Assembly (NCBI GenBank): GCA_964440565.1
Contig: CAYTTB010000004.1
Span: 33,260 to 97,259, forward strand
Direction of reading: 5' to 3'
Length of the DNA stretch: 64,000 bases
Source: an uncultured Thermoanaerobaculia bacterium
Lineage (GTDB): Bacteria > Acidobacteriota > Thermoanaerobaculia > Thermoanaerobaculales > Sulfomarinibacteraceae
Shown here: one piece after another, positions 1-64,000 of the stretch
Numbering within the stretch: the stretch's first letter is position 1
How the letters are laid out: each line of letters starts with the position of its first letter
Program-made: the position numbers and the translations under genes
Notes under the pieces: generated by a model
Seen by the model: only the letters and a program-made list of their open reading frames with translations
What the model was told of the DNA's origin: nothing
The model's database searches: none

Positions 1-1058
1 GGACCCTGTCGGCATACGCCGAGCGGGTGATGGGCGGCAACTACCTCGACTTCGACATCGACCGTGAGGCGGCGGCCCGGTACGGGCTCACCGTGGGCGA
101 CGTCCAGGACGTGATCATGTCGGCCATCGGCGGCATGAACGTGTCGTGGACCGTGGAGGGGCTGGAGCGGTACCCGATCAACGTCCGCTACCCGCGGGAG
201 CTCCGGGACAACCTGCAGGCGCTGGCCGACACGCTGATCCCCACGCCCACGGGGGCCCAGATCCCGATCTCGCAGGTGGCCACCATCCGGATCCACCAGG
301 GTCCGCCCTCCATCAAGTCCGAGAACGCGCGGCCCAACGCCTGGGTGTACGTGGACCTCCGTGACATCGACGTGGGCACCTGGGTGGAGCGGGCCAAGAA
401 GGAGGTGGCCAAGCGGGTGAAGCTGCCGCCGGGCTACACCATCTTCTGGTCCGGGCAGTACGAGTACATGCAGCGCGCGAAGCAGCGCCTGATGATCATC
501 GTGCCCATCACGCTGTTCCTGGTCTTCCTGATCCTCTACATCAACACGAGGTCGCTCACCAAGACCGCCATCGTGCTCCTCGCGATCCCGTTCTCGGCGG
601 TGGGCGCCGTGTGGCTGCTGTACCTGCTCGGCTACAACTGGTCCATCGCGGTCTGGGTCGGTCTCATCGCGCTCGCCGGGCTCGACGCGGAGACCGGCGT
701 GGTGATGCTTCTCTACCTCGACATCGCCTACGAGACATGGAAGCGAAAGGGCCGGATGGCCACCTATGCCGATCTCGTCGAGGCGGTGGACCACGGGGCC
801 GTCCAGCGCATCCGGCCGAAGATGATGACCGTCGCCGCGATCCTGTTCTCGCTGGTCCCGATCCTGTGGGCCACCGGTACCGGCGCCGACGTGATGCGCC
901 GGATCGCGGCCCCGATGGTGGGAGGTGTGGTCACCTCCTTCTTCGGCGAGCTGATCGTCTACCCGTCCATCTACTTCATCTGGCGCTCGCTGGGGCTCGA
1001 GAAGGGACCGCTGTTCCCCTCGGGCGGCCAGGACGCACCCGAACCCGAGGCAGCGTGA
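1..1058 (+). CDS. cusA: CusA/CzcA-family heavy-metal efflux RND permease, C-terminal fragment (gene begins upstream of window)
   Basis: ORF 27..1058 runs open to the window edge. The translation (YLDFDIDREAAARYGLTVGDVQDVI...RPKMMTVAAILFSLVPILWATGTGADVMRRIAAPMVGGVVTSFFGELIVYPSIYFIW) is typical of the C-terminal periplasmic/TM part of CusA/CzcA RND pumps. Confidence 0.9.
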   Translation, partial: TLSAYAERVMGGNYLDFDIDREAAARYGLTVGDVQDVIMSAIGGMNVSWTVEGLERYPINVRYPRELRDNLQALADTLIPTPTGAQIPISQVATIRIHQGPPSIKSENARPNAWVYVDLRDIDVGTWVERAKKEVAKRVKLPPGYTIFWSGQYEYMQRAKQRLMIIVPITLFLVFLILYINTRSLTKTAIVLLAIPFSAVGAVWLLYLLGYNWSIAVWVGLIALAGLDAETGVVMLLYLDIAYETWKRKGRMATYADLVEAVDHGAVQRIRPKMMTVAAILFSLVPILWATGTGADVMRRIAAPMVGGVVTSFFGELIVYPSIYFIWRSLGLEKGPLFPSGGQDAPEPEAA

Positions 1059-1068
1059 AGGAGGTACC

Positions 1069-1413
1069 ATGAAGCTGCTCAAGGCGTTCATCCGCACCAC
1101 CAAGGTGGACGACGTGGTCCGGGCGCTCCGGGAGGCCGGGGCTCCGGGGATCACGGTGTCGCGCGTCCACGGCGTGGGCTACGGCTACGAGCCGATGCTG
1201 TTCCACCTCGCTCCGAGCGAGATCCGCACGGCTCCCGAGGTCGCCAAGGTCGAGGTCGTCTGCGACGACCAGTGCGTGGACGTCCTGCTCACGGCACTGC
1301 TCCAGGCCGCCCACACCGGGTACGCCGGCGACGGAATCGTCTTCGTCACGCCGGTGGAGCGGGCCATCAAGATCCGAACCGGGGACGAGGCTCCCCAGGC
1401 ACTTCGGAAATGA
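1069..1413 (+). CDS. P-II (GlnB-like) family small signal protein, metal-efflux associated
   Basis: 114 aa, MKLLKAFIR...GITVSRVHGVG...GDGIVFVTPVERAIKIRTGD matches the P-II fold pattern. GAAGGAGG RBS lies 4-11 nt upstream. The gene is 10 nt after the cusA stop. Confidence 0.75.
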   Translation: MKLLKAFIRTTKVDDVVRALREAGAPGITVSRVHGVGYGYEPMLFHLAPSEIRTAPEVAKVEVVCDDQCVDVLLTALLQAAHTGYAGDGIVFVTPVERAIKIRTGDEAPQALRK

Positions 1414-1433
1414 CTAAAATAGGGAGGTCGAAC

Positions 1434-1955
1434 ATGAGAAGACACACTGTCATGACCACCGTCGCCGTTCTGGCGCTGGTCGCCGCCGCCGCCGTCCCGG
1501 CGGCCGCCAGGGAGACCGGCACGCGCGGCTCGGCGTTCGCGCGGATCCTGCCCCACTACGAGGCGATCCACCAGGCGCTGGCGAGCGACACCCTCGAGGG
1601 GGTCGCGGAGCACGCCCGCGCCATCCGGAGGATCGCCGCGCGCACCGCCAAGGCGTTCAGCCCGCAGCGGGCCGGGGTGGCCGCGGATCGTGGGCAGGAG
1701 TGCCGGTCGCTGCTGCCCGACGTGGAGCGCGCCGCCGACCGTCTGGCCAAGGCCAGGACGCTCGAGGCCGCACGGGAGGCGTTCGGCGATCTCTCCCGTC
1801 CCCTGGTCCGGTACCGGGAGATGGCCACCGGCGAGCGTCCGTACGTCGTCTACTGCCCCATGGCGAAGAAGCCGTGGCTCCAGGAGTCGAGGCAGATCGC
1901 CAACCCGTACTTCGGCTCCAAGATGCCGAAGTGCGGCCAGATCGTATCCGAATGA
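1434..1955 (+). CDS. DUF3347-like periplasmic protein (heavy-metal cluster associated)
   Basis: Internal ATG at 1434 of ORF 1272..1955 is preceded by AGGGAGG. Signal peptide MRRHTVMTTVAVLALVAAAAVPAAA. C-terminal motif YVVYCPMAKKPWLQ...NPYFGSKMPKCG is typical of DUF3347. Confidence 0.7.
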   Translation: MRRHTVMTTVAVLALVAAAAVPAAARETGTRGSAFARILPHYEAIHQALASDTLEGVAEHARAIRRIAARTAKAFSPQRAGVAADRGQECRSLLPDVERAADRLAKARTLEAAREAFGDLSRPLVRYREMATGERPYVVYCPMAKKPWLQESRQIANPYFGSKMPKCGQIVSE

Positions 1956-1964
1956 CGGCCGGCG

Positions 1965-1996
1965 CACCCCGGGGAGGGGCTTCCCTCCCCGGGGTG
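1965..1996 (+). terminator. perfect 14-bp GC-rich stem-loop (CACCCCGGGGAGGG-GCTT-CCCTCCCCGGGGTG) 10 nt after the stop codon
   Basis: Arms checked base by base and are exact reverse complements. There is no T-tract, so only terminator-like. Confidence 0.5.
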
Positions 1997-2055
1997 TCCT
2001 CCGGCGTCCCGGCGTGTGGGCGCCGGGCGGCACGAGGATCCGAAAGGAGGATCCG

Positions 2056-2628
2056 ATGAGCCTACGACGTCTCGTGGTCACGGTCGGCATCGCGGCCGCG
2101 ATGCTGGGCGCGGCCCCCGTGACGGCCTCGGAGCCGGGCCGCTTCGAGCGCCTGTTCGCGCACTACAACTCGATCCGGCTGCAGCTGGCCCGGGACTCCC
2201 TCGAGGACGTCGCGTACCACGCGGAGAGGCTCGGTCTGCTCGCGGGGGAGCTGGCGCGCGAGGCGCGCCGCGCCCCGGGGGCACGCGGCCGCGCGGAGGA
2301 GGCGCAGCTCCGCGCCATCGCCGACGCGGCGAGGAAGGTGCAGTTCGCCACCGACCTCGCGGGCGCCCGGGCAGCGTTCGCCACCCTGTCGCGGGCCCTC
2401 CTCGAGTACCGCGGCGAGTCGGGGGTCGAGGACCCCGTCGTGGTCTTCTGTCCGCTGCACAACACCGTGTGGCTCCAGCGGTCGGGGGACGACATCCGCA
2501 ACCCGTACATGGGAGCCGATCGGGCTCGCTGCGGCGAGGTGCTCGAGCTCCGCAGGCCACGCTGGGCCCCCACCCGCCCCTCGCGCCTCTCGCCCAGCGA
2601 GGGGGCGCCACGGGAGGGAGGGAGGTGA
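2056..2628 (+). CDS. DUF3347-like periplasmic protein, paralog of 1434..1955
   Basis: ATG at 2056 after AAAGGAGG. Signal peptide MSLRRLVVTVGIAAAMLGAAPVTA. Same architecture as its neighbour (FERLFAHYNSIRLQLA...VVVFCPLHNTVWLQ...NPYMGADRARCG). Confidence 0.65.
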   Translation: MSLRRLVVTVGIAAAMLGAAPVTASEPGRFERLFAHYNSIRLQLARDSLEDVAYHAERLGLLAGELAREARRAPGARGRAEEAQLRAIADAARKVQFATDLAGARAAFATLSRALLEYRGESGVEDPVVVFCPLHNTVWLQRSGDDIRNPYMGADRARCGEVLELRRPRWAPTRPSRLSPSEGAPREGGR

Positions 2629-3488
2629 ACGTGTCGCGCCTGTCACTGTCAGCACGCGTGTCCCTCGCGGCCAGCGCCGCCGTGCTCGCGGTGGTGGCCG
2701 TGCACACCGTCCTCGTCCAGAGCAGCACCGCCGCCGAGGTGAGAGCCTGGGAACGCGAGGAGGTGGCCGGCGTGGCGCACCACGTCGCCCGGATGGTGGA
2801 CGGCATGCCCCCGCAGGCGGCCGCGCGTGCGGTGGCCCGGGCGTCGGAGGGCCTCGCGCCCTTCGGCATCGAGCTCGCCTTCTCCCCCACCGACGGGCGA
2901 CCGGCCGGACGAGCGGTGAGCGTCCCGGTGGCGGGGGGCACGGGGTTCGTGGTCGCGAGGGCGAGCGATGACCTGTCGGCGACGCTCCGCCGCCGGTTGG
3001 TCCGGTCCTCCGTCCTCCTGGCGGCGGGCCTGCTCGCCGCGCTCCTCGCCGCCATCCAGGCGTCGGTCCGCTGGGGTCTGGTGCGGCCTCTCCGGAGCCT
3101 GGAGCGCCAGCTCCGGCTCATGGCCCACGGACCCTGGAGCGTACCCGGCAAGGTGACGGGGGCGCCCGAGATCGAGAGGCTGGCGCACAGGATCCAGGGG
3201 CTCGGCGCATCGCTGGAGCGAAGCGTGACCGCCTGGGTGGGCGCCGAACGCCGCGCGGCCGCCGAGTGCGCGCGGATCGAGCTTCGCCGCCGCGTCTCGC
3301 CGACCGTGCGCGAGATCAACCTCGCCGCGAGCGCGCTCCTCGCCACGCGCGCCCTTCAGCCCGGTGCGACCAGGGCGCTCCGGCGGCTGCTCGCCGCGCT
3401 GGACACGTTGCGGACCGCGCTCGACGAGCCGCTGGCGGCGGCTCCCACGAGCCCGGACACCGCACGAACGACGGAGGTCCCCTCATGA
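2625..3488 (+). CDS. membrane protein with HAMP-like linker, no kinase domain recognised
   Basis: GTG at 2625 overlaps the previous stop (GTGA). N-terminal TM (VSLAASAAVLAVVAV) and a second TM followed by a HAMP-like segment (VRWGLVRPLRSLERQLRLMAHG...EIERLAHRIQGLGASL). Confidence 0.5.
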   Translation: MNVSRLSLSARVSLAASAAVLAVVAVHTVLVQSSTAAEVRAWEREEVAGVAHHVARMVDGMPPQAAARAVARASEGLAPFGIELAFSPTDGRPAGRAVSVPVAGGTGFVVARASDDLSATLRRRLVRSSVLLAAGLLAALLAAIQASVRWGLVRPLRSLERQLRLMAHGPWSVPGKVTGAPEIERLAHRIQGLGASLERSVTAWVGAERRAAAECARIELRRRVSPTVREINLAASALLATRALQPGATRALRRLLAALDTLRTALDEPLAAAPTSPDTARTTEVPS

Positions 3489-3558
3489 GAACGCCGAGGA
3501 CGATGGGCCCCCCGGCCGCATCGGAGCCGGCGGGCGTGCCCGCGCCGGGAGGGACCGC

Positions 3559-4716
3559 ATGAGCTCCGCAGTCACCCGGACATTGCACGTGGTGGGCGCC
3601 GGCCCGGCCGGGCTCGCCGCGGCCATCACCGCCGCACGGGCGGGAGCCCGGGTCGTGGTCCACGAGGCGGCGGACAGGGTCGGGCACCGGTTCTCCGGCG
3701 ACTTCCAGGGGCTCGAGAACTGGACGTCGGCCACCGACGTGCTCGAGGTCCTCCGCTCCGCCGGGATCGTGGGCACGTTCGACCACGTCCCGTGCCGGGC
3801 GGTCACCGTCTGGGATCCGTTCGGACGGGAGCACACGATTCGCTCGGAGCTCCCTCTCTACTACCTGGTCCGGCGCGGCCCGGACCCCGGGACGCTGGAC
3901 AGCGGCCTCCTCCGGCAGGCGCGCGCCCTGGGCGTCGAGGTGCGCTTCGGGGAGCGCGTGGACCACCTGCCCGAAGGCGGCATCGTGGCCACCGGACCGC
4001 GGGCCGTCGACGCAGTGGCGGTGGGCTACGTGTTCGAGACCGACGCCTCCGACGGCTCGTGGGCCGTCATCGACCCCGAGCTCGCACCCGGCGGCTACGC
4101 CTACCTCCTCGTCCAGGGTGGACGTGCGACCCTGGCCACCTGCATGTTCGCCGACTTCCACCGCGAGCGGGAGCTCCTCGAACGCACCGCGGCCTTCTTC
4201 GCCTCGCGCACGGGGATCGAGCCGCGACGCGCCCGGAAATTCTCCGGTTTCGGGAACTTCGAGCTGCCCGCGAGTGCCCGCCGCGGGAGCCTGCTGCTCG
4301 TCGGCGAGGCCGCCGGATTCCAGGACACCCTCTGGGGGTTCGGCCTCCGCTACGCCATGCTCTCGGGCTGGCTCGCCGCCCGCGCCGCCGTCCGCGGCCG
4401 GCCCGAGGAGTACGACGTCGCGTGGCGCCGCCGGTTCGCCGGGGCGATGCGCGCGGCGGCCGTGAACCGGTACCTGTACGAGCGGGCGGGCCCACGCGCC
4501 CTGGGGTGGTTCCTACGGCGCGGCGTCGCGGCCCGCGACCCGAGAGGATGGATGCGCCGCCACTACGCGCCCTCCCTCTGGAAGACCGCGCTGTACCCCG
4601 TGGTGGGCCGCAACGTCGCGAGCCGCAGGCGACACCGGGAATGCGCGAGGCCCGGTTGTGACTGCACATGGTGCAGGTGTCAGGCACACGGCGGGGCGCC
4701 GGTACGGGAGGCGTGA
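3559..4716 (+). CDS. FAD-dependent oxidoreductase (geranylgeranyl-reductase-like) with Cys-rich C-terminal tail
   Basis: Internal ATG of ORF 3364..4716. Dinucleotide-binding motif VVGAGPAGLAAAITAARAGARVVVHE. Later LLVGEAAGFQD. Tail ends RECARPGCDCTWCRCQAHG. Confidence 0.75.
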   Translation: MSSAVTRTLHVVGAGPAGLAAAITAARAGARVVVHEAADRVGHRFSGDFQGLENWTSATDVLEVLRSAGIVGTFDHVPCRAVTVWDPFGREHTIRSELPLYYLVRRGPDPGTLDSGLLRQARALGVEVRFGERVDHLPEGGIVATGPRAVDAVAVGYVFETDASDGSWAVIDPELAPGGYAYLLVQGGRATLATCMFADFHRERELLERTAAFFASRTGIEPRRARKFSGFGNFELPASARRGSLLLVGEAAGFQDTLWGFGLRYAMLSGWLAARAAVRGRPEEYDVAWRRRFAGAMRAAAVNRYLYERAGPRALGWFLRRGVAARDPRGWMRRHYAPSLWKTALYPVVGRNVASRRRHRECARPGCDCTWCRCQAHGGAPVREA

Positions 4717-4856
4717 TGCCTCGCCGGAATCCGCACCCCGCGAGGAAGACGAGCCGGCCGGGCCGGCGGGGCATCGTGCCCCGTCACCTCGGGCCGGGAG
4801 GACGAGATCGCCGGGACCGGTGGACCGGCCCGGCACGAACCGACGGGAGGTGACCG

Positions 4857-5414
4857 ATGAGAGCACGAGGGATTCGCACGATCGGATGGACCGTGGCACT
4901 GATGGGCCTGCTCGCCACACCCGTGGCGATGGCCCAGCACCAGCACGGCGACACGGCCAAGGCGGCCGCGGAAACGACGGCGAAGAAGGGGTGCCCGGGC
5001 CACGCCGCGAAGGCCGGCGAGGAGGGCGACACGGCCATGGGCTGCAAGGCCATGATGGCCAAGAAGAAGGAGATGATGGCCAAGCTGAAGGCCATGGACG
5101 CCACCCTCGAGCAGCTGGTGCAGCGCATGAAGAGCGCCACCGGCAACGACAAGATCGCTGCCATGGAGGCGGTGCTCGAGGAGCTCGTGGCCCAGCGCAC
5201 CACCATGCGCCAGATGATGATGCAGATGCAGAAGGGCATGATGCAGCACATGATGCAGCACATGAAGAAGATGAAGATGATGAAGATGGGGATGGAGGGC
5301 GCCGAGGAGGGCTCCAGGGGCTGCCCGATGATGCAGAAGAAGAAGCACCAGGAGAGCTCCGAGCAGGCCCCGGAGGGGTCGGACGGCGGCTCCCACTCGA
5401 TGATGCAGCACTGA
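4857..5414 (+). CDS. secreted Met/His-rich protein, putative Cu(I)-binding
   Basis: GGGAGG RBS. Signal peptide ending PVAMA-QHQHGD. Long Met/His/Lys stretch MRQMMMQMQKGMMQHMMQHMKKMKMMKMGMEG. Lies directly upstream of the copper ATPase. Confidence 0.7.
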   Translation: MRARGIRTIGWTVALMGLLATPVAMAQHQHGDTAKAAAETTAKKGCPGHAAKAGEEGDTAMGCKAMMAKKKEMMAKLKAMDATLEQLVQRMKSATGNDKIAAMEAVLEELVAQRTTMRQMMMQMQKGMMQHMMQHMKKMKMMKMGMEGAEEGSRGCPMMQKKKHQESSEQAPEGSDGGSHSMMQH

Positions 5415-5493
5415 GAACCGGGGACGGGCGTGGCCGGGCGCCCGTGGCGGTGCCCGGCCCGCCGGTTCCCTCCACGTAGGGAGGGGCGGAGCG

Positions 5494-5709
5494 ATGCACG
5501 GGTTCATGGGAGATGGTCTCTGGATGGGGATGATGTGGTTCTGGCCACTTCTCCTCGTCGCCGTCGTCGTGGCGGTCCTCTGGGCCGTGCTGCGCGGCAG
5601 CCGGCGCGAGGAACAGGAGCGGCCGGAGGAGATCCTCAAGCGCCGGTACGCCCGCGGCGAGATCGACGAGGAGGAGTACCGGCGAAAGATGGACGAGCTC
5701 CGGCGCTGA
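5494..5709 (+). CDS. SHOCT-domain small membrane protein
   Basis: 71 aa. One TM (WMGMMWFWPLLLVAVVVAVLWAVL) followed by a SHOCT-type motif ILKRRYARGEIDEEEYRRKMDEL. GGGAGGGG RBS upstream. Confidence 0.7.
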   Translation: MHGFMGDGLWMGMMWFWPLLLVAVVVAVLWAVLRGSRREEQERPEEILKRRYARGEIDEEEYRRKMDELRR

Positions 5710-5739
5710 CCGCAGCCCGGGAGAGAGGAGGAGCGCACG

Positions 5740-8277
5740 ATGCACGAGCACGATCATGACGGGGGAACCGGCGAGGCGTCCGGGACGGGTCCGGTGAAGG
5801 ACCCGGTCTGCGGGATGACGGTGGATCCGGCGAGTGCCGAGCACCGGCTCGAGCACGCCGGGGTGGAATACGTCTTCTGCTCCGCGCGGTGCCGGGACCG
5901 GTTCGCGGCCGAGCCCGAGCGGTGGGCCGGAGCGGCCGGAGGAGGGCACGACGCCCACGACCGCGTCGGTCGGGACGCTCACGATCACGCAGGGGCCGGA
6001 GCGCACACGTGCTGCCGCACCGCGCCCCCCCCGCCGGCCCCTCCAGCCGGAGCGGGTACCGAGTACACCTGCCCCATGCACCCGGAGGTCCGCGAGCCCG
6101 AGCCGGGCAGCTGCCCGAAGTGCGGCATGGCGCTCGAGCCGGTCCGGCCGGTGGTCTCAGCCGAGAAGGTCGAGTACACCTGCCCCATGCATCCCGAGAT
6201 CGTCCAGGACGAGCCCGGGAGCTGCCCCATCTGCGGGATGGCCCTCGAGCCGCGGACGGTGAGCGCCGAGGACGAGGAGAGCGCCGAGCTCAAGGACATG
6301 CAACGGAGGTTCTGGGTGAGCGCGATCCTCACCCTCCCCGTGTTCGTCATGGCCATGGCCGAGTACATCCCCGGCGTGAGCTTCGGGATCCCGCGCCACA
6401 CCGTGACCCTCATCGAGCTGATCCTGGCCACCCCGGTGGTGCTCTGGGGCGGGTGGCCGTTCTTCGTCCGCGGCTGGCAGTCGGTGGTGAACCGGTCGCT
6501 CAACATGTTCACGCTGATCGGGCTCGGCGTGGGCGTGGCCTACGTGTACAGCGTCGTGGCCGCGCTGCTTCCCGGCATCTTCCCGGACTCGTTCCGAGAC
6601 GCCGAGGGGAACGTGGCGGTCTACTTCGAGGCCGCGGCGGTGATCGTCACGCTGGTGCTGCTCGGCCAGGTGCTGGAGCTCAGGGCGCGCAGCCAGACCG
6701 GCGCGGCCATCCGGGCCCTGCTCGGGCTCGCGCCCAAGACCGCCCGGCGGATCAACGAGGACGGCAGCGAGGAGGACGTCCCCCTGGACCAGGTGAAGGT
6801 CGGTGACCGTCTCCGCGTCCGTCCGGGCGAGAAGATCCCGGTGGACGGCACCGTGCTCGAGGGGACGAGCTCGGTGGACGAGTCCATGATCACGGGCGAG
6901 CCCATCCCGGTGTCGAAGAAGCCGGGAGACCGGGTGATCGGGGCGACCCTCAACCGTACCGGCGCGCTGGTCATCCGCGCCGAGAAGGTGGGGGCCGACA
7001 CCCTGCTCTCGCAGATCGTGCAGATGGTCGCCGAGGCGCAGCGCTCGCGCGCCCCGATCCAGAAGCTCGCGGACGTGGTGGCCGGGTACTTCGTACCCGC
7101 CGTCGTCGGGATCGCGGTCCTCACCTTCGTGGTGTGGGCGCTGTGGGGGCCGGAGCCGAGGATGGCCCACGCGCTGATCAACGCCGTTGCCGTCCTCATC
7201 ATCGCGTGTCCGTGCGCCCTCGGCCTCGCCACGCCGATGTCCATCATGGTGGCCACCGGCAAGGGAGCCACCGTGGGCGTGCTGTTCAAGAACGCCGAGG
7301 CCATCGAGGTCATGCGCAAGGTGGACACGCTGGTGGTGGACAAGACGGGCACCCTCACCGAAGGCAGGCCCAGCCTCCAGGCGGTCCGCGCCGTGGGGGA
7401 GATGAACGAGAACGAGCTGCTCCGTCTCGTGGCCAGCCTCGAGAGGAGTAGCGAGCACCCCCTGGCGGAGGCCATCGTGGCCGGCGCCACGGAGCGCGGC
7501 CTCGAGCTCGAGGAACCGGAGTCGTTCGACTCCATCACCGGCAAGGGCGTGGTGGGCCGCGTGGCGGGTCACGAGGTCGCCGTGGGCAACACCGCCCTCA
7601 TGGAGCAGGTGGGCGCCGACACCGCCCCGCTGGCGGATGCCGCCGAGGCGATGCGCCGCGAGGGTCAGACGGCGATGCTCGTGGCGATCGACGGCAGGGC
7701 GGCCGGCCTGGTGGCGGTGGCCGACCCGATCAAGGCCTCCACCCCGGAGGCGATCGAGGCCCTGCACCGCGAGAAGATGCGGGTGGTGATGCTCACCGGC
7801 GACAGCCGCACCACCGCCGAGGCGGTGGCCCGGAAGCTGGGCATCGACGACGTCATCGCCGAGGTGCTCCCCGACCAGAAGGCCGAGGTGGTGAAGCGGC
7901 TCCAGGCCGAGGGCCGGATCGTGGCGATGGCGGGTGACGGGATCAACGACGCCCCGGCGCTCGCGCAGGCCCACGTGGGGATCGCCATGGGCACGGGCAC
8001 CGACATCGCCATGGAGTCGGCCGGGGTCACCCTCGTCAAGGGAGACCTGCGCGGCATCGTCCGCGCGAGACGCCTCTCCCGCGCCACCATGCGCAACATC
8101 AAGCAGAACCTGTTCTGGGCCTTCGCCTACAACTCGCTGGGCGTGCCCCTCGCCGCGGGCGTTCTCTACCCGTTCTTCGGGTTACTGCTCAGCCCCATCA
8201 TCGCCGCGGCCGCGATGAGCTTCAGCTCCGTGTCCGTGGTGGCCAACGCACTGCGCCTCAAGCGCGTGCGGATCTGA
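5740..8277 (+). CDS. copA: copper-translocating P1B-type ATPase with N-terminal YHS/TRASH domain and two CPMHPE-type metal-binding modules
   Basis: 845 aa. Carries [10 protein letters not shown]...YVFCSARC (YHS/TRASH), 2x YTCPMHPE...GSCP.CGMALE, the TM CPC motif [13 protein letters not shown], the DKTGTLT phosphorylation site and the [10 protein letters not shown] hinge. Confidence 0.95.
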
Positions 8278-8290
8278 GGGGAGACCACCC

Positions 8291-8494
8291 ATGGCCATGT
8301 CGATCGACCCCGTGTGCGCGATGGCGGTGGAGCCCGAGGCCGGGTTCTCGGTCCGGTACCGCGGCGTGGAGTACCGGTTCTGCTCCACGATGTGCCGCGA
8401 GGCCTTCACCGAGCGGCCGGGACGTTACCTGAAGGGGGGCGAGATCCTCCGCGGCTCCGGGGACGACCCCGTGGTGGAGGTGCTCGATGAATGA
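8291..8494 (+). CDS. YHS-domain protein
   Basis: 67 aa, DPVCAMAVEPEAGFSVRYRGVEYRFCSTMCREAF. Starts 14 nt after the copA stop. Confidence 0.8.
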   Translation: MAMSIDPVCAMAVEPEAGFSVRYRGVEYRFCSTMCREAFTERPGRYLKGGEILRGSGDDPVVEVLDE

Positions 8495-9557
8495 GACCCT
8501 CTCCACCCTGACCGCCCTGCCCAACCTCCACCCGGCCGTGGTGCACTTCCCCATCGCGCTGGCCGTGGTGGCGGCGGCCGCGGCCGTGGCCACCCTGGTC
8601 ACGCCCCGCCGCTGGCTGGACCGTACCGCCGCGGCCCTCGCGGGCCTGGCCGCGGCGGGCGCGTGGGCCGCCTGGCTCGCCGGTCGCGCCGCCGCCGACT
8701 CCGTGGGCCAGCTCGCGCCCGCGGCCGAGGCGACACTGGCCGATCACGCCGACCTCGCCCTGTGGGCCGCTGTCGCGCTCACCGCGGCGGCCGCAGGCTG
8801 GACACTGGCGGCGTGGCGCGACCGCACCTCCGCACGTCCCCGACGGGGGATCCTCCGGCTCGCCTCCGTGGCGCTGACCGTGCTCGCGGCGGGCCTGGTC
8901 GCCCGCACCGCGGATCTCGGCGGGGCGCTGGTCTACCGTCACGGCGTGGCCGTCGCGGCGCCCACACCGGCACCGACGCCCTCGCCCGCGCCGGACCCGG
9001 CGCGACGCCTCGAGCGACGAGACGACGGCACCCTCCGGTGGCGCCCCGCGCCCGGCGACGGCGCCGCGCTGGGCGCGGCGGTGCGCGTGCTCGGGCCTCC
9101 GGGGACGATCCGCGCCGTGGAGGGCGAGGGCCCCGGCCTCACGCTCGCGGTGGACGGCGCCGCGGCGCTCTGTCTCCCCGGCGAGGCCGCGGGAGGCGTC
9201 GTCGAGGCCCTGGTCGAGCCGCTCGCGTTCCGGGGACGTCTCGGTCCGGCGATGCGGCTCGCGGGCCCGGCCACGGCGGTCGCGTTCGAGCTCGGCCCGG
9301 AGGGGGAGGCCGCCCTCGTGCGGCTTTCGGGCAGCGAGAGGAAGGTCTGGGACACAGCACGCGTGCGCCCCAGGGGTGAGCCCGTGCGCCTCGCCCTCTC
9401 GGTCGCCGGTCGTCACCTGAAGGGGTTCGTGGACGGGCAGATGGCGGTGCACGGGCACGGTGACCCTGGCCCCCCGGGGTGCGCGGGCCTCGTGCTCGAG
9501 GGGACCGGGACGGTCCGGCTGCTGGAGCTCGTGCTGCGGCCGGGCTCGGCCCACTGA
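8487..9557 (+). CDS. DUF2231-like membrane protein with C-terminal extracytoplasmic jelly-roll-like (DUF1080/LamG-like) region
   Basis: N-terminus LHPAVVHFPIALAVVAAA plus further TMs and ...LGGALVYRHGVAV (DUF2231 pattern). Pro-rich linker, then a beta-rich C-terminus ending LVLEGTGTVRLLELVLRP. Overlaps the YHS gene by 8 nt. Confidence 0.5.
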   Translation: MNETLSTLTALPNLHPAVVHFPIALAVVAAAAAVATLVTPRRWLDRTAAALAGLAAAGAWAAWLAGRAAADSVGQLAPAAEATLADHADLALWAAVALTAAAAGWTLAAWRDRTSARPRRGILRLASVALTVLAAGLVARTADLGGALVYRHGVAVAAPTPAPTPSPAPDPARRLERRDDGTLRWRPAPGDGAALGAAVRVLGPPGTIRAVEGEGPGLTLAVDGAAALCLPGEAAGGVVEALVEPLAFRGRLGPAMRLAGPATAVAFELGPEGEAALVRLSGSERKVWDTARVRPRGEPVRLALSVAGRHLKGFVDGQMAVHGHGDPGPPGCAGLVLEGTGTVRLLELVLRPGSAH

Positions 9558-9588
9558 CCCGGCGCCGGGCCGGGAAGGGAGCGTGGAC

Positions 9589-10248
9589 ATGAAGCGTGTG
9601 CGGCATCGAACCCGCGGCAGACGCGCGGCGAGACGGTCCGGGATCGAGCCCGGATGGCTCGTGCTGGGCGCGATCCTCGTCGTCGGCCTCGGTGCGATGG
9701 TCGCGGTCGTCCGCGACCGGGCACGGACGGCGACGCCGTCCTCCGCTCCGATCCGGGCATCCGTGGTCGCGGCGGAGCTCGCGGATCCGCGGGTCGCCGA
9801 GGTGGAGCGCCGGTTCCTGTGCCCCTGCGGCCGCTGCGGGAACATGCAGCTTCCGGAGTGCAGCTGCGACGTTCCCGGCGGCGCCCTGGAGGTCAGGGGC
9901 GTGATCGCCGACCTCCTGGCCCGGGGGCTGACGGTGGAGGAGACGGTGGCCGCTGTCGCCCGACGGTACGGATCGCTCGCACCGGATCCGGAGGGAACCG
10001 AGGCACCGTCCAGTGCGAGCCCGGAGCCCGTCGCCGCTCACGCCGTCCCGGAGCTCCAGGTCGCGGCCGTGGCCTCCCGGCTGCGCTGCTTCTGCGGCCG
10101 CTGCTCGCACCGCCTGGACACGTGCGACTGCTCGCACCCCTCGGGCGCCCGCACCGTCAAGGCGTTCATCCGCGCGCGCCTGGCCGCGGGCGACGCCCCG
10201 GAGGTCGTGGCCACGGCGGTCGAACGCGAGTTCGGAGGATCCGCGTGA
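9589..10248 (+). CDS. membrane-anchored protein with two tandem Cys-rich CcmH/NrfF-like modules
   Basis: ATG at 9589 inside ORF 9460..10248. One TM (WLVLGAILVVGLGAMVAVV). Two repeats: FLCPCGRCGNMQLPECSCD...VRGVIADLLARGLTVEETVAAVARRYG and LRCFCGRCSHRLDTCDCSH...VKAFIRARLAAGDAPEVVATAVEREFG. Confidence 0.55.
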   Translation: MKRVRHRTRGRRAARRSGIEPGWLVLGAILVVGLGAMVAVVRDRARTATPSSAPIRASVVAAELADPRVAEVERRFLCPCGRCGNMQLPECSCDVPGGALEVRGVIADLLARGLTVEETVAAVARRYGSLAPDPEGTEAPSSASPEPVAAHAVPELQVAAVASRLRCFCGRCSHRLDTCDCSHPSGARTVKAFIRARLAAGDAPEVVATAVEREFGGSA

Positions 10249-10337
10249 GTGCACCGTGCAGCCCACCACGGCCGTGTCTCACTCCCGCCGTCCGGGGTAC
10301 TACCTTGCGAGGAGGCGTGACGGTGGACCCGACGAGG

Positions 10338-10811
10338 TCACGGCCGATGGGCGACCCGGGCCGCGAGCCACACGGCGAGCGGCGGGATCACGAGCCACTG
10401 CACGAGCGGCACCACACCGATGTACGTACCGGGCACGACCGGCATGAGTCGGGAGTACGCCCAGCTCTGCCGGATCGCCACGTTGAGCTGCTCGCTGGCC
10501 GCGGTGTAGGCCACGCCGAGGAGCGCGGTCGCGACGAGGTGGCGCGGTTCGGGCCGGAGCAGCCAGGCGGGGCGCCGCAGCGCAAACCCCACCAGCGCGG
10601 CCGAGCCCAGCAGGATGAGGACGTCCACGAGGGTGCAGTGGAACCGATACCAGACCACCGTGTTCAGCGAGACGCCGCCGTCGTCGTAGAACGGCGTCTG
10701 CAGCCACTCCCAGTCCCCGTGGAGGAGGAAGCCGAAGAACGCCAGCCACACCCAGGCGGCCAGGGCTTCCCGCCCCGGGGGCGACCACCGGCGTCCAACG
10801 GACGTCGTCAT
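10338..10811 (-). CDS. hypothetical integral membrane protein
   Basis: C-terminal 157 aa of ORF 10338..11468 starting MTTSVGRRW (CAT at 10809-10811). Four hydrophobic segments. The upstream part of the ORF is Pro/Ala/Ser-rich and overlaps the opposite-strand gene. Confidence 0.45.
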   Translation of the reverse strand: MTTSVGRRWSPPGREALAAWVWLAFFGFLLHGDWEWLQTPFYDDGGVSLNTVVWYRFHCTLVDVLILLGSAALVGFALRRPAWLLRPEPRHLVATALLGVAYTAASEQLNVAIRQSWAYSRLMPVVPGTYIGVVPLVQWLVIPPLAVWLAARVAHRP

Positions 10812-10956
10812 CTGCGAAGGATACCAGCGAACGAAGCGCCATGGCCCCACCCCGGGGAGAGCGCGGCGAGGCCGCCGTGCCCATGGCGAGACGTCAACCG
10901 GCACCTTCCCCGGATCGGGGGATGTGCATGGGAACTCACCCCAGAGGAGGGGAACC

Positions 10957-11694
10957 GTGCGAACACAGATGACCGCTCTGAGATTCACGATGACGCTCGT
11001 CGTCGCCGCGGCGGCGGCGCTGTGGGCCCCGCTCGCAGCGTCCGCGCACGGCGGCGGATCCGCCACGATGGGCGGTACCGGGATGCTCGTCGTCGCCGAC
11101 GACGGCACGCTCCTGGTCACCCGGATGGGCATGTCCGGGATGATGGACGGCGGCGCGGCGACCGTGAGCCGCGACCTCGTGGCCATCGCCCCGGACGGGA
11201 CCGAGCGGTGGCGCGCGTCGTTCAGCGAGGGATGGCCCACGATGCCCGTCACCGACGGCGACCTCGTGGTGGTGGTGCTCGTGGACGACTGGTTCATGGG
11301 AAGCGGCGGCACGGGCGACGGCGGCTGGGGTGGCATGGGCGGGGGCCCGATGGGGATCGCCGCCCGCGACACCGCCGGGGCGGACGGCACGATCACGGTG
11401 GTGGGGCTCGACCTCGCCACCGGAGCGGAGCGGTGGCGCACGACGCTCGACGGCGACATGGGCGCCATGGCGCAGTTCTCGCCCGACGGCTCCAGGCTCT
11501 ACCTGTCCCTGCGCGAGATGGGCCAGATGGGCGGCATGGGCGGTGGCCCGATGCGGCAGGGCGACGCCGCCGGCTCCGGGACGGTGATGACCACGACCGT
11601 CGTGGCCCTCGACCGCGACGGCAACGTCCTCTGGACGTACCGGCTGGACGGAGGCACCGGTGGGATGGGCGGCATGACCGCCGGGAGGCGATGA
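10957..11694 (+). CDS. secreted PQQ-like beta-propeller repeat protein with Met/Gly-rich loops (paralog 1)
   Basis: GTG at 10957, 6 nt after GAGGAGG. Signal peptide ...LWAPLAASAHG. Repeats of the type VVGLDLATGAERWRTTL and VVALDRDGNVLWTYRL. Loops GMSGMMDGG, GWGGMGGGPMG, MGQMGGMGGGPM. Confidence 0.65.
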   Translation: MRTQMTALRFTMTLVVAAAAALWAPLAASAHGGGSATMGGTGMLVVADDGTLLVTRMGMSGMMDGGAATVSRDLVAIAPDGTERWRASFSEGWPTMPVTDGDLVVVVLVDDWFMGSGGTGDGGWGGMGGGPMGIAARDTAGADGTITVVGLDLATGAERWRTTLDGDMGAMAQFSPDGSRLYLSLREMGQMGGMGGGPMRQGDAAGSGTVMTTTVVALDRDGNVLWTYRLDGGTGGMGGMTAGRR

Positions 11695-12473
11695 CCATGC
11701 GCCGGATCGCATTCGTCCTCGCGGCGACGCTGGCCGTGATCGTCCCGGCCGCGGCGGGCGCGGCGCCCGGCCACCTCGAGGGATACGTCCCCGCGGCCGC
11801 CCACGCGCCCGGGAGGTTCGGTTCGTTCTGGACCACCGACCTGTGGATCTACCAGCAGGGCGCCAGCGTCGTCCATCTCTGGTTCAACCGTACGGGGAAC
11901 GACAACTCCGACGTCGAGAGCGTGGTGGTCCCACTCGATGCGCCTGTGGTCCACATCCAGGACGTGGTGGCGACGCTGTTCGGCACCGAGGGCCTCGGCA
12001 GCATCCACTACCTGGCCGACGGGCCCGTGGTCGTGGTGAGCCGTACCTGGACGCCGGCCCCTGGCGGAGGAAGCTACGGGCAGACGATCCCCGGGATCCC
12101 CCTCGCCCAGGCCTCGCTCGCGGGCACCGGCCAGGCGGGGGCGCTGCGCATGCTGGTGGACCAGCGTTCCGGGTTCCGCGCGAACCTCGGTCTCGTGAAC
12201 GTGTCACCGGTCCCGGTGACGGTGACGGTGGAGATCTTCACCTCCGACGGCGCTCCCGCACCGGGGTCGAGCTCCTTCACGGTGGACCTCGCGCCCTTCG
12301 ACATGAAGCAGGTGGGCGACGTCCTCTCGGGGCTCGAGCCCGGACAGCGGGAGGGACTCATCGTCCGGGCCGGGGTGACCTCGGCCGAGGGCGCCATCCT
12401 GGCCTACCTCTCCACCGTGGACAACACGACCAACGACGCCTCGTACCAGGAGGCGTTCCGTTTCGGGTTCTGA
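11691..12473 (+). CDS. secreted hypothetical protein (beta-rich, unknown family)
   Basis: Last 260 aa of the artefactual long ORF 9654..12473. ATGA overlap with the upstream gene. Signal peptide MTMRRIAFVLAATLAVIVPAAAGAA. Mature part FGSFWTTDLWIYQQG... Confidence 0.6.
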   Translation: MTMRRIAFVLAATLAVIVPAAAGAAPGHLEGYVPAAAHAPGRFGSFWTTDLWIYQQGASVVHLWFNRTGNDNSDVESVVVPLDAPVVHIQDVVATLFGTEGLGSIHYLADGPVVVVSRTWTPAPGGGSYGQTIPGIPLAQASLAGTGQAGALRMLVDQRSGFRANLGLVNVSPVPVTVTVEIFTSDGAPAPGSSSFTVDLAPFDMKQVGDVLSGLEPGQREGLIVRAGVTSAEGAILAYLSTVDNTTNDASYQEAFRFGF

Positions 12474-12527
12474 CGACCGTGCCGCGGCGCGCGGTGCGGT
12501 GCCGTGCGCCGCACGAAGGAGGGAGAC

Positions 12528-12929
12528 ATGGAGTACGCCATCGTGAAGGAGCTTCCCGGGATCGGGTACGACGACGCCGTGGGGAGGGTCCGCGAGGCGC
12601 TGGCGGAGGAGGGGTTCGGCGTCCTCACCGAGATCGACGTGAAGGAGACCCTGAAGAAGAAGCTCGGGATCGATACCCGGAACTACGTCATCCTCGGCGC
12701 CTGCAACCCGCCGCTCGCGCACCGGGCACTCGAGGGAGAGCCTCTCATCGGCGTTCTCCTGCCCTGCAACGTGGTGGTCATGGAGCGCGAGGGGGGCGGC
12801 TCCACCGTGGCCGCCTTCAAGCCCACCGCCGGCTTCTCGCTGGTGGACAACCCCGAGGTGGCACCCATCGCCCGCGAGGTGGAGGAGAGGATCGAACGGG
12901 TCCTCGGCAGGCTCGCCGAGGACGCGTGA
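12528..12929 (+). CDS. DUF302-domain protein
   Basis: ATG at 12528 after GAAGGAGGGA. MEYAIVKELPGIGYDDAVGRVREALAEEGFGVLTEIDVKETLKKKLG...YVILGACNPPLAHRAL is the typical DUF302 pattern. Confidence 0.8.
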   Translation: MEYAIVKELPGIGYDDAVGRVREALAEEGFGVLTEIDVKETLKKKLGIDTRNYVILGACNPPLAHRALEGEPLIGVLLPCNVVVMEREGGGSTVAAFKPTAGFSLVDNPEVAPIAREVEERIERVLGRLAEDA

Positions 12930-12945
12930 GGGCGAGGGGACGGCG

Positions 12946-14049
12946 GTGCCGCGGCGAACCGTCTCGCCGCGAACGGGGGGCTTCCACGGGAGAGCGCACG
13001 CCGCGCGCGCGGCGCGCCACGCCGCTGCCGGCGCCCTCTTCGGGTACCTCGTGCTCCACCCCGTGGCGATGGGGATCTTCCGCGTCCTCGACGGTCCGAG
13101 CGTACCCGGCAGCCCGGGCGAGACGTTCCTCCGGGCCCTGGGCGAGGCGTTCCATCCTCACATGCTGCCGATGGGCCTTCTCTTCGCCCTGTTCTGCTCC
13201 GCCATCGGAGCGGCCGACGGCTGGCTCCGCGGCCTCGTACTGGAGCAACGGGCGCAGCTCGCGCGGCTCGTCCGGCAGCTGGAACGCGAGCGCCACCAGC
13301 TGGTCCGCCTTCACGAAATGCATCGCCGTTCCACCCGATTTCTCGTCCACGACCTCAAGACGCACATCGGCTGCATCCTCGGCTTCGCGGAGCTGCTGGG
13401 CACCTCGCCAGCGATCGCCGGAGACCGCGAATGCGCCGACGCCGTGGCGCGGATCACGCGCCAGGCCAAGAAGCTGATGGACGGGGTCACCGACCTCCTC
13501 GAGCTCGCCAGGATGCAGGAGGGGCACCGACCGGCCCGGGAGCAGGTGCCCGTCGCTCGCCTCCTCGACGAGGTCCGCGAGGCGTTCCTCCTGCCTCTCC
13601 ACGAGGGACGCCTGCGGATCGAGGCCCCGGACCGGGAGGCCGCACCGCTCCTGGTCGCCGGCGACCGCAAGCTCCTGCTCCGGGTACTCTGCAACCTCGT
13701 GTCGAACGCCCTCTCGCACGCGCCGGAGGGTACAAGGGTGAAGCTGACCGTCCGCCTCGACCCGGACGACCCGGAGTGGCTCGAGTTCTCGTGCAGCGAC
13801 CGCGGCCCCGGCGTCCCCCCGGAGGCGCTGCCCCACATCTTCGACGAGTTCCGCTCGGGCAGGGGCTCTTCCGGTCTCGGCCTCGCCTTCTGCAAGGCAG
13901 CGGTGGAAGCCCACGGCGGGACCATCCAGTGCCAGAGTTCCCCCGGCGAGGGGTGCACGTTCACGGTGCGGCTGCCCCGTACCGTACCGAAGAAGGAGGC
14001 TCCACATGAGCGACACACCGAGGCCACACACGATCCTCGTCGTCGATGA
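12946..14049 (+). CDS. sensor histidine kinase (HisKA + HATPase_c)
   Basis: H-box FLVHDLKTHIGCILGFAELL, N-box LLRVLCNLVSNALSHAP, G-boxes DRGPGVP and GSSGLGLAFCK. Confidence 0.85.
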   Translation: MPRRTVSPRTGGFHGRAHAARAARHAAAGALFGYLVLHPVAMGIFRVLDGPSVPGSPGETFLRALGEAFHPHMLPMGLLFALFCSAIGAADGWLRGLVLEQRAQLARLVRQLERERHQLVRLHEMHRRSTRFLVHDLKTHIGCILGFAELLGTSPAIAGDRECADAVARITRQAKKLMDGVTDLLELARMQEGHRPAREQVPVARLLDEVREAFLLPLHEGRLRIEAPDREAAPLLVAGDRKLLLRVLCNLVSNALSHAPEGTRVKLTVRLDPDDPEWLEFSCSDRGPGVPPEALPHIFDEFRSGRGSSGLGLAFCKAAVEAHGGTIQCQSSPGEGCTFTVRLPRTVPKKEAPHERHTEATHDPRRR

Positions 14050-14422
14050 CGATCCAGACCACGTGGCGCTCGTGGCCGGCATCCTGCGCCGACACGGTTA
14101 CGCGGTGCTCACCGCCGACCGTGCCGACGAGGCGCTCCGCCTGGCCACCGAGCGAGCGCCGGACGCGGCGGTGCTCGACGTGATGATGGACCATCTCGGC
14201 GAGGGATTCGACCTGGCCCGCTCGCTTCGCCAGCAGCACCCGGGGAGCGACCTCCCCGTCGTGTTCCTGACCGGTATGGACGCGGTGTTCGACCTTCGAT
14301 CCGAGATCGGCGAGGACTGGATTCCCGGCGACCGGGTGCTCACCAAGCCCGTCAGCGCCGGGGCGCTGCTCGGTGCCCTCGCCGAGCTACTGCGCGATGC
14401 GACGACGGGAGGGAACCCATGA
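14006..14422 (+). CDS. single-domain response regulator (REC only)
   Basis: AAGGAGG RBS. ILVVDDDPDHV...AAVLDVMMD...VVFLTG...TKP receiver motifs. Confidence 0.85.
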   Translation: MSDTPRPHTILVVDDDPDHVALVAGILRRHGYAVLTADRADEALRLATERAPDAAVLDVMMDHLGEGFDLARSLRQQHPGSDLPVVFLTGMDAVFDLRSEIGEDWIPGDRVLTKPVSAGALLGALAELLRDATTGGNP

Positions 14423-14832
14423 GCCCCACGGCCCGAAAGGCACTCGTCATCGAGGACGACGCCGACTTCGCGGCCTACCTGGCCGCTGTCCTGCGGCGTG
14501 ACGGGATCGAGCCGGTCGTGGCGAGAACCCTCGAAGAGGCGAGGCGCGCCCTCCTGAGCTCCCGATTCGACCTGGTAACGCTCGATCTGGACCTCGGCGG
14601 GGCCTCCGGCGGGGAGCTGCTCCTCGAGCTCCGCGCGGACCCCGAGCTGGCCCGGATCCCCGTGATCGTCGTCTCGGGGGTGCCGGTGGAGGACCCGAAG
14701 GTCCGGGCGCTGGTCGAGGCGTTCGCCGACCGTCCCTCCCTCGCGCTCCCCGACGCCTGCGTCGAGAAGCCCGCACCCCCGGAACGCCTCCGCCGGGCGG
14801 TGGCGCTGGCGACGGGTCGCGCCGCCGTGTGA
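14419..14832 (+). CDS. single-domain response regulator (REC only)
   Basis: ATGA overlap with the previous gene. ALVIEDDADFA...DLVTLDLDLGG...PVIVVSG...EKP. Confidence 0.85.
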   Translation: MSPTARKALVIEDDADFAAYLAAVLRRDGIEPVVARTLEEARRALLSSRFDLVTLDLDLGGASGGELLLELRADPELARIPVIVVSGVPVEDPKVRALVEAFADRPSLALPDACVEKPAPPERLRRAVALATGRAAV

Positions 14833-14854
14833 GGAGCCCGCCCTCGCCTCACGG

Positions 14855-14886
14855 CCGTCCCTCGTGAAGGCGTTCACGAGGGACGG
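14855..14886 (+). terminator. perfect 14-bp stem-loop (CCGTCCCTCGTGAA-GGCG-TTCACGAGGGACGG) 23 nt after the stop
   Basis: Arms verified as exact reverse complements. No T-tract. Confidence 0.5.
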
Positions 14887-15017
14887 TGCCGTTCGGACCC
14901 CGTCAGTCATCGTATCGTCGCGACTCCGGGCCAGTCGGGTGTCTCGATCGCCCTCCTCCGTGCACTAGCTCGTGACGGCAGGCACATCCCTGCCGATCTC
15001 GACGACGGGAGGTCGCG

Positions 15018-15743
15018 ATGGGAGCGAAGACTCGACGGTTCCTGGTGCTGGCCGCGGCGATGACGCTCGCCGCCCCCGCGCTCACGCTCGCCCACGGCGG
15101 AGCGATGGGCTTCGGGATGTCGGGGGGCATGGGCATGGGGATCCCGGTGGTGGCCGACGACGGCACCGTCCTGGTGATCGAGGGCGGGGCCATGGGCTGG
15201 AGCTGGTCCGATGCCGGATCCGCCCTGGTGGCTCTCGACCCCTCCGGAAGCGAACGATGGCGGATCGCCCTCGACGGTGTGTCCCCCATGACGGTCGTTA
15301 CCGAGGGCGATCTCGTGGTGGTGGCCACCCTCGATCACGACGGGATGATGGGGAACGGCGATTCCGGGGGCGGAGACGGTCACATGGGCGGCGGAGGCAG
15401 CGGCCACGGAGGCATGGGCGGCCACGGCATGAGCGTGAGCCCGCAGGACGTACCCTCCCGGGGCGGCGCCGCCCTGGTGGCCATCGACCTGGCCACCGGC
15501 GTGGAGCGGTGGCGGTTCGAGGCCGACGGCGCGATGGTGACGGCCCGGCTCGCACCCGGGGCCTCCATCGTGTACGCCGTGGTCCACGCGTCGGGGCACG
15601 GCATGGGCCTCGGGGGCTCACCCATGGGCCAGGGCGACGCCGAGGGTGACAGCTCCACCACGCTCTACGCGCTCGACGCCGCCTCCGGCGCCGTTCTCTG
15701 GAGCCGTGACCTCGCCCCCGGCGGCGGCGGGATGATGTGGTGA
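15018..15743 (+). CDS. secreted PQQ-like beta-propeller repeat protein with Met/Gly/His-rich loops (paralog 2)
   Basis: GGGAGG RBS. Signal peptide ...APALTLAHG. Same blade pattern as 10957..11694 (LVAIDLATGVERWRFEA, LYALDAASGAVLWSRDL). Loops GFGMSGGMGMG, GHMGGGGSGHGGMGGHGMS, GHGMGLGGSPMG. Confidence 0.65.
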   Translation: MGAKTRRFLVLAAAMTLAAPALTLAHGGAMGFGMSGGMGMGIPVVADDGTVLVIEGGAMGWSWSDAGSALVALDPSGSERWRIALDGVSPMTVVTEGDLVVVATLDHDGMMGNGDSGGGDGHMGGGGSGHGGMGGHGMSVSPQDVPSRGGAALVAIDLATGVERWRFEADGAMVTARLAPGASIVYAVVHASGHGMGLGGSPMGQGDAEGDSSTTLYALDAASGAVLWSRDLAPGGGGMMW

Positions 15744-15810
15744 ACTCTCCGGCGCCGGCCGCGGCCTCCGGCCCGCGGCCGGCGCCATCTCGTCCCCCGA
15801 GGAGGCGCGG

Positions 15811-16119
15811 ATGCTTCGACACCACCCCCATCGGGCCCTCGTCGGGCCGGTCCTCGCTCTGGCCGCCACGCTGACCGCCGTCACGGGATGCACGTACGGC
15901 CGCTGGCCGTGGCATCACGGCTGGGCCGCGGGGCCCGCGTGCCGACCGGCACCTCGCCCCCGCGGCGAGGTGCCGATCCGTGCCGCCACGGCACACGCGG
16001 TGCCCGGGCCCTCCGTGACCGAGGGCGTGGCCACCATCGCGACGGCGCGCCCGCCCGAGAGCGGACCCGCCGCCGGGACCGCGACACGGCCCGCCCGGGG
16101 CACGGCCGCCGGCCTCTGA
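15811..16119 (+). CDS. putative small lipoprotein (His/Trp/Pro-rich)
   Basis: GAGGAGG RBS 7 nt upstream. Lipobox-like LTAVTG-C. No family recognised. Composition is partly low complexity, so weak. Confidence 0.35.
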   Translation: MLRHHPHRALVGPVLALAATLTAVTGCTYGRWPWHHGWAAGPACRPAPRPRGEVPIRAATAHAVPGPSVTEGVATIATARPPESGPAAGTATRPARGTAAGL

Positions 16120-16328
16120 CGCCACCGGTCCCCACACGCGCCGCCGGGAACCGCCCCGCTCTCGCGGTCGATGCGCGTGGCAGCGGCCCACGGCGAGACT
16201 CCCGGCCAGCGCCAGGGGCCTGCATCCGGGGCCATCCCGAGGCGCCCGGCCACCGCGGGCCATCCATCACGAGCGAGTCACCGGAGCCCGGGAGCGGCCG
16301 GCCGGACCCTCGCGACGGTCCCGATGCA

Positions 16329-17225
16329 TCATCCGGGCCGGCGGGCCCCACGCACGGTGACCACCGGGATCCTGGCCTCCCGCACGACCCGCTCGGCCAC
16401 CGAGCCCAGCACCGCCTCCTCGAGCGCGGAGAGCCCCCGGTGGCCGACCACCAGCAGATCGAACCGCCCCGGCTCCGCCGCCCCGGCGACGGCGGTGGCG
16501 GCCCGGCCCGAGACCACCATCGTCTCGTGCGGGACGTCCGCCAGGTGGCGGCGGGCGAGGTCGGCCAGCGCCTCGCTGGATCGCGCCTCGATCCGGTCCG
16601 CGAGGTCCTCGGGGAAGATGTCCACCGCGTAGAACTCCGGGTAGACCACCGGCTCGACCGCGTGCAGCACGGTCACCGACCCCGCCACCCGCCGGGCCCA
16701 GGCGGCCGCCCAGGCGAGCGCCTCGTCGGCGGTCTCCGAGAAGTCGGTGGCGACCAGCAGGCGCCGCGGCACGCCCTCCACCGGCGCGTCGCCGCGGACG
16801 GCGACCACCGGTACGCGCGCCGCGTGCACCACCCGCTCCGCCACCGAGCCCAGGAGCAGGCGCCGCAGGCCGCGGTGGCCGTGGGTGCCCATCACCACGA
16901 GGTCGCAGCCGTGGGTGTCCACCGCCTCGAGCACCGCCTCGTCCACCGTCAGACCGCGCACCACGTGGGTGCGCACCGGCACGTCGGCAGCGGCGCCGAG
17001 CCCTTCGAGGGTCCGGTGGACCTCGCGGTCCGTGGCCTCGAGCAGCTCCTCCAGCCGCCGCCGGTGCACCTCGTCGAGGTGCGGATCGGCCAGGAGCATC
17101 CGGACGTGGAGCAGGTGCACCTCGCCGTCGGCCGCCGCCGCCATCGCGGCCGCCAGCCGCACCGCGCGCTCGGCGGGCGGCGAGAAGTCCGTGGGGACCA
17201 GGATGGAACGTGGCAGCTGCGCCAT
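16329..17225 (-). CDS. universal stress protein, tandem Usp domains
   Basis: 298 aa. Two repeats of ILVPTDFS...LLHV...DLVVMGTHG..G....LGSVAERVV..A..PVV.VR. Confidence 0.85.
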   Translation of the reverse strand: MAQLPRSILVPTDFSPPAERAVRLAAAMAAAADGEVHLLHVRMLLADPHLDEVHRRRLEELLEATDREVHRTLEGLGAAADVPVRTHVVRGLTVDEAVLEAVDTHGCDLVVMGTHGHRGLRRLLLGSVAERVVHAARVPVVAVRGDAPVEGVPRRLLVATDFSETADEALAWAAAWARRVAGSVTVLHAVEPVVYPEFYAVDIFPEDLADRIEARSSEALADLARRHLADVPHETMVVSGRAATAVAGAAEPGRFDLLVVGHRGLSALEEAVLGSVAERVVREARIPVVTVRGARRPG

Positions 17226-17328
17226 GGGACCTCCCGCCCGGAGTATAGGCGCTCCCGCGGCCCGGCGGGCGGGAGTCGCTGCGGGGGCGCGGCGTCCTCG
17301 GAAGGGACAGCGGGCCGCCGACGACGGA

Positions 17329-17353
17329 GGGGCCGGCCTCGGCGGCCGGCCCC
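17329..17353 (-). terminator. 10-bp GC stem-loop (GGGGCCGGCC-N5-GGCCGGCCCC) 25 nt downstream of the hppA stop
   Basis: Arms verified as complementary. No U-tract. Confidence 0.4.
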
Positions 17354-17377
17354 GAGCGTCGTGCCGTGGAGCTGGGG

Positions 17378-19413
<2,036 letters not shown>

Positions 19414-19414
<1 letters not shown>

Positions 19415-20025
19415 CACTCCAACCTCCTCCTCGAGTTCTCCGACGCCTCGCCTCCCCGTTCCGGCGCCATGTTGAACCGCGACATGGCGGCGTCCAGCCC
19501 CTCGTAGATCGCGGCGAGGACGGCCTCCACCGCGCGCTCCACCATCCGCTCCACGGTCTCCCGCTCCTCCTCGGAGAACGGCGACAGCACGTACTCGGCG
19601 AGATCACCCGTGGGGCGCTCGCCGCGCACCCCCAGGCGCAGCCTCGGGAACCCCTCCCCCACCGCCGCGACGACGTCGCGCAGCCCGTTGTGGGTTCCCG
19701 GGCCGCCCCGCCGCCTGAGGCGCAACCGCCCCAGCGGCAGGTCCACGTCGTCCACCACCACCAGGACCGACCCGGGGGCGATCCCGAGCTCGGCGCAGAG
19801 CGCGCGGATGGCCGCACCCGACCTGTTCATGTACGTCTGCGGCTTGGCCAGGACCACGGCCGGCCCCCGGCGGGCACGGCTCACCAGGCTGAGGGCACGG
19901 CGCTCCCATGTCCCGCCCCGCAGCCGACGGTGCAGGGTGTCCACCACCCGGAACCCGACGTTGTGACGGGTGCCCTCGTACTCGTCGCCGGGATTGCCCA
20001 GCCCCACCACCGCCTCGATGCCCAT
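19414..20025 (-). CDS. pth: peptidyl-tRNA hydrolase
   Basis: [20 protein letters not shown]...MNRSG...HNGLRD. Confidence 0.95.
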
Positions 20026-20035
20026 CCCCCCGCCG

Positions 20036-20734
20036 TCAGGCCTCCTCGGACTCCTCCTCGGCGGCCTTGCCCTTCCGGATCAACTCGGGCTCCTCCTGCT
20101 CCACGATCAAGGTGCTCGCCTCGGCCTCACCCCCGAGCTCCTCGCCCTCCACCACCTTCGCGCCGCGCGGCGCCTCGATGGTGACCACGACCCGGTGCGG
20201 GTCGTCCAGGAGACGCGCCGAGCTGGGAAGCAGCGGCTCGAGGTCGCCCACGGTGAGATGATCCTCGAGGTCGAGCTCGGAGATGTCCACCTCGATCTTC
20301 TCGGGAAGCTCGCGCGGGAGGACCTCGATCTCCACCTCGCGGGTCTGGAAGTCGAGCAGGCCTCCGTGGCGAACGCCCACGCTGTCGCCCACGAGCTCGA
20401 TGGGGACGCGCACCGTCAGCTTGTGCCCGCGCACCACGCGGATGAAGTCGATGTGGAGGAAGCGGCGCGTGATGGGATCGACCTGGATCTCCCTGATCAT
20501 CGCCCGGCGCTCGTGCTTCGTCCCCTTGAGCTTGAGCAGGAAGATCGTGTTCTCGCCCGTCTCCTGGGCGAGGATGTCGCCGATCGCCTTCTCGTCCACC
20601 ACGATGGGCACCGGATCCTTGCCCCCGCCGTAGACGATGGCGGGGATCTTCCCCTGGCGCCGCAGCTTCTTCACCCGTTCCTTGCCGAGGTCCTCGCGAC
20701 GCTCGACCGTCAGCACGATGTCCGCAGTCTCCAT
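20036..20734 (-). CDS. rplY: 50S ribosomal protein L25 / general stress protein Ctc
   Basis: LTVERREDLGKERVKKLRRQGKIPAIVYGGGKDP... plus an acidic C-terminal tail. Lies between prs and pth, as in many bacteria. Confidence 0.9.
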   Translation of the reverse strand: METADIVLTVERREDLGKERVKKLRRQGKIPAIVYGGGKDPVPIVVDEKAIGDILAQETGENTIFLLKLKGTKHERRAMIREIQVDPITRRFLHIDFIRVVRGHKLTVRVPIELVGDSVGVRHGGLLDFQTREVEIEVLPRELPEKIEVDISELDLEDHLTVGDLEPLLPSSARLLDDPHRVVVTIEAPRGAKVVEGEELGGEAEASTLIVEQEEPELIRKGKAAEEESEEA

Positions 20735-20753
20735 TCCGTCGTCTCCCTTCCCG

Positions 20754-21701
20754 TCACACGAACAGGCTCGACACCGACGCGCCCTCGTGGATGCGCCGGA
20801 TCGCCTCCCCCAGCAGCACGGCCACGGAGAGCTGGCGGATCCGGCGGCACCCGCGCGCCTCCTCGTGGAGGGCCAGGGTGTCGGTGACCAGCACCTGCTC
20901 GAGCCGGCTCTCGTTGATCCTCCCGATGGCGGGGCCGGAGAGCACCGGATGCACCCCCGCCGCGTACACCGACCGGGCGCCGCGCTCGAGCAGCGCCTCG
21001 GCCGTCTTGGTCAGCGTCCCCGCGGTGTCGATGATGTCGTCCACGATGACGCAGTCGCGCCCATCCACCTCGCCGATGACGTTCATGATCTCGGCCCGGT
21101 TCGCCTCGGGGCGGCGCTTGTCCATGATCGCCAGGTCCGCCTTGAGCCGCTTGGCGTACGCCCGGGCCCGCTCCACCCCCCCCGCGTCCGGCGACACCAG
21201 CGTCAGCCGCTCGAGTCCGAGCCCCCGGATCGCCTCGATGAGCACCGGTGCCGCGTACAGGTGGTCCACGGGAATGTCGAAGAACCCCTGGATCTGCGAG
21301 GCGTGCAGGTCGATGGTGAGAACCCGGTTGGCCCCCGCCGAGGTGATGAGGTTGGCCACCAGCTTGGCGGTGATGGGCACCCGCGGCGCGTCCTTGCGGT
21401 CCTGGCGCGCGTACCCGTAGTACGGGATCACGGCGGTGATGCGCGTGGGCGACGCGCGCCGGAACGCGTCCAGCATGATGAGGAGCTCCATGAGCGACTC
21501 GTTCGCGGGCGGACCCGTGGGCTGGACCAGGAACACGTCCGCACCCCGGACGTTGTCCTCGATCCGGCAGAAGATCTCGCCGTCGGAGAAGTTCCCCAGG
21601 CGGATCTCCCCCTCGGGGATCTGCAGGTACTCGCAGATCGCCCGTGTCAGCGCCGGGTGGGCCCGGCCCGAGAAGACGAGCAACGGATGTTCCTTGAGCA
21701 T
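20754..21701 (-). CDS. prs: ribose-phosphate pyrophosphokinase
   Basis: 315 aa. VIPYYGYARQDRK, DLHASQIQGFFDIPVDHL, CVIVDDIIDTAGTL. Confidence 0.95.
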   Translation of the reverse strand: MLKEHPLLVFSGRAHPALTRAICEYLQIPEGEIRLGNFSDGEIFCRIEDNVRGADVFLVQPTGPPANESLMELLIMLDAFRRASPTRITAVIPYYGYARQDRKDAPRVPITAKLVANLITSAGANRVLTIDLHASQIQGFFDIPVDHLYAAPVLIEAIRGLGLERLTLVSPDAGGVERARAYAKRLKADLAIMDKRRPEANRAEIMNVIGEVDGRDCVIVDDIIDTAGTLTKTAEALLERGARSVYAAGVHPVLSGPAIGRINESRLEQVLVTDTLALHEEARGCRRIRQLSVAVLLGEAIRRIHEGASVSSLFV

Positions 21702-21716
21702 CTCGCCTCGAGCTCC

Positions 21717-21791
21717 TGGCTGGGGCGGCAGGATTCGAACCTGCGATCGCCGGTTCCAAAGACCGGTGGCATACCGCTTGCCGACGCCCCA
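21717..21791 (-). tRNA. tRNA-Gln (anticodon UUG), CCA encoded
   Basis: The reverse complement folds by hand as a cloverleaf: acceptor UGGGGCG/CGCCCCA, D-arm GGCA-AGCGGUA-UGCC, anticodon arm CCGGU-CUUUGGA-ACCGG, T-arm GCAGG-UUCGAAU-CCUGC, discriminator G, then CCA. Confidence 0.9.
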
Positions 21792-21845
21792 GGGCGGCGC
21801 GAAGTATACCTCAAGCGTGGCGCCGGCCGCCCGGTTCCGTCGCGG

Positions 21846-22247
21846 TCACTCCTTCCGCCCCCCGTCCTCCCTGGATCCGCCGCCGCGTCCCCCGTCGCGG
21901 ACCCAGAAGTCGTCGGAGAGCAGGCGCCTCGCGAGCCGGTCGATCGGCGACAGCTTCGCGTCCTCCTCCCCGGAGCTCGGCACCGCGCGGCTCGCCACCG
22001 ACTCCCGGAAGGCGGCGAGGACACGCTCCTCGATCCGTCGCCGCGTCTCGCTGTTGAGGGGATGCGCGATGTCGCGCCGCTGGCCGTTCCTCGCCTTGCG
22101 GGTCGGCATGGACACCATCAGCTGCCCGTCCCGGCTCTCCACGATCCTCAGGTCGTTCACCACGAAGCAGTCGTCGATGACGATGCTCGCGAACGCGCGC
22201 ACCTTCCCGCCCTTGCTGGGCGAGATCCGCACCTCGGTGATCTCCAT
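21846..22247 (-). CDS. spoVG: SpoVG-family protein
   Basis: Internal ATG (CAT 22245-22247) of ORF 21846..22583. MEITEVRISPSKGGKVRAFASIVIDDCFVVNDLRIVESRDGQLMVSMPTRK...DIAHPLNSETR. Confidence 0.9.
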   Translation of the reverse strand: MEITEVRISPSKGGKVRAFASIVIDDCFVVNDLRIVESRDGQLMVSMPTRKARNGQRRDIAHPLNSETRRRIEERVLAAFRESVASRAVPSSGEEDAKLSPIDRLARRLLSDDFWVRDGGRGGGSREDGGRKE

Positions 22248-22273
22248 CTGCCCCGACCTCCAGCTCTGCCGAA

Positions 22274-23155
22274 CTACGCGGGGCGGGGCCCGGCGGCCGC
22301 GCGCGGCAACGTGCGCCCCACGTACGTCCCCGCGGCGCCGGCCGAGATCGCCGATCGCGCCGCCGCCCGTGCACGCTCCCGCGAGCGGAACAGACCGAAC
22401 ACCGCCGACCCGGAGCCGCTCACCGCCGCGCGCAGCGCACCGGCCGCCCGCATCGCGCCGAGCAGGGCGCCCACCGCCGGCACCATCGCGGCGGCCACCG
22501 GCTCGAGGTCGTTCCGCATGGCCCCCCACGGCGGCTCCGCGCCGCGGGCGACCGCGAACACCGTACCGCTCGGACGGCCCCACGTCAACGGGGCGTCGAG
22601 CCGCCGGTACGCCTCGGCGGTGGCGACGGGGGTCTCCGGCCAGGCGATGGCCACCTCCAGCGGCTCGAGGTCCGGAAGCGGCACCACCTCGTCACCCCGC
22701 CCGTACCCCACCGCCAGGCCGCCCAGGAGGAAGAACGGGACGTCCGCACCCAGCTCCGCCGCGATCCGCGCGAGCCCACCGTCATCCATCGCGAGGCCCC
22801 ACAGCTCGCGCAGCAGGAGAAGCGCCGCCGCCGCGTCGGACGAGCCACCGCCCAGCCCCGCCCCGGCCGGGATCCGCTTGACCAGCTCGAGCTCCGCCCC
22901 GGCGTCGCACCCGGCAGCCCCGCGCAGCGCCTCTGCAGCGCGGAGCACCAGGTTCCCGCCGTCCGCGGGCGCCGAGCCCTCCGGCTCCACCCTGAGCACG
23001 AGCCGGCCGCCGGGCGCGGGCCGGGCCGCGAGCGTGTCCGCGAGGTCCACCGTCTGCAGGAGGGTGCGCACCTCGTGGTACCCGTCCGGCCGCCGGCCCA
23101 GCACCTCGAGGTGAAGGTTGATCTTCGCCGGAGCCCGTACCGTCAGCGTCCTCAC
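22274..23155 (-). CDS. ispE: 4-diphosphocytidyl-2-C-methyl-D-erythritol kinase
   Basis: APAKINLHLEVLGRRPDGYHEV...KRIPAGAGLGGGSSDAAA...GSGSAVFG. GTG start 23155 overlaps the upstream stop (GTGA). Confidence 0.9.
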   Translation of the reverse strand: MRTLTVRAPAKINLHLEVLGRRPDGYHEVRTLLQTVDLADTLAARPAPGGRLVLRVEPEGSAPADGGNLVLRAAEALRGAAGCDAGAELELVKRIPAGAGLGGGSSDAAAALLLLRELWGLAMDDGGLARIAAELGADVPFFLLGGLAVGYGRGDEVVPLPDLEPLEVAIAWPETPVATAEAYRRLDAPLTWGRPSGTVFAVARGAEPPWGAMRNDLEPVAAAMVPAVGALLGAMRAAGALRAAVSGSGSAVFGLFRSRERARAAARSAISAGAAGTYVGRTLPRAAAGPRPA

Positions 23156-23838
23156 CGCGAGCCTCCGCGGGGGCACGGGGGGAGATCGGGAAGCGGCGGC
23201 AGCGCGCCGCCGCCCCACTCCAGGCGGACCAGCCGGAGCTCGAACCACTCCCCGTCCGCCCGCTCCACGCGCACCCATCCCGGCACCGCTGCCGTGTGCT
23301 CCCCGAGCTCGATGCGCCACCCCGAGAGACCCTCCATCCGCGTCACGCGCCACGGCGGGCCGGCCACCACCACCCTCGCAGCCCAGCCCCGCCCCTCGAG
23401 CTCGAGGAGACCGGCGTGCGGCTCCACCGGCACCACCTCCCCGCCGGGAAGCCTCCCGGCCAGCAGCCGGAGCGCCGCCCCGGGCGGCAGGACCCCGAGG
23501 CCGGTGATGCGGGAGAGAACCTCGGGCGAGGCGGTGCAGCCGGCCTGGAGGTCCACCACGACCAGCTCGCCCGAAGACCACTCGGCCGCCAGGACCGTCC
23601 CGCCCAGCTGGCGCGAAACGGTCAGCCGGCCGGCCTCCGGGGTCCCCACCACGGCCAGCCGCAGGCCGCCGCTCTCCGCCACCCGCAGCCGGTAGAGGGC
23701 CGCCATCCGGCCGGGCAGCGGGCGCTGGAGCGCCCGCACGGCCGCGTCGAGATCCACGGCCCGCGGAGCCCGCCCGGCCGTGGCGCAGGCGGCCGCGACC
23801 CCCGCGAGCGCCAGCACGAGAAGCTCACCGCCCCGCAC
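23152..23838 (-). CDS. putative outer-membrane lipoprotein, LolB-like by position
   Basis: GTG at 23838 gives the signal/lipobox LLVLALAGVAAAC. Called mainly from the conserved lolB-ispE-prs gene order known from E. coli. Sequence similarity not verifiable by eye. Confidence 0.4.
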   Translation of the reverse strand: MRGGELLVLALAGVAAACATAGRAPRAVDLDAAVRALQRPLPGRMAALYRLRVAESGGLRLAVVGTPEAGRLTVSRQLGGTVLAAEWSSGELVVVDLQAGCTASPEVLSRITGLGVLPPGAALRLLAGRLPGGEVVPVEPHAGLLELEGRGWAARVVVAGPPWRVTRMEGLSGWRIELGEHTAAVPGWVRVERADGEWFELRLVRLEWGGGALPPLPDLPPCPRGGSR

Positions 23839-25750
23839 GGCCAAGGCTCCCGAGCAGCTCGCGCACGTGCTCCGGGTGCTCGCAGCCGAGATCCAGCGCC
23901 CGCTCGAGGTAGCGGCGCGCCTCGTCGCTCTTCCCGCGCGCGAGCAACACCTCGCCCAGGTGCGCCAGCACCGTGCCGTCGGTCGCACCGAGCTCGAGCG
24001 CCCGTCGCAGCCACCGCTCCGCCTCCTCGAGGTGCCCGAGGCGGTAATGCACCCACCCCAGCGAGTCGAGGTAGGCGGGCACCCCCGGCTCGAGCTCCAC
24101 CGCGCGCCGGATCAGCTCGAGCGCCCGCTCCAGGTTCCGCCCCCGGTCGGCCCACATGTACCCCAGGTAGTTGGCCACCGCCGCGTCGTCCGGGTCCTCC
24201 TCGAGCAGCTTCTCGAACACCGCCGCGGCCTCGTCGTGCCGCCCCAGCCGCTCCAGCGCCGCCGCCCTCGCGAACCTGAGGCCGCGGTGACCGGGGAACC
24301 GCTCGAGCGCTCGCCCGGCGAGGTCGAGCACCTCGTCCCACCGCTCGAGACCCTGGAGGGCGTCCACCGCCACCAGGACGCCCTCCAGGTCGCCCTTCTC
24401 CACCACCCGCTCCAGCGTCCGCAGCCCCTCCCGATCGCCGTCCCTGAGGCGCAGCTCCCCCTCGAGCGCCGACGCCACCCACCGCGCCTCCGGCCGGAGG
24501 TCGGGTTCGAGGCGCAGCAGCGCCGCGACTCCCTCCCGGAACTCGCCCCGCCGGCGGTAGGTCTCGGCGAGCAGCAGGGGGAGATCGGTCCCCGCCAGGC
24601 GCGGCACGGCGATCCGCCCGAGCCACCCCCGCGCCGCACCCGGGCGATCCGCCGCGAGCTCGAGCCGCGCCCCTGCCAGGCAGACCTGGACGCCCATCGG
24701 CGTGCGGCCTCCGTCGCCCGCCCGCCGCCAGGCGATCTCGAGCTCGCGACGCGCCCGGTCCACCTCCCCCTCGGCCACGAGCATCGAGGCGAGCACGATG
24801 CGCGGCCCCGCCTCGTCCGGGTGCGCTCTCAGGAACTCCTCGAGGCGCGCCATCGCCCGTCGCCGGCGGCCCATCCGCTGAAGCGCCTCCGCCTCGAGCA
24901 TCGCCGCCCTGGGCTCGTCCGGGGCGGCGCGCGCGGCGGAACGGGCCGCCTCCAGGGCACGGTCCGGCCGCCCGCCGTCGAGCAGGTGCGAGGCCGCCTG
25001 GAGGAGGCGCTCCACGTCGCGTGCGCCCCCGGTGGCGAGGAGCAGCTCCCCCGCCTCCGCCGGGCGTCCGGTCTCCAGGTACAGACGCTCCAGCTCGTCC
25101 ACGCACTGGGGGAACGCGCGCGGCGGCTCGGCGCAGGCGCGAAGCGCCGCCTCGGCCTCCGGCGTGCGGCCGAGAGCGCGCAGCGCCCGCGCGTGGAGGA
25201 TGGCGAGCCTCGGGCTGCCGGGCCGGTAGCGGCGCAGGCCGGCGAGGATGCGCTCGGCGCGCGCGGGCCGGCCGGCGGCGAGGAGCACGGTCGCGAGTTC
25301 GGCGTGCAGCTGGGCGTCGTCGGGACGCGCCGCCGCCACCTCGGCGAGCACCTTCTCGGCCCGCGGGAGCAGCGACCGGTCGGAGCGCGCCGCCTGTGCC
25401 AGCGCCAGCGCCAGCGTCCGCCGTCCGTACCAGTCCAGCTGCTCCTCGTACCCGGCGAGCGTCCGGAGCGCTGCCGGCCCCATGCCCAGGTCCACTTGCA
25501 GCGCGGCGTAGCTGATCCGGATCTCCACGTTGTCCGGCTCCGCCTCGAGCGCCCTCCGGTACAGCGCGAGCGCCCGCTGCACGTCGTTCGCGGCCTCGGC
25601 CACCCGGGCGTCCAGGAACGCCTCGAGCCCCGGCGGCAGGCCCTCGGGACCGCCGCCCAGCGCCAGGCCAGGCGCAAGGACCAGCCACAGTGCGGCGATC
25701 GCGAGGCAGCGCCTCGCCGCCGAGTCGCGCGCGCGGGCCGCCGTGTTCAT
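23825..25750 (-). CDS. secreted tetratricopeptide (TPR) repeat protein
   Basis: Start at ATG 25750 (MNTAARARDSAARRCLAIAALWLVLAPGLALG signal). Many TPR-like units (A..Y..AL...P......LG..Y...G....A). ATGA overlap with exbD. Confidence 0.8.
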   Translation of the reverse strand: MNTAARARDSAARRCLAIAALWLVLAPGLALGGGPEGLPPGLEAFLDARVAEAANDVQRALALYRRALEAEPDNVEIRISYAALQVDLGMGPAALRTLAGYEEQLDWYGRRTLALALAQAARSDRSLLPRAEKVLAEVAAARPDDAQLHAELATVLLAAGRPARAERILAGLRRYRPGSPRLAILHARALRALGRTPEAEAALRACAEPPRAFPQCVDELERLYLETGRPAEAGELLLATGGARDVERLLQAASHLLDGGRPDRALEAARSAARAAPDEPRAAMLEAEALQRMGRRRRAMARLEEFLRAHPDEAGPRIVLASMLVAEGEVDRARRELEIAWRRAGDGGRTPMGVQVCLAGARLELAADRPGAARGWLGRIAVPRLAGTDLPLLLAETYRRRGEFREGVAALLRLEPDLRPEARWVASALEGELRLRDGDREGLRTLERVVEKGDLEGVLVAVDALQGLERWDEVLDLAGRALERFPGHRGLRFARAAALERLGRHDEAAAVFEKLLEEDPDDAAVANYLGYMWADRGRNLERALELIRRAVELEPGVPAYLDSLGWVHYRLGHLEEAERWLRRALELGATDGTVLAHLGEVLLARGKSDEARRYLERALDLGCEHPEHVRELLGSLGRAGR

Positions 25751-26175
25751 CCGCCCCCCTCGGCGGGCCGCACGGCCGACATCTGGATGGTGGTGGCGCC
25801 CGCGGCCCGCGCGAGGTCGAGCACCCGCACCACCACTCCGTAGTCCGCCTGGCGGTCGCCCTTCAGGATCACGGTCCGCTCCGGCGCGCGCTCCACGATC
25901 CGCGCGATCTCCCGCTCGAGCTCCCCCTCCGGCACCCGGCGCTGGTCCACCCACACCGAGCCGTCCGCCGCCACCGTGATCACCGGCGGCCGCTTCTCGG
26001 CGCCGCGCCCCACGTTCTCCGCCGTCCTCGCCTCGGGGAGCTTCAGCCGCAGGCGCTGGTCGGTGACGAACTGGGTGGTCACGGCGTAGAAGATCAGCAG
26101 CAGGAAGATCACGTCGATGAGCGGCGCCATCGTCACCTCGGGCTTGCGCCCGCCGAGCCGTCTCCCCAGCCTCAC
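25747..26175 (-). CDS. exbD: ExbD/TolR-family biopolymer transport protein
   Basis: GTG 26175 (GTGA overlap with exbB). KPEVTMAPLIDVIFLLLIFYAVT...VILKGDRQADYGVVVRVLDLARAAG. Confidence 0.85.
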   Translation of the reverse strand: MRLGRRLGGRKPEVTMAPLIDVIFLLLIFYAVTTQFVTDQRLRLKLPEARTAENVGRGAEKRPPVITVAADGSVWVDQRRVPEGELEREIARIVERAPERTVILKGDRQADYGVVVRVLDLARAAGATTIQMSAVRPAEGGG

Positions 26176-26792
26176 GGAGCCTCCCCGGCCCTCGGCCGCC
26201 GCACCAGGTGCATGTAGTCGAGCAGCTGGCGCTCGATCTCCTCCAGGATCCCCACCGCCCTGGCCTCCAGGTAGGAGTGCACGAACAGCGTGGGGATGGC
26301 GATGATGAGGCCCGCCGCCGTGGTGATGAGCGCCTGCGCGATCCCCGCGGAGAGCTGCTCCGCCACCTGGGTGCCCGCCGATGCCACCACGGTGAAGACC
26401 TCGATCATGCCCACGACGGTCCCCAGCAGGCCCAGGAGCGGCGCACCGGAGACGATGGTGGCCAGCGCCCCGAGGCCCCTCTGGAGACCCGAGAGCTGGT
26501 GCCGGCCGGTGTCCTCCAGGATCTCGCGCAGCTCGTCGTACGGCGCCTCGCGGTTCTCCACCAACGCCGCCACCAGCTCGGTGAACGGGCCGGGATGACG
26601 GCGGCAGAACTCGAGAGCAGCGCCGTACTCCCGCTGTGCCAGGAGGTTGGAGAGGGTGTTGAGCACCTCCTGGCGGAGGAAGCGGCCCCGGCGCAGGACC
26701 CACAGCCGCTCCACCACGATGGCGACCGCCGCCAGCGACAGCGCCACCAGCGGGATCATCACCGGTCCGCCTGCGTACAGGATGTCGATCAT
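26172..26792 (-). CDS. exbB: MotA/TolQ/ExbB proton-channel family protein
   Basis: 206 aa. GAPLLGLLGTVVGMIEVF...GIAQALITTAAGLIIAIP. Confidence 0.9.
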   Translation of the reverse strand: MIDILYAGGPVMIPLVALSLAAVAIVVERLWVLRRGRFLRQEVLNTLSNLLAQREYGAALEFCRRHPGPFTELVAALVENREAPYDELREILEDTGRHQLSGLQRGLGALATIVSGAPLLGLLGTVVGMIEVFTVVASAGTQVAEQLSAGIAQALITTAAGLIIAIPTLFVHSYLEARAVGILEEIERQLLDYMHLVRRPRAGEAP

Positions 26793-26808
26793 CGAAGAAG
26801 CTCCTCGC

Positions 26809-27786
26809 TCACCGGTCCCAGTCCGGGGGGTGGGTATTGTAGTAGAAGGTGATGGTGACGCCCTCCCGCTCCACCCCCGAGAGGTCCGAGGGCAGCGGAT
26901 CGAAGGGCGACGACCGGGCGATGGCGTCTCGGGCCGCGAAGTCCATCGGCGGCTTGCCCGACTCGTCCAGGATCTGGAGGCCGCTCACCGTGCCGTCCCG
27001 CTCGATGTAGAACCGGATCTTCACCACCCCGGCCACGCCCAGCCTCGCGATCTCCGGAATGATCCAGTTGCGCCGGATCTTTCGCAGCATCTTGGCGGCG
27101 TACGGCCCCCAGTCGTACCAGCGGGTGTCGAAGGAGAGCGCCCCGGTGTCCACGCGCCCGCCCCTCCGGTCCGGGCTCTCGGGGAGACCACCCAGATCGG
27201 GGGGGAGCGCCTGGACGCCCGGAGGCGGCAGGCGGATCGCGGGCCGCGGCGCCGCCTCCGGCGCCGCCGGGACCTCCTCTCCGGCGCCGCGCTCGGTCAC
27301 CTCCGGGCGCTCCCGCGGCTCCTCGGCGCGGCGCCGGCGCTCCTCGGCCGGCGGTACCGGCCGCGGCCCCGGGCGCCGGGGAGGGGCGCCCCGCCCCGGC
27401 GTCTCGCCCCCCTCGGCCCGCACGATCTGGGGGGTCGTGCCCCGCACGCCGGGCCGCCGCGACCGCTGCTCGCCCCGGCCGCCGTGGGCGCGCCGGTCCA
27501 TGTCCGAGAGCGGCACCTTCCCGTCCTCCGGAGGGGTCTCCTCCGGCGTCGGGATGTCCACCAGCTCGAAGGTGAGCGGCTCGTTCTCCGGCGGGCGCTG
27601 CCGGATCGCCATCGCCTCCGCCAGGCGCGAGGACGCGGGCCACACCCTCCGCATCGCGGGCGCCAGGACGAAGATCAGGAGGAGGTGCAGCAGCAGCGAG
27701 ATCTCGAGCGCGCGCCGGAACACGGTGCGCTCCTCCACGGGGCCCGCCCGGCGTGGCCGTGCCCCGCCCACGAGGCGGCGCCCCAT
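26809..27786 (-). CDS. TonB-family energy transducer (TM, Pro-rich linker, TonB_C)
   Basis: Start taken at ATG 27786. TM LEISLLLHLLLIFVLAP. Pro/Glu/Arg-rich linker. C-terminus GVVKIRFYIERDGTVSGLQILDESGKPPMDFAARDAI. Upstream part of ORF 26809..28266 rejected. Confidence 0.75.
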   Translation of the reverse strand: MGRRLVGGARPRRAGPVEERTVFRRALEISLLLHLLLIFVLAPAMRRVWPASSRLAEAMAIRQRPPENEPLTFELVDIPTPEETPPEDGKVPLSDMDRRAHGGRGEQRSRRPGVRGTTPQIVRAEGGETPGRGAPPRRPGPRPVPPAEERRRRAEEPRERPEVTERGAGEEVPAAPEAAPRPAIRLPPPGVQALPPDLGGLPESPDRRGGRVDTGALSFDTRWYDWGPYAAKMLRKIRRNWIIPEIARLGVAGVVKIRFYIERDGTVSGLQILDESGKPPMDFAARDAIARSSPFDPLPSDLSGVEREGVTITFYYNTHPPDWDR

Positions 27787-27907
27787 CGCCCGCGCGGCCG
27801 CATCCAGCACCCGCCGGACCACCTCCGCACCGGAGCCGATCGCTCCCTTCACGCCCGACACCCTAGCAAGTCCCTTGCCGGCCCGCGAACCGGAGTACCA
27901 TGACGCC

Positions 27908-29347
27908 ATGAAGCGGACCCTGGCACCCACCGTCACCGCCTGCCTCCTCCTCCTCGCCGTCGCGGCCACCGCCCAGGAGGCGCCGCCGCGCGTGGACGAA
28001 CTCGTGGGGATCGCCCTCACCTCGCCCGAGCTGCGCGACGCCGCCCCCGAGCTTCTCGACCGCGTGGGCGGCCGCGTGACCGGTACGCCTGCGGGCGAGC
28101 GGGCCCAGGCGCTCGCCGAGCGCGTCCTCCGCCAGGCCGGCGTTCCCCTCGTTCGCCGCGAGCCGTTCGAGGTGCCGGTCTGGCGGCCCCGGCGGGTCAC
28201 GCTGGCGCTCGAGGAGCCGACGCGACAGCGGCTGCCCGCGCTCCCGCTGTGGAGCTCGGGCACCACCCAGCCGCAGGGGCTGGTGGCCCCGGTCGTGGAC
28301 GCCGGTCACGGCACGCCGGAGGAGCTGGCCGCGCTCGGCGAGCGGGTCGCGGGCGCCGCGGTGCTGGTGGGTCCCGGCGTCCCCGAGGGGCACCGGTGGC
28401 TCCACCGGAGCGAGAAGTACGCGGCCGCCGTCGCCGCCCGGGCGGCCGCCTTCCTGTACGCCCCCGAGGACCCGGAGGCTCCGGCTCGCGCGGGCACCGT
28501 CTCGCTCGAGGGGGCTCCAGGTTCCATCCCCGCCCTCTCCCTGGACGGTGCGGTGGGATCCCGTCTCCGCCGCCTGGCGGCGGAGGGGGGCTGTACCGTC
28601 CGCATCGTGCTGCTCGCCGACCGGGTGACGGGAACCGCCGCCAACGTCGTCGCCGACATCCCGGGCCGCCGTCCGGAGGAGATGGTCCTGGTGGGGGCGC
28701 ACCTCGACTCCTGGGACCTGGCGCAGGGGGCGTGGGACAACGGGGCCGGAACCCTGGTCCTGTGGCAGGCCGCGGCGGCCCTGGTCGCCTTCGGGCAGCG
28801 ACCGCTGCGTACGGTACGGTTCGTCTGCTTCATGGGAGAGGAGCAGGGCCTCCTCGGGTCCAAGGCGTACGTGGAGCGGCACCGCGCGGAGCTGGGGCGC
28901 ATCCGCGCCATGCTCAACCTCGACATGGTGGGCGAGCCCACCGGCTTCGGCGAGATGCTCCAGCCGGGGCTCGACCCCCTGCTCGAGCGCCTGGCGCGGC
29001 GGCTCGCGGGTCTCGGGCTGGCCACGAAGGTCGCCTCGCGCCCCGGGCTGTTCTCCGACCACGGCCCGTTCCTCCTCGCGGGGGTGCCAGTGGTGACGGT
29101 CCGCTCCCACCTGCCCGAGGCGGTGGGGCGTGCCTACCACAGCCGCCTCGACATCCGCGACCTCCTGGACGAGGGGATGTTGCAGCGCGCCGCCGCCGTC
29201 ACCTCCGCCCTGGTGTGGACGCTGGCCAACGCCGACCCGCTCCCCACCCGCCAGCTGGACCCCGCCGAGGCGCGGCGCCTCCTCGAGGAGGCCGACGTTC
29301 CCGCGGCGGCGATCGAGGGGGCGGTCCCCCACGCCTCCGGCTCGTGA
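27908..29347 (+). CDS. secreted M28-family aminopeptidase with PA domain
   Basis: ATG 27908 inside ORF 27059..29347. Signal peptide MKRTLAPTVTACLLLLAVAATAQE. Zn-ligand regions VLVGAHLDSWDLAQGAWDNGAG, FMGEEQGLLGS and DHGPFLLAGVP. Confidence 0.85.
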   Translation: MKRTLAPTVTACLLLLAVAATAQEAPPRVDELVGIALTSPELRDAAPELLDRVGGRVTGTPAGERAQALAERVLRQAGVPLVRREPFEVPVWRPRRVTLALEEPTRQRLPALPLWSSGTTQPQGLVAPVVDAGHGTPEELAALGERVAGAAVLVGPGVPEGHRWLHRSEKYAAAVAARAAAFLYAPEDPEAPARAGTVSLEGAPGSIPALSLDGAVGSRLRRLAAEGGCTVRIVLLADRVTGTAANVVADIPGRRPEEMVLVGAHLDSWDLAQGAWDNGAGTLVLWQAAAALVAFGQRPLRTVRFVCFMGEEQGLLGSKAYVERHRAELGRIRAMLNLDMVGEPTGFGEMLQPGLDPLLERLARRLAGLGLATKVASRPGLFSDHGPFLLAGVPVVTVRSHLPEAVGRAYHSRLDIRDLLDEGMLQRAAAVTSALVWTLANADPLPTRQLDPAEARRLLEEADVPAAAIEGAVPHASGS

Positions 29348-30468
29348 GCGAGGGCATCGGGCTCTACATCCACCTGCCGTTCTGCCCGTCGCGGTGCGGC
29401 TACTGCACGTTCACGGTCACCACCGACCGCCGGCCGTTGCGCCGGTACCTCGGCGCGCTCGCGGCGGAGGCGGCGCTCTCGCTGCCGCCGGCGGGGACCC
29501 CGCTCGCGACCGTGTACCTCGGCGGCGGCACGCCCTCGCAGGTGCCCCCTGTCCACCTCCGCGCCCTCCTCGACAGGCTGCGCGCCCGTCATCCGCTGGT
29601 CGTGGGGGCGGAGGTCACCGCCGAGGCCAACCCGGACGACCTCTCCCCGGCGCTGCTGGACGCATGGGCCGCGGCCGGGGTGAACCGGGTCTCCCTCGGG
29701 GTGCAGTCGTTCGTGGACCCCGAGCTGGCCGCCCTCGACCGGCGTCACGACGCCGCCGCCGCGCGCCGGGCCGCGGCCATGGCGCTGGCCCACGGCGCCT
29801 TCCGCGTCAACCTCGACCTCATGATCGGCATCCCCGGCCAGACGCCGGACAGCCTCGCCCGCTCGCTGGAGGAGCTCCTCGCGCTCGCGCCGCACCACGT
29901 CTCGGTGTACCTCCTCGAGACGGACAAGCCACACCGGCTCGCGCGCCTGCGCGCCCGTCACCCGGAGCGGTTTCCGGACGAGGAGGCGGCCGCCGCCGCC
30001 TACCTCGCCGTCCACCGGAGCCTCGCGGCGGCGGGGTACGAGCACTACGAGGTCTCCAACTTCGCCCGCCCCGGCTGCCGCTCCGCTCACAACCTCCGTT
30101 ACTGGCGGCGGGAGGCGGTGCACGCCCTGGGGGTCGCGGCGCACGGCCAGGAGGGCGACCGCCGGTGGGCCAACCTGGACACGCTGGACGGCTACCTCGG
30201 GGCGGTGGAACGGGGCGAGCGTCCGCTCGCGTGGGAGCAGCGGCTCGGGCGGGCGGAGCGCGAGGCGGAGGAGGCGCTTCTCGGCCTGAGGCTCGCCGAC
30301 GGGATCCCGGAGGCTCTCGCTCACCGGCTGGCCGCGGCGCGGCCCGGCTTCGCGGAGCGGCTCGAGAGCTTCCTGGAGCTCGGCCTCGCGGAGCGTGCCG
30401 CCGGCCGCCTGCGCCTCACCCCGCGAGGCTGGCTCCTCTCCAACGAGCTCCTCGCCGAGCTCGTGTGA
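29344..30468 (+). CDS. hemW: radical SAM family heme chaperone HemW / oxygen-independent coproporphyrinogen oxidase-like
   Basis: GTG 29344 (GTGA overlap). LYIHLPFCPSRCGYCTF, YLGGGTPS, NRVSLGVQSF, HYEVSNFARPG. Confidence 0.85.
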   Translation: MSEGIGLYIHLPFCPSRCGYCTFTVTTDRRPLRRYLGALAAEAALSLPPAGTPLATVYLGGGTPSQVPPVHLRALLDRLRARHPLVVGAEVTAEANPDDLSPALLDAWAAAGVNRVSLGVQSFVDPELAALDRRHDAAAARRAAAMALAHGAFRVNLDLMIGIPGQTPDSLARSLEELLALAPHHVSVYLLETDKPHRLARLRARHPERFPDEEAAAAAYLAVHRSLAAAGYEHYEVSNFARPGCRSAHNLRYWRREAVHALGVAAHGQEGDRRWANLDTLDGYLGAVERGERPLAWEQRLGRAEREAEEALLGLRLADGIPEALAHRLAAARPGFAERLESFLELGLAERAAGRLRLTPRGWLLSNELLAELV

Positions 30469-30730
30469 CGGGCGGATCCCGGGGCGCGTCCCCCGGCGGC
30501 CGCGGAGGCCCGGAGCGGGCTCGCGGGTGCAGCACGGGTGCGAGCGCGGTTCCGCCGGAGATCGGTGTCCCCGGCTCGGCGCCCCGCCGCCGCGGCCGCG
30601 GCGGCTCGGCGCGGGGACCGGGACGAGGCACGCGTCGCCCGGCGCTCCAGGGAGCACGGAGCCGAGATGCCATCGCGAGCTGGAGAACCCCGGGCGCGGG
30701 TACACTGGACGGGCGGACCGGGAGGTGACC

Positions 30731-31243
30731 ATGCGACGCACCGTGATCCTGCTCGTGGCCCTCGCGACGGCGGCACCGGGGTTCGCCGGCTCCCCCGATG
30801 CCGACGCCATCGTGGGCCTGTGGCGCACCGCACCCGATCCGAAGGACGGTGCCGCCATCGTCGAGATCGTCCGTGACGGCGAGACCTTCGCGGGGCGCAT
30901 CGTCTGGCTCGAGAAGCCGCTCTACGGGCCCGACGAGGACCGTCCCGGCCAGCCGAAGGTGGACCTGAGGAACCCCGATCCGTCCCTGCGCGAGCGGCCG
31001 GTGCTCGGTCTCGAGCTGCTTCGGGGCTTCCGGTTCGACGGCCGCAAGTGGAAGGGGGGCACGATCTACGACCCGGCCAGCGGCACGACCTACCGGTGCG
31101 TGATGAAGCTGCTCGGCGCGGACCGCCTCAAGGTCCGCGGCTACGTGGGCATCTCCCTCCTGGGCCGCACCGAGGTCTGGACCCGGGTGCGCGAGATCCC
31201 GCGGGACGAGGGCGCCGCGCTGCCCCCCCGCGCCGGCGGGTGA
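30731..31243 (+). CDS. DUF2147-domain periplasmic protein
   Basis: GGAGG RBS. Signal peptide. IVGLWRT......AIVEI...G..F.GRIVWL...........D..NPD...R.RP..GL.....F......W.GG.IYDP..G.TY.C...L.....LKVRGY.G....GRT..W. Confidence 0.8.
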   Translation: MRRTVILLVALATAAPGFAGSPDADAIVGLWRTAPDPKDGAAIVEIVRDGETFAGRIVWLEKPLYGPDEDRPGQPKVDLRNPDPSLRERPVLGLELLRGFRFDGRKWKGGTIYDPASGTTYRCVMKLLGADRLKVRGYVGISLLGRTEVWTRVREIPRDEGAALPPRAGG

Positions 31244-31280
31244 GCGCCCGGGCGTTGCCCGGCCCTGCTACCATCCCGGG

Positions 31281-32444
31281 GTGCCCCAGAGGCTGCGCCC
31301 GCGCTGGATCGCCCGCCCCGGGGAGGTCGCCGAGGTGGCGGCCCGCGCCCGCGAGGCGGGCTCGCTCGCCCTCGACACCGAGGCGGACTCGCTCCACTCG
31401 TACTTCCACAAGGTGTGCCTGATCCAGGCGACGGTGGGTGACCTGCACGCGCTCCTCGATCCCCTCGCCCTGGACAGGGCGGCGCTCGCCCCGCTGCTCG
31501 AGGTGCTGGCGGACCCCGGGGTGCGGGTGCTGATGCACGGCGCCGACTACGACCTCAGGGTCCTGGACCGCGACCTCGGGGCGAGGGTCGCCGGGCTCCA
31601 GGACACCCAGGTGATGGCGCAGCTGCTCGGCGAGCCCAGGACCGGGCTCGCGGCGCTGCTCGAGCGCGAGCTGGGGGTCCGGCTCGACAAGCGCCACCAG
31701 CTCGCGAACTGGGGCCGGCGGCCGCTGCCCCGCGAGCTCCTCACCTACGCCGCCGCCGACACGGCGTTCCTGCCCGAGCTCGCCGCCCGCCTTCGCGCCC
31801 GCCTGGAGCGGCTCGGCCGATGGTCGTGGGCCGAGGAGGAGTTCCGCCGGCTCGAGCGGGTCCGTCACGTGCCGCCGGAGCCCGACCCCCTCTCCTTCGA
31901 GCGGGTCAAGGGGGCACGGAGACTCCGGGGCGCCGCCCGGGACCGCCTCGCCGCGCTCCACGCGTGGCGGGACCGCGCGGCCCGCGAGCTGGACGAGCCG
32001 CCGTTCCGCGTTCTCGGCAACGCGGCGCTGCTCGATCTGGCGCAGGACCCCCCGGGCGACGCGCGGGAGCTCAAGAGCCGGCGTGGCGTCTCGAGACGGG
32101 TGGCCCGCAGGTGGGGAAGCGACCTCCTCCGCCTCCTCGCGGACCCGCCGCCCGCGCCCGCGCGCCCGCGTCGGCGCCACGGTGGCGACCGCCACCTCGA
32201 AGCTCCCGCGAGGGGACGCCTCGAGCGCCTCCGGGCCGCGCGTGACCGGGTCGCGAACGAGCTCGGGATCGAGCCCGGGGTGCTCTGCCCGAAGGCCACG
32301 CTCGTCTCCGTGGCGACGGCCGAGCCCGTGCCGCGCAGCGAGGAGGAGCTCGCGGCGGCCGGCCTCACCGGGTGGCGCCTGGAGGTGCTGTCGGCGGCCG
32401 TGCTGGCGGCACTCGGGATGGAGGCCGGCACCCGCGCCCCCTGA
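31281..32444 (+). CDS. rnd: ribonuclease D (DEDDy 3'-5' exonuclease + HRDC)
   Basis: LALDTEADSLHSYFHKVCLIQA, MHGADYDLRVL, YAAADTAFL, then an HRDC-like region RDRVANELGIEPGVLCPKATL. Confidence 0.85.
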   Translation: MPQRLRPRWIARPGEVAEVAARAREAGSLALDTEADSLHSYFHKVCLIQATVGDLHALLDPLALDRAALAPLLEVLADPGVRVLMHGADYDLRVLDRDLGARVAGLQDTQVMAQLLGEPRTGLAALLERELGVRLDKRHQLANWGRRPLPRELLTYAAADTAFLPELAARLRARLERLGRWSWAEEEFRRLERVRHVPPEPDPLSFERVKGARRLRGAARDRLAALHAWRDRAARELDEPPFRVLGNAALLDLAQDPPGDARELKSRRGVSRRVARRWGSDLLRLLADPPPAPARPRRRHGGDRHLEAPARGRLERLRAARDRVANELGIEPGVLCPKATLVSVATAEPVPRSEEELAAAGLTGWRLEVLSAAVLAALGMEAGTRAP

Positions 32445-32471
32445 GCGGTCCGGCGGTATACTGCGGCCACC

Positions 32472-34364
32472 GTGCGCAGAGCCCACCCCACGAACCGGAC
32501 CGCGGCGGCGCTCCTCGCGCTGCTTCTCGCCGGCGCCGGGTGGATCGCGGGGGCGGACCGGCCCGCCGACGCCGGCGATCCCGCGGCGCTGGTGGAGGCC
32601 GCGGAGGACACCTCGCGCCCCGCCGAGGAACGGGCCGAGCTCGCCCGGGCCGCCCGGCGCCTGGCCGGATCCTCGGGCGATCCGTCCCTCCGGGCGGCGG
32701 CCCTGCTCGCGCTGGGACGGGCGGAGCTCGACCTCGGCCGGTACCGCGAGGCCCTGGACGCGCTCCACCGGGCGGAGCGCCTGCTCCGCGCCGCCGGCGA
32801 CCGCTGGAACCACGTCCGGTGCCTGCGCCGCATCGGCGACGTCCAGTTCCGTCTGGGGAGCCACCAGCTGGCCCTGCGGACCTACCTCGAGGCGATGCGC
32901 CTGCTCGAGCCCCTCGCGGGGCCCGACGCGCCCCGGAAGCGGCGCCTCGCCCTCGGGCACCTCGCGGTGATGCTCGGCAACGTGCTGCGCGCGGTGGGCG
33001 ACCGGGAACAGGCCGCGCGCGACTACCGCCGGGGCGCCGAGATCTACGCCCGGGAGGGGTACGACCTCGGCCTGGCGGGCGTCCTCCTCAACCTCGGCAA
33101 CCTGGACGAGGAGCGGGGGGACCGGGAACGGGCGCTGCGGCGGTACGCCAGGGCGCTCCAGATCGCGAGACGGATCGGTGACCGTGGCCTCGAGCGGATG
33201 GCGCTCACCAACCACGCGGCCACCCTGGTCACCCTCGGCCGGCTCGACGGGGCCGGGGACGAGCTCGCCGCCGCGGTGGCGCTCGCGAAGGAGCTCGGGG
33301 ACCGACGTGGCCTCATGCACGCGAGGCGGACGGTGGGCGACCTGCGCCGGGCGCAGGGACGCGTCGGCGAGGCCGTCGCCGCCTACCGTGAGGCGCTGTC
33401 GCTCGCCGGGCGGCTGCACGACGTGCAGCTCGAGATGGAGCTCCACGGCACGCTGGCGGACCTCCTGCTCGACCTGGGCCGCCGCCGGGAGGCCGTGCGC
33501 CACCTCCTCGCCGAGCGGCGCCTCCGACGCGAGCGCGCCGCCTCCGAGACGGCGGCCGCCGTGGCGCGGCTGCGGCTCGCGTACGAGGCCGAGCGGCGCG
33601 AGGAGGAGCTCGCCCTCGCCGAGCTCGAGGCCCGCCAGCAGCGGACGCGGACGCGCCTGCTCGCGCTCGCGCTCGCCCTGGCCGTGGGTCTGCTCGGCGT
33701 CACGGGCTGGGGGCTGTGGACCCGCAGCCGCCTCGCCGAGGAGGTCGCGGCCCGGCACCGCGCGCTCGCCGAGGCGTACCGCCGGCTGGAGGAGGTGTCC
33801 CGCACCGACGATCTCACGGGGCTGCCGAACCGGCGGGCCGGGCTGGAACGGCTCCGGGAGGAGCTGGCACGGGCGGCGCGGGCCGGGACACCGTGCGCCG
33901 TGGCGCTCCTCGACCTGGACGGGTTCAAGGCGGTCAACGACACCCTCGGCCACGCCGCCGGGGACGCCGTTCTGGCCGAGACCGCGCGGCGGGGCGCGGC
34001 CTCGCTCCGCGCCGGTGACCTGCTGGCCCGGTGGGGCGGCGACGAGCTGATGGCGATCCTGCCCGGTGCCGGCCCACGGGAGGCGCGCGAGGCGCTGGAG
34101 CGTCTCCTCGACGCCGTCGCCGGCCGTCCCGTGCGCTGGGAGGACCACGAGCTGGCCGTCTCCCTCTCGGCCGGGATGGTCACCTTCCAGGGGAACGGGC
34201 CCGATCTCGAGCGGCTTCTCGCCGAGGCCGACCGCGCCCTCTACCGCGCCAAGCGGGCCGGCGGCGGGCGGATCGAGATCGCCGGCGGCGAGTCGCCCGA
34301 CCGGACGGCGCCGCCGCGCGGCGGCGGGGGCCACGCCGCGGGCACGGGTACCATGGAACCGTGA
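32472..34364 (+). CDS. TPR-repeat / TM / GGDEF diguanylate cyclase (GGDEL variant, RxxD I-site present)
   Basis: TPR units through the N-terminal 350 aa and one TM (LLALALALAVGLLGVTGWGLW). DDLTGLPNRR, LDLDGFKAVND, RAGDLLARWGGDELMAIL. Confidence 0.85.
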   Translation: MRRAHPTNRTAAALLALLLAGAGWIAGADRPADAGDPAALVEAAEDTSRPAEERAELARAARRLAGSSGDPSLRAAALLALGRAELDLGRYREALDALHRAERLLRAAGDRWNHVRCLRRIGDVQFRLGSHQLALRTYLEAMRLLEPLAGPDAPRKRRLALGHLAVMLGNVLRAVGDREQAARDYRRGAEIYAREGYDLGLAGVLLNLGNLDEERGDRERALRRYARALQIARRIGDRGLERMALTNHAATLVTLGRLDGAGDELAAAVALAKELGDRRGLMHARRTVGDLRRAQGRVGEAVAAYREALSLAGRLHDVQLEMELHGTLADLLLDLGRRREAVRHLLAERRLRRERAASETAAAVARLRLAYEAERREEELALAELEARQQRTRTRLLALALALAVGLLGVTGWGLWTRSRLAEEVAARHRALAEAYRRLEEVSRTDDLTGLPNRRAGLERLREELARAARAGTPCAVALLDLDGFKAVNDTLGHAAGDAVLAETARRGAASLRAGDLLARWGGDELMAILPGAGPREAREALERLLDAVAGRPVRWEDHELAVSLSAGMVTFQGNGPDLERLLAEADRALYRAKRAGGGRIEIAGGESPDRTAPPRGGGGHAAGTGTMEP

Positions 34365-35152
34365 GCCGGTTCCGGGCGGTGCTGCTGGACGTGGACGGCA
34401 CCCTCCTCGAGGGCGGGAGGCCGGTCCCGGGGGCCGACCGTGCGGTGGCGTTCCTGCGTCGGGAGGGGATCCCCTTCCGTCTCGCCACCAACACCACCAG
34501 GATGCCGCGCCGCCTTCTCGCCCGCCGCCTCGCCGGGTGCGGGATCGAGGTCCGGGCGGAGGAGATCCTCTCCGCCCCGCGCGCCGCGGCCTGGTGGCTG
34601 GCCGCCCGGGGCAGGCGCCGGGTGCTGCCGCTGCTGCCCGAGGCCACCCTCGAGGACCTCGAGGGGCTCGAGGTCGTCGAGGCGGAGGCCGAGGCCGTGC
34701 TCGTGGGCGACCTCGGCGCGGCCTGGACGTTCGAGGTCCTCCAGCGCGCCTTCCGCGAGCTGCTCGAGGGGGCCGAGCTCGTCGCCGTGCAACGCAACCG
34801 GTGGTGGGACCCCGGCGACGGGCCCGTCCTGGACGCGGGCCCCTTCGTGGCGGCGCTCGAGTACGCCGCCGGGGCGTCGGCGACCCTGGTGGGCAAGCCC
34901 AGCCCTCCGTTCTTCCGCGCCGCCGCCGAGCGGCTCGGGGTGGAACCGGGGGAGATCCTCGTGGTGGGCGACTCCCCGGAGAACGACGTGGCGGGCGCGG
35001 TGGCGGCCGGGCTCCGGACCGCCCTGGTCCGCACCGGCCGCGGCCGGGCGGCCGATCCCGCACGGCTCGACCCGCGGCCGGAGCTCGTCCTGGACAGCGT
35101 CGCGGACCTCCCCACGGCGCTCGGCCTCGCGCCCCCCGCCGGAATCCGCTAG
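34361..35152 (+). CDS. HAD-IIA family hydrolase
   Basis: GTG 34361 (GTGA overlap). VLLDVDGTLL...ATNTT...GKP.P.FF...VVGDSPENDVAGA. Confidence 0.8.
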   Translation: MSRFRAVLLDVDGTLLEGGRPVPGADRAVAFLRREGIPFRLATNTTRMPRRLLARRLAGCGIEVRAEEILSAPRAAAWWLAARGRRRVLPLLPEATLEDLEGLEVVEAEAEAVLVGDLGAAWTFEVLQRAFRELLEGAELVAVQRNRWWDPGDGPVLDAGPFVAALEYAAGASATLVGKPSPPFFRAAAERLGVEPGEILVVGDSPENDVAGAVAAGLRTALVRTGRGRAADPARLDPRPELVLDSVADLPTALGLAPPAGIR

Positions 35153-35164
35153 GCTGACGGCGGG

Positions 35165-36109
35165 TTGAGCAGGACGATGCGGCCGATCCTCGACATCCGC
35201 AGCGCGAAGGTGGCGGTGGAGCTCACCAGCCGCTGCAACATGCGCTGTCCCATGTGCCCGATGGAGAACCTCCGCCGGCCGGAGACGGACATGCCGTGGG
35301 AGCTGGTGGAGCGCGTGGCGGCACAGTTCGCCGAGCACGGGATCCGGGTGCGCTGGCTGCACGAGATGGGGGAGCCGCTGCTCTACCCGCGCCTCGCGGA
35401 CGCGATCGAGCTGTTCCCGGGGTGCTCCGTCTCCACCAACGCCATGCTCCTCGACGAGGAGCGTGGCCGCGAGCTCCTCGCCACCTCGCTCCGGCGGATC
35501 CGGCTGTGCCTCGACACCGTCAACCCCGGGCTCTACCCGCGGATCCGCCGCGGCGGGGTGTGGGAGCGCACCGTCGCCAACATCCGGGGGTTCCTGGAGC
35601 TGTCCCGCGGCCACGAGATCCGGGTCGAGATCCAGCGGATGGTGACGCTCAGGACCTTCCACGAGACGGTGGAGGACTTCCGGCGGCTGTTCGACCTCGA
35701 CCGCTATCCCCAGGCGGTGGTGATCGAGAAGACCTGCGAGGGGCTGGACACCTCCGACGCCACCGACCTCCACGAGGCCTACTACGGGTGCTTCCAGGGG
35801 TACCCGTTCCGCTGGTTCGTGGTCCTGGCGGACGGCCGCGTCACGCACTGTTGCTACGACGCCCACGGCGAGCAGACCATCGGCGATCTCACCACCCAGA
35901 CGGTGGAGGAGATCCTGGCCTCCCCCGTCCTCGAGCGGTACATGCGCGCGTTCCGGGCCAGGGACTGGGAGACGCTGCCGCGGTGCGGGGAGTGCTTCCG
36001 GAACCCTTCCGGTCGGGCGGTGGCGATGGACCGGCTGGTGCGCCTCGGGCGCCGTCTCGAGCGGGTGCTCCCGGTGACACACGTGGCCCGCAGGCTCATC
36101 AACCGCTGA
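35165..36109 (+). CDS. radical SAM protein with SPASM/twitch-like C-terminal Cys cluster
   Basis: VELTSRCNMRCPMCP (CxxxCxxC), HEMGEPLLYP, C-terminal HCCYDAHGEQTIGDL...LPRCGECF. Start is TTG 35165 or ATG 35177. Confidence 0.8.
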   Translation: MSRTMRPILDIRSAKVAVELTSRCNMRCPMCPMENLRRPETDMPWELVERVAAQFAEHGIRVRWLHEMGEPLLYPRLADAIELFPGCSVSTNAMLLDEERGRELLATSLRRIRLCLDTVNPGLYPRIRRGGVWERTVANIRGFLELSRGHEIRVEIQRMVTLRTFHETVEDFRRLFDLDRYPQAVVIEKTCEGLDTSDATDLHEAYYGCFQGYPFRWFVVLADGRVTHCCYDAHGEQTIGDLTTQTVEEILASPVLERYMRAFRARDWETLPRCGECFRNPSGRAVAMDRLVRLGRRLERVLPVTHVARRLINR

Positions 36110-36119
36110 GGGGGACGAC

Positions 36120-36911
36120 GTGGGGCGCGCCGAGTGGGGTGCCGACCCGGAGTTCTTCGGGCCGCGCCACGCCTTCCGCGAGCGGCTGATCCTCGCCGCG
36201 CTCGGGAACGTCCCCTCCCGCGGCCCCCACCTCGAGTGCGCCGCCGGCGTGGGCTCGCTCTCCCTCGAGCTGGCCCGGCGCGGCGGCCGGGTGGTGGCCG
36301 CGGACCGCTCCCTGCGTTCCCTCGCGGTCCTGCGAGCCCGGGCCCGCGCCGCCCGGCTTGGCGAGCGCGTCATGCCGGTGGTGGCGGACATCACCGCGCT
36401 GCCGTTCCGCGGGGGGGCCTTCGCCTCCGCCACCTCCGCCGAGACGCTGGAGCACATCCCCGACGACGTCCGGGCGGCCGCGGAGCTCGCCCGCGTGCTG
36501 CGGCCAGGCGGGACCCTCGCCGGCACCGTGCCGGCCGACCCCGGCCAGTGGTCGGCGTGGGACGACTGGGCCGGGCACCTCAGGCGCTACACGCGGCGCG
36601 GCCTGGAGCGTCTCCTCGCCGGCGCCGGGCTCGCGCCCCGGGTCCGCACCTGGGGCTGGCCCCTCGTGCGCCTCTACGACGCGCTCTTCCTGCGGCGGGT
36701 GAACCGGCGCCGCCTCGAGAGCGATCTACCGGTGGAGCGCGACCCGAGGCTGTCCGCGGTCCAGCGCCTGGGCCGTGCGCGGTGGCTGGTGCGCGCCGTC
36801 AGTGCGGCGTTCTCGCTCGACCGGCTGGCGCTCGGCGCGCCGTGGGGCGTGGGCCTGCTGTTCGTGGCCACCAGGGAGGGGGCGCCGCGGGAACCGGCCA
36901 GCGGGCGGTGA
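36120..36911 (+). CDS. class I SAM-dependent methyltransferase
   Basis: LECAAGVGSLSLELARRGGRVVAADRS (motif I), AETLEHIPDD, LRPGGTLAGTVP. Confidence 0.8.
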   Translation: MGRAEWGADPEFFGPRHAFRERLILAALGNVPSRGPHLECAAGVGSLSLELARRGGRVVAADRSLRSLAVLRARARAARLGERVMPVVADITALPFRGGAFASATSAETLEHIPDDVRAAAELARVLRPGGTLAGTVPADPGQWSAWDDWAGHLRRYTRRGLERLLAGAGLAPRVRTWGWPLVRLYDALFLRRVNRRRLESDLPVERDPRLSAVQRLGRARWLVRAVSAAFSLDRLALGAPWGVGLLFVATREGAPREPASGR

Positions 36912-38406
36912 GCGACCGCCCCCAGGCGTCGGTGAGGACCAGCCTGAGCTCGTACCCCCGGGAGGGATCCGCCCCGCCCCAGGAGCCGAGCTCGCCCCCC
37001 TCCACTGGCTCCGCCCCCTCGCCCAGGACGGCCCCCACCCTCGCCCCCGTCGGCACCGCCTCGAGGCGCCAGCGCCCACCGGAGGCCGGCGACCCGGGGG
37101 CTCCGTACAGCCCCGCCCAGCCGAGCAGCGTCACGCGCTGGCCCGGTCCCGGAGGGACCGCCGGTGGCGGGGCCAGGGCGGCGAGGCCGATCACGCCCTG
37201 GCCGAGCGCCTCGATCCGCGAGCCGACCTCGCTCTGGGCGATCAGTATCCGCGCCCGGTCGTAGGCTCCGAACCGGGTCCAGAGCCCCTCCGGGTCCTGC
37301 GGGTACGGAAGGGCCCGGCTCGCCTCGAGCACCAGCGTGCCGTCGCCGGTGGCCTGCACGTCGCAGGTGAAGGTGGACCCGCGCACCGCCGCCCACCCCC
37401 CGTCCTGGACCCCGAAGTACCCCCCCGACCCGTCCACGGTGGTGTCGGCCATGTCCAGCCGCGCACGCTCCATGACGATGACCTCGCCGAGCAGGCAGTC
37501 CCGCACCCGGACCCGGGCGTCGGCCTGCGGGTACAGGTTCCAGGTGTCGATGGTGGCGTTCTCCAGCACCAGCCGGCGGTCGGGGAGCGCCAGCTCCCGG
37601 TGAGCCACGGTCTCGCCGTCGCGGAGGCCCTCGATCTCGGTCGAGGTGGGCAGGTGCAGCCCCACCACCATCCACTGCTCGGGCGGGATGTCGCGCAGCG
37701 TCAGGTCGCTGCCCGCGCGGACCAGGAGCGGCCACAGCGTGACCTGGCAGCGGCGCATCTCGATCCGCTCGGGAATCCCCTCGGACCCCGGTGGCGGGAA
37801 GCTCCACCGCTCCACGAACCCGGGCAGCGGCGGGCTGTACACCGCGCGGCTCCCCGCGGGAAACTCCGGCCACACCCACAGCTCGCCCTCGCCACCCTCG
37901 CGCGGGATGTCCTCGAGCACCATCGTGGCGGCGTCCTGGACGATGCACTCGAACTGGCCGGAAAGCCGCCGCGCCTCGAGCCGTGAGGTGTCCATGGCCA
38001 GGAGCTGGGCGAAGCCGAACCCCGTGTCCTCGACGGTGAGGACGCCATCACCGCCCGCGATGAGCGCGTGCTGGACCCCGGAGGGGACGCGGTAGTCGCA
38101 GCGGCGCACCTCGACCGTGCCCCCGTACCAGGCCACCAGCGAGTACTGACCGTGGTACCGGCTCTCGAACTCGATCACCGAGTCCTCGAGCACGATCCGT
38201 CCGCCGGAGAGGGCGTAGACGCTTCCGGAGAACCGGACCCCCGGCTCGCCGACGCCCACGACCCTGAGCTCGCCGTCGCCGATCACCATCACCTCGCCGA
38301 GGTCGGTCGGCTCGGTGATGGTGAGGGGCCCGGTGACCACCAGCGGCTCCTGTGCGGCGGCCACGGCGGCGCAGGCGAGCACGGCGGCAAGCGCGGCGCG
38401 GGTCAC
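36799..38406 (-). CDS. secreted hypothetical protein, beta-helix-like repetitive fold suspected
   Basis: GTG 38406 after GGGAGAA. Signal peptide VTRAALAAVLACAAVAAAQEP. Recurring short beta-strand/turn pattern (VLEDS.IEF, VLTVEDTGF, LVLENATID). No named family recognised. The 3' end overlaps the convergent methyltransferase gene by 113 nt. Confidence 0.5.
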   Translation of the reverse strand: MTRAALAAVLACAAVAAAQEPLVVTGPLTITEPTDLGEVMVIGDGELRVVGVGEPGVRFSGSVYALSGGRIVLEDSVIEFESRYHGQYSLVAWYGGTVEVRRCDYRVPSGVQHALIAGGDGVLTVEDTGFGFAQLLAMDTSRLEARRLSGQFECIVQDAATMVLEDIPREGGEGELWVWPEFPAGSRAVYSPPLPGFVERWSFPPPGSEGIPERIEMRRCQVTLWPLLVRAGSDLTLRDIPPEQWMVVGLHLPTSTEIEGLRDGETVAHRELALPDRRLVLENATIDTWNLYPQADARVRVRDCLLGEVIVMERARLDMADTTVDGSGGYFGVQDGGWAAVRGSTFTCDVQATGDGTLVLEASRALPYPQDPEGLWTRFGAYDRARILIAQSEVGSRIEALGQGVIGLAALAPPPAVPPGPGQRVTLLGWAGLYGAPGSPASGGRWRLEAVPTGARVGAVLGEGAEPVEGGELGSWGGADPSRGYELRLVLTDAWGRSLTARWPVPAAPPPWWPRTAGPRPTARRAPAGRARTPH

Positions 38407-38676
38407 GCTCCCATTCTCCCGCCGCCCGGGGCGCGGCGCAAACGGGCCCCGGTCCGCACCGGGCCCGAGGCTCCGGCGCCCGCGTCCGGGGATCGTCTCC
38501 CCGCGGCGGGGAGGGCCCGCCCGCCGCGCGCGCCGGGCCGCCCGACCTCCGGCGAGCAGGGAGCCGCCCGCCGCGCGGGCGGGAGGCGCCGCGGCGCTCG
38601 CCGCGAGCGGAGGAAGCCCCCTCCCGCCGCGCCCGGCCTCGCCCGCTCGGGTACGGCGTGCCCCCCGATCGTCCCG

Positions 38677-38759
38677 CGAAGACTGTCCCCATCTCGGCGC
38701 CCGGCGAAGACTGTCCCCATCTCGGCGATCGTCCGACGAAGACTGTCCCCATCTCGGCG
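38677..38759 (+). repeat. three identical tandem copies of the 23-nt motif CGAAGACTGTCCCCATCTCGGCG (38677-38699, 38705-38727, 38737-38759); degenerate 4th copy near 38770
   Basis: Counted base by base. Offsets are 28 and 32 nt. Lies in the 500-nt intergenic region upstream of the DoxX gene. Confidence 0.9.
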
Positions 38760-38905
38760 CCCCGACCGGGAGTGTCCCCGGTTCATCCGGCGGTGGAGGG
38801 TGTCGCCGGCGCGCGGGCGGCGGCCGTCGCGAATGAAACGCGATCCCGGTTCCACGCATACCAGCCAGCGAGCACCGCGCCTCTCCGGCGCCACGGGAGA
38901 CACCC

Positions 38906-39406
38906 ATGAATCCGTACCGCACGCTCCGGACCGCCGCCGAACGCCTCCGCGGCCTCGCCCGCCGCCTCGCCTGGCTCGCCCCGCTCGCCACCCGCATCGT
39001 TCTGGGGCTCGCCTTCGTCCAGGCAGGGCTCGGCAAGTTCCAGCACTTCGATGGAACGGTCCGGTACTTCTCGAGCCTGGGGATACCGGTCGCCACGTTC
39101 AGCGCCGGCCTCGTGGCGACGATGGAGCTCGTGGGGGGCGCGGCCCTCCTCGCGGGGTTCCTCTCGCGCCTCATGGCCTCCTGCCTGGCCGTGACCATGA
39201 TCGTGGCCCTGCTCACCGCCGAGGGCGACGCCTTCCTCCGTTCCTGGAGCCCAGGGGCCGACATCGCCCCCAGCGACGTCCTGCCGTTCCGTTTCCTGCT
39301 CCTCCTCGCCTGGGTGGCGCTCTACGGCCCCGGGACGGCGAGCCTCGACGCGCTGCTGGCGCGATGGCGGGGCCGGGGTGTAACCGGGGCCGCCCCTCCG
39401 GCATAG
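38906..39406 (+). CDS. DoxX-family membrane protein
   Basis: 166 aa. LAPLATRIVLGLAFVQAGLGKF...ATMELVGGAALLAGFLSRL. Four TMs. Confidence 0.85.
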   Translation: MNPYRTLRTAAERLRGLARRLAWLAPLATRIVLGLAFVQAGLGKFQHFDGTVRYFSSLGIPVATFSAGLVATMELVGGAALLAGFLSRLMASCLAVTMIVALLTAEGDAFLRSWSPGADIAPSDVLPFRFLLLLAWVALYGPGTASLDALLARWRGRGVTGAAPPA

Positions 39407-39483
39407 TCGCGGTCAGTGCGCATGAGATTCATACTCAACCTGTGGCCCCACCGGCCACGCGACCGCGAGAGGGAGAGGCATCC

Positions 39484-39945
39484 ATGAAGAGTTCACGCAT
39501 GAAGGACGTCCTGATCCGCACCGCCATGGCCGGCATGCTCGCCGGGGCCGGGCTGGCCGTCCCCGCCGGCGCCCACGCCGACCCGGCCCCCGCCGCACGC
39601 AACGGATGCGGCGGGAAGGACGGCTGCGGCAGCCAGAGCCAGAAGCGGGGCGAGAGGAGCGCGGAGGTCCACGTCTGCCGGGGCCTCAACTCGTGCCGGG
39701 GGAAGGGCAACTGCAGGTCCGGCGACAACGGCTGCGCCGGCAAGAACTCCTGCAAGGGCAAGGGTGGCTGCGCCAGCGCCGAGGCCCGTCACGCGTGCAA
39801 GGGCCAGAACGCGTGCAAGGGGCTCGGCGGGTGCAGGAGCGGTGACAACGGCTGCGCCGGCAAGAACTCCTGCAAGGGCAAGGGTGGCTGCGCGGTGCCG
39901 CTGCACAGGCCCCCGCAGAAGGACGGCGAGAAGAAGGCGGCGTGA
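39484..39945 (+). CDS. Sec-signal Cys-rich RiPP precursor, bufferin-like (two 6-Cys modules; 14 Cys total)
   Basis: ATG 39484 is 5 nt after GAGAGGGAGAGG (last 153 aa of the artefactual ORF 38068..39945). Signal peptide [33 protein letters not shown]. Core modules [32 protein letters not shown] and [32 protein letters not shown]. Immediately upstream of DUF692 and DUF2063 genes. Confidence 0.8.
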
Positions 39946-39955
39946 GGCAGGGGAC

Positions 39956-39992
39956 GGCTGGCGGGCCGGTGACCTCGCCCGGCCCGCCGGCT
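39956..39992 (+). terminator. strong stem-loop between precursor and MNIO genes (core GGCGGGCCGG-N9-CCGGCCCGCC), candidate intra-operon attenuator
   Basis: The 10-bp perfect GC stem at 39960-39969/39979-39988 extends to about 14 bp with G-U pairs. It starts 11 nt after the precursor stop and ends 24 nt before the next start. Confidence 0.45.
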
Positions 39993-40016
39993 CCCCGGTC
40001 CGGAAGGAGGGCAGGG

Positions 40017-40865
40017 ATGGGCACGCCCAACCGATGGGGTTTCCCGGACCTCGGGCTCGGCCTCGGGCTCAGGACGGTGCACTTCGACGAGATCCTGGAG
40101 CGCCGGCCGGAGCTCGGGTTCTTCGAGATCCTCACCGAGAACTTCCTGGACACCGGAGGCCGCCCCGCCGCGGTCCTCGACGCCGTGGCCGCCACCTACC
40201 CGGTGGTGCTGCACGGGGTCTCCATGTCCGTCGGCTCCACCGACCCGCTCGACCTCGAGTACCTGCGCAAGGTGAAGGCGCTGGCCGAGCGGACCGGAGC
40301 GCTGTGGGTCTCGGACCACGTCTGCTGGACGGGAGTGATGGGGCGCAACACCCACGACCTGCTGCCGCTGCCGTACACCGAGGAGGTCCTGCGGCACGTC
40401 GTGGAGCGGGTCCGGCTGGTGCAGGACGTCCTCGAGCGCCCTCTGGTGCTCGAGAACCCGTCCACCTACCTGGAGTTCGCGCACTCCGAGATGCCCGAGT
40501 GGGAGTTCGTCGCGCGGCTCGCCGAGGAGGCGGACTGCGGTCTGCTCCTCGACGTCAACAACGTCTTCGTGAGCGCCTTCAACCACGGCTTCGACCCCCG
40601 TGCCTACATCGAGGCGATTCCGGGCGAGCGGGTCTGTCAGTACCACCTCGCGGGCCACACCCACAAGGGGACCCACATCCTGGACACCCATGACGATCAC
40701 GTGGTGGAGCCGGTGTGGGAGCTGTACGGCCACACGCTGCGGCACGTGGGCCTGCGGGCGACCCTGCTCGAATGGGACGCGGACATCCCTCCCCTGTCCA
40801 CCTGCATCGCGGAGGTGCGCAAGGCGCTTTCCTGGCGCGAGCGGGAGGTGTCCCGTGCCGCCTGA
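40017..40865 (+). CDS. DUF692 / MNIO-family (MbnB/BufB-like multinuclear non-heme iron oxidase)
   Basis: ATG 40017 after GGAAGGAGG. Family hallmarks: [88 protein letters not shown]. Confidence 0.9.
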
Positions 40866-41688
40866 GTCACTCTCCCTGGAGCGCGTGCAGCGCTGGCTGC
40901 AGTCCGTGATCGTGCATCCCGGCGGCGTCGAGGAGGCGCTGGCCTCGCCCGAGGCGGCGGCCGACCTCCCGCCCGAGGCGCTGCCCGAGGTGGTCCGCCC
41001 CTCCTGGAGCCTCGACCCCCGCGAGCGGGTGGGCATCTACCACGGCATGTACCTGCTGCGGATGATCGAGGCGCTCGAGGCCGACTTCCCCGTCATCCGC
41101 CACCGTCTCGGAGCGGACGCCTTCGCCGACCTCGTCGCCGCCTACGTCGCCGAGTACCCGTCCCGGAGCTACACCCTGAACCGTCTGGGCGATCGCCTGC
41201 CCGAGTTCCTCGACGCGCATCCGGAGATCCCCGACCACGCCTCCCTCGCGGACCTCGCCAGGTTCGAGCTCGCCGTCACCCAGGTGTTCGACGAGGAGGA
41301 GACCCCCTCCCTCGCCGCGGAGCACCTCGCCGATCTGCCCCCGGAGAGCTGGCCGGAGCTCCGCCTCCGCCCCGTCGCGGCCTTCCGCCTGCTCGCGCTC
41401 CGGCACGCGGTCCTCCCCGACCTGGAGGCGTACCACGAGGACAGGCCGCCGCCGGCGCCGCGCCGCCGGGCCACGTTCCTCGCGGTGTACCGCCGCGCCT
41501 TCCGGGTGTACCACCTCGCGCTCTCCCGCCCCGAGCACGAGCTGCTCGCGGCCCTCGCCCGCGGCGCGCCCCTCGGGGAGGCGCTCGCCACCGCCGCCTC
41601 GCGCCTCCCGGCCGGGCGGCGCGAGGGGAAGGTCTTCGCCTGGTTCCGGAGCTGGGTCGCGGCGGGCCTGTTCCGGGCCCCGGCCTGA
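40855..41688 (+). CDS. DUF2063-domain protein (MNIO partner, BufC/MbnC-like role)
   Basis: GTG 40855 overlaps the MNIO gene by 11 nt. N-terminus [17 protein letters not shown]...[62 protein letters not shown] is the DUF2063 pattern. Confidence 0.8.
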
Positions 41689-41697
41689 GCGAGCCGC

Positions 41698-42426
41698 TCA
41701 GAACCGGAGGGCCGCGCTCAGGAACGCCGCGGTGGCCGAGCCGCGCCTGAGCTCGGCGCGGAGGCCGAGCAGCGGCAGACGCAGCGCGACCCCCACCGCG
41801 GCCACCGCCGTCGTCGCCTCGACCCGGTGGCGGAGGGGGTCCGGATCGCCCCAGCTGGCCTCGGCCTCCCACCGCCGGACGCCCAGGGCGCCGTAGGGAA
41901 CCAGCGGGCCCACGCCCTTGGAGACCGTCACCGTCACCGAGGTGGTGGTCAGGTCCACCGGTCCCGACCCGAGCTCCGACCACGCTGCACGCAGGCCGAC
42001 GGCGGGCACCAGCGTCGAGCCGCGGACCAGCGCCACGCGCCCCTCGAGGCCGTGGAACGTCTCCCCCGCGACCGACCCCACCGAGGCGCCCACGTCGAGC
42101 CCCAGCGGCAGCCCCTTGCGGACCGCCACCCGCACCCCCGCCAGGCCGCCGGCGGCGCGGCTCGCCCCCTCGAGGGTGCGCCGCCACCAGGGCGCGTCAC
42201 GGTCGCCACCCACCCACACCGCGCCCGCGTCCACCTCGAGGCCCATGACCCCCAGCGCCCGCGAGGGCCCGGCGGGCGGCGCGATGGCCTCGGCCAGGTG
42301 CTCCGCGAGCTCGCGAAACTCGCCCGGGCTCAGCGCCGGATCGAGGTGGAGGTCGCCCGCGTGCGCCCAGCCCGATCCCGCGACGATCGCCGCCACAACC
42401 GACAATGCCAGCACCCGTTCACGCAT
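41698..42426 (-). CDS. putative outer-membrane beta-barrel protein
   Basis: Signal peptide MRERVLALSVVAAIVAGSGWAHA. Alternating beta pattern. C-terminal ...AAFLSAALRF (terminal Phe). Overlaps the upstream GGDEF-EAL gene by 8 nt. Confidence 0.5.
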   Translation of the reverse strand: MRERVLALSVVAAIVAGSGWAHAGDLHLDPALSPGEFRELAEHLAEAIAPPAGPSRALGVMGLEVDAGAVWVGGDRDAPWWRRTLEGASRAAGGLAGVRVAVRKGLPLGLDVGASVGSVAGETFHGLEGRVALVRGSTLVPAVGLRAAWSELGSGPVDLTTTSVTVTVSKGVGPLVPYGALGVRRWEAEASWGDPDPLRHRVEATTAVAAVGVALRLPLLGLRAELRRGSATAAFLSAALRF

Positions 42427-44203
42427 CCCGTCCCTCCGCCAGCACGCGCTCCAGTGGCTCCGGCCGGTGACACCAGTACCCCTGCAGGAAGTCCACGCCG
42501 AGGCCGAGGGCGACCTCGGCCGCTCCCCGCCCCGGCACGCCCTCCGCCACCGTCACGAGGCCGAGCAGGCGCGCGATCTCGGTCACGGACCGGACCATGG
42601 CACGGTCCAGTGAGCTCGTCACCAGGTCCTGGACGAACCTCCGGTCGATCTTGAGGACATCCACCGGCAGGTCGCGCAGCGAACCGTACGAGGCCATCCC
42701 GGCGCCGAAGTCGTCGAGCGCGAAGCGGAACCCCCCGGCCCGCATCCTGCCCATCACCGCCACCACCCGGTCGAGCTCCTCCACGGCCCCGCTCTCGGTG
42801 ACCTCGAAGCAGACCTGGCCGGGCTCCAGCCCCGACTCGCGGACCGCCTCGGCCGCGAGCTCCGGAAACCGGTCCCAGAGAAGGGTGGGGGCCGAGACGT
42901 TCACACCGACCCACTCGATGGCCTCCCGGACGCCCGCGGGCGCACGCCGCACCGCCGCCGCCACGGCCCCCAGCACCCACCGATCGAGCTCCCGGATCAG
43001 CCCGAACCGCTCCGCCGCGGGAACGAACTCGCCCGCCGTGTGCAGGCTGCCCTCCCGGTCCAGCAGCCGCACCAGGGCCTCGAAGCGGACCCCCCGATCG
43101 CCGCCGGCGGCGGGGACGATCCGCTGGGCGTGGACGCGGAGCCGGGCCTCCTCCATCGCCCGGTTGAGCTCCACAACCCACCGCACCTCGTTCTCCCGCC
43201 GGCGGATCTCGAGGCTGTCCACGTCGTAGAGGAGCACGCGGTCGCCGCCGCCCCGCTGGGCGGCGCAGCAGGCGGCGTCCGCCTCGCCGAGCAGGTCCTC
43301 CGCGGAGGCGGCCCCGCCCGCCACCGGGACCACCCCGCACGAGGCGGTCACCCCGATCACCGACGCCCCCCAGTGCACGCGATGCTCGCGGACGAGCTCG
43401 AGCGCCCGCCGGCAGAGCGCCACCGCCGCGGCCGGCGTGCAGTCGTGCACCAGCACCGCGAACTCGTCGCTCCCCACCCTGGCGACCACGTCCCCATCGC
43501 GGAACGTGAAGCGGAGGAGATCGGCGACGTCGCGCAGGAGCCGGTCCCCTGCCGCGTGTCCGGCCGCCTCGTTGACCAGGCGGAAGCGGTCGAGGTCCAT
43601 GTAGCACAGGGCGTGGGTCGCCTCTCCCCGCGCCGCGAGCGTCTCGCGCAGGCGGCGCCCGAGCTCGGCCCGGTTGACCAGCCCGGTGACCGGATCGCGC
43701 GTGGCGTGGTGCGCGAGCTGCAACGCCAGCAGCCGCCGCTCGCTCACGTCCTGGAAGACGATCACGTGCCCCAGCACCCCGCCACGCGGCTCGAGGATGG
43801 GGGCGACCGAGGCGCGGACGGGAACCCTGCGGCCGTCGCGCCGGGCGAGCGAGACGTCCTCGATCACGCCTCCCTCCCGGGCCAGCGACAGCGGGTCCGT
43901 CTCCTGCACCTCGCCCGGCCCCTCGTGCTCCGCCGCCAGCCGCAGCACCTCCGCCACCGGGCGGCTCTCCGCCTCCTCCCGGCTCCAGCCCGTGAGGCGC
44001 TCCGCCGCGGCGTTGAGCGTGCGGACCCTGCCGGAGGGGTCCGTCACCACGACGCCGTCGGCGATGGAGGCCAGCGTCACCTCGGCCAGCCGCCGCTGAC
44101 GCTCCAGCTCCTCGAGCTGCCGGTCGTAGGCCCGCGTGGTCTGCACCAGCAGGTTGTGCAGGATCGCCGCATCGAGGTCCGGCCGGCCGCCCCCGCCGCT
44201 CAC
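42419..44203 (-). CDS. PAS / GGDEF (GSDEF variant) / EAL c-di-GMP turnover protein
   Basis: PAS (IADGVVVTDPSGRVRTLNAAAERLTGW). RDGDVVARVGSDEFAVLV. EAL domain FEALVRL...DDFGAGMASYGSL...LKIDR. GTGA overlap with the FIST gene. Confidence 0.85.
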   Translation of the reverse strand: MSGGGGRPDLDAAILHNLLVQTTRAYDRQLEELERQRRLAEVTLASIADGVVVTDPSGRVRTLNAAAERLTGWSREEAESRPVAEVLRLAAEHEGPGEVQETDPLSLAREGGVIEDVSLARRDGRRVPVRASVAPILEPRGGVLGHVIVFQDVSERRLLALQLAHHATRDPVTGLVNRAELGRRLRETLAARGEATHALCYMDLDRFRLVNEAAGHAAGDRLLRDVADLLRFTFRDGDVVARVGSDEFAVLVHDCTPAAAVALCRRALELVREHRVHWGASVIGVTASCGVVPVAGGAASAEDLLGEADAACCAAQRGGGDRVLLYDVDSLEIRRRENEVRWVVELNRAMEEARLRVHAQRIVPAAGGDRGVRFEALVRLLDREGSLHTAGEFVPAAERFGLIRELDRWVLGAVAAAVRRAPAGVREAIEWVGVNVSAPTLLWDRFPELAAEAVRESGLEPGQVCFEVTESGAVEELDRVVAVMGRMRAGGFRFALDDFGAGMASYGSLRDLPVDVLKIDRRFVQDLVTSSLDRAMVRSVTEIARLLGLVTVAEGVPGRGAAEVALGLGVDFLQGYWCHRPEPLERVLAEGRDA

Positions 44204-45315
44204 GCGCCGGTCTCCCGGAACAGCGCCAGCACCGCCGTCTGGTTGTAGAACGCCGGGCGCCCGCTCACGGCCGGACCCACCTCCCCGAAGGTGAAGAACC
44301 CCGCGAGCGGCGCCTCACCCAGCGCCGTGGAGAGGGCGGCGGCCTCCTCCCCTGCCCGATCGCCCAGCACAAGCTCCCGCCCCACGCAGGAGAAGACCAC
44401 CGCAGCCTCGGGCCGGAAGGTGGGACGCACCCGCGCCGCCCCCCGCGCCAGCGAGCCACCGTCACCGATCCCGAGCCGCACGCGGTCGCCCTCCACCAGG
44501 TCTCCCCAGTAGGTCACCGCACCCGGCGGGCGGTCGAACCAGCGCATGCTCCGGTACAGCCCCCGCCGCTCCGGCCTCGGCCCGTCCACGATGAGCGGGA
44601 ACCGGTAGGCGGTCTCGGGCAGCGGCGCGAGCTCCCCGCCCACCGTGAACAGCGCCTCGTACCACCGCGTGGCCGGCTCCCCCTCGAGCTCGTAGAGGAC
44701 GTTGCCGGCGGCCTTGGTGACCGTGAACCTCGGCCCCGCGGGCTCCCACCCCCGCACGATCTCCACCGCCACCTCCACGCCCGAAAACCCCACCACCACC
44801 GCCCCCGCCTCCACCACGCCCCCGCCGGTGGCCACCCGGGCCAGCGGGACCTCGACCGGCTCCGCCTGGGAGGCGAGCCCGCCGGCGAGCCGGCCGCAGT
44901 CCACTCCCATGGCCCGGAGCCTGGCCAGGAACGCCTGGACCGGAAACCGGAGCCCGTCGGCCAGCAGGAGGGCACCCGAGGAGCGGCGGATCAGCGCCAC
45001 GGCCTCCCGCACGGAATCCAGGGCGAGAGGTTCACCGCGCCGGCCGGGGACCACCGCGATCTCCGCCGACCACCGCGAGCCCCGGGGCCCGAGGAGCAGC
45101 GCCACGCCGTCCCGCCGCAGATGGCTCCCAGCGAACTGGGTCACCGCCTCCACCGCCACCACCCGGCTCGCCGGCCACCGTGCCTCGAGCTCCGCCAGCC
45201 TCCCGTCCAGCTCGTGGCCGGGCGGGACGAAGGCCAGCACCAGCTCCGGCTCCACCTCCGACCCGGAGCCGCCGTCCCGCCCGAGCTCGGCCAGCGGCAC
45301 CACGGACCCTCGCAT
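44200..45315 (-). CDS. FIST (FIST_N + FIST_C) sensory-domain protein
   Basis: Last 371 aa of the artefactual ORF 44200..47076, from ATG (CAT 45313-45315). C-terminus AAVVFSCVGR...LAGFFTFGEVGP....PAFYNQTAVLALF is typical of FIST_C. Confidence 0.8.
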   Translation of the reverse strand: MRGSVVPLAELGRDGGSGSEVEPELVLAFVPPGHELDGRLAELEARWPASRVVAVEAVTQFAGSHLRRDGVALLLGPRGSRWSAEIAVVPGRRGEPLALDSVREAVALIRRSSGALLLADGLRFPVQAFLARLRAMGVDCGRLAGGLASQAEPVEVPLARVATGGGVVEAGAVVVGFSGVEVAVEIVRGWEPAGPRFTVTKAAGNVLYELEGEPATRWYEALFTVGGELAPLPETAYRFPLIVDGPRPERRGLYRSMRWFDRPPGAVTYWGDLVEGDRVRLGIGDGGSLARGAARVRPTFRPEAAVVFSCVGRELVLGDRAGEEAAALSTALGEAPLAGFFTFGEVGPAVSGRPAFYNQTAVLALFRETGA

Positions 45316-45501
45316 CCTCGCGACCCTCCCGAATCCCCCTCGGGGCAGGCTCCACCCTGTCTCGGGTACAGAGCGCCTCCACGATAGCCGCGCCCGGCGG
45401 GGTTTCGCAAGGCCCGAGGGCGTCCGAGATCCCCTATACTTGACCGCGATGAGCCTCGGCCGGGAAGCGCCGCGCGCGAGCCCCGGGGGACGGCCGGGCG
45501 C

Positions 45502-47757
45502 ATGAACGCCCGTTCCCGCCTCTGGCTCGCCGGAGCCGCCGCCCTCGCGGTGCTCGCCACCCTGGCGTGGGGACTCGGGGTGGAGTACCGGGCGAGCGCC
45601 CGCCAGCTCGGGTTCGCGATGCAGGAAGCGGGCGCGTGCACGGTCACCGCCGTGATGCCGCGCTCCCCCGCCGCCCGCGGAGGTCTGCGCACCGGAGACC
45701 GGATCGTCTCGGTGAACGGCGCGCCCGTCCGCTCCGTCCTCGACTACCAGCGGCTGGCACGGACGTTCCGCCGCGGGGTCCCGGTCCGCCTCGTCGTGGA
45801 GCGGGAGGGACGTCCGGTGGAGCTCCACATCCGGCCGGGGTACCCGTTCTGGACCGTGGGCAGGATCGCCACCGTGGTGGTGGTGCTGGCGTACCTCGCG
45901 CTCGCCGTCGCCTCGCTCCTCTACGGCGCGGGCGACCCGCGTGCCAGCCTGCTCTTCTGGTTCTCGGTCGCGGTGGCTCTCGAGATCGCGCTGCCCGATC
46001 TGCTGGTGGGCTTCCCGCGCGTCCAGGAAGGGGTCATCGTCGCGACGTTCCTGCTCAACGGGATCCAGGCCGGCATCGAGCTGCACCTCGCCTCGGTGGT
46101 GCCCGAGCCGCGGCCGGTGCTGCGCCGTCACCCGCGGCTGGTGCTCGGGTTCTACGCCGTGGGCGGCGGCATCGGCCTGGTGGGCGCGCTCACCGCCGTC
46201 TCCGAGTTCCGCGGCCTCGGCTGGTTCCCGTGGACCCTGCAGCAGGCCGCGTACGCGATCTTCGACGTGGGGTTCTTCCTCTGGGCCGCGGCGGTCTGCT
46301 TCCTCCTCTACCGGGGGGTGAGGACGGCCTCCACCCCGCGCGGGCGCCACCAGGCGCTGCTGATCCTCATGGGGGTGCTGCCGTGGGCGGTCCTGGCCAC
46401 CCTCTACTCCATCCTGGACCTCCTGGGCAGCGGGGCGCCGACCTGGATCTCCGCCGTGCAGCCGTACGTCCTGCTCGTCTACCCGGTCGCGGTGTTCGCG
46501 GCGATCTTCCGGTACGGTCTGTTCGACATCGAGGTCGTGGTCCGCCGTGGCCTCGCGTACGCGGGGGCCACCGCCCTGCTGCTCGCCGTGTTCTACGCGG
46601 TGCTCGGGACGGTGGGCGCCCTCCTCTCGCCACTGCTCGGGGAGCACGCCTCGATCTGGGTGTTCTCCTCTGCCGCGCTGGTCCTCGGCCTGCTCGCGAG
46701 CCCGCTGTACCGGCTGGTGCACCGGACGGTGGAGACCCGCTTCTTCCCCGAGCGGCGCGCGCTCCAGGAGCGGCTCGCGGACCTCGCCGACCGCCTGCCC
46801 GCCCTGGGCAGCCTCGAGGCGATGGGACGGCACCTCGTGCGCGAGCTGGCGCAGATCTTCCGCGTGGAGCCGGTGACCCTGATGCTCGCCGACACCGCCA
46901 GCGGGGTGCTCGGCGAGCTGGCGACCACGGACCGCCAGGAGGACCGGTTCGAGCGCTCCCTCCTGCTCGCCGCGGACGACCCCGGGATCGCCCGGCTCAA
47001 GCAGGCCCGCCGGCCGGCGCCGGTGCGGGAGCTCGTCCGGTACTCGGGCTCGCTCGCACAGCGGGCGCGCGACCACCGCGCCACCTACGTGGTCCCGCTA
47101 CTGAGCCGCGAGCGGCTCGTGGGTCTCGTGTTCCTCGGCGACCGCACCAACGGGGAGCCCCTGCGCCGCGAGGAGCTGGAGCTGCTCACCCTGTTCGGGC
47201 ACGGGCTCGCCTCGGTGCTGGAGAACGTGCGCCTCTTCCACTCGGCCACCTACGAGGGACTGACCGGCCTCCTGCGCCGGGAGGCCATCCTCGAGCGGCT
47301 CGGGGAGGAGCTCCAGCGCGCGGCGCGCTACGAGCGGCCGCTGTCGGTGGCCATGGCGGACCTCGACCACTTCAAGGAGGTCAACGATACCCACGGCCAC
47401 CTCACGGGCGACGCGCTGCTGAAGGCCGTGGCCCACCACCTCAAGTCGGAGCTGCGCTCGGCCGACGCCGTCGGCCGGTACGGGGGCGAGGAGTTCCTCA
47501 TCGTGCTCCCGGAGACGGATCTGGACGGCGCCCTGGCCGTGGCCGAGAAGATCCGGGAGCGCATCCAGACGCTGGAGGTGGTGGCGGAGGACGGGACGCG
47601 CGTACCCATCACGGTCTCCATCGGCGTGGCCACCGCCCCCCCGGCGAGCACGGCCGGGCTCCAGCCCCATCTCCTGATCGAGACGGCGGACCGCAACCTG
47701 CTCGAGGCGAAGCGGCTGGGCCGCAACCGCGTGATCGGGGGGCGCCTGCTGCCGTGA
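45502..47757 (+). CDS. PDZ / multi-TM / GAF / GGDEF diguanylate cyclase (GGEEF, RxxD I-site)
   Basis: PDZ (SPAARGGLRTGDRIVSVNGAPV). About 8 hydrophobic segments. GAF-like region. YEGLTGLLRR, MADLDHFKEVND, RSADAVGRYGGEEFLIVLPET. Confidence 0.85.
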   Translation: MNARSRLWLAGAAALAVLATLAWGLGVEYRASARQLGFAMQEAGACTVTAVMPRSPAARGGLRTGDRIVSVNGAPVRSVLDYQRLARTFRRGVPVRLVVEREGRPVELHIRPGYPFWTVGRIATVVVVLAYLALAVASLLYGAGDPRASLLFWFSVAVALEIALPDLLVGFPRVQEGVIVATFLLNGIQAGIELHLASVVPEPRPVLRRHPRLVLGFYAVGGGIGLVGALTAVSEFRGLGWFPWTLQQAAYAIFDVGFFLWAAAVCFLLYRGVRTASTPRGRHQALLILMGVLPWAVLATLYSILDLLGSGAPTWISAVQPYVLLVYPVAVFAAIFRYGLFDIEVVVRRGLAYAGATALLLAVFYAVLGTVGALLSPLLGEHASIWVFSSAALVLGLLASPLYRLVHRTVETRFFPERRALQERLADLADRLPALGSLEAMGRHLVRELAQIFRVEPVTLMLADTASGVLGELATTDRQEDRFERSLLLAADDPGIARLKQARRPAPVRELVRYSGSLAQRARDHRATYVVPLLSRERLVGLVFLGDRTNGEPLRREELELLTLFGHGLASVLENVRLFHSATYEGLTGLLRREAILERLGEELQRAARYERPLSVAMADLDHFKEVNDTHGHLTGDALLKAVAHHLKSELRSADAVGRYGGEEFLIVLPETDLDGALAVAEKIRERIQTLEVVAEDGTRVPITVSIGVATAPPASTAGLQPHLLIETADRNLLEAKRLGRNRVIGGRLLP

Positions 47758-47849
47758 CTTGAGAAATCGGCGGCCGGGGAGTATGCTTGCGCACCGCGGG
47801 CCGGGTGCGTCCGTGACTCTCCGACGAAAGGGAGGTGGGATTATCGCCG

Positions 47850-48233
47850 ATGAACACCCTGGGAACGCACCTCATCGTCGACGCCTGGCAGGCCCCCCCT
47901 GACCTTCTCAACGACCCGGAGCACATCACGGCCGTTCTCAGACGGGCCGTGGCGGACGGTGGCGCGACCCTGATCGATCTCTGCGTCCACCAGTTCAGCC
48001 CCCACGGCGTGACCGCCACGGCGACCCTCGCCGAGTCGCACATCGCGATCCATACCTGGCCCGAGTACGGGTACTTCGCGGTGGATCTGTTCTTCTGCGG
48101 TGCCGGCGACGCGGACACGGCGCTCACGACGGTGCTCGAGGGAATGCGCGCCGGTCGCTCGCGCGCCACCCGCCTGGAGCGGGGGTTCCCCAAGGCCGTC
48201 CGGGTCGAGCAGCTCCTGCATGAGATCGCCTGA
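47850..48233 (+). CDS. speH: S-adenosylmethionine decarboxylase proenzyme (small bacterial SpeH/SpeD type)
   Basis: LGTHLIVDAW...TATATLAESHIAIHTWPEYGYFAVDLFFCG, with the ES self-cleavage site context. Start is ATG 47850 or GTG 47835. Confidence 0.85.
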   Translation: MNTLGTHLIVDAWQAPPDLLNDPEHITAVLRRAVADGGATLIDLCVHQFSPHGVTATATLAESHIAIHTWPEYGYFAVDLFFCGAGDADTALTTVLEGMRAGRSRATRLERGFPKAVRVEQLLHEIA

Positions 48234-49110
48234 GCCCGGGGACCTACCTGTCGGTGACGCGGACTGGTGGCTGGAGGCGCCGGACTCCAGCGGCGTCTGC
48301 CAGGCGCTGAAGGTGCGCCTCGTCCACCGGGAGCGCACGCCGTACCAGCGCCTCGCGGTCCTGGAGCATCGGCTGCTCGGCCGCATCCTCGTCCTGGACG
48401 ACGTGGTCCAGACCACGCAGGCGGACGAGTTCATCTACCACGAGATGCTCGTCCACGTGCCCCTGCTCGGCTCCACCGCGTGCACCAGGTCCGACGGCGC
48501 GGACGTGCTCATCGTGGGCGGTGGCGACGGCGGCACCCTCCGCGAGGTGCTCTCCCACGACTGGGTCCGCCGCGTGGTGATGGTGGAGATCGACGAGGCG
48601 GTGGTGCGCGCCTGCCGGGAGCACCTGCGCATCCACGGAGACTACGACGACCCCAGGGTGGAGCTGGTCATCGGCGACGGCGTGGCCTACGTCGCCTCGG
48701 ACGCAGCCCGCAGCCGCCCCTTCGACGTCATCCTGGTGGACTCCACCGACCCCGGGGGACCGTCGGAGCCGCTGTTCGGCGAGAGGTTCTGCCGCGACGC
48801 GCTGCGGTGCCTGAAGCCCGGCGGCGCGCTCGCGCGCCAGATGGGCGTCCCCTTCTACCAGCCGTTCCTCGCACCGGCGCTGGCGCAGATGCGCGAGGTC
48901 TTCGGCACGGTGGAGATCTACCGCGCCGCGGTTCCCACCTACATCGGCGGCGACATGGCGTTCCTGGTCAGCACCACGGACGGCTCCAGCTGCCGCCAGC
49001 CGCGCCGCGAGCACGTGGGCCGGTTCTACAACCCCGACGTCCACCGCGCCGCGTTCGCCGTTCCCACCTTCTGGACCCGCCCGGAGCTCGCCCCGCCCAC
49101 CGCGGAGTGA
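48220..49110 (+). CDS. speE: spermidine synthase (polyamine aminopropyltransferase)
   Basis: ATG 48220 inside ORF 48100..49110. TPYQRLAVLE, LVLDDVVQTTQADEFIYHEML, VLIVGGGDGGTLREV, VEIDEAVV, VILVDSTDPGGP. Confidence 0.9.
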   Translation: MRSPEPGDLPVGDADWWLEAPDSSGVCQALKVRLVHRERTPYQRLAVLEHRLLGRILVLDDVVQTTQADEFIYHEMLVHVPLLGSTACTRSDGADVLIVGGGDGGTLREVLSHDWVRRVVMVEIDEAVVRACREHLRIHGDYDDPRVELVIGDGVAYVASDAARSRPFDVILVDSTDPGGPSEPLFGERFCRDALRCLKPGGALARQMGVPFYQPFLAPALAQMREVFGTVEIYRAAVPTYIGGDMAFLVSTTDGSSCRQPRREHVGRFYNPDVHRAAFAVPTFWTRPELAPPTAE

Positions 49111-49113
49111 CCC

Positions 49114-50502
49114 TCACTCCCCTTCCAGGACCACCGTCAGACCCCGCCGGCGGGCGCGAACCGTCGGCGAGGCGAGGTCGAGCACCACGAACAGCTCCGG
49201 CGGCCGGAACTCCCGGTGCAGCCCGACCCGGACCCTGAGGAGCTGCCGCGTCCCCACCGGGATCTCCGGCCGGGGGAACTCCCTGTCGATCCCGCGGATC
49301 CTGAGGAGGAGCCGGGGCGGGTCGTCGAGCCGGAGCGATCGGACCCTGCCGGCCCCGAGCGCACCCGCCGGCTGCACGGTCACGACGGTCGTCCGTCCCT
49401 GCCGGCGCCAGCGGATGGCGGCGACGGCCCGCGCGGGCCGAGGGGTGGGGCGTGGCGGCGCGGTCACGGCGGCGGTGGCGCGATCGGCGCGAGGCGTGGA
49501 GGGCACGGGCACCGTGGGCGAGGCCACGGGCGCCGCTCCGGAACGCCGGAGGGCCGTCGCCGTGCCCGGAGATGGCGAACCGGCGGTGCGAACCCAGATG
49601 GATCCGCCGGTACCCACCTCCATCGCCACGGTGGGTATGGCCGCGGGGGCCGCAGGCGGCATCGTGGGCGCCGCGACCCGCGATCCCCGCTCCGAGGCCC
49701 GCTGCCACCACCCGGCGAACCCCGCGATGGCGAGGACCACGGCGAGCGCCAGGCCCACGAGCGGAAGCGGCGAACCGCGGGGGGCACGCGGCCCGCCACC
49801 CGACGCCTCGGGCGGGAGCGGCCGCCCGAGGTCGGCCAGCGGATCTCCCGGCAGCTCGACAGCGGGCTCCAGCGGCGGGAGCGCCTCCGGCCCCGGCAGG
49901 CGATCGAGGACCTCCCCGGGCTCCTCGCCCCCGGCGGCACCGCCGCTCCCCGTCCCCTCCGTCTCCTGCGGCGCGGCGAACACCCGCTCCCCCGGGCTCT
50001 CGGCCGCGGGCTCCGCCGCCCGAGGCTCCTCGAACGGCTCCCCCCACCCCACCGTCACGGGACGCTCCCGCAGGCGCTCGGCCACGACCCGCCGCACCAG
50101 CTCCCGCCCCTCCCGGTCCAGCTCGACGAACCGGATTCCCATGCCCGGAGGACGTCCCAGCGCGTCCCCCGGCTCCCGACGCCACACCACCTCGCCCAGG
50201 CCGTGAAGCAGCGGCGAGCCGTCCCTCAGCCGGAAGGCGAAGCGAACTCGCGTCCCCACCGGCGGCGGTGCCGGGGAGCGCAGGAACATCCCACCCAGGG
50301 AGATGTCGCCCGCGTGCTGCTCGAGGAACTTCCCGAAGCTCTCCACCAGCACCTCGAGCTCGCCCGGTGCCGGGACCCGCACCTCCCGTCTCCGGCCGTC
50401 GCCGCCACCCTCGGCCACTCGCACCTCCCCCTCGCCATGATCGCACGACGTCCGGGCGGCGTCATCCCCGGCCGGGGCCCGGATCCCTCCCACGATCGCC
50501 AT
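49114..50502 (-). CDS. PilZ-domain protein with Pro-rich linker, TM and C-terminal AMIN-like domain
   Basis: RRREVRVPAPGELEV...GDISLGGMFLRS (PilZ RxxxR / D.S.GG). C-terminus TTVVTVQPAG...LDDPPRLLLRIRG...ELFVVLDL resembles AMIN. Confidence 0.7.
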   Translation of the reverse strand: MAIVGGIRAPAGDDAARTSCDHGEGEVRVAEGGGDGRRREVRVPAPGELEVLVESFGKFLEQHAGDISLGGMFLRSPAPPPVGTRVRFAFRLRDGSPLLHGLGEVVWRREPGDALGRPPGMGIRFVELDREGRELVRRVVAERLRERPVTVGWGEPFEEPRAAEPAAESPGERVFAAPQETEGTGSGGAAGGEEPGEVLDRLPGPEALPPLEPAVELPGDPLADLGRPLPPEASGGGPRAPRGSPLPLVGLALAVVLAIAGFAGWWQRASERGSRVAAPTMPPAAPAAIPTVAMEVGTGGSIWVRTAGSPSPGTATALRRSGAAPVASPTVPVPSTPRADRATAAVTAPPRPTPRPARAVAAIRWRRQGRTTVVTVQPAGALGAGRVRSLRLDDPPRLLLRIRGIDREFPRPEIPVGTRQLLRVRVGLHREFRPPELFVVLDLASPTVRARRRGLTVVLEGE

Positions 50503-50704
50503 CGGTGTGGGTCATCGGAGCGGACGATGCGGTGGCACGCGCCCGGCGGAGCGCGCCCGCCGCGGGGCCTCGCCGGCCCACCCGTCGGCGCGTCCGCTCT
50601 CTCCTCGCTCGTCGCGACGCGCAGGTCTCCCTCCCACGGCGGCACGTCGCTCACGGAAACGAGCTCCCCGACGAGGCCGCCGGCGCCTCGCTCCGCGCCG
50701 GCTC

Positions 50705-50820
50705 GAGCGACCCGACGCCCGGGGGAGCGGGCCTGCACGCGCGGGGAGTGTCCCCATTTCGCGAGCGACCTGACGCCTGGGGGAGCGGGCCTGCACGGGA
50801 GGGGAGTGTCCCCATCTCGC
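50705..50820 (+). repeat. two tandem 58-nt units (50705-50762, 50763-50820), each ending GGGGAGTGTCCCCATYTCGC
   Basis: Aligned by hand. Five differences: C/T at three single positions plus CGC vs GGA, which differs at 2 of 3 bases. Each unit holds the GGGGA-GTG-TCCCC palindrome and a GCCCG-N6-CGGGC hairpin. Confidence 0.9.
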
Positions 50821-50888
50821 GCCGCCTCGGCCGCGGATGACGGACCCCGGCACCGCGAGGGGGCGCCGGGACGGCCGATAATCGTCCC

Positions 50889-53018
50889 ATGGACCGGGCA
50901 GGCGGGAGCGGTACCCGTGGCGACCTGCTCCGGCTCGGCTTCGCCGCCGCGGTGGCGCAGTCGGTGCTGGTGCGCGAGGGGATGAGCGCCTTCGCCGGCT
51001 CGGAGCTCGCCTGGGGGCTGGTGCTCGCCACCTGGCTCCTGGGGATGGCGCTCGGCGCCCGCGCCGGGGCGGCCGCTCGCGGAGGGCGGAACGCGGCGGC
51101 GGCGCCGGCCGCGGTGATCCTCCTCGCCGCGGCGGGCACGGTCCTGCTCCGGGCGGTGCCCGCCCTCGCCGCGGGTGTCGCCGGCGAGACCGCTCCGGGG
51201 TGGCGGGTGGCGTGGGCGTGGGTGGTGGCGGTGCTCCCCGCCGCCGCGGCCGGCGGGTGGGCGTTCCCGCACCTCGCCGGGCGGCTCGCCTCGGGCCCCG
51301 GCGGGGCGTACGCGCTCGACGCCGCCGGCGGGCTCGCCGGGGGCCTCGCCTTCACCTTCCTCCTCGCTCCGCACGGCTCCGCGGCGGCCCTCGCCGCGGC
51401 CCTGGGGCTCGTCCTGTCCAGCCGCTGGCTCGGCCGCCCTCTGCTGGCCCTGGCCATCCTCGCCCTCGCGCTGGCCGCCGCACGCCCGGCGGGCGAGGTG
51501 CTGGCGGCCGCCACCTGGAGGTGGTCCCGCCATCCCGGAGCGCTCGCCGCCTGGGCGGAGACCCGCCACCAGCGGCTCGAGCTGGCGGCATCGGAGCCGC
51601 GCGCGGTGTACGCCGACGGCCGCCTTCTGGCCACGGCGCCGGATCCGTGGCTCGCGGCCGTCCGGGGCCATCTGCTGGCCCTCCTCCATCCGGACCCGCG
51701 GCGGGTGCTGGCAGCGGGCGGACTGGTCCGCGGGGTCGTCCCCGCCCTGCTCCGACACCCGCTGGAGCGGCTCGACCTGGTGGAGGAGGATCCCCGCCTG
51801 GTGGAGCTGCTGCCCCGCTGGCTGGACGGGGGCCTCGCGACCACGGTGCGCGACCCGCGCGTGCGCCTCCACCGGGAGCCCGTCGCGCTCCTCTCCGGCC
51901 GCGGGCGCTGGGACCTCATCCTCCTGCTGGGCCCGGACCCGGCGTCGCTCAGGGCCAACCGCACGCGCACGGAGGAGCTCCTCCGCCGATGCCGGGAGCA
52001 CCTCGCTCCCGGCGGGCGGGTGGTGGTCCGGGTCGGGGCCCCCGACACGTACCTGGGCGGCCCGGGGGGGCGTCTCCTGGCGACCCTGTACGCCACCGTG
52101 CGGGCGGTGTTCCCCCACGTGACCGCCCTCCCCGGCGAGGCCGTGCTCCTGGTGGCGGGCGCGGAGCCCGTCGCGGACGCGGCCGACCCCGCGGCGCTCG
52201 CCGCCCGCTGGCGCGCGCGCGGCATGGCGGACCCGGTGTTCGCGCCCGAGCTGCTCCCCACGCTGGTCGAGCCCTCCCGCCAGCGCGCGCTCCAGCGCTG
52301 GCTCGAGGCGCACCCCGGTCCGCCCAACCGTGCCGCCCACCCCACCGCCCTGCTGCCCGCGTCGGCTCGGGCCGAGGGCCGGGGGGCCACCAGGGTCGCC
52401 GCCGCGCTCTCCCGCCTGGAGCGGGTGCGTCCCGCCACGCTGGCCCTGGTCCTCGCCGCCGCGGCCGCCGGCGTGGCGGCCCTGGCGCTGGCCCGCCGTG
52501 CCGCCGCCGGTGCCGCAGCGATGCTCGGGGTGGGGTTCGCGGGGATGGTGTGGTACCTCGCCGGTCTCGCCGCCTGGCAGTCGCTGCGAGGCGCGGTGTA
52601 CGCCGAGATCGGGGCGCTCTCGGCGGCGTTCATGGCCGGCACCGTGGCCGGCGCCGCGCTCTCCCACCGCTGGCGGGCGCCCGAGCGGCGCCTCCCCTGG
52701 GCGCTGGCTGCCGGCGTCGCCGTCTCCGCGGCCCTCGCGGCGGGCGTCCCCTTCGCCACCCCCTGGGCCGTCCCGCCGCTGCTCGTCGCCGCGGGGATCG
52801 TGCCGGGTGTCGCCTTCGCCGGCGCGGCGCGGCTCGTGGACCCGGAAAGGGCCCGGCGCGCCGCGGCCGGGGGGTTCGCCGCCGACGAGGCGGGCGCCGC
52901 CGTGGGCGCCCTGGTCACCGTCCCCCTCATCGCCCTCGTCGGCGTGCCCGCCGTCGCCGCGGCCGCGGCGACGCTGCTGCTGGCCGCTCTGCCCGGCACC
53001 TCCCGCCACGGCCGGTGA
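50889..53018 (+). CDS. polytopic membrane protein fused to a spermidine-synthase-like (class I MTase fold) domain
   Basis: 709 aa. About 7 N-terminal and about 5 C-terminal hydrophobic segments flank RVLAAGGLVRGVVPALL...LDLVEEDPRLVELL...WDLILLLGPDP...LAPGGRVVV. Confidence 0.7.
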   Translation: MDRAGGSGTRGDLLRLGFAAAVAQSVLVREGMSAFAGSELAWGLVLATWLLGMALGARAGAAARGGRNAAAAPAAVILLAAAGTVLLRAVPALAAGVAGETAPGWRVAWAWVVAVLPAAAAGGWAFPHLAGRLASGPGGAYALDAAGGLAGGLAFTFLLAPHGSAAALAAALGLVLSSRWLGRPLLALAILALALAAARPAGEVLAAATWRWSRHPGALAAWAETRHQRLELAASEPRAVYADGRLLATAPDPWLAAVRGHLLALLHPDPRRVLAAGGLVRGVVPALLRHPLERLDLVEEDPRLVELLPRWLDGGLATTVRDPRVRLHREPVALLSGRGRWDLILLLGPDPASLRANRTRTEELLRRCREHLAPGGRVVVRVGAPDTYLGGPGGRLLATLYATVRAVFPHVTALPGEAVLLVAGAEPVADAADPAALAARWRARGMADPVFAPELLPTLVEPSRQRALQRWLEAHPGPPNRAAHPTALLPASARAEGRGATRVAAALSRLERVRPATLALVLAAAAAGVAALALARRAAAGAAAMLGVGFAGMVWYLAGLAAWQSLRGAVYAEIGALSAAFMAGTVAGAALSHRWRAPERRLPWALAAGVAVSAALAAGVPFATPWAVPPLLVAAGIVPGVAFAGAARLVDPERARRAAAGGFAADEAGAAVGALVTVPLIALVGVPAVAAAAATLLLAALPGTSRHGR

Positions 53019-53101
53019 GCCGGACGGCAGCCCGCTCCCACCCCGGACCGCCACGCGACCCACCGCCGGGGACCGCTGTCCCCACCGCAGCCCGCGCATG
53101 T

Positions 53102-53183
53102 GAGAACACTGTCCCCACCTCGCTCTCCCCACCCCGGGGGAGAACACTGTCCCCACCTCGGGGGAGAACACTGTCCCCACCTC
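53102..53183 (+). repeat. three tandem copies of GAGAACACTGTCCCCACCTC (53102, 53140, 53164) plus a degenerate copy at 53076-53086
   Basis: Counted base by base. Offsets are 38 and 24 nt. Lies in a convergent intergenic region. Confidence 0.9.
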
Positions 53184-53426
53184 CCGCGGCGTCCCGCCAC
53201 CGGCGGCATCGCCTCCGCACCGCCGCGCGCGACGGCGAGGTCCGCCGGCCGTCCCGGTTCCGGAGGGTGGCCGTCCGCGGGCCGGGATCCGACGCGCCGA
53301 CCGGGATGCCGCACCCCGGGATGGGGCCGGGCGCGGCCCCCCGCGAGGCGTGCCCCATCCGCGAGGCGCCGCCGGGCTCGAGCGAGCCGCTCGCCCGGAC
53401 GGCGCGCCCGCGGCGCGGAGGCGGTC

Positions 53427-54563
53427 TCACTCCCACACGCCGGGGATCTCCCGGCCGCAGTCGGGGCAGCGGCCCCGCTCGAGCCGGTTGGCGAGGATCG
53501 CGTACCCCATCCGGCGCACCAGCAGCGCGCCGCAGCCCGGGCACCGGGTGCTCTCGCCCGGGTGCCCCGGCACGTTGCCCACGTAGACGAAGTGCAGCCC
53601 CTCGGCCTGGCCGATCCTCCACGCCCGCTCGAGGGTCGCCACGGGGGTCGGGGGGAGGTCGGTGAGCCGGTAGGTGGGATGGAACCGGGTGAAGTGCACC
53701 GGGACCTCCGGCCCGAGGTTGGCCCGCACCCACCGGCACAGGTCGCGGATCTCCTGCTCGCCGTCGTTGAGCGTGGGGATCAACAGGACCACGATCTCGA
53801 GCCAGACACCCGCGGCGCGAACCCGCTCCAGCGTCTCGAGCACCGGCTTGAGGTGCCCCCGCACCACCTCGCGGTAGAACCGCTCGCGGAACGCCTTGAG
53901 GTCCACCTTGTACGCGTCCAGCAGCGGCAGCACGTCACGGAGCGGCCGCTCCTGGATGTACCCGTTGCTCACCACCACCGAGCGCACCCGCCGCTTCCGC
54001 GCCGCACGCGAGACGTCCCGCACGTACTCCCAGAAGATCGAGGGCTCCGAGTACGTCGCCGCCACCACCGGGATCCCCCGATCCGCGGCGAGCGCCGCCA
54101 TCGCCTCCGGGGGCAGCCAGTAGGCCGGCACCTGCTCCGGGCGGAACTGGGAGATCTCCCAGTTCTGGCAGAACTTGCACTCGACGTTGCAGCCGGCGGT
54201 GGCGTACGAGAGCGCCTGGGCTCCCGGCAGCACGTGGAAGAACGGCTTCTTCTCGATGGGATCCACGTGCAGCGCGCACACCACCCCGTGCACCAGCGTG
54301 TGGTAGGTGCCGCCGCGGTTCTCGCGCGCCCCGCAGCTGCCCCGCTCGCGGTCGGCCACGGTGCAACCGCGCGGGCACAGCCCGCACTCCACCCGCTTCC
54401 CCTCGAGCCTGCGGTACCACGACGCCTCGCGGGCCGGCAGCTCCTCGACGGGAATCTCGCGCCCCACCTCGAGGCGGGCCTCGGCGCGCCGGGCCCAGCA
54501 CGCGGCCATCGCCGCCGCGCCGCCCAGCGCCAGCACCTCGCGCCGGCCGAGCTTCCGGCTCAC
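53427..54563 (-). CDS. amrS: AmmeMemoRadiSam system radical SAM enzyme (AmrS) with twin-arginine-like N-terminal extension
   Basis: GTG 54563 (GTGA overlap). N-terminus VSRKLGRREVLALGGAAAMAA. VECGLCPRGC...GSCGAR, radical SAM CNVECKFCQNWEIS, C-terminal ribbon RCPGCG...RCPDCG. Confidence 0.85.
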   Translation of the reverse strand: MSRKLGRREVLALGGAAAMAACWARRAEARLEVGREIPVEELPAREASWYRRLEGKRVECGLCPRGCTVADRERGSCGARENRGGTYHTLVHGVVCALHVDPIEKKPFFHVLPGAQALSYATAGCNVECKFCQNWEISQFRPEQVPAYWLPPEAMAALAADRGIPVVAATYSEPSIFWEYVRDVSRAARKRRVRSVVVSNGYIQERPLRDVLPLLDAYKVDLKAFRERFYREVVRGHLKPVLETLERVRAAGVWLEIVVLLIPTLNDGEQEIRDLCRWVRANLGPEVPVHFTRFHPTYRLTDLPPTPVATLERAWRIGQAEGLHFVYVGNVPGHPGESTRCPGCGALLVRRMGYAILANRLERGRCPDCGREIPGVWE

Positions 54564-55504
54564 GCCCGTACCTCCCGGATCCGCGCCGGATCTCCCTCGC
54601 CCAGCCCGTACCGGGACGCGGTGGCGAGCCACCGCGGCGGCCGCTTCGCCTCGGCGAGCGTGGGAAGGCCCCGCCGCCTCCGCTCCGCCTCGATCACCCG
54701 CCACGCCCACGCGTCGGCCGCCACCGGGTCCAGCGACGCCGCCACCAGCCCGAGCCGCCAGGTCGCGCCGGGGCGGTACGCCGGGCCGCCGTCGCACTGC
54801 GCCGTTCCGCCGTCGAGGATCGTGAGCCGGAGCTTGTCCCGGATCACCGGGTGGCGCACCACGTCGGCCACGTACGGATCGCAGTTGTCGTCGTGGTACT
54901 TGTTCGGGTTGTGGATCACGCCGTACCAGTTCTTGAGCCCCGCCGACACCCCGGCGAGGTCGTGGTCCTTGACCACGCCGAAGGAGATCAGCACCGTGGC
55001 CACCTCGGTCACCACCCGGGCGTACAGCGAGCCGATGGCGCCCGAGGTGCGGATGCGCCGGTCGTAGTCGCCGTCGATCCCCACGCACCGGAACGGGCCA
55101 CCCCCGCGCCCCACCGGGTATCGCGCGCGCCGCAGCTCCCGGCTCGACCGCTCGAACACCACGATGCGCGCGGGTGGCACGCCGGCCTCCGCGAGGAGCT
55201 CCGCCAGCGCCGCCACCAGCTGCACGCGCGGCGACAGCCGTGGCCCGGCCAGGCAGTTGACCTTGATCCCCACCACGTCCTCCGGGCCCGCCAGGCGCCG
55301 GAGCGCCGCGACGGCGTCGCGTGCCCCGGCCGCCGCCGCGATCGCCCCCGCCACGGCCCGCCGCGCCGCCGCCGCGTCGAGGCGGAGCCCCGCCGGCACC
55401 CGTGCCACGCCCACCCGCCCCCGTGCGCCGGGTCGGGCCGCCCCCAGCGCCGCCCCCGCGCCGAGCAGCGCCACGAGCTCCCGCCGCGAGAGCTTCCCGC
55501 TCAC
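54560..55504 (-). CDS. DUF362-domain protein with twin-arginine signal
   Basis: GTG 55504 (GTGA overlap). VSGKLSRRELVALLGAGAALGAA. VGIKVNCLAG...VVKDHDLAGVSAGLKNWYG...DPVAADAWAWRVIE. Confidence 0.8.
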   Translation of the reverse strand: MSGKLSRRELVALLGAGAALGAARPGARGRVGVARVPAGLRLDAAAARRAVAGAIAAAAGARDAVAALRRLAGPEDVVGIKVNCLAGPRLSPRVQLVAALAELLAEAGVPPARIVVFERSSRELRRARYPVGRGGGPFRCVGIDGDYDRRIRTSGAIGSLYARVVTEVATVLISFGVVKDHDLAGVSAGLKNWYGVIHNPNKYHDDNCDPYVADVVRHPVIRDKLRLTILDGGTAQCDGGPAYRPGATWRLGLVAASLDPVAADAWAWRVIEAERRRRGLPTLAEAKRPPRWLATASRYGLGEGDPARIREVRA

Positions 55505-57018
55505 GGCCCCTCCCCGAACACCTGCGCCGTGAACACCTCGAGGCGCGCCCCGTGCCGCCACGCGCCGGGGTCGAGCCCGGCCTTGAGGGACAGACGCGAC
55601 AGGAACGTCGGAAGATCCCAGCCGGTCTCCGTGGCGACCTGGGGGAGGAAGACCGCCCGGTGCCCGCCCTTGGTCAGCACCACCCCGTGCACGCCGAGCC
55701 GGATCGCCTGCGGCCCCGGCACCCTGCGTGGCGGCGAGAGCACCGACACCTCCACCCGCACGTCGTCCAGCTCGTCCGGGGTGAGCTCCGGGAACCTCGG
55801 GTCGTGCGCGGCCATCACCGCCGACCGCACCACCTCCTCCGGAAGCGGCGAGGTGCCCACGATGGAGCCCATGCACGCCCTGAGATCCTCGCCCGCGGAC
55901 GCGCCCCGCCGCCTGAGCGTCACGAAGGCACCCGCCACGGCGGCCAGGTTCCCCTCCACCCGGTGGGCCGCGAACCACTCCGCCAGCTCCGGCCCGTGCC
56001 CGAGGTGGGTCTCGAGCGCCGCCCTCGCCAGCGCGAGCAGCGCCGCCCTCTCCGTCGCCGAGAGGCGTCCAAGCCGCGGTGGGGGCGGATCGTCGCGCCA
56101 CGCCGTCCACCGGCCCGAGAACGTCGCCGACACGTAGGTCACCACCCGCTCCCAGTCGCCGGTCACGTGACCCGAGGTGGTCACCTCCCCCACCGCCCCC
56201 GTCCCCTCGAAGGCGTGCGCCGCGAGCTCGGACAGCACCAGCAGGGGGTGCGCCCCGCACACCGTGTCCTCCGAGGCCAGCACCTGCATCCAGAACCCCG
56301 CGGGGTCCGGCGCCACCACCCGTCCCGCCGTGACGCGCGCGAGCCGCACCAGCCGCTCACCCAGGCCCCGGCGCGGGAACGGTGCGTAGCCGTACCCCTT
56401 CCCGTGGTGGGTGAAGTCGGACGACGCGAGCACCACCGTGCCGGGGCCGAGCAGCGGAACGAGCGCCCGCGCGATCGCCCGCGCCTCCCCGCGGTCGGTG
56501 CGCGGTCCCACCAGGACCGGGACGATGCGCACGGCGCCCATCGCCTCCCGGATCAGCGGCAGCTCCACCTCCAGGCTGTGCTCCCTCTCGTGCGCCGCGG
56601 CCGGGCCGTCGAAATAGGGCCTTCCCCTGAGCCGCTCGAGCGCCGCGCGATCGAGCGGCAGGTTCCCCAGCGGGGTGGCGAAGGCGTCGAGCCCCCCGGC
56701 GGGCAGCGCCGCGCCGGCGAACGCCATCCGGTGCGAGGGACCGAGCAGGATCACCCGGTCCGGCCGTGCCGCGGCGAGCGCCCGGATCGAGCGCGCCGCC
56801 AGCCGCCCCGAGAACGCCCACCCCGCGTGGGGCGCGATCGCGGCCACCGCCGGCGGCTGCTCGCCCGCCGCCTCGAGCAGGCGCCGCGCCTCGGCCCGCG
56901 CCGTCTCCGGGTCGGCGGGGTAGAACCCGCCCGCCACCGCCGGCGGGCGAACTCCCGCCGCGGCGGTCGCCCCCGCGGCCAGGACCGCTGCCACCATCGC
57001 GCCCCGCACGCGTCCCAC
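55501..57018 (-). CDS. fused Memo-like (AmrB) / AMMECR1 (AmrA) protein with N-terminal signal-like segment
   Basis: Memo part: AGGFYPADP...IAPHAGWAFSG...ILLGPSHR...SSDFTHHG. AMMECR1 part: GAFVTLRRRG...LRACMGSIVG...AAHDPRFPELTPDELDDVRVEVSVLSPP...FLPQVATETGWD. Start is ambiguous among 56997 ATG, 57009 or 57018 GTG, and 57150 ATG. Confidence 0.8.
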   Translation of the reverse strand: MGRVRGAMVAAVLAAGATAAAGVRPPAVAGGFYPADPETARAEARRLLEAAGEQPPAVAAIAPHAGWAFSGRLAARSIRALAAARPDRVILLGPSHRMAFAGAALPAGGLDAFATPLGNLPLDRAALERLRGRPYFDGPAAAHEREHSLEVELPLIREAMGAVRIVPVLVGPRTDRGEARAIARALVPLLGPGTVVLASSDFTHHGKGYGYAPFPRRGLGERLVRLARVTAGRVVAPDPAGFWMQVLASEDTVCGAHPLLVLSELAAHAFEGTGAVGEVTTSGHVTGDWERVVTYVSATFSGRWTAWRDDPPPPRLGRLSATERAALLALARAALETHLGHGPELAEWFAAHRVEGNLAAVAGAFVTLRRRGASAGEDLRACMGSIVGTSPLPEEVVRSAVMAAHDPRFPELTPDELDDVRVEVSVLSPPRRVPGPQAIRLGVHGVVLTKGGHRAVFLPQVATETGWDLPTFLSRLSLKAGLDPGAWRHGARLEVFTAQVFGEGP

Positions 57019-57146
57019 GTCACCAGTGATACTCCCGTCCCCCGCGACCCGCAAGGCCCCCTGGGCTGGAGTGTCCCCAGGAATTCCGGCTGTCGTGCTC
57101 GCTCCGCCACGGTCGGCCGGGACCGGGATCGGCCTCTCGGCCGATC

Positions 57147-58631
57147 TCATCCGCGCTCCGCCGGGCCCAGCAGCATCCGGTTGAGGGGGTCGCGGGTCTC
57201 GCCCACCGAGCTCACGCGGATGGCGGCCCGCTCGCCCACCGGGCAGCGGTGCTCGCAGATGCCGCAGCCCACGCACCGCCCGGGGTCCACGTGCGGCCGC
57301 CGCACCCGCACCCGCCGGCCCCCGTGCGTCGGCACCTCCACCTCCTCCAGCCAGATCGCCTTCGGGGAGGTGGGGCACATCTCCTCGCACACGATGCACG
57401 GCGTGGCCATCGCCCACGGCAGGCAGCGGCCGCGGTCGATGAAGGCGGTGCCGATGCGGACCGGCTGGCCGCCGTCGAGCCCCAGCTTGCGCGCCGGCTC
57501 CAGCCGCTCGATGGCGCCGGTGGGGCACACCTCGCCGCACCGGGTGCAGGCGTACTCGCACCATCCGCGGCGCATGTCGAGCCTCGGGGTCCAGAACCCC
57601 TCGACCCCCGCCTCGCCCACGGCGGGCCGGATCACGCCGGTGGGGCAGACCAGCTGGCAGAGGGAGCACTTCACGCACCGCTTCAGGAATTCGGGCTCGG
57701 GGAGCGACCCGGGCGGCCGGATCAGCTCCGCGCGGAGCGCCGTCCGGCCGCCGCCGGTGGCCTCCAGGATCGGCGCCGCGATCAGGCCCAGCAGCACCGA
57801 CCCCACCACCCGCCGCCGGCCCACGTCCACCGGCACCCGCTCCGGCAGCGGGGGCAGGAACCGGTAGGCGATGGCCCCCTCGGGGCACGGGTCCACGCAC
57901 TCGAGGCAGACCATGCACTCCCCCACCCGGTGCTCGCCGAGCGGCTCGTCCGCCCCCTGGCAGGCGAAGGTGCACAGGGTGCAGGTGGAGCAGGCGTCGC
58001 CCGACCGGTGGATGCGGAAGAGCGCCAGCCGGGCGAACACCCCCAGCAGGGCACCGAGCGGGCACAGCGCCCGGCAGAACACCCTCGGGATCCACCGGCT
58101 CGCCAGGACGATCGCGAGCAGGAACCCGGCCGCCAGCCACCCCCCCGGCACGGGGCCCCGGCCGGGTGCCACGGCCGCCAGTGCCCCGATCCCCCGCGCG
58201 AGGGCCGACAGCGGATCGAGGAGCCCGGTCTGGAGCGAGCCCATGGCCGCCGCCGCGAGCAGGAACGCCAGCACCAGGTACTTGCTCCGGTACCACGGCC
58301 GCCACCGGTTCGCCTCCCGGCTCTCCCGCCGCGAGCGCGGCGCGAGCAGGCGGCTGGCGAGCTCCTGCACCGTCCCCAGCGGGCAGATCCAGCCGCAGAA
58401 CACCCGCCCGAACACCACCGTGAGGGCGACGATCGCCAGCGCCCAGGCGAGCGCGGCGGGGAGGCGGCGCGCGGCCAGCCCCACACCCACCATCGCCAGC
58501 GGGTCGGCGTGGTGGAAGGCGGCGAAGGGGAGGTCGCGCGGGTCGCCCGCGAGCGCCCGCACCGCGAGCCAGACGAACAGGACCAGGAAGAACGCCTGGT
58601 AGACGATCCGCACCCGCCGGAACCAGGTCAT
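57147..58631 (-). CDS. membrane-bound polyferredoxin (NapH/NosR-like CX3CP TM region plus about six 4Fe-4S Cys motifs)
   Basis: ATG 58631 (ATGA overlap). FCGWICPLG and FCRALCPLG in the TM region. CSTCTLCTFAC, CMVCLECVDPCP, CVKCSLCQLVCP, CTRCGEVCP, CIVCEEMCP, CVGCGICEHRCP. Confidence 0.8.
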   Translation of the reverse strand: MTWFRRVRIVYQAFFLVLFVWLAVRALAGDPRDLPFAAFHHADPLAMVGVGLAARRLPAALAWALAIVALTVVFGRVFCGWICPLGTVQELASRLLAPRSRRESREANRWRPWYRSKYLVLAFLLAAAAMGSLQTGLLDPLSALARGIGALAAVAPGRGPVPGGWLAAGFLLAIVLASRWIPRVFCRALCPLGALLGVFARLALFRIHRSGDACSTCTLCTFACQGADEPLGEHRVGECMVCLECVDPCPEGAIAYRFLPPLPERVPVDVGRRRVVGSVLLGLIAAPILEATGGGRTALRAELIRPPGSLPEPEFLKRCVKCSLCQLVCPTGVIRPAVGEAGVEGFWTPRLDMRRGWCEYACTRCGEVCPTGAIERLEPARKLGLDGGQPVRIGTAFIDRGRCLPWAMATPCIVCEEMCPTSPKAIWLEEVEVPTHGGRRVRVRRPHVDPGRCVGCGICEHRCPVGERAAIRVSSVGETRDPLNRMLLGPAERG

Positions 58632-59647
58632 GCCGTCCCCAGCTCCTCCACCAGGTGCGGGTCGGCGTGTCCCAGTCCCCGCCGCTCGGCCTCGACCAGG
58701 AAGCCGAGGCGTCCGGGATCGAGACCCAGCAGCGCCGCCCCCCAGGCGTCGCACGCCACCGGGTCGGTGCCCGCCGCCACCGCGTCCATCCGGCGGACGT
58801 CCGCCAGCCGCCCTCCCTGCGGGCCGCCCGCCACCAGGATCCGGGTCGCGTCCACCACCGTGAGCGTGGGCCGGAAGGTGGCGGCGAGCTCGGCGATGCT
58901 CCGGTGGATGTCCTGGTGGAGGCGGGGACGGCCCGGGCCCAGGACACCGAACCAGTTCTTCATCCCCAGCGTGGCCCGCGACAGCGAGTGGTGCTTCACC
59001 ACCGGCACGTTGATCACCCGGTCCGCCTCGAGCAGCTCCCGCATCACGGAAAGCCCCGCGGCCCGCCCGCCCACGGCGGCGGGCACCAGCTCCAGCGCGG
59101 CACCGTACCGCACCTCGGCCCCGGCGGCCCGGGCCGCCGCCTCGATCCCCGAGCGGCCGAAGGCGCGCCGGGGGTCGTTGCACGACAGGTCGGCCACCAC
59201 CACCCGCCGCGCCCCGGCGGCGAGGCAGAGACGGACCAGCTCCCCCACCACCTCGGGGTTCGTGTCGGCGGCCTGCTCCGGCAGGCGGTCCCAGCCGACG
59301 TTGGGCTTGATCAGCACGGTCTCGCCGGGGCGAACGAAGCGCTCCATCCCGCCGAGGGCGGCCACCGCCCGCCGCACGTTGGCGGCGGGGTCCGAGCCCC
59401 GAGCCGCCACCGCGCGCACCGGCGCGCCGGACGTCCGCCAGTCGGGCACCGGCCGCGGCGCGGTCCCGCGCGGGCCGCGCCGCACCAGCCACGCCACCCC
59501 GCCGGCCGTGGCCCCGATCGCCGCCGCCGCGGCCGCGAGCCTCGCCACCGCCTCGCGGCGGCTCACCGGGGGCGGGTACGGCGCGTGCCCGCCGGAGCCG
59601 CCGTCCCGCTGCGAGCGCCGCCTCGCCACCGACACCTCCCGCCCCAT
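58628..59647 (-). CDS. DUF362-domain protein with twin-arginine-like signal (paralog of 54560..55504)
   Basis: VSRREAVARLAAAAAAIGA. VLIKPNVGW...VVKHHSLSRATLGMKNWFG...DPVACDAWGAALLG. GGAGGGGG RBS. Confidence 0.8.
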   Translation of the reverse strand: MGREVSVARRRSQRDGGSGGHAPYPPPVSRREAVARLAAAAAAIGATAGGVAWLVRRGPRGTAPRPVPDWRTSGAPVRAVAARGSDPAANVRRAVAALGGMERFVRPGETVLIKPNVGWDRLPEQAADTNPEVVGELVRLCLAAGARRVVVADLSCNDPRRAFGRSGIEAAARAAGAEVRYGAALELVPAAVGGRAAGLSVMRELLEADRVINVPVVKHHSLSRATLGMKNWFGVLGPGRPRLHQDIHRSIAELAATFRPTLTVVDATRILVAGGPQGGRLADVRRMDAVAAGTDPVACDAWGAALLGLDPGRLGFLVEAERRGLGHADPHLVEELGTA

Positions 59648-59670
59648 CGTACCCCCTCCGTCCCTGACGG

Positions 59671-59690
59671 GACGTTCAGGCGACGTTCAG
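59671..59690 (+). promoter_or_regulatory. direct repeat GACGTTCAG-N2-GACGTTCAG (11-bp phasing) in the divergent promoter region
   Basis: Copies at 59671-59679 and 59682-59690 inside the 78-nt gap between the DUF362 start (59647) and the response-regulator start (59726). OmpR/PhoB-family regulators typically bind direct repeats with about one helical turn spacing. Confidence 0.4.
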
Positions 59691-59725
59691 TCCACGGGCG
59701 GCCGGAACCGGCTATCCTGGCGCCC

Positions 59726-60412
59726 GTGGGCGCGCGGATCCTGGTGGTGGAGGACGATCCCAAGCTCGCGGAGGCGGTCGCGCGCGGGCTGGCCGCCGAG
59801 GGGTACGACGTCACCGCCCGCGCCACCGGTGAGGAGGGGTTCTACCTCGCGCTCGAGCAGCGGTTCGACCTGATCCTGCTCGACCTGATGCTTCCCGGCC
59901 GGGACGGGCTCGAGATCCTGTCGGCGCTGCGCGAGCGGGGCGTGGAGACGCCGGTGCTCGTGCTCACCGCGCGCGGCGAGGTGGAGGACCGGGTGGAGGG
60001 CCTCGACCGCGGTGCGGACGACTACCTGGTCAAGCCGTTCGCCTTCGCCGAGCTGCTCGCCCGCATCCGCGCCCTGCTCCGGCGGGGACGCCCCGACGCC
60101 CGCCTGCGCCTCGCCGCCGGCGAGCTGGAGATGGACCTGGTGACCCGCTCCGCGTCGCGTGCGGGGCAGCCGCTCGAGCTCACCGGCCGCGAGTGGGACC
60201 TGCTGGAGTGCCTCATGCGCCGGGCGGGGCGGGTGGTCTCGCGCGAGACCATCGCCCGCGAGGTGTGGCACGAGCCGAAGCGGGTGACGCCGATCGACAA
60301 CCTCATCGACGTGTACATCGCGCGCCTCAGGCGCAAGGTGGACGACCCGTTCCCGTGCCCCCTGATCCGCACGGTGCGCGGGGTCGGGTTTCGCCTCGAG
60401 GACGGGTCGTGA
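59726..60412 (+). CDS. OmpR-family response regulator, heavy-metal (CusR/CopR-like) subgroup
   Basis: ARILVVEDDPKLAEAVARGLAAEGYDV...DLILLDLMLPGRDGLEIL...PVLVLTARGEVEDRVEGLDRGADDYLVKPFAFAELLARIRALLRR...IRTVRGVGFRL. Confidence 0.85.
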   Translation: MGARILVVEDDPKLAEAVARGLAAEGYDVTARATGEEGFYLALEQRFDLILLDLMLPGRDGLEILSALRERGVETPVLVLTARGEVEDRVEGLDRGADDYLVKPFAFAELLARIRALLRRGRPDARLRLAAGELEMDLVTRSASRAGQPLELTGREWDLLECLMRRAGRVVSRETIAREVWHEPKRVTPIDNLIDVYIARLRRKVDDPFPCPLIRTVRGVGFRLEDGS

Positions 60413-61806
60413 CCGCCATCGGCCGCCTACCCATCCGTCTGAGGCTCACCATCGTCTACACCGCGGTCGTGACCCTGACGGTGGCGCTGTTCGCCGGCGC
60501 CACCCACGCCCTGGTGCGCTCCATGCTCCTGCGGACGCTGGACCGCGACCTCGAGCGCCGGCTCGCCCTGGTCGCGGACACCCTCCTCGAGGAGGCCGGC
60601 GAGCTCGGCGAGCTCGAGGACCACGGCGCCGTGCCGCTGTTCCGGATCGCGGACGCGGAGGGGACACTGTACGCCACCGCGGCATGGGACCGCGCGCACC
60701 TTCCCCCGCCGGCCCCGTCCGGCCCGTCCTGGGTACCCGCGCGCGCCGGCGCCGTCTACCGGGTCGCGGTCCGCACCGTGCGCTACCGGGGCCGCGAGAC
60801 CGCGGTGGCCGTGGCCGAGGACGCCTCGAGGGCCCTGGCCACGCTCGGAGCGCTCCGCACCGCCTTCCTGGTGGGAATCCCGGGCGTGCTCGCCCTCGCC
60901 GCCGGGGCGGGAGTGGTGCTCGCGCGGCGGGCGCTCGAGCCGGTGGGCGAGATGGCCGCCACGGCGCGCCGGATCACCGCCGAGCACCTGTCCGAGCGGC
61001 TTCCCGTGGCGAACCCGGAGGACGAACTGGGACGGCTGGCCCGGGTGCTCAACGACCTCCTGGAGCGGCTGGAGAGCTCCTTCACCCAGCTGCGCCGGTT
61101 CACGGCCGACGCCGCGCACGAGCTCCGCACGCCGCTGGCCGCGATCCGCAGTGTGGGGGAGGTGGGGCTCGAGACCGCCTCGAGCCTCGACGAGTGCCGC
61201 GACGTGGTGGGGAGCCTGCTGGAGGAGGTGGACCGGCTCTCGCGCCTCGTGGACTCGCTGCTGCTGCTCGCCCGAGCCGACGCGGGCGCGGTGCCCCTGG
61301 CACCCCAGCCGACGGACCTCGCCCGGCTGGTGGAGGAGGTCGTGGAGCTCATGCGTCCGCTCGCCGAGGAGCGGTCGCAGGAGCTGGCGCTGGAGGCGGC
61401 CGCGCGCCCGCGGGTGCGCGCCGACCATGCCACCCTCCGGCAGGCGCTGATGGACGTGCTGGACAACGCGATCCGCTACACACCGGAGGGCGGCGCGATC
61501 GGCGTGCGGGTGGCGACGCTGGACCGCCGGTGGGCGGCCGTGGCGGTGCGCGACAGCGGCCCCGGGATCCCCGAGAGCGCTCGGGAGCGGATCTTCGATC
61601 GGTTCTTCAGGGCCGGGCCCTCGCGCTCGCACGACCACCGCGGCCTCGGGCTGGGCCTGGCGGTGGCGCGATGGGCCGTGGAGGCCAACCGCGGGAGGAT
61701 CGAGGTGGCGAGCCAGCCAGGGCGGGGCAGCACCTTCACCATCGTCCTGCCGCTCGACGACGACGCCGCCCGCGCGGCGGATGGGAACACGGGAGGGCCG
61801 GCATGA
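60409..61806 (+). CDS. sensor histidine kinase, heavy-metal (CusS/CopS-like) architecture
   Basis: GTGA overlap with the RR gene. PIRLRLTIVYT start, periplasmic loop, HAMP, FTADAAHELRTPLAAI, DNAIRYTP, RDSGPGIP, GLGLGLAVAR. Confidence 0.85.
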   Translation: MTAIGRLPIRLRLTIVYTAVVTLTVALFAGATHALVRSMLLRTLDRDLERRLALVADTLLEEAGELGELEDHGAVPLFRIADAEGTLYATAAWDRAHLPPPAPSGPSWVPARAGAVYRVAVRTVRYRGRETAVAVAEDASRALATLGALRTAFLVGIPGVLALAAGAGVVLARRALEPVGEMAATARRITAEHLSERLPVANPEDELGRLARVLNDLLERLESSFTQLRRFTADAAHELRTPLAAIRSVGEVGLETASSLDECRDVVGSLLEEVDRLSRLVDSLLLLARADAGAVPLAPQPTDLARLVEEVVELMRPLAEERSQELALEAAARPRVRADHATLRQALMDVLDNAIRYTPEGGAIGVRVATLDRRWAAVAVRDSGPGIPESARERIFDRFFRAGPSRSHDHRGLGLGLAVARWAVEANRGRIEVASQPGRGSTFTIVLPLDDDAARAADGNTGGPA

Positions 61807-62507
61807 GGCGACCCGACGCGACGACGGTGCTGGGTGTGGCGCTGGCGGCGGCCCTGGTGCCGGGCGTGCCGGCGAGGGCGGAAGGGCCCGAGCCGGGTCG
61901 GCCGGCGCGGGCCGTCATCCATCTCGCCTTCGACGGGGTGGTCCCCGGAGCGCTCCCCGCCGGGTGGCGGGTGGAGGCCACGAACCCGCGCGGCCCCCTC
62001 GCCGCCTGGGCGGTGGAGGCCGAGGCGGGCGACTCGGGAGGCAACCGGGTGCTGCGCGTACGGCCCGCTCCCGGCGCCCGTCCAGGGACGTTCAACCTGT
62101 GCTGGACACGCGCGATCCGGTTCCGCGATGGGACCATCGAGGTGCGCCTGCGGGCCGAGCGCGGGGAGGAGGACCGGGGCGGCGGCCCCGTGTGGCGGGT
62201 CCAGGACCGCGACGACTACTACGTCGCCCGCTACAACCCGCTGGAGCGCAACTTCCGCGTCTACGTGGTCCGCCGCGGCATCCGCCGGCGGCTGGCGGGG
62301 GCGTCCGGGATCCGGATCCCCGGAGGGCGCTGGTGCACCCTCCGCATCGCGCACCACGGCGACCACATCGAGGGATGGCTCGACGGCGAGAGACTCCTCG
62401 ACGTGCACGACGCCACCATCCCGGCGGCCGGGGGCGTGGGCCTGTGGAGCAAGGCCGACGCCGCCACCGCCTTCGACGACCTCGAGGTGCGCGTGGAGGC
62501 GCCGTGA
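61803..62507 (+). CDS. secreted DUF1080/LamG-like (concanavalin-like) domain protein
   Basis: ATGA overlap with the kinase gene. Signal peptide ...VPGVPARAEG. GTFNLCWT....F.DG.IEVRLRA.....D.GGG.VWRVQD.DDYYV.RYN...RNFRVY......R...A........W..L.I...G..I.G.LDG..LL.V.D......G.VGLWSK.D....FDDL. Confidence 0.65.
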   Translation: MRRPDATTVLGVALAAALVPGVPARAEGPEPGRPARAVIHLAFDGVVPGALPAGWRVEATNPRGPLAAWAVEAEAGDSGGNRVLRVRPAPGARPGTFNLCWTRAIRFRDGTIEVRLRAERGEEDRGGGPVWRVQDRDDYYVARYNPLERNFRVYVVRRGIRRRLAGASGIRIPGGRWCTLRIAHHGDHIEGWLDGERLLDVHDATIPAAGGVGLWSKADAATAFDDLEVRVEAP

Positions 62508-64000
62508 GCGTCCCCGCGGCGCGGACGGTACCGCTCGCCCTGGCGCTGGCCGCGGTGGCGGTGGCGGCCCCCGTGCCGCCCACGGTGCGTGCGGGCCGGC
62601 TCGAGGGCCGGATCCGGCTCGACGGGGTGCTGGACGAGCCCGCGTGGCGGGGTGCCGGGGTGATCCCCGACCTCACCCAGCAGGAGCCGCACCCGGGGGA
62701 GCCGACCCCCTACGCCACCGAGGTGCGGGTGCTCGTGGACGACCGTACCCTCTACATCGGCGTGATCTGCCGCGATCCCGACCCCTCCCGGATCGCGGTC
62801 CACACCATGCAGCGCGACGGGAACCTGTACGGCGACGACACCGTCACCGTGGTGCTCGACACCTTCGGCGACGGGCGGCGCGGCTACCTGTTCCAGATCA
62901 ACGCCGCCGGCGCCCGGCGCGACGGGCTGATCTCCGGTCCGGAGGAGATGTCCACCGACTGGGACGGGATCTGGAACGCGCGCACCCACCGCATCCCCGG
63001 CGGGTGGACCGCGGAGATCGAGATCCCCGCGCAGACCCTCCGGTTCCGGCCCGGGGCGGCGAGCTGGGGGTTCAACGTGGAGCGACGCGTGGCCCGCGAC
63101 CGGACCACGCTGCGCTGGGCGGGCACGACCCTCGACGCCCGGCTGGAGGACCTGCGGCGGGCGGGCCGGCTCGAGGGGGTCGGGGGCCTCCGCCAGGGCG
63201 CCGGGCTCAGCGTGAGCCCGTACGCCCTCGTGCGCCGCGACGCCGACCTCGCCGCCGACCACGCCACCCTCCGGGGCGACGCCGGCCTCGACGTGACGTA
63301 CAACCTGACCCCGGATCTCGCGGCCGTGCTCACCGCCAACACCGACTTCGCGGAGACCGAGGTGGACACCCGCCAGGTGAACCTCACCCGCTTCCCCCTG
63401 TTCTTTCCCGAGAAGCGGGCGTTCTTCCTGGAGGGGTCCGACCTGTTCGCCTTCGGGTCCGGCCTCGGCACCGACTTCATCCCGTTCTTCTCGCGCCGCA
63501 TCGGCCTGCGCGGGGGGCGGGAGGTACCGATCCTGGGAGGCCTCAAGCTGCTCGGGAGGCAGGGGCGCTGGGGCGTGGCCGCCCTGGACGTGCTGACGGG
63601 CTCCGGCGGTGGCGCCGAGGGGACCAACCTGTTCGCGGGGCGGGTCACCTACGACCTGGACGAGCACCTGACCCTGGGAACCATCGTCACCGACGGCGAT
63701 CCCGACGGCGTCCACTCGAACTCCCTGATGGGGTTCGACGCGCTGTGGCAGACCTCCACCTTCCGCGGCGACAAGAACCTGTCCCTCGGGGCGTGGGCGG
63801 CGTTCTCGGCGGGCGACACGCCGGCCGGCCGCCGCTCGGGGTGGGGGCTCAAGCTCGACTACCCCAACGACCTGTGGGACCTCTTCTTCGTCTACAAGGA
63901 GTTCGGTGACGGGCTCGACCCCGCGCTGGGGTTCCTGCCCCGTCCCGGCACCCGCTGGTACCAGGGCGGCGGGGCCTACCAGCCGCGGCCCGACGGCGGC
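62504..64000 (+). CDS. secreted CBM9-like / DUF5916-family protein, 5' part (runs off the window end)
   Basis: My own translation of the frame opening at GTG 62504 (GTGA overlap). It has no stop before 64000, so it is missing from the ORF track. VSVPAARTVPLALALAAVAVAAP...RLDGVLDEPAWRGAGVIPDLTQQEPHPGEP...DDRTLYIGVICRD...GDDTVTVVLDTFGDGRRGYLFQINAAGARRDG...DWDGIW. Confidence 0.65.
   Translation, partial: MSVPAARTVPLALALAAVAVAAPVPPTVRAGRLEGRIRLDGVLDEPAWRGAGVIPDLTQQEPHPGEPTPYATEVRVLVDDRTLYIGVICRDPDPSRIAVHTMQRDGNLYGDDTVTVVLDTFGDGRRGYLFQINAAGARRDGLISGPEEMSTDWDGIWNARTHRIPGGWTAEIEIPAQTLRFRPGAASWGFNVERRVARDRTTLRWAGTTLDARLEDLRRAGRLEGVGGLRQGAGLSVSPYALVRRDADLAADHATLRGDAGLDVTYNLTPDLAAVLTANTDFAETEVDTRQVNLTRFPLFFPEKRAFFLEGSDLFAFGSGLGTDFIPFFSRRIGLRGGREVPILGGLKLLGRQGRWGVAALDVLTGSGGGAEGTNLFAGRVTYDLDEHLTLGTIVTDGDPDGVHSNSLMGFDALWQTSTFRGDKNLSLGAWAAFSAGDTPAGRRSGWGLKLDYPNDLWDLFFVYKEFGDGLDPALGFLPRPGTRWYQGGGAYQPRPDGG

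What the first reader, a model, noticed from the sequence alone, without database searches (positions are those of the whole stretch)
10957..15743. Two paralogous secreted mini beta-propellers whose loops are replaced by Met/Gly/His-rich tracts
Seen in sequence:
- 10957..11694 and 15018..15743 share length (about 240 aa), a signal peptide ending AHGG, and four PQQ-like blade signatures (e.g. LDLATGAERWRTTL vs IDLATGVERWRFEA; ALDRDGNVLWTYRL vs ALDAASGAVLWSRDL).
- Between blades they carry tracts such as GWGGMGGGPMG, MGQMGGMGGGPM and GHMGGGGSGHGGMGGHGMS.
- They bracket a DUF302 gene, a sensor kinase and two receiver proteins.

Established knowledge: Met- and His-rich loops are Cu(I)/Ag(I) binding elements in periplasmic copper proteins (CueO, PcoA/CopA oxidases, CusF/CopC-type proteins).

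Inference: these are periplasmic copper-binding or copper-buffering scaffolds of a type I do not recognise as characterised.
Basis: partly seen in the sequence, partly recalled or inferred. Interest (0 to 1): 0.6.

Follow-up and report, generated by a model that had tools for sequence, protein, structure and literature searches.

The report
Methionine-rich three-blade periplasmic copper-island proteins
Two secreted, methionine- and glycine-rich proteins built from only three propeller blades sit in a copper/silver export gene cluster, and they probably bind copper or silver in the periplasm, though no binding has been measured.

Summary
10957..11694 (A) and 15018..15743 (B) encode paralogous secreted proteins: 42% identity, E 1e-23, and both score above the Pfam PQQ_2 cut-off.

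Each has three four-stranded blades, not four. The Met/Gly(/His) tracts are the strand B-to-C loop inside each blade plus both tails.

Met is 7-9% of the mature proteins against 1.9% in other window proteins. Eleven Met columns are at least 80% conserved across 44 homologs.

The window is a Cu(I)/Ag(I) export island holding a CusA-like pump end, a CopA-type ATPase and another Met-rich secreted protein.

In 28 of 28 testable related loci, mostly Acidobacteriota MAGs, the A-type gene is followed directly by a conserved 258-aa secreted partner (here 11697..12473). In 19 of 22 loci with enough upstream DNA it lies behind a CusA-like pump or a CopA-like ATPase. No CusF homolog was detected.

Best reading (about 0.6): a periplasmic Cu(I)/Ag(I) binder, either buffer or chaperone, on a new incomplete-propeller scaffold that probably needs oligomerisation. 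Metal binding and assembly are untested.

All homologs are unannotated or labelled 'BamB', and no paper was found. This is a new variant of a known kind.

The parts
10957..11694 (+). Paralog A (A-type): a 245-aa secreted Met/Gly-rich three-blade PQQ_2-like protein
   Evidence: ORF and translation. PQQ_2 scores 34.4 bits against a 27.6 cut-off. The AF2 model shows 12 strands in three blades. An RBS precedes GTG 10957. Public gene calls give the same 245-aa product.
11047..11082 (+). A: mature N-terminal Gly/Met tail, HGGGSATMGGTG
   Evidence: Sequence. pLDDT is below 50. His follows the predicted cleavage site in 52% of homologs.
11083..11223 (+). A: blade 1, with B-C loop MGMSGMMDGGAAT at 11125..11163
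   Evidence: DSSP strands 40-42, 48-56, 65-73 and 79-84. The loop MM columns are 91% and 98% Met.
11230..11448 (+). A: blade 2. Strand A starts at GWPTMP (family consensus GWPMMP). The 35-aa B-C loop DDWFMGSGGTGDGGWGGMGGGPMG... lies at 11284..11388
   Evidence: DSSP strands 94-96, 99-105, 141-148 and 154-161; loop pLDDT is below 50. The two Met columns of WPMMP are 98% and 93% Met, and GD in the loop is invariant.
11452..11646 (+). A: blade 3. Strand A starts at GDM. The B-C loop MGQMGGMGGGPMRQGDAAGSGTV lies at 11518..11586
   Evidence: DSSP strands 164-170, 177-184, 207-214 and 220-225. The Met of GDM is 98% conserved, the Met of PMxQGD is 84% conserved, and the Q is invariant.
11647..11691 (+). 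A: C-terminal Gly/Met tail, DGGTGGMGGMTAGRR
   Evidence: Sequence. pLDDT is below 50.
11697..12473 (+). Obligate partner gene: a 258-aa secreted all-beta protein that is not Met-rich. An alternative ATG at 11691 overlaps the stop codon of A as ATGA
   Evidence: It lies directly downstream of the A-type gene in 28 of 28 loci at 58-81% identity. More than 305 homologs were found, all unnamed. The AF2 model has pLDDT 75, and its PDB fold matches are mainly beta-sandwich proteins at low TM-score (about 0.2).
12504..12929 (+). DUF302 protein, with no signal peptide (public gene call 12528..12929)
   Evidence: Pfam DUF302 E 7e-24. A homolog follows the partner gene within about 1.2 kb (0.86-1.19 kb) in 7 related loci, and lies 5-9 kb away in 2 more.
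12946..14049 (+). Histidine kinase with two TM segments and no periplasmic domain. The short outer loop carries HPHMLPMG
   Evidence: HisKA plus HATPase_c. It is 58% identical to the L006 kinase, which keeps PHMLPMG.
14006..14422 (+). Stand-alone receiver protein 1
   Evidence: Response_reg E 3e-18. It is conserved in L006.
14419..14832 (+). Stand-alone receiver protein 2
   Evidence: Response_reg E 8e-13.
15018..15743 (+). Paralog B (B-type): a 241-aa protein with the same three-blade plan. Its loops also carry His (GHMGGGGSGHGGMGGHGMS at 15333..15467; SGHGMGLGGSPMGQGD at 15591..15656)
   Evidence: PQQ_2 scores 37.7 bits. It is 42% identical to A. It clusters with P0002 of L006 as a separate clade. 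L006 has the same position after the kinase and receiver genes.
27..1058 (+). C-terminal 343 aa of a CusA/CzcA-type RND pump, cut by the window start
   Evidence: ACR_tran E 7e-66. It is 72-87% identical to pumps next to the family in 14 loci and 59% in a fifteenth, L029. The full-length relatives in L001 and L002 score above the TIGR00914 cut-off and keep the CusA residues M573, M623 and M672.
4857..5414 (+). Secreted 185-aa helical-looking protein with 15.8% Met (MMQMQKGMMQHMMQHMKKMKMMKM)
   Evidence: Translation. Composition. No Pfam hit. Homologs hold the same position in L011 and L030.
5740..8277 (+). CopA-type Cu(I) P1B-1 ATPase with a YHS domain and two HMBD domains
   Evidence: Pfam. 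TIGR01511 scores 619 bits against 397. CPC, YN and MSFSS motifs are visible in the sequence.
8487..9557 (+). DUF2231 membrane protein
   Evidence: Pfam E 5e-15. It is conserved upstream of the module in L009, L010 and L011.
9586..10248 (+). Membrane-anchored CcmH-like protein with two CxCGRCx(6-7)CxC motifs
   Evidence: CcmH E 3e-7. It is conserved in L009, L010 and L034.
10338..10832 (-). Conserved membrane protein of about 164 aa, divergently oriented from A
   Evidence: No Pfam or NCBIfam hit. It is 66-67% identical and at the same position in L010 and L034.

Best explanation
A and B belong to a small, uncharacterised family of secreted proteins. Each member is three PQQ/BamB-type blades carrying thioether-rich loops.

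**Proposed mechanism**
- The rigid blades present many flexible Met (and, in B, His) side chains on one face, which bind Cu(I)/Ag(I) in the periplasm.
- The protein either buffers the ion, like SilE or PcoE, or passes it between the CopA-type ATPase and the CusCBA-type pump, the role CusF plays in E. coli.
- It acts together with the co-translated 258-aa beta-rich partner.
- Three blades cannot close a propeller, so the working form is probably a homo-oligomer (dimer = 6 blades, trimer = 9 blades) or a complex with the partner.
- B, placed after a kinase that lacks a periplasmic domain, may be a divergent copy tied to that signalling unit.

**Shown:** paralogy, PQQ_2 homology, the three-blade secondary structure, conserved Met positions, and synteny with Cu/Ag export genes.

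**Inferred:** periplasmic location (from the signal peptide), the one-face arrangement (from canonical propeller topology), metal binding, oligomerisation, and chaperone versus sponge.
For: **Composition**
- Met is 5.5-12.6% and Gly 17-28% of the mature protein in 44 homologs, with essentially no Cys. Other window proteins have 1.9% Met.
- Eleven alignment columns are at least 80% Met. Among the three commonest residues listed per column, aliphatic substitutes appear in only two of them, which argues for a ligand role rather than a hydrophobic-core role.
- Trp lies next to conserved Met in the motifs GWPMMP, DWFMG and GDGGW.

**Topology**
- The strand order is A-B-[Met loop]-C-D, three times.
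- By the standard propeller convention, the B-C loops, the starts of the A strands (GMM, WPMM, GDM) and both tails all emerge on the same 'top' face. The Met-free DDG/TDG/PDG and PDGT/ATGA/RDGN turns are on the other face.

**Context**
- The A-type gene is followed by the partner in 28 of 28 loci.
- It is preceded by a CusA-like pump or CopA-like ATPase in 19 of 22 loci that have at least 2.5 kb upstream.
- Stop and start codons overlap with cusA in L001, and with the partner gene in L001, L005, L009 and the window.
- The two full-length pumps examined (L001, L002) keep the CusA Met triad. The ATPase in the window is of the Cu(I) type.
- No CusF homolog was found by tblastn, by my Pfam scans of small ORFs in L001, L002, L006 and L009, or in the precomputed Pfam tables of the loci.

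**Precedents**
- SilE is a Met/His 'molecular sponge' (PMC5008109).
- AztD is a periplasmic beta-propeller metallochaperone (PMC6689063).
- Two- and three-blade fragments of designed propellers self-assemble (bioRxiv 10.1101/2021.04.12.439409). The best PDB sequence matches of the family are such PQQ-derived designs, the Cake and Scone proteins.
Against: - There is no direct evidence of metal binding or of induction by copper.
- The Met loops are modelled with low confidence (pLDDT below 50 to about 65), so their arrangement is not known.
- I could not inspect model coordinates. The one-face argument therefore rests on canonical topology only.
- A-type proteins have almost no His or Cys.
- Three of 22 loci show no metal genes upstream. 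L014 and L021 have housekeeping neighbours and L009 has only 2.6 kb of upstream sequence.
- The role of the better-conserved partner, which is not Met-rich, is unexplained.
- The local kinase and receiver genes are not of the CusRS/CopRS type and occur in only two genomes.
Confidence: 0.6

Rival explanations
1. The protein is a protein-protein scaffold or assembly accessory, BamB-like in role, for the efflux machinery or for the 258-aa partner. Under this reading the Met/Gly tracts are flexible linkers that do not bind metal.
For: - It is homologous to PQQ_2/BamB-type blades.
- It is translationally coupled to cusA and to the partner gene.
- The partner is more conserved than the propeller protein.
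- The loops have low pLDDT.
Against: - Near-invariant Met at defined positions is not expected of linkers.
- The module follows either copA or cusA, or stands alone, so it is not tied to one machine.
- The BamB equivalog scores 22-23 bits against a 285 cut-off, and there is no lipobox.
Confidence: 0.15
2. The protein is a periplasmic co-sensor. It reports periplasmic Cu/Ag to the kinase at 12946..14049, which has no periplasmic domain. This applies to B in particular.
For: - The layout A, partner, DUF302, kinase, receiver, B is conserved in L006.
- The kinase has only a short outer loop.
- B forms its own clade, found only next to such kinases.
Against: - Only 2 of 29 loci have a kinase nearby, so this cannot be the general function of the family.
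- It is compatible with, rather than opposed to, metal binding.
Confidence: 0.1
3. The protein is a sacrificial methionine-rich antioxidant. It scavenges oxidants, such as HOCl or copper-driven reactive oxygen species, in the periplasm.
For: It has a high content of surface-exposed Met. A universal stress protein gene lies next to B.
Against: - No methionine sulfoxide reductase genes (msrP/msrQ) turned up among the neighbouring genes I scanned or in the precomputed Pfam annotations of the related loci.
- The specific linkage to CusA and CopA is not explained by this reading.
Confidence: 0.07
4. The propeller protein and its partner form an enzyme acting on a copper-related substrate, for example a cuprous oxidase or another redox activity.
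For: Propeller top faces often carry catalytic sites; the fold matches include PQQ dehydrogenases, tetrathionate hydrolase and CylK. The partner has invariant His, Asp and Tyr residues.
Against: - PQQ-enzyme models score far below their cut-offs: 12 against 480 bits.
- No conserved catalytic or copper-centre His cluster is present in A.
- Only three blades are present.
Confidence: 0.05

Closest known systems
CusF (E. coli periplasmic Cu(I)/Ag(I) chaperone of CusCFBA)
   Same: It is a small secreted protein encoded with a CusA-type pump. It binds metal through Met, with a neighbouring Trp. It links CopA to CusB. In the loci here, the new family occupies an equivalent operon position and CusF is not detected.
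   Different: CusF is a roughly 90-residue OB-fold protein (110-aa precursor) with one Met2His site. This family has three PQQ-like blades, 16-25 Met, almost no His in the A-type, no sequence similarity, and an obligate partner gene.
SilE / PcoE periplasmic 'molecular sponges'
   Same: They are Met-rich, have multiple sites, and have segments that are disordered in the apo form. They are encoded in Cu/Ag resistance islands (PMC5008109).
   Different: SilE and PcoE are fully disordered, become helical on binding, and use HxxM/MxxH motifs. Here the Met/Gly loops are grafted on a folded beta scaffold and are mostly free of His.
Met-rich inserts of periplasmic multicopper oxidases (CueO, PcoA/CopA) and the Met loops of CopC/PcoC and CopK
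   Same: They share the Gly/Met/His-rich composition of tracts such as GHMGGGGSGHGGMGGHGMS. Their Cu(I)-recruiting function is established knowledge, recalled from memory and not tested here.
   Different: No cupredoxin domain and no copper-centre His motifs are present. The Pfam scan finds only PQQ_2.
BamB / PQQ_2 eight-bladed beta-propellers
   Same: The blade repeat is homologous: PQQ_2 scores above its cut-off, and PDB profile hits include 3HXJ and BamB.
   Different: This family has three blades instead of eight, no lipoprotein Cys, and a BamB model score of 22-23 bits against 285. The B-C loops are expanded into Met/Gly tracts.
AztD, periplasmic beta-propeller zinc metallochaperone
   Same: It is a precedent for a periplasmic propeller protein that binds metal and hands it to a transport system (PMC6689063).
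   Different: AztD is a complete eight-bladed propeller with His/Asp zinc sites and serves import. No homology to AztD was tested or claimed here.
Designed propeller fragments (Pizza 2- and 3-blade fragments; Cake and Scone proteins derived from PQQ-like 3HXJ)
   Same: Short blade arrays assemble into closed propellers by oligomerisation (bioRxiv 10.1101/2021.04.12.439409). They are the top PDB sequence matches to the family profile.
   Different: They are artificial, not Met-rich, and have no metal-export context.

Membership tests
Pfam PQQ_2 (PF13360) repeat superfamily | Whole-protein score at or above the gathering cut-off of 27.6 bits | tested here: met
   A scores 34.4 bits and B scores 37.7 bits.
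Pfam PQQ_2 (PF13360) repeat superfamily | A complete closed propeller, typically eight blades, in one chain | tested here: not met
   The AF2 model has 12 strands in three blades. The match covers only 63 of 233 profile positions. Foldseek matches to 7-8-bladed propellers are partial, with a query TM-score of about 0.44.
BamB (TIGR03300 equivalog) | Score at or above 285 bits | tested here: not met
   22.6 and 23.4 bits.
BamB (TIGR03300 equivalog) | Lipoprotein signal peptide with a lipobox Cys | tested here: not met
   A and B contain no Cys. The predicted cleavage sites are ASA|H and TLA|H.
PQQ-dependent dehydrogenases (TIGR03075; Pfam PQQ PF01011) | Family model score above its cut-off | tested here: not met
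   12.4 bits against 480, and 14.6 bits against 26.7.
CusF | Sequence similarity to CusF or the CusF_Ec Pfam family | tested here: not met
   A Pfam scan at E up to 1 lists only PQQ_2 and weak unrelated hits (DUF4136 for A, PQQ PF01011 for B). tblastn of E. coli CusF against all loci gives nothing significant.
Periplasmic Met-rich Cu(I)/Ag(I)-binding proteins (functional class) | Export signal | tested here: met
   Across the family the N-terminus has a basic region, a hydrophobic region and an AxA-type site. This is a rule-based reading; no SignalP run was possible.
Periplasmic Met-rich Cu(I)/Ag(I)-binding proteins (functional class) | Conserved clustered Met (and His) ligands | tested here: met
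   Met is 5.5-12.6% of the mature protein, and 11 columns are at least 80% Met. Enrichment P is 5e-8 for A and 6e-6 for B.
Periplasmic Met-rich Cu(I)/Ag(I)-binding proteins (functional class) | Genetic linkage to Cu/Ag export genes | tested here: met
   19 of 22 loci have a CusA-like pump or CopA-like ATPase upstream. The window itself carries both gene types.
Periplasmic Met-rich Cu(I)/Ag(I)-binding proteins (functional class) | Measured Cu(I)/Ag(I) binding | not testable with these tools
   This needs recombinant protein and ITC, ICP-MS or EXAFS.
Oligomeric propellers built from blade fragments | Self-association into a closed ring | not testable with these tools
   Only monomer prediction was available and model coordinates could not be read. 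This needs AlphaFold-Multimer, SEC-MALS or a crystal structure.

The most novel reading that the evidence does not exclude
The family may be a natural three-blade propeller fragment that self-assembles, as a dimer or trimer and possibly with its 258-aa partner, into a closed ring. The top face of that ring would be a methionine-lined cup holding several Cu(I)/Ag(I) ions. Under this reading it replaces CusF as the periplasmic link between CopA and CusCBA in Acidobacteriota. That would make it both a new metallochaperone/sponge fold and a natural example of propeller assembly from sub-ring fragments.
Probability: 0.3. Interest if true: 0.75.

Novelty: new variant of a known kind. Interest (0 to 1): 0.6.

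Why it matters
- Copper and silver handling in the periplasm is understood mainly from Proteobacteria (CusF, SilE, PcoE, CopC, CueO). This would be a structurally unrelated solution used by a large, mostly uncultured phylum.
- It comes as a conserved two-gene module whose second member has no known fold relatives of known function.
- It offers a natural case of a sub-ring propeller fragment, relevant to how propellers evolved from single blades and to protein design.
- It also flags that the automatic 'BamB' labels on these genes are wrong.

Tried and rejected
**Readings tested and rejected**
- Frame artefact or low-complexity noise: rejected. GC3 is 0.89-0.93 and Met positions are conserved across 44 homologs.
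- BamB or PQQ-enzyme identity: rejected on model scores.
- Four blades: rejected.
- Recent in-genome duplication: rejected. B groups with P0002 of another organism, outside all A-type sequences.
- CusF-like protein hidden in the loci: not found.
- Partner as an outer-membrane barrel (it ends ...FRFGF): not supported. Foldseek gives mostly sandwich-type beta-protein matches at very low TM-score (about 0.2), and no outer-membrane barrel appears among the top 50 hits. A PDB profile search found nothing.

**Searches that returned nothing**
- Plasmid collection: no homolog of A.
- Literature searches for a Met-rich propeller in copper resistance: nothing. DUF302-plus-copper papers give only co-occurrence remarks.

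**Limits of the tools**
- Model coordinates could not be read, so ring closure and the Met face could not be checked directly.

Full report
**1. Observation**

The two ORFs are real. 10957..11694 (A, 245 aa) and 15018..15743 (B, 241 aa) have GC3 of 0.93 and 0.89 in a 74% GC window. A GAGGAGG ribosome-binding site precedes GTG 10957, and public gene calls give the same products.

They are paralogs: 42% identity over 206 aa, E 1e-23. Both exceed the Pfam PQQ_2 gathering score, at 34.4 and 37.7 bits against 27.6.

Met makes up 19 of 215 (A) and 16 of 216 (B) mature residues. Twenty-seven other window proteins average 1.92% Met, giving binomial P of 5e-8 and 6e-6. This enrichment runs against the genome's GC pressure.

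**2. Anatomy**

An AlphaFold2 model of A, built from a 22-sequence alignment, has mean pLDDT 73 with 98 residues at 90 or above. It contains 12 strands.

The strands form three repeats of the same unit:
- strand A (MLVVA / TMPVT / AMAQFS)
- a tight turn (DDG / DGD / PDGS)
- strand B
- a Met/Gly loop
- strand C (LVAIA / TVVGLD / TVVALD)
- a turn
- strand D (ERWRASF / ERWRTTL / VLWTYRL)

So there are three blades, not four. The Met/Gly tracts are the B-C loops of each blade plus the N- and C-terminal tails. These regions have low pLDDT, from below 50 to about 65.

Foldseek matches the model only partially to 7-8-bladed propellers, with a query TM-score of about 0.44. The hits include CylK, tetrathionate hydrolase, hydrazine synthase and PQQ dehydrogenases. 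The best PDB sequence matches of the family profile are PQQ-derived designer propellers (Cake, Scone), their natural template 3HXJ, and then BamB.

Natural propellers have 4-12 blades (PMC8458387). A three-blade chain therefore cannot close alone. Two- and three-blade fragments of designed propellers do self-assemble (bioRxiv 10.1101/2021.04.12.439409). Oligomerisation here is an inference, not a result.

By the canonical propeller topology, the B-C loops, the D-to-A connections, the starts of the A strands and both termini of an unpermuted blade array all lie on the same face. That is where all the Met-rich elements sit. The opposite-face turns contain no Met. I could not read model coordinates, so this too is inference.

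**3. Family**

A word-indexed search found about 20 homologs of 225-253 aa. An exhaustive HMM search of 1.84 billion representatives found 29 clusters with E at or below 1e-30, mostly about 190-250 aa or shorter fragments plus one 1,456-aa multi-blade protein. Beyond those came ordinary long multi-blade PQQ proteins.

Genome hits are almost all Acidobacteriota MAGs (Thermoanaerobaculia, Holophagae, 'Sulfomarinibacteraceae'). Two MAGs are labelled Chondromyces and Deltaproteobacteria.

Across 44 sequences:
- Met is 5.5-12.6% and Gly 17-28% of the mature protein, with Cys essentially absent.
- Eleven columns are at least 80% Met. These include the blade-1 loop MM (91% and 98%), WPMMP (98% and 93%), GDM (98%) and PMxQGD (84%).
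- Aliphatic residues appear among the three commonest residues in only two of these columns.
- The loops also contain invariant non-Met residues, GD and Q.

B and P0002 (locus L006) form a separate clade outside all A-type sequences, so the A/B split is old.

**4. Context**

The window is a copper/silver export island. In order it holds:

| Coordinates | Strand | Gene |
|---|---|---|
| 27..1058 | + | C-terminal end of a CusA/CzcA-type RND pump |
| 1069..1413 | + | P-II-like gene |
| 4857..5414 | + | secreted protein with 15.8% Met |
| 5740..8277 | + | CopA-type ATPase |
| 8291..8494 | + | 67-aa YHS protein |
| 8487..9557 | + | DUF2231 protein |
| 9586..10248 | + | CcmH-like double-CxC protein |
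| 10338..10832 | - | conserved membrane protein |
| 10957..11694 | + | A |
| 11697..12473 | + | 258-aa partner |
| 12504..12929 | + | DUF302 protein |
| 12946..14049 | + | histidine kinase |
| 14006..14422, 14419..14832 | + | two receiver proteins |
| 15018..15743 | + | B |

The ATPase scores 619 bits on TIGR01511 against a cut-off of 397. It has YHS and two HMBD domains, and CPC, YN and MSFSS motifs.

tblastn of the window proteins against 29 distinct related loci gave these results:
- The partner lies directly downstream of the A-type gene in 28 of 28 loci where that can be tested, at 58-81% identity. The start often overlaps the stop codon.
- A CusA-like pump (59-87% identity) or a CopA-like ATPase (67-83%) lies upstream in 19 of 22 loci with at least 2.5 kb of upstream sequence.
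- DUF302 follows the partner gene within about 1.2 kb in 7 loci, and lies 5-9 kb downstream in 2 more.
- L006 repeats the whole layout: A, partner, DUF302, kinase, receiver, B.

In L001 the gene overlaps the stop codon of cusA. In L002 it follows OEP-CusB(HMBD)-CusA-x-CopA.

The linked pumps are 52% identical to E. coli CusA and keep the Met triad M573/M623/M672. They score above the TIGR00914 cut-off. No CusF homolog was found in any locus.

There are exceptions. L014 and L021 have housekeeping neighbours.

**5. Partner**

More than 305 homologs were found, all unnamed. Met is 0.8%.

The AF2 model has pLDDT 75 and pTM 0.53, and is all-beta. The drop in pLDDT around residues 123-147 suggests two beta-rich domains. 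Only weak matches appear, mainly to two-domain beta-sandwich proteins such as RbmA, PapD/FimC and FnIII pairs, at TM-score about 0.2. One domain matches TM1070. There is no PDB sequence relative.

Invariant His, Asp, Trp and Tyr residues exist. The function of the partner remains open.

**6. Mechanism**

The best reading, at confidence about 0.6, is a periplasmic Cu(I)/Ag(I)-binding protein. A rigid three-blade scaffold, probably oligomeric, displays many thioethers on one face, some next to Trp as in the CusF site.

It would work with its partner in one of two ways. It could act as a buffer, like SilE (PMC5008109). Or it could act as a chaperone between CopA and CusCBA, the role of CusF. AztD is a propeller-fold precedent for a periplasmic metallochaperone (PMC6689063).

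B carries extra His. It sits behind a kinase that has no periplasmic domain but a conserved PHMLPMG outer loop. B may therefore be a signalling-linked variant.

The rivals are a metal-independent scaffold, a co-sensor, an antioxidant Met sink, and an enzyme. They are listed with their evidence. None explains the conserved Met together with the CusA/CopA linkage as well.

**7. Known versus new**

By function the family would join a known class, the Met-rich periplasmic Cu/Ag binders. It fails every sequence test for CusF, BamB and PQQ enzymes. It belongs to the PQQ_2 repeat superfamily only at the blade level.

No annotation or paper describes it. I rate it a new variant of a known kind, with interest 0.6.

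**8. Limits**

- Metal binding, oligomeric state and the partner's role are untested.
- Two fold libraries were unavailable.
Its nearest relatives suggest a Thermoanaerobaculia-like acidobacterium.

Noticed in passing
window 4857..5414 (+): A secreted 185-aa protein with 15.8% Met, including MMQMQKGMMQHMMQHMKKMKMMKMGME. It has no Pfam hit and lies upstream of copA. Homologs hold the same place in L011 and L030. It is a SilE/PcoE-like sponge candidate and a third Met-rich protein in the island.
   Followed up: partly
window 11697..12473 (+): The 258-aa secreted beta-rich partner is more conserved (58-81%) than the propeller protein. It has more than 305 unnamed homologs and invariant His, Asp, Trp and Tyr residues. 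A 34%-identical domain also occurs inside an S8 subtilase in L021 (2500..3162).
   Followed up: partly
window 8291..8494 (+): A stand-alone 67-aa YHS-domain ORF lies between the ATPase and the DUF2231 gene. It is 48% identical to the ATPase's own N-terminal YHS domain.
   Followed up: no
window 9586..10248 (+) and 8487..9557 (+): A membrane-anchored CcmH-like protein with two CxCGRCx(6-7)CxC motifs lies next to a DUF2231 protein. The DUF2231 protein recurs upstream of the module in L009, L010 and L011, and the CcmH-like protein in L009, L010 and L034.
   Followed up: partly
window 12946..14049 (+): The histidine kinase has two TM segments and no periplasmic domain. Its short outer loop carries (H)PHMLPMG, which is conserved in L006. 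The two downstream receivers have no output domain, so this is not a CusRS/CopRS-type system.
   Followed up: partly
window 10338..10832 (-): A membrane protein of about 164 aa with no family hit is 66-67% identical, and divergently placed next to the propeller gene, in L010 and L034.
   Followed up: no
window 1069..1413 (+): A P-II-like protein is encoded directly after the CusA-type pump. The same arrangement occurs in L011, L012, L030 and L034.
   Followed up: no
window 16329..17225 (-) and 17378..19417 (-): A tandem universal stress protein gene and an ORF read by eye as an H+-pyrophosphatase (not scanned) flank the island. Housekeeping genes (pth, L25, prs) follow, marking the island's right edge near 15.8 kb.
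   Followed up: no
L002 6988..7506 and 11534..11893; L001 3577..3978: Small unannotated ORFs recur inside the related Cus/Cop loci. One gives a weak DUF3347 and LIC13259-family hit.
   Followed up: partly

Follow-up and report, generated by a model that had tools for sequence, protein, structure and literature searches.

Short intergenic repeats of bacteria fall into several described classes. REP elements and their BIME assemblies, known from Enterobacteria and Pseudomonas and mobilised by RAYT, are 20–40 nt long, G+C-rich, strictly extragenic and clustered, and often lie between convergent gene ends. A genome carries tens to hundreds of REP copies, together with a cognate RAYT (a Y1 transposase) whose gene REPs flank. 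MIRU-VNTR loci of Mycobacterium and the boxB part of pneumococcal BOX are built from 2–4 intergenic head-to-tail units of 24–60 nt, which occur at several loci, are oriented with the neighbouring genes, are nearly identical within a locus and differ in copy number from strain to strain. MITEs are larger (~100–400 bp) and are defined by terminal inverted repeats, target-site duplication and full-length homology, and CRISPR arrays consist of 23–50-nt repeats separated by unique spacers of similar length. Additionally, direct-repeat operator and iteron arrays, such as OmpR/PhoB-family sites and plasmid iterons, place several copies of a short asymmetric motif ahead of a gene, all pointing the same way and conserved in the core only.

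Here we describe repeats from the window, by which we mean the whole 64,000-nt stretch of DNA analysed. Three copies of a 23-nt motif lie upstream of a DoxX gene, and we consider them, with moderate confidence, to be one locus of a short, lineage-restricted family of intergenic repeats that expands locally into tandem arrays. The family is an undescribed short interspersed repeat of an uncultured, very G+C-rich bacterium and gives no sign of a new kind of system; in its behaviour it is closest to REP, BOX and MIRU-type elements, and it fails the strict definition of each. As with REP elements, all three arrays of the window lie in non-coding gaps, and the presumed ancestral form and several window copies are imperfect palindromes. 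Hairpins form in the units of cluster 2, the leading copy of cluster 3 and the fourth unit of cluster 1. Unlike REP/BIME, the exact 23-mers are non-palindromic and form no hairpin, the copies run head-to-tail rather than alternating, the GTAG/GTGG head is missing, and neither a RAYT transposase gene nor another mobilising enzyme was found in 16–62 kb of the window. The arrays share with MIRU-VNTR and boxB the number, size and arrangement of units given above, but the whole unit is homologous between loci there and only 13–16 nt are here. Three near-identical public contigs, all from a single population (L119–L121; 0–2 mismatches over 4–6.5 kb), carry identical arrays with no difference in copy number. 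Metagenome samples with this population are JGI 3300023440 and 3300023442 and SRR9849954 and SRR9849955. A CRISPR array was rejected, the spacers being only 5 and 9 nt, as was a MITE. The first-pass annotation had offered a REP/MITE-like extragenic element as one explanation: a dispersed extragenic element does fit, while the strict labels fail on the 13–16 nt shared, the missing terminal inverted repeats and the non-palindromic 23-mers. The word dispersed draws on a small sample, since the known solid loci number three, which lie on the + strand of a single 14.5-kb stretch.

Three tandem arrays in long intergenic gaps

The features of the arrays are listed in Table 1. The 23-mer matches the window exactly three times, always perfectly and on the + strand, and 100 dinucleotide-preserving shuffles of the window gave no match to it, even at ≤3 mismatches. 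The first-pass annotation of three identical motifs is therefore confirmed as three perfect copies, none of which is expected by chance. Its spacings of 28 and 32 nt hold as start-to-start distances, the gaps between adjacent copies being 5 and 9 nt, and Tandem Repeats Finder (TRF) recovered the array with periods of 28 and 32 nt. Likewise, the degenerate fourth copy that it placed behind the three is present, with its core GAGTGTCCCCGG at 38770–38781 and a small hairpin, CCGGGA-GTG-TCCC(C)GG, in its unit, and so is the longer left flank common to copies 1 and 3 (CGATCGTCC; 95% identity across 37 nt). The cluster is best read as two higher-order units of ~60 nt, 38666–38725 and 38726–38788, with a decayed distal half in the second.

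Table 1 Repeat copies, arrays and candidate promoter in the window
Feature	Position	Strand	Remarks
Exact 23-mer, copy 1 (CGAAGACTGTCCCCATCTCGGCG)	38677–38699	+	0 mismatches
Exact 23-mer, copy 2 (CGAAGACTGTCCCCATCTCGGCG)	38705–38727	+	0 mismatches
Exact 23-mer, copy 3 (CGAAGACTGTCCCCATCTCGGCG)	38737–38759	+	0 mismatches
Degenerate fourth unit (CCGACCGGGAGTGTCCCCGG)	38762–38781	+	78% identity; 17 bits in matrix scan
Cluster 1, entire	38666–38788	+	units of 32, 28, 32 and ~29 nt; TRF score 146
Candidate σF-type ECF promoter (GAAACG-N16-CATA)	38835–38860	+	separate from repeat; same architecture in L225, L226, L234 and L237
Cluster 2	50704–50821	+	two 58-nt units, each ending GGGGAGTGTCCCCAT(T/C)TCG; TRF score 201
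Cluster 3	53064–53184	+	hairpin copy, then three GAGAACACTGTCCCCACCTC(G/C) copies spaced 38 and 24 nt
Solitary GGAGTGTCCCCA	57068–57079	+	outside the three arrays

Cluster 1 lies in a gap of 508 bp (38398–38905; from 38407 if the JGI gene call is used). On its left is a minus-strand gene for a 532-aa secreted protein without Pfam match, which starts at 38397 in our own reading and at 38406 in the JGI call; on its right, the plus-strand DoxX gene starts at 38906. According to the gene map, which was drawn from codon-position G+C and checked against Pfam, ~93% of the window is coding and this gap is its second-longest non-coding one. The G+C content by codon phase is flat in the gap (0.76/0.80/0.82), the values for the flanking genes being 0.93/0.56/0.75 and 0.72/0.56/0.91, and no gene is called between the minus-strand gene and DoxX on the three near-identical public contigs. 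These findings agree with the earlier description of the gap as unusually long and devoid of a credible ORF. A repeated peptide is excluded because the 28- and 32-nt spacings put the copies in different reading frames, and six-frame translations of the arrays matched no protein at E up to 10. In its proximal half (38398–38660) the gap reaches 86% G+C and is dense in overlapping inverted repeats such as CTCCCCGCGGCGGGGAG and CCGCCCGCCGCGCGGGCGGG; the remaining long gaps of the window are likewise ~78–81% G+C.

The core of the motif, (A/G)(C/G)TGTCCCCAYCTCG, recurs in two further tandem arrays, clusters 2 and 3, as the first reading had claimed in placing it at unrelated loci. The three arrays fill the second-, third- and fourth-longest non-coding gaps (508, 464 and 408 bp), of which those of clusters 1 and 2 are divergent and that of cluster 3 is convergent. 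Cluster 2 is flanked by a PilZ gene on the minus strand and a gene for a 709-aa Spermine_synth-like membrane protein on the plus strand. Cluster 3, whose hairpin copy GGGGAC-CGCT-GTCCCC occupies 53068–53083, lies between the stop of a + gene at 53018 and that of a minus-strand radical SAM gene at 53427, the latter being part of an AMMECR1/Memo operon. The genes adjoining the arrays (bufferin operon, PilZ, Spermine_synth-like, radical SAM) are functionally unrelated. The Spermine_synth-like gene (50889–53018) is bracketed on both sides by same-core arrays in the same orientation. The minus strand at 53427–59647 holds an AmmeMemoRadiSam-type cluster that comprises a radical SAM protein, a DUF362 protein, a Memo-AMMECR1 fusion, a multi-4Fe-4S protein and a second DUF362 protein; the start of the fusion depends on the gene caller (517 aa in our own call, 549 aa on the public contig).

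Inside one array the units are 91–100% identical. Between arrays, pairwise blastn-short comparison and MAFFT alignment of the units found sharing of only 13–16 nt, with TGTCCCCA as the invariant part of the alignment. The string TGTCCCCA occurs 10 times in the window against 1.64 expected, and every copy of it and of TGTCCCCAYCTCG is on the + strand. One could suppose that the arrays are unrelated local tandem duplications with a short string in common by chance, and tandem repeats with TGTCCCCAYCTC are indeed common across metagenomes (103 loci, many of them eukaryote-like CT-rich minisatellites). However, TGTCCCCAYCTCG has eight matches at ≤1 mismatch within this single 64-kb window where 0.35 are expected, a 16-column position matrix built from the copies gave no further site scoring more than 14 bits on the two strands of the whole window, and all solid core sites fall inside the ~7% of the window that is non-coding. 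By these core counts, the matrix scan and the non-coding placement, chance sharing is effectively refuted already, and we give it almost no credence. The solitary GGAGTGTCCCCA is probably a chance match and not a family member. We dropped this copy (at 57072) as a fourth locus, since 1.64 occurrences of TGTCCCCA are expected by chance and the public gene call overlaps it, by which it may fall in the N-terminal extension of Memo/AMMECR1.

The DoxX operon and its candidate promoter

The operon downstream of cluster 1 encodes DoxX, a 153-aa Cys-rich precursor, an MbnB/TglH/ChrH-family protein (formerly DUF692) and an HvfC_N protein. The gene order DoxX/precursor/MbnB-like/HvfC is the bufferin arrangement (PMC11626156). 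The buf operons of Caulobacter are under SigF/NrsF control (PMC11626156), and the Caulobacter σF site is GTAACC-N16-CGAA (PMC3511200). The precursor gene of the window (39484–39945) contains an internal 120-nt tandem duplication with 83% identity (39670–39773 and 39790–39893), which doubles the Cys-rich module and fits the 12-Cys form of the BUF_6/12Cys family.

We compared the operon with four orthologous loci (L225, L226, L234 and L237; ~75 kb), whose MbnB-like proteins are 77–80% identical to that of the window; the best MbnB homologues carry the names of Acidobacteria, Thermoanaerobaculaceae and Vicinamibacteria MAGs. By these names the bacterium of the window probably belongs to the Acidobacteriota, and an assignment to Anaeromyxobacter, which its G+C content had suggested, was dropped. 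The repeat is absent from these ~75 kb, which contain seven background TGTCCCC strings and no extended core, and the gap upstream of the operon measures 165–360 bp in the four loci versus 508 bp in the window. All five loci carry G(T/A)(A/C)ACC-N16-CA(A/T)A, a match to the Caulobacter σF site, ~50–110 nt before the first gene, namely at ~8838–8866 in L225, at ~1381–1409 in L226 and upstream of DoxX in L234 and L237. The corresponding elements of the window are GAAACG (38835–38840) and CATA (38857–38860), and the −35 element lies 75 nt beyond the last exact 23-mer, so that the promoter is downstream of the repeats. Because it is common to the five loci and 75 nt away from the repeats here, the conserved control element is separate from them. 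The operon is probably driven by this σF-type ECF promoter of its own, and the repeats, on comparison with the orthologous loci, appear as extra sequence in a longer spacer. The σF-like motif ahead of an operon with a 12-Cys precursor, an MbnB-like MNIO and an HvfC-like protein resembles the SigF/NrsF-controlled buf operons of Caulobacter. The window differs from L234 and L237 in that its ECF sigma and NrsF genes are not adjacent to the operon; in those two loci they lie divergently beside it, and in the window the gene for the 532-aa secreted protein is in their place.

The first-pass annotation proposed that the same-orientation sites are operators for a multimerising regulator of a metal-related operon. 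This operator reading is unsupported because the repeats are not conserved in the four orthologous operons, lie off the promoter, are not limited to related genes and are unphased. Specifically, the spacings across the arrays (24, 28, 32, 33, 38 and 58 nt) give no helical phasing and no common face, and those of cluster 1 alone (28, 32 and 28 nt) fail the same helix-phasing test. The matrix scan found no copy of the motif among the metal-resistance genes in the left 16 kb of the window, and none at the OmpR-type two-component system at 59.7–61.8 kb, including its promoter. The arrays are like direct-repeat operator and iteron arrays in their short asymmetric motif, single orientation, position upstream of a gene and core-only conservation, but they differ in the missing phasing, the convergent gap of one of them, the lack of conservation at orthologues and the distance of 75 nt upstream of the −35 element. 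Most likely, the 23-mers are not a switch or operator specific to the DoxX/bufferin operon, and cluster 1 is most likely carried along in the spacer as a passenger with no specific regulatory role. Eye-catching though they are, these repeats should not enter an annotation as the operator of the copper-related RiPP (bufferin-type) operon that follows them; the practical value of the analysis is that a wrong regulatory annotation is avoided and a conserved ECF promoter is flagged.

The metal-resistance island itself (1–16000) encodes an RND pump, a P-II protein, a P-type ATPase (YHS/HMBD), SHOCT, DUF2231 and DUF302 proteins and a two-component system. Its P-type ATPase gene contains an 82-nt internal repeat (6060–6252), and a His/Met-rich protein of 185 aa is encoded at 4857–5414.

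Protein-binding and RNA explanations

The main alternative to a repeat family is that the core is the site of a lineage-specific DNA-binding protein, whether a global regulator, a nucleoid-associated protein or an iteron-type binder, and that the arrays are selected clusters of monomer sites which affect transcription or architecture in several intergenic regions, including the DoxX promoter region. We regard it as unlikely. In its favour, a core of 13–16 nt kept in otherwise unrelated units, with all other bases differing, is what one would sooner expect of a protein-binding site under selection than of a mobile element that is copied; the orientation inside each array is strictly uniform; and clusters 1 and 2 occupy divergent promoter regions ahead of + genes. 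On the other hand, cluster 3 sits between convergent gene ends, where a promoter is not expected, and the six spacings share no helical face. The motif is also missing from the orthologous loci and from 210 kb of mostly Acidobacteriota loci, no regulator gene is consistently adjacent in the window or at other loci with similar arrays, and perfect identity over whole units of 23–37 nt points to recent duplication rather than site-by-site selection. In a more specific form, TGTCCCCAYCTCG would be the site of an undescribed DNA-binding protein in patchy Acidobacteriota-like bacteria, and selection would maintain the arrays as platforms with several sites each (for instance insulators, nucleoid anchors or iteron-like sites), which recur in long intergenic spacers. 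This form is quite unlikely; if true, it would explain why conservation is confined to the core and the flanks and length of the units drift freely.

We further considered that the element acts in RNA. It would then belong to a long DoxX leader and to the 5′ leader and 3′ UTR of the gene at 50889–53018, where a protein or sRNA could recognise the C-rich motif or its hairpins, or where these, like REP hairpins, could stabilise or terminate the mRNA. All solid copies share the strand of the + genes beside them, a perfect 6-bp G+C hairpin opens cluster 3 at 46 nt past the stop codon of the + gene, and the hairpins of a Thermoanaerobaculia MAG (L004) are placed just past gene ends, which is in line with such a role. 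Against it, none of the three arrays folds more stably on the + strand than shuffled sequence (z = +0.62, +0.76 and −0.97), and no structure is common to all three. Rfam gave no match in 38380–38920 at E up to 10, its sole match in the window being a tRNA, and none on eight loci with similar arrays. A consensus scan found neither a sigma-70-like promoter nor an intrinsic terminator, and cluster 1 lies upstream of the conserved promoter, so a second, unseen promoter would be needed to transcribe it. Only on the minus strand do clusters 1 and 3 fold somewhat better than shuffles (z = −2.2 and −3.25). We regard an RNA element as distinctly improbable.

Palindromic relatives and local expansion

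Relatives of the motif were searched for in several collections. A scan of genome collections with the loose pattern GASTGTCCCCAYCTCG returned at least 118 loci, nearly all of which are chance or coding matches; an apparent excess of Acidobacteriota among the listed matches was set aside, as a conserved Acidobacteriaceae gene accounts for it. In metagenomes, 103 loci have two cores 8–38 nt apart. As family members these tandem matches were rejected, many being eukaryote-like CT-rich minisatellites (L223, L133, L123), and their number is compatible with chance among all tandem repeats. The prokaryote-like loci among them have no common neighbouring gene family, and none is related to the window by blastn. 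One locus with inverted arrays 6.9 kb apart (L191) looked transposon-like and was dropped for want of prokaryotic gene content. Its arrays consist of a 25-nt unit, CATCACTCGCCATGTCCCCATCTCA, at 3747–3870 and 10686–10830, with no prokaryotic Pfam matches between them, and it is probably eukaryotic DNA unrelated to the window. A tandem-pattern scan of viral contigs and a BLAST search of plasmids gave nothing, and a literature search with the motif strings returned PCR primers only. Searches with proteins from the window's edges led only to short contigs of the population already represented.

Two known kinds of site invite comparison at this point. The ends of Tn7-like elements start with TGT and hold several directly repeated transposase sites, and A7 is a strongly conserved position of the DnaA box. 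The arrays might thus be degenerate DnaA-box clusters or a decayed Tn7/Mu-type transposon end with direct 'TGT...' transposase sites, which we judge very improbable. The string (C/G)TGTCCCCA agrees with the high-G+C DnaA box TTGTCCACA (as cited in PMC4285127) at 7/9 positions, but the mismatches fall on position 1 and A7, the conserved AYCTCG extension lies outside the DnaA box, and no dnaA or dnaN gene occurs in the annotated 16–62 kb. A DnaA-box cluster, with TTGTCCACA or TTATCCACA usually in both orientations and near dnaA/oriC, was not recovered: the match remains at 7/9 and in one orientation. The TGT-initial direct repeats are shared with Tn7-like ends; however, no inverted partner array exists on the minus strand of the whole window, transposase genes were not found in the annotated 16–62 kb, and the viral-contig and plasmid searches were empty.

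Three loci from the genome-collection scan, L004, L062 and L064, carry relatives of the motif in several copies. In 8 kb, L004 contains 15 TGTCCCC strings, including perfect hairpins GAAATGGGGAC-T-GTCCCCATTTC, which come as doublets of ~100 nt among toxin-antitoxin genes, and two Acidobacteriota MAG chromosomes (L062 and L064) carry CCGAGAACGRGACTGTCCCCATCTCGCG in intergenic DNA. The copies in L004, L062 and L064 can be read as an imperfect palindrome of 25–27 nt with outer arms CGAGA/TCTCG and inner arms GGGAC/GTCCC. In the window, the cluster 2 units retain this palindrome (GGGGAG-T-GTCCCC), the cluster 3 unit matches the L062/L064 form minus GGG in the left arm, and in the cluster 1 unit a larger part of that arm seems to be deleted. 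We infer the link between the window arrays and these palindromes from a short similarity between the window and loci that were chosen for containing the 16-mer; outside the bases on which that choice was made, cluster 3 and L062/L064 also have GAGAAC in common. With a 28-column matrix derived from all copies, 21 loci totalling 210 kb yielded no unselected copy; they comprised the four orthologous loci, 16 loci of Acidobacteriota-labelled MAGs or genomes from the GASTGTCCCCAYCTCG scan and one Anaeromyxobacter MAG. The family, if real, is therefore patchy.

A plausible course of events would be as follows. The family appears to descend from an imperfect palindrome of 25–27 nt, roughly CGAGA(A/T)YGGGGAC-T-GTCCCCAYCTCG, which is still intact at a few Acidobacteriota MAG loci, and its members would occupy long G+C-rich intergenic spacers regardless of the function of the neighbouring genes. 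The window copies would have retained the right arm, TGTCCCCAYCTCG. Cluster 2 and single copies of clusters 1 and 3 would preserve an intact left arm, and the units amplified in clusters 1 and 3 would have a truncated one. The loci would then have expanded independently, each to 2–4 head-to-tail units, presumably by replication slippage or unequal recombination. Because each locus is proposed to have expanded on its own, units would be identical within an array and differ in length and flank between arrays. Repeat families of this type are useful as strain-typing (VNTR) markers and a warning for the assembly and annotation of long intergenic spacers.

L004 contains two repeat families (1010–1240, 2140–2400 and 4790–5350), the hairpin doublets and a set of 41-nt tandem units. 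The latter contain TTGGGGACACATTGCGGGCGAGCG paired with an inverted CCCGCTATGTGTCCCC, and the toxin-antitoxin genes of this locus are of the HigB, AbiEii/AbiEi and XRE types.

Follow-up and report, generated by a model that had tools for sequence, protein, structure and literature searches.

The locus occupies positions 38906-41688 of a 64,000-nucleotide window (the whole stretch of DNA that was analysed) and consists of four intact open reading frames, all on the forward strand. The first, doxX (bufD-like; 38906-39406), encodes a 166-aa membrane protein of the DoxX family (PF07681). After a gap of 77 nt it is followed by a gene for a 153-aa precursor of the BufA2 type (bufA; 39484-39945) and, after a spacer of 71 nt, by bufB (40017-40865), which encodes a 282-aa multinuclear non-heme iron oxidase (MNIO, formerly DUF692; PF05114, NF050167). 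The last gene, bufC (40855-41688), has a GTG start inside the end of bufB, resulting in an 11-nt overlap, and encodes a 277-aa DUF2063 partner protein of the PME1 / HvfC-like type (PF09836). The coordinates, the strand, the 77-nt DoxX spacing and the 11-nt overlap given in the first-pass annotation were all recovered by an ORF check. Two metagenome contigs match the window at 99.99-100% identity, and in both of them the JGI annotation has the same four genes (166, 153, 282 and 277 aa). All four ORFs are unbroken and identical across two independent metagenome samples.

The first-pass annotation described these genes as a bufferin-type cluster of precursor, MNIO, DUF2063 protein and DoxX, and this assignment is backed by curated HMMs, by the 847 precursor homologues that were found, and by the A-B-C gene context in most of 80 related genome loci. 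The HMM searches that it had suggested gave significant matches for DoxX, DUF692 and DUF2063 (Pfam) and, below the curated cut-off, for BufA2 (NCBIfam), and the scores of the cluster enzymes are far beyond chance. BufB matches PF05114 with E = 1.2e-107 and the NCBIfam model MNIO_BufB (NF050167) with 357.7 bits, above the cut-off of 310, while it scores below the cut-offs of the HvfB (261 bits, cut-off 360) and MbnB (63 bits, cut-off 325) models. The DUF692 hallmarks listed earlier are all present (LHG65, SDH99, LEN145, DVNN179, YHLAGH209, DTHDDH223 and EWD252), and in an alignment with the solved DUF692 structure 3BWW (E = 4.6e-47) the metal-site motifs agree at every residue. Where MNIOs of the Lys-Cys type have ERD-F, BufB has EWD-A-D; in its relatives the position is taken by A, E, D, Q or G. 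The non-Phe residue after the catalytic Asp fits a Cys-Lys substrate. As a specificity marker, the Phe-to-Asp exchange reported for Cys-Lys MNIOs (PMC13097082) is only loosely matched, given the EWD-A-D sequence in the window and the variety of residues in the relatives.

BufC matches DUF2063 (PF09836) with E = 6.1e-20 and 71.7 bits, well above the cut-off of 27.2, and the HvfC model NF050145 with E = 9.2e-14, below its cut-off. Its RRE-like part is weak, as the C-terminal NGO1945_C domain reaches only 23.9 bits against a cut-off of 27, and a sequence search of the PDB with BufC gave no match at E ≤ 1. DoxX matches PF07681 with E = 4.6e-21 and the NCBIfam HvfX model NF050144 with 66.3 bits, below the cut-off of 80.

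The precursor begins with a predicted signal peptide (residues 1-32, 39484-39579), which was recognized by eye and from a hydropathy profile. Residues K2, R5, K7 and R12 make up a basic n-region, the hydrophobic part spans about residues 10-27, and D33 is preceded by A-H-A, which fits the AXA rule for cleavage (AHA|D). The assignment rests on these n-, h- and c-region features and on the retention of the N-terminus in 50 homologues. The precursor has the 14 cysteines that had been claimed, at residues 42, 48, 65, 71, 77, 84, 90, 96, 105, 111, 117, 124, 130 and 136. Twelve of them lie in two tandem 6-Cys domains, H63-A97 (39670-39774) and H103-A137 (39790-39894), whose modules C65-C96 and C105-C136 both match the spacing CX5CX5CX6CX5CX5C exactly. 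The two domains are identical at 28 of 35 residues and are visible in the DNA as a direct repeat (39670-39773 and 39790-39893, 83% identity). A 50-sequence alignment shows no variation at the 12 domain cysteines, at H63, H103 and the Asn residues, or in the H-x-C / N-x-C-K-G context. The first-pass annotation was right that a 6- or 12-Cys precursor class exists, and the precursor in the window is its duplicated 12-Cys form (PMC12452194). The BufA2 model NF050166 matches the precursor in two stretches with E = 1.1e-12, yet it reaches only 48 bits where the curated cut-off is 60; the 79-position model may be poorly suited to two-domain proteins. The same model was matched by all 50 of the aligned homologues (E ≤ 1e-3). 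The remaining two cysteines, C42 and C48, form a CX5C pair (39607-39627) in a 27-nt segment that encodes N-G-C-G-G-K-D-G-C and is 70-74% identical to SGDNGCAGK segments; among the closest homologues the pair reappears with variation, without strict conservation. An AlphaFold2 model of the precursor based on the 50-sequence alignment was uninformative (pLDDT 47, pTM 0.16), and so neither a fold nor a pairing of the cysteines is structurally supported.

Across phyla, the bufA-bufB-bufC core is kept in nearly all of the 80 related loci, with a bufC homologue immediately after bufB in nearly all of them. The genes that flank the cluster have no synteny with those of the relatives apart from one convergent PAS-GGDEF-EAL gene shared with two loci (L019 and L020), so that conservation is limited to the unit (doxX)-bufA-bufB-bufC. 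The first-pass annotation had regarded the DoxX-first order and the extra Cys pair as deviations from known operons. Both features are real, but neither is unique: in 12 of the 80 loci doxX immediately precedes bufA, and nine of these 12 are among the closest (Thermoanaerobaculia/Vicinamibacteria), while the pair is found again in close homologues. In bufferin clusters generally, a DoxX gene is common without being obligatory. Its statement that the product is probably uncharacterised holds to the extent that the literature we found describes no experimentally characterised 12-Cys member; the novelty was overstated, as the family has been exhaustively mined. Buf2 precursors have been catalogued by the thousands, about 10% of them in the duplicated 12-Cys form (PMC12452194), and the catalogue of captophorin precursors holds 21,424 entries (PMC13097082).

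The same genomic context bears on whether the precursor is a substrate of the two enzymes at all. It could instead be exported unmodified as a disulfide-rich or metallothionein-like periplasmic protein, with BufB and BufC inactive or acting on another substrate. A sizeable share of Buf precursors has no adjacent MNIO (PMC12452194), and five of the related loci (L039, L055, L060, L075 and L076), some of them truncated, have a bufA homologue without bufB within the available sequence. In the window, by contrast, the precursor gene lies 71 nt before an intact bufB that encodes every catalytic motif, bufB and bufC are translationally coupled, and A-B-C is the unit that is conserved between phyla. 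We therefore consider unmodified export extremely unlikely and BufA to be the probable substrate of BufB and BufC.

Among characterised systems the cluster most resembles Bufferin 2 of Caulobacter vibrioides (BufA2B2C2, CCNA_03001-02999; BUF_6/12Cys family, NF050166, NF050167), with which it shares a precursor with a signal peptide (predicted in the window), the CX5CX5CX6CX5CX5C module in an N-x-C-K-G context, a BufB-type MNIO (above the equivalog cut-off in the window), a DUF2063 partner directly downstream and a putative sigmaF-like ECF promoter. It differs in that the precursor in the window falls short of the curated BufA2 threshold and carries the 6-Cys domain twice in tandem, along with the variable N-terminal pair, in a core of 121 aa, compared with 61 aa in BufA2, in that doxX precedes the precursor gene whereas buf2 has no doxX, in the -10 box of the promoter, and in its acidobacterial host. 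The duplicated architecture is that of the bioinformatically described 12-Cys Buf2 precursors (for example WP_077285100 from Cognaticolwellia aestuarii; PMC12452194), from which the window is set apart by its place in an acidobacterial sub-clade, by doxX as the first gene and by the N-(G/S)-C-(G/S)-G-K N-terminal extension. Bufferin 1 and gig (buf1ABCD of Caulobacter; gigABCD of Cupriavidus metallidurans) contain the same four protein families and follow the same logic of periplasmic copper buffering under sigmaF/NrsF control, a control that we infer for the window, but their precursor is of the DUF2282 type with 4 Cys and their canonical order is A-B-C-DoxX. The EGKCG or Lys-Cys captophorins (oxazolin HvfA, fontiphorin, gonophorin and bulbicupramide) likewise combine an MNIO, a DUF2063 partner, sometimes DoxX, 5-thiooxazole chemistry (which would apply to the window by analogy) and a link to copper; in contrast to the window, their substrates carry EGKCG repeats, and in their MNIOs the catalytic Asp is followed by Phe (ERDF in 3BWW, EWDAD in the BufB of the window). 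Methanobactin (MbnABC) is a distant relation, in which an enzyme of the MNIO fold modifies cysteines of a ribosomal peptide to give a copper chelator, as BufB would do by homology, but the partner protein is MbnC, the product contains oxazolone-thioamide groups, and it is secreted for copper uptake rather than for buffering in the periplasm.

The gene content, the family membership of the enzymes, the kept catalytic motifs and 12 cysteines, and the duplicated-domain architecture are established by the present analysis, whereas the chemistry, the identity of the metal, the route of export and the control by an ECF sigma factor are what we infer, with the pathway modelled on Caulobacter Buf1/Buf2 and fontiphorin. 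We propose that in the cytoplasm BufB, together with the DUF2063/RRE-type partner BufC and using O2 and its iron cluster, would oxidise core cysteines to 5-thiooxazoles, most likely the four central cysteines of each 6-Cys domain, or eight altogether. The Sec-type signal peptide would then direct the peptide to the periplasm, where the first and last cysteines of each domain would form a disulfide (two in all) and the mature Gly/Lys-rich peptide of 121 residues would sequester excess copper. The predicted mass change is about -36 Da on the 121-residue core (D33-A153), whose calculated average mass in the unmodified, reduced state is about 11,975 Da. In Caulobacter Buf2 the central cysteines lose 4 Da each and CysI and CysVI form a disulfide, the buf operons are copper-induced and their peptides protect against copper, and BufB and BufC are necessary and sufficient (PMC11626156). 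The modification has been confirmed as 5-thiooxazole (PMC13097082; bioRxiv 2025.12.15.693703). DoxX probably serves as an accessory redox protein in the membrane, and in Caulobacter it is dispensable for the modification and function of Buf1 (PMC11626156).

With the same enzymology the peptide could have another role, namely buffering of a different soft metal such as Hg, Au, Ag or Cd, or a response to oxidative, hypochlorite or sulphur stress rather than to copper. No copper gene adjoins the cluster, the nearest being a P1B-ATPase with YHS and HMBD domains about 30 kb away. In other bacteria hypochlorite defence is reportedly under NrsF/SigF control. The gig/buf operons were first found to be gold-induced, and in Caulobacter they respond to Cr and Cd via sigmaF (PMC3511200); fusions of MerC to Buf2 suggest a connection with mercury, and oxidative or sulphur stress is countered by DoxX homologues (PMC12452194). 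Against these observations, every characterised member (Buf1, Buf2, fontiphorin, oxazolin and bulbicupramide) is linked to copper, and buf1 and buf2 are induced by Cu and not by Fe, Zn or Mn (PMC11626156). A role other than with copper thus seems unlikely, and copper is the metal that we propose for the product of the locus.

Upstream of both doxX and bufA lies a TG(A/T)AAC-N16-GCATA sequence, a newly described conserved motif that we interpret, from the DNA sequence, as a candidate promoter of the ECF-sigma type. The candidate P1 (38834-38860, forward strand; TGAAAC-N16-GCATA) ends 46 nt before the ATG of doxX, and the candidate P2 (39379-39405, forward strand; TGTAACC-N15-GCATA) lies in the 3' end of doxX, 79 nt before the ATG of bufA, where it is directly continued by the TAG stop of doxX (GCATAG). 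A search for TGWAAC-N16-GCATA on both strands of the 64 kb gave only these two matches (0.00 expected), and the number was still two when one mismatch was allowed. The motif is present at the doxX and/or bufA upstream positions in nine close relatives altogether, with equivalents of P1 at the same place in L003, L007, L010, L011, L013 and L014 and equivalents of P2, between doxX and bufA or directly before bufA, in L004, L008, L011 and L012. In 1.68 Mb of related loci, seven of the eight strict matches were in the matching position and orientation. Scans of 38300-41900 for sigma-70 promoters and intrinsic terminators gave no matches.

In Caulobacter, buf1 and buf2 are controlled by the sigmaF site GTAACC-N16-CGAA (PMC3511200), whose -35 half is identical to that of P2 and whose -10 half differs from the GCATA of the motif. 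We propose that an ECF sigma factor of the SigF/NrsF type would act at P1 and P2. It is also conceivable, and in our view somewhat unlikely, that the motif is the operator of another regulator or a conserved RNA or DNA element. The unlike -10 half favours such a reading, as does the result that no ECF sigma or NrsF gene was found in the 64-kb window by tblastn with the proteins of L006 or by Pfam scans of its 45 called genes, the stretches 8278-10337, 26793-29343 and 50503-53426, which have no confident gene calls, lying outside the Pfam scan. Two related loci (L005 and L006), in which ECF sigma and NrsF genes adjoin the cluster, also have no strict copy of the motif before doxX and bufA. However, inspection of their sequences shows TGAAAC-N16-GCAAA ahead of the sigma gene that each of these two loci carries, and the two blocks with a fixed spacer of 15-16 nt, the AAC-containing -35 half, the uniform orientation and the position 40-110 nt before the starts are typical of ECF promoters, which we retain as the preferred interpretation.

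Other elements near the cluster were also considered. A tandem repeat of three 30-bp units at 38666-38762 was rejected as an operator of the operon because its unit ACTGTCCCCAYCTC recurs elsewhere in the window (at 50805 and at 53076-53185, the latter past the stop at 53017 of a forward-strand ORF and 3' of a reverse-strand radical-SAM gene ending at 53427) and because the repeat is absent from all of the related loci. A GC-rich hairpin in the bufA-bufB spacer (39950-39996, forward strand; -48.2 kcal/mol) may limit read-through or make the bufA mRNA more stable, a possibility only, as with z = -1.63 in 75% GC DNA it is not significant; the hairpins of both the doxX-bufA and bufA-bufB spacers are no more stable than shuffled sequences (z about -1.6). 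A separate hairpin 3' of bufC (z = -3.06) lies partly within the 3' end of the gene that converges on the cluster. Rfam at gathering thresholds returned tRNA-Gln only, and thus no riboswitch was detected.

Taken with the proposed pathway, a doxX-bufA-bufB-bufC operon for a Buf2-class bufferin (Cys-Lys captophorins) of the duplicated 12-Cys kind, in an uncultured member of the Thermoanaerobaculales (Acidobacteriota), is the best explanation of the locus and in our judgement a probable one. The assignment of the host to uncultured Thermoanaerobaculales comes from its housekeeping protein PrsA. More speculatively, and in our view improbably, the doxX-first, dual-promoter, 12(+2)-Cys clusters of Thermoanaerobaculia and Vicinamibacteria might constitute a functionally distinct bufferin subclass, with DoxX as an obligatory quinone-linked redox partner, at least eight thiooxazoles, and the N-terminal segment, possibly the remnant of a third repeat, as an extra modified or metal-binding site. 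If so, the product would be a chelator of higher capacity, or for a different metal, than Caulobacter Buf2. The candidate promoter could define a regulon in Thermoanaerobaculales genomes.

Bufferins and captophorins are among the largest RiPP families and represent a recently recognised bacterial copper defence. The experimental work found in the literature concerns Pseudomonadota only, with Buf2 represented only by its single-domain 6-Cys form. The present locus is a clean, intact acidobacterial example of the 12-Cys form with a testable mass prediction, and it provides evidence that the placement of DoxX varies by clade. As a new acidobacterial example of a catalogued family, the cluster extends rather than challenges the current understanding of bufferins.

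The buf operon consists of four plus-strand genes, doxX (38906-39406, 166 aa), the precursor gene bufA (39484-39945, 153 aa), the MNIO gene bufB (40017-40865, 282 aa) and the partner gene bufC (40855-41688, 277 aa), whose coordinates, 77-nt doxX-bufA gap and 11-nt bufB/bufC overlap are exactly those of the first-pass annotation. The families that it named were recovered in Pfam, with matches of DoxX to PF07681 (E = 4.6e-21), BufB to PF05114 (formerly DUF692, MbnB_TglH_ChrH; E = 1.2e-107) and BufC to PF09836 (DUF2063; E = 6.1e-20), together with a weak match of the BufC C-terminus to the NGO1945_C domain. Against the NCBIfam models, BufB scored 357.7 bits for the equivalog MNIO_BufB (NF050167, cut-off 310) and fell under the HvfB, ApyH, MbnB and ChrH cut-offs by a wide margin. 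Every DUF692 hallmark listed for it was found (LHG65, SDH99, LEN145, DVNN179, YHLAGH209, DTHDDH223 and EWD252), with identical residues in the aligned DUF692 structure 3BWW. The precursor, expected to match a BUF_6/12Cys-type model, matches BufA2 (NF050166) in two stretches with E = 1.1e-12, although its 48 bits lie under the curated 60-bit cut-off. The family assignments of the operon proteins are far beyond chance. Two JGI metagenome contigs, L001 and L002 (from samples 3300023442 and 3300023440), encode an identical precursor; they match the window at 99.99-100% identity, and independent JGI gene calls on them gave the same four genes (166, 153, 282 and 277 aa).

The first 32 residues of the precursor resemble a Sec signal peptide, with four basic residues, a hydrophobic stretch at approximately residues 10-27 and A-H-A ahead of D33. 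All 14 of the cysteines claimed for the 153-aa protein were located (residues 42, 48, 65, 71, 77, 84, 90, 96, 105, 111, 117, 124, 130 and 136), and the 121-residue core (∼12.0 kDa and pI 9.4, computed) contains 26 glycines and 14 lysines. Two 35-residue modules in the core, H63-A97 and H103-A137, match at 28 of their 35 positions, with the same cysteine spacing (CX5CX5CX6CX5CX5C); the corresponding DNA is a 104-nt direct repeat (83% identity, 120 nt apart). A database search yielded 847 homologues, and in an alignment of 50 of these all 12 module cysteines are invariant, as are the histidine two residues before the first cysteine of each module and the asparagine two residues before several cysteines. 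All 50 match the BufA2 model. AlphaFold2 gave no usable model of the precursor (pLDDT 47). The additional pair C42/C48 (NGCGGKDGC), previously regarded as a deviation, recurs in the close homologues P0001, P0006, P0009 and P0024, while P0002, P0003 and P0005 have only one cysteine of the pair. By this distribution it is a clade-typical yet non-essential extension. At the DNA level the extension shares 70-74% identity, over 27 nt, with the stretch of each module that encodes SGDNGCAGK, a weak hint of a decayed partial repeat.

Bufferins were defined by Leprevost et al. as Sec-exported RiPPs that buffer periplasmic copper and whose central cysteines are converted to 5-thiooxazoles through BufB (MNIO) and BufC (DUF2063); in the 6-Cys Buf2 of Caulobacter, −4 Da on each of four central cysteines and a CysI-CysVI disulfide give a total of −18 Da, and DoxX is dispensable for Buf1, the DUF2282 type (PMC11626156). 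A follow-up survey described thousands of Buf2 precursors, 90% with 6 Cys and the remainder with 12 as a duplicated domain, and a cluster core of precursor, MNIO, DUF2063 and DoxX (PMC12452194). Gadgil et al. proposed 'captophorins' as the unifying name for 21,424 precursors, with BufA2 within the 'Cys-Lys' group (PMC13097082). The 5-thiooxazole was confirmed as the common captophorin product by that study and by a bioRxiv preprint (2025.12.15.693703), and the 6-Cys/DUF692/DUF2063 arrangement has been on record since 2021 (PMC8692599). Given this prior definition and these surveys, the window locus is, by its family matches, a 12-Cys Buf2 or Cys-Lys captophorin cluster and a member of a known, well-catalogued class. 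The reading of the locus as a bufferin cluster was confirmed in its observations and supported in its interpretation, but its novelty had been overstated.

We propose that a cytoplasmic BufB-BufC complex would oxidise precursor cysteines to 5-thiooxazoles, that Sec export and signal-peptidase cleavage would follow, and that disulfides would then form in the periplasm, where the peptide would sequester copper. Analogy with Buf2 predicts eight thiooxazoles and two disulfides (∼−36 Da in total). BufB has EWD-A-D where Lys-Cys-type MNIOs have ERD-F, which is compatible with a Cys-Lys substrate class. For the window locus only family membership and motif conservation are observed, and the chemistry, metal and export route we infer. 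An RR-x-F/L pattern precedes the first Cys domain in at most 54 of the best 120 precursor homologues, an upper bound since the whole protein was scanned in a few sequences. Its usual form is M(D/K)RR(E/K/D)F(T/S)K, after which comes a mildly hydrophobic stretch, and carriers include P0007, P0016, P0020, P0032, P0034, P0037 and P0054; the window precursor is without it. The Tat consensus is (S/T)RRxFLK. The pattern in the homologues fits this consensus, whereas bufferins have been described as Sec substrates, and the terms 'Tat' and 'twin-arginine' are absent from the full text of PMC11626156, PMC12452194 and PMC13097082. Peptides of a Tat-exported subclass, if there is one, would exit the cell already folded and modified.

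The doxX-first order had also been taken to mark novelty. Among 80 genome loci encoding related precursors, doxX-bufA-bufB-bufC, or the part of it retained on truncated contigs, was found in 12 (L003-L007, L010, L011, L013, L014, L066, L079 and L082), the nine closest being Thermoanaerobaculia, Sulfomarinibacteraceae and Vicinamibacteria MAGs. The majority of the remaining loci have bufA-bufB-bufC without detectable DoxX, and a few (L042, L064, L069, L080 and L081) have DoxX last. The order is therefore a trait of the clade and not a quirk of the window locus. Genes flanking the operon are not conserved in relatives, so the four genes constitute the functional unit. PrsA (20754-21683) is 80-85% identical to proteins of Thermoanaerobaculales MAGs, and the host is, on sequence affinity, an uncultured Thermoanaerobaculales bacterium. 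Taxonomically, the closest buf loci are in agreement with PrsA, which argues for vertical inheritance.

A motif shared with relatives upstream of doxX or bufA is new in this analysis. TGWAAC-N16-GCATA has exactly two matches on both strands of the 64 kb (0.00 expected), and still two when one mismatch is permitted. One (38834-38860) lies 46 nt ahead of the doxX ATG and the other (39379-39405) inside the end of doxX, 79 nt ahead of the bufA ATG, where it runs directly into the TAG stop (GCATAG). The related loci, 1.68 Mb searched on both strands, contain only eight strict matches. Of these, seven are on the coding strand, a short distance upstream of doxX (L007, L010, L013 and L014) or bufA (L004, L008 and L011); one mismatch adds L003 and L012 and gives L011 the two-site arrangement of the window. 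In Caulobacter, the sigmaF site defined by experiment, GTAACC-N16-CGAA, drives CC3254-3257 (buf1) and CC2907-2905 (buf2) (PMC3511200). The window motif resembles it in two-block architecture and −35 half (TGTAACC), whereas the −10 halves differ. In Vicinamibacteria loci L005 and L006, genes for an ECF sigma factor (PF04542/PF08281) and NrsF (PF06532, 77 bits) are divergent from and adjoin doxX of a doxX-bufA(12-Cys)-bufB-bufC cluster (L006:3933-5227, minus strand, and the L005 equivalents). There the part coding for sigma region 2 is preceded by TGAAAC-N16-GCAAA, and the strict motif was not found before doxX and bufA. No sigma or NrsF gene was found in the 64-kb window by tblastn with the L006 proteins or by Pfam on 45 called genes. 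From the motif positions, the likeness to the sigmaF site and the L005/L006 genes, we infer candidate ECF (SigF/NrsF-type) control, with a separate candidate promoter boosting the precursor.

Also upstream of doxX (38666-38762) are three tandem ∼30-bp copies of a dispersed repeat with core ACTGTCCCCAYCTC, which recurs in 3-4 copies at 53076-53185, between a plus-strand ORF stop (53017) and the 3' end of a minus-strand gene (53427), and as a single copy with one mismatch at 50805-50818. With 0.08 matches expected by chance and none in the 80 related loci, it has the look of an intergenic repeat particular to this species. The operon is flanked by two secreted-looking minus-strand proteins, one of 535 aa with a signal-like N-terminus (36799-38406) and one of 242 aa (41698-42426; N-terminus MRERVLALSVVAAIVAGSGWAHA) that may be a beta-barrel; neither has a Pfam match or is conserved beside the buf clusters of relatives. 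Just upstream on the buf strand (34361-36911) are a HAD hydrolase, a radical SAM/SPASM protein (35165-36109) and a class I methyltransferase (36120-36911). SPASM enzymes frequently act in peptide maturation. A dense cyclic-di-GMP signalling gene set around the locus (42419-47757, 32472-34364 and 49114-50502) comprises PAS-GGDEF-EAL, FIST, PDZ-GAF-GGDEF, TPR-GGDEF and PilZ proteins. In L019 and L020, too, bufC is followed by a convergent PAS-GGDEF-EAL gene (33% identity), which may be coincidence. A heavy-metal group ∼30 kb from the operon (3-8277) includes the C-terminal part of an AcrB/CusA-like RND pump (3-1058) and a P-II-like protein (1069-1413). Several unannotated ORFs belong to this group too, as does a P1B-type ATPase (5794-8277) with N-terminal YHS and two HMBD domains, and the group is followed by DUF302, a histidine kinase and two receiver proteins (12504-14832). 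At 53427-59647 the minus strand carries a run of genes for a Memo-AMMECR1 fusion (55501-57009), a radical SAM protein, a multi-4Fe-4S protein and two DUF362 proteins. Radical SAM, Memo and AMMECR1 recur together as a module.

Within its class, the locus is distinguished by minor, clade-specific features, namely doxX in first position, the variable extra cysteine pair and the dual candidate ECF promoter. The literature found reports no experiments on the duplicated 12-Cys form, and the locus is of value mainly as a well-defined acidobacterial case in which to test that form.

Follow-up and report, generated by a model that had tools for sequence, protein, structure and literature searches.

A divergent Buf2-type bufferin precursor with two tandem modules, and the probable causes of the near-identity of their second halves at the DNA level

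An open reading frame (ORF) that begins at the ATG at 39484 and whose stop codon ends at 39945, as an earlier note on this DNA had delimited it, is very likely the precursor (BufA) of a Buf2-type bufferin with an ancient tandem-duplicated core, in which the DNA identity of the second halves stems mainly from an invariant peptide and GC3 codon bias. The locus is a doxX-bufA-bufB(MNIO)-bufC(DUF2063) Buf2 bufferin operon (Table 1), located in a 64-kb window, by which we mean the whole stretch of DNA that was analysed. The ORF sequence is new and fairly divergent within a known, recently characterised RiPP family, whose bufferin nature, architecture of duplicated domains and probable role in copper buffering have been described before; the BUF_6/12Cys family was named by Leprevost et al., and its 12-Cys forms are duplicated 6-Cys-containing domains (PMC11626156; Microb Genom 2025, PMC12452194). 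The earlier note had read the ORF as the precursor of a secreted modified peptide (RiPP) with a signal peptide, and this reading is upheld by the match to the NCBIfam model NF050166 and by the neighbouring bufB and bufC genes, confirming that such a precursor is recognisable from raw sequence by a first-stage reader.

Table 1. Features of the buf locus, in coordinates of the 64-kb window
Feature	Start	End	Strand	Remarks
doxX (bufD-like) membrane protein gene	38906	39406	+	First in cluster; Pfam DoxX PF07681, 75.7 bits
Shine-Dalgarno-like GAGAGGGAGAGG	39468	39479	+	4 nt upstream of bufA ATG; read from sequence
bufA, Buf2 (BUF_6/12Cys) bufferin precursor	39484	39945	+	153 aa, 14 Cys; NF050166 match
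Predicted Sec-type signal peptide	39484	39579	+	32 residues, predicted cleavage after AHA; by inspection
Extra N-terminal C-x5-C (CGGKDGC)	39607	39627	+	Cys at residues 42 and 48
Module 1, 40 codons	39661	39780	+	A1 39676-39714, linker RSGDNG 39715-39732, B1 39733-39771
53-nt stretch, first copy	39721	39773	+	52/53 identity to second copy
Module 2, 40 codons	39781	39900	+	A2 39796-39834, linker RSGDNG 39835-39852, B2 39853-39891
53-nt stretch, second copy	39841	39893	+	Perfect run 39844-39893
GC-rich hairpin, bufA-bufB spacer	39950	39996	+	Inverted repeat; RNA fold -46.4 kcal/mol, z = -2.0 vs shuffles
bufB, MNIO (DUF692) bufferin maturase	40017	40865	+	NCBIfam NF050167 MNIO_BufB 357.7 bits, cutoff 310
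bufC, DUF2063 / RRE-type partner protein	40855	41688	+	Pfam PF09836 70.2 bits, cutoff 27.2

NF050166 (BufA2 family periplasmic bufferin-type metallophore) is the sole NCBIfam match of the ORF, covering two stretches with E = 1.1e-12 and a score of 48 bits, which lies below the curated cutoff of 60 bits; sibling 12-Cys proteins score 54-90 bits against the same model, that is, on either side of the cutoff. Each module on its own also matches NF050166 (32.8 and 28.2 bits), in agreement with the earlier description of the core as an internal duplication of two 6-Cys modules, and all 12 module Cys form invariant columns in an alignment of 48 sequences. A Pfam search yielded no significant family for the precursor, with DUF7640 reaching just 11.8 bits and no DUF2282 match in the ORF, and when the precursor alignment was run as a profile against the sequences in PDB, no relative turned up. 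AlphaFold2 prediction of the mature core from the 48-sequence alignment produced an unusable model (pLDDT 45.9, pTM 0.19) and thus did not confirm the two small folded domains, each with a CysI-CysVI disulfide, that are expected of 12-Cys forms. In total, 847 protein homologues were found, and two modules are present in 110 of the 120 best-scoring ones. The best homologue is 65-69% identical to the ORF, no closer relative of the source organism than this was present in protein or genome collections, and no other Cys-repeat ORF of the bufA type lies within the 64-kb window.

The N-terminus of the ORF aligns with the N-termini of its homologues, and inspection of the predicted signal peptide revealed a basic n-region (MKSSRMK), a hydrophobic core and an A-x-A motif (AHA, followed by D). 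The segment GCGGKDGC, which the earlier note had placed just after the signal peptide, is present with both of its Cys, and among close homologues the number of Cys in this extra motif ranges from 1 to 3 (1, 2 or 3 in P0001-P0006, P0009, P0011, P0023 and P0024). Within the motif, a 6-residue indel (KDGCGS) distinguishes P0001 from P0004. The extra C-x5-C resembles a partial repeat unit that is degenerate or still evolving.

The first gene of the operon, doxX, encodes a product that scores 66 bits against the NCBIfam model for the HvfX family Cu-binding RiPP maturation protein, below its cutoff of 80 bits; in L001-L004, the closest relatives, doxX likewise precedes bufA. The bufB product matches Pfam PF05114 with 359.5 bits, and its conserved HG / DH / EN / DxxN / HxxGH / DTH / E-D metal-site motifs align with those of the 3BWW and MbnB structures. 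The same protein scores 261 bits against the HvfB model, below the cutoff of that model, and only weakly against the MbnB model (63 bits against a cutoff of 325). The bufC product additionally matches NGO1945_C (23 bits) and, below cutoff, NCBIfam HvfC (50.7 bits); the gene probably starts with the GTG at 40855, overlapping the bufB stop codon. The order bufA-bufB-bufC is kept in 67 of 80 related loci.

Between bufA and bufB lie 71 nt of spacer, measured from stop to start codon, which contain the hairpin listed in Table 1; no T-tract terminator was found there. The hairpin could adjust how much precursor transcript is present relative to that of the enzyme, or it could make the bufA mRNA more stable. 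Scans of 38700-41900 for sigma-70 promoters and intrinsic terminators gave no match and are uninformative at such GC content, and genes for a sigma or anti-sigma factor were not found beside the operon. On the opposite strand, an ORF of 242 aa (41698-42426, - strand) whose N-terminus resembles a signal sequence converges on the end of bufC and has no Pfam or NCBIfam match. Farther upstream, a gene for a radical SAM/SPASM protein (35165-36109) is directly followed by one for a class I methyltransferase (36120-36911), and the two could represent another peptide- or cofactor-maturation pair; no link of this pair to the buf operon was seen. Long overlapping ORFs occur in all frames of 38068-39945; one of these ORFs runs for 625 aa from stop to stop and takes in bufA. 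Such ORFs are artefacts of the 74.7% GC content, and only frames with GC3 > 0.85 are gene-like.

Direct comparison of the two 53-nt stretches, offset by a period of 120 nt (40 codons), reproduced the near-identity that had first drawn attention to this gene, with 52 of 53 positions identical, the sole mismatch at 39723 (GGC versus GGT) and a perfect run of 50 nt (39724-39773 = 39844-39893). Self-alignment by repeat search placed this run within a whole module pair of 104 nt with 83% identity (39670-39773 / 39790-39893), and the repeat is clearly homologous, not a product of chance; Tandem Repeats Finder (TRF) reported no period-120 tandem repeat because there are just two copies and half of each has diverged. 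The shared peptide that the earlier note had assigned to the 53 nt is real as regards its identity and differs in extent: the 53 nt encode 17 residues plus 2 nt of an Ala codon, the Ser preceding GDNG falls outside them (TCC in one copy, AGC in the other), and the peptide identical in both modules is 20 aa long. Similarly, the spacing of the Cys, previously given as C-x3-4-C-x5-C, is C-x5-C-x5-C-x6-C-x5-C-x5-C in each module.

For codon-level comparison, each module was divided into a first half A (13 codons), a linker L (6 codons), a second half B (13 codons) and an inter-module linker. Over the 40 aligned codons, modules 1 and 2 have 25 identical codons, 12 replacements and 3 synonymous differences. 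The 12 replaced codons account for 26 nucleotide differences, many with 2-3 per codon, and the 3 synonymous differences flank the edges of the 50-nt run, within or adjoining the "identical" half. The first halves have indeed diverged, as had been noted before, with 7 of 13 amino acids and 26 of 39 nucleotides identical between A1 and A2 (about 62% identity for the first halves as a whole), and this divergence consists wholly of amino-acid replacements, with 0 synonymous differences at the 8 conserved codons.

Several lines of evidence point to the invariant peptide and codon bias as the main source of the matching second halves. Across phyla, the peptide encoded by the second half hardly varies in either module; among 61 two-module genes, B1 and B2 are 94% identical in amino acids and 91% identical in nucleotides within a gene. 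The window gene has a GC3 of 0.94, and the 64-kb window is 74.7% GC. Such extreme bias would leave almost one preferred DNA spelling of the invariant peptide, and the first halves would differ solely by module-specific amino-acid replacements. In the 39-nt B stretch, the two modules are identical at 39/39 positions in 5 of the 60 other two-module genes and at 38/39 positions in 19 more, so that DNA identity of this level is not unusual in the family. Furthermore, among genes with GC3 of at least 0.9, 18.6% of the pairs of segments that come from different genomes and encode the same peptide differ at no more than one of 51 nt. As we read these data, the second halves are near-identical in DNA mainly because both copies encode one invariant peptide under extreme GC3 bias.

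The earlier note had taken the mosaic of near-identity and divergence within one small gene to indicate recent partial gene conversion or slippage, or else very strong nucleotide-level constraint. In that form the interpretation is not supported: the diverged half is itself devoid of synonymous differences at its 8 conserved codons, and the mosaic therefore reflects constraint at the protein level rather than age. By the same token (0/8), synonymous identity says little about age in a gene with a GC3 of 0.94.

Codon bias alone, naively modelled, is nevertheless not a full explanation of the identity, since 16 consecutive identical codons have a probability of P = 3e-4 under the genome-wide codon usage of the window, and a within-gene permutation gave p = 0.005. 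Both copies also share the minor Gly codon GGT, which makes up 8% of Gly codons genome-wide, and this shared codon points to shared history or conversion. The strongest competing explanation, and the main idea of the earlier note, makes recent conversion of a short tract between the second halves, some 50-55 nt with 39723 and 39774 as its limits, chiefly responsible for the near-identity in this gene; we consider it doubtful. It is favoured by the two probabilities just given, by the occurrence of GGT at one same position in both copies and by the synonymous differences that flank the tract on both sides. However, the window's own two copies are identical at 50/51 positions, and segments of ten unrelated genomes resemble module 1 at least as closely: the 51-nt segment of module 1 is 51/51 identical to module 2 of one of them (L019) and 50/51 identical to nine segments elsewhere (Planctomycetota, Steroidobacteraceae, Terriglobia and others). 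The exact 50-nt string, GGT included, is likewise found in single-module genes, which have no partner copy (L082, L083), and in one module only of two two-module genes (L081 and L019). A scan of metagenome contigs for this string returned only three, all from unrelated organisms. The unconverted first half lacks synonymous divergence as well, and "recent" cannot be dated. The statistical case for the window gene depends on the null and on one informative site (GGT), with p = 0.005 for codons pooled over the gene, 0.15 for a pool limited to B and about 0.19 when the null is the empirical distribution between genomes.

At the level of the family, the signal of conversion is clearer. The 61 two-module genes, drawn from 80 genomic loci, were parsed into A, L, B and inter-module linker, codons were shuffled among positions with the same amino acid within each gene, and the observed position-matched codon identity was compared with the expected one. 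When the pool included all gene regions, identity was in excess in B (609 observed versus 540 expected, z = 7.2) and in L+B (z = 8.5) and matched expectation in A (466 versus 471, z = -0.6). Restricting the pool to the region tested gave z = 4.5 for B, 7.3 for L+B and 0.5 for A, and thinning this region-only set to 33 lineages gave z = 3.3, 4.8 and 1.2, respectively. Position-specific codon preference was rejected as the cause of this excess, because codon identity between genomes is 0.736 at the same position versus 0.756 at different positions, leaving no preference able to mimic it. Consistent with conversion, mismatches are about half as numerous in pairs within a gene as in pairs from different genomes, and lineage-specific minor codons are common to both modules of a gene in L027, L030, L031 and L052, including two sister genomes whose minor codons differ and are each the same in both modules (GGT/GGT in L027, GGA/GGA in L030). 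More broadly, both modules share AAT, TCT, GGT versus GGA in sister genomes, or AAA-GGA...GGA in the genes L023-L030, L014-L016, L031 and L052.

The presence of the same minor codon in both modules, differing between close genomes, is a classical signature of concerted evolution, and the codon patterns of the 61 genes indicate that intragenic conversion between second halves operates family-wide, to a modest degree. The suggestion of partial conversion in the earlier note is thus partly upheld for the second halves across the family and, for the window gene alone, is sensitive to the choice of null. In the window gene, conversion may have erased the few synonymous differences that were left, and it is not needed to explain the pattern. 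A broader scenario, which we regard as evenly balanced, is that recurrent short-tract conversion is confined to the L+B half, which protein constraint keeps similar, that the A halves are independent module-specific determinants, and that the same tracts were the substrate from which modules were lost or gained (forms with 1, 2 or 3 modules) and from which one relative acquired its frameshifted allele.

Module number itself varies among the relatives. Three-module (18-Cys) precursors were observed in L034 (~4208-4543) and P0007, and several loci carry two bufA-like genes (L037, L042, L046 and L060 among them); the family is thus flexible in how many modules and gene copies it has. In one close homologue, P0009, encoded on a 934-kb contig, the linker and second half of module 2 lie in the +1 frame owing to a frameshift within the repeat, which reflects an error of sequencing or else marks a pseudogene generated by slippage.

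The invariant peptide and codon bias mainly account for the second halves, and the first halves bear on the age of the duplication. Within a close clade of 14 members, consisting of the window and 13 Acidobacteriota genomes (Thermoanaerobaculia, Vicinamibacteria and Holophagae), the identity of A1 to A1 and of A2 to A2 across species is 0.83, whereas that of A1 to A2 is only 0.65-0.68, and A1 ends in GNC and A2 in GGC in 14 of 14 members each. The first-half differences are module-specific and kept in class-level relatives; therefore, the tandem duplication of the 40-residue module is ancient, and recent slippage, which the earlier note had entertained, is excluded. Comparison with orthologues, the check proposed there, showed an excess of codon identity limited to the second halves across the family, and it showed the duplication to be old, with the A halves grouping by module position.

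A recent duplication or replication slippage that made both modules, with subsequent fast divergence of the first halves, is very improbable. The occurrence of 1, 2 and 3 modules in the family indicates that module gain and loss happens, and the absence of synonymous differences from the first half would fit a young repeat; yet the A1 ending (...GNC) and the A2 ending (...LGGC) are kept across relatives from three classes, A1 resembles its orthologues (0.83) more than the A2 of its own gene (0.68), and the replaced codons often differ at 2-3 positions (26 differences in 12 codons). Recent whole-module duplication was rejected, the first halves being orthologous by module position.

Equally remote is the strong nucleotide-level constraint raised in the earlier note, in which an mRNA structure, a regulatory RNA target or a DNA motif would hold both 50-nt stretches identical: the limitation of the codon-identity excess to one module half would suit it, but the mRNA of the modules folds no better than shuffled sequences (z = -0.78), on which ground RNA-structure constraint on the two modules was rejected, the stretches are direct and not inverted repeats and thus cannot pair with each other, synonymous variants are freely tolerated across relatives, and same-position codon identity between genomes does not exceed that at different positions.

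The locus adds one more divergent 12-Cys (here 14-Cys) Buf2 operon, from a very GC-rich genome that probably belongs to an uncultured acidobacterium, and carries a caution that near-identical repeat DNA can come from an invariant peptide combined with GC3 bias. Mildly new is the statistical evidence for within-gene concerted evolution limited to the invariant half of bufferin modules.

The bufferins of Caulobacter are Sec-exported RiPPs whose Cys are converted to 5-thiooxazoles by BufB and BufC (Leprevost et al. PNAS 2024, PMC11626156), and these thiooxazoles bind periplasmic copper and protect against copper stress (PMC11626156). In Buf2, CysI and CysVI are unmodified, probably forming a disulfide, and each of the four central Cys has lost 4 Da (PMC11626156). 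From Buf1 and Buf2 of C. vibrioides, the only members in which Cys conversion, copper binding and copper induction are known (PMC11626156), we infer the thiooxazole chemistry, copper binding and regulation of the window operon. By this analogy, BufB, an MNIO iron enzyme, together with BufC would in each module make 5-thiooxazoles of the four central Cys, and the first and sixth Cys would form a disulfide. The peptide would be exported by Sec and cleaved by signal peptidase after AHA, and the resulting periplasmic product of roughly 121 residues, with 8 heterocycles, 2 disulfides and probably two copper sites, would sequester excess copper. The proposal of the earlier note that the Cys are modification or metal-ligand sites fits such a role, given the copper-binding 5-thiooxazoles formed from Cys in the Buf2 family (PMC11626156).

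In the first half of module 1 (39676-39720), the window gene encodes CRG, CRG and CRS, at positions where 57-59 of 61 relatives have Cys-Lys. The substrate Lys has been proposed to contact an Asp of BufB2 (2026 paper, PMC13097082). The Arg substitutions may matter for recognition by BufB, or they may reflect the 74.7% GC content (AAG to CGG/AGG).

Among known systems, the window ORF is closest to the 12-Cys Buf2 precursors, with which it shares the Sec signal peptide, two tandem 6-Cys domains with the family motif, and the neighbouring MNIO bufB, DUF2063 bufC and doxX genes. It differs from them by the extra N-terminal C-x5-C, which brings the total to 14 Cys, by Cys-Arg in module 1 where the family has Cys-Lys, and by the location of doxX upstream rather than downstream. 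The characterised 6-Cys founder, Caulobacter vibrioides BufA2/Buf2 (CCNA_03001), belongs to the same family (NF050166) and is served by the same enzyme pair, but has one module versus two in the window gene and an operon without doxX; furthermore, C. vibrioides Buf2 is regulated by SigF, whereas beside the window operon neither a sigma nor an anti-sigma gene was found. BufA1/DUF2282 bufferins (Buf1) are alike in their MNIO and DUF2063 proteins, often DoxX, Sec signal peptide and thiooxazole copper ligands, but have four Cys and belong to a different sequence family (PF10048). The oxazolin/fontiphorin "captophorins" (PMC11252979, PMC13097082) similarly derive from repetitive Cys precursors, are modified by an HvfB-type MNIO and HvfC, and bind copper; their precursors form a different family, built of EGKCG Lys-Cys 5-mer repeats in place of the Cys-Lys 6-residue units arranged in 6-Cys domains in the window. 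Methanobactin (MbnA/MbnB/MbnC) resembles the system proposed here in that an MNIO acts on Cys of a ribosomal peptide to yield a copper chelator, whereas it has a short leader-core precursor, dedicated export, oxazolone-thioamide chemistry and a role in copper acquisition.
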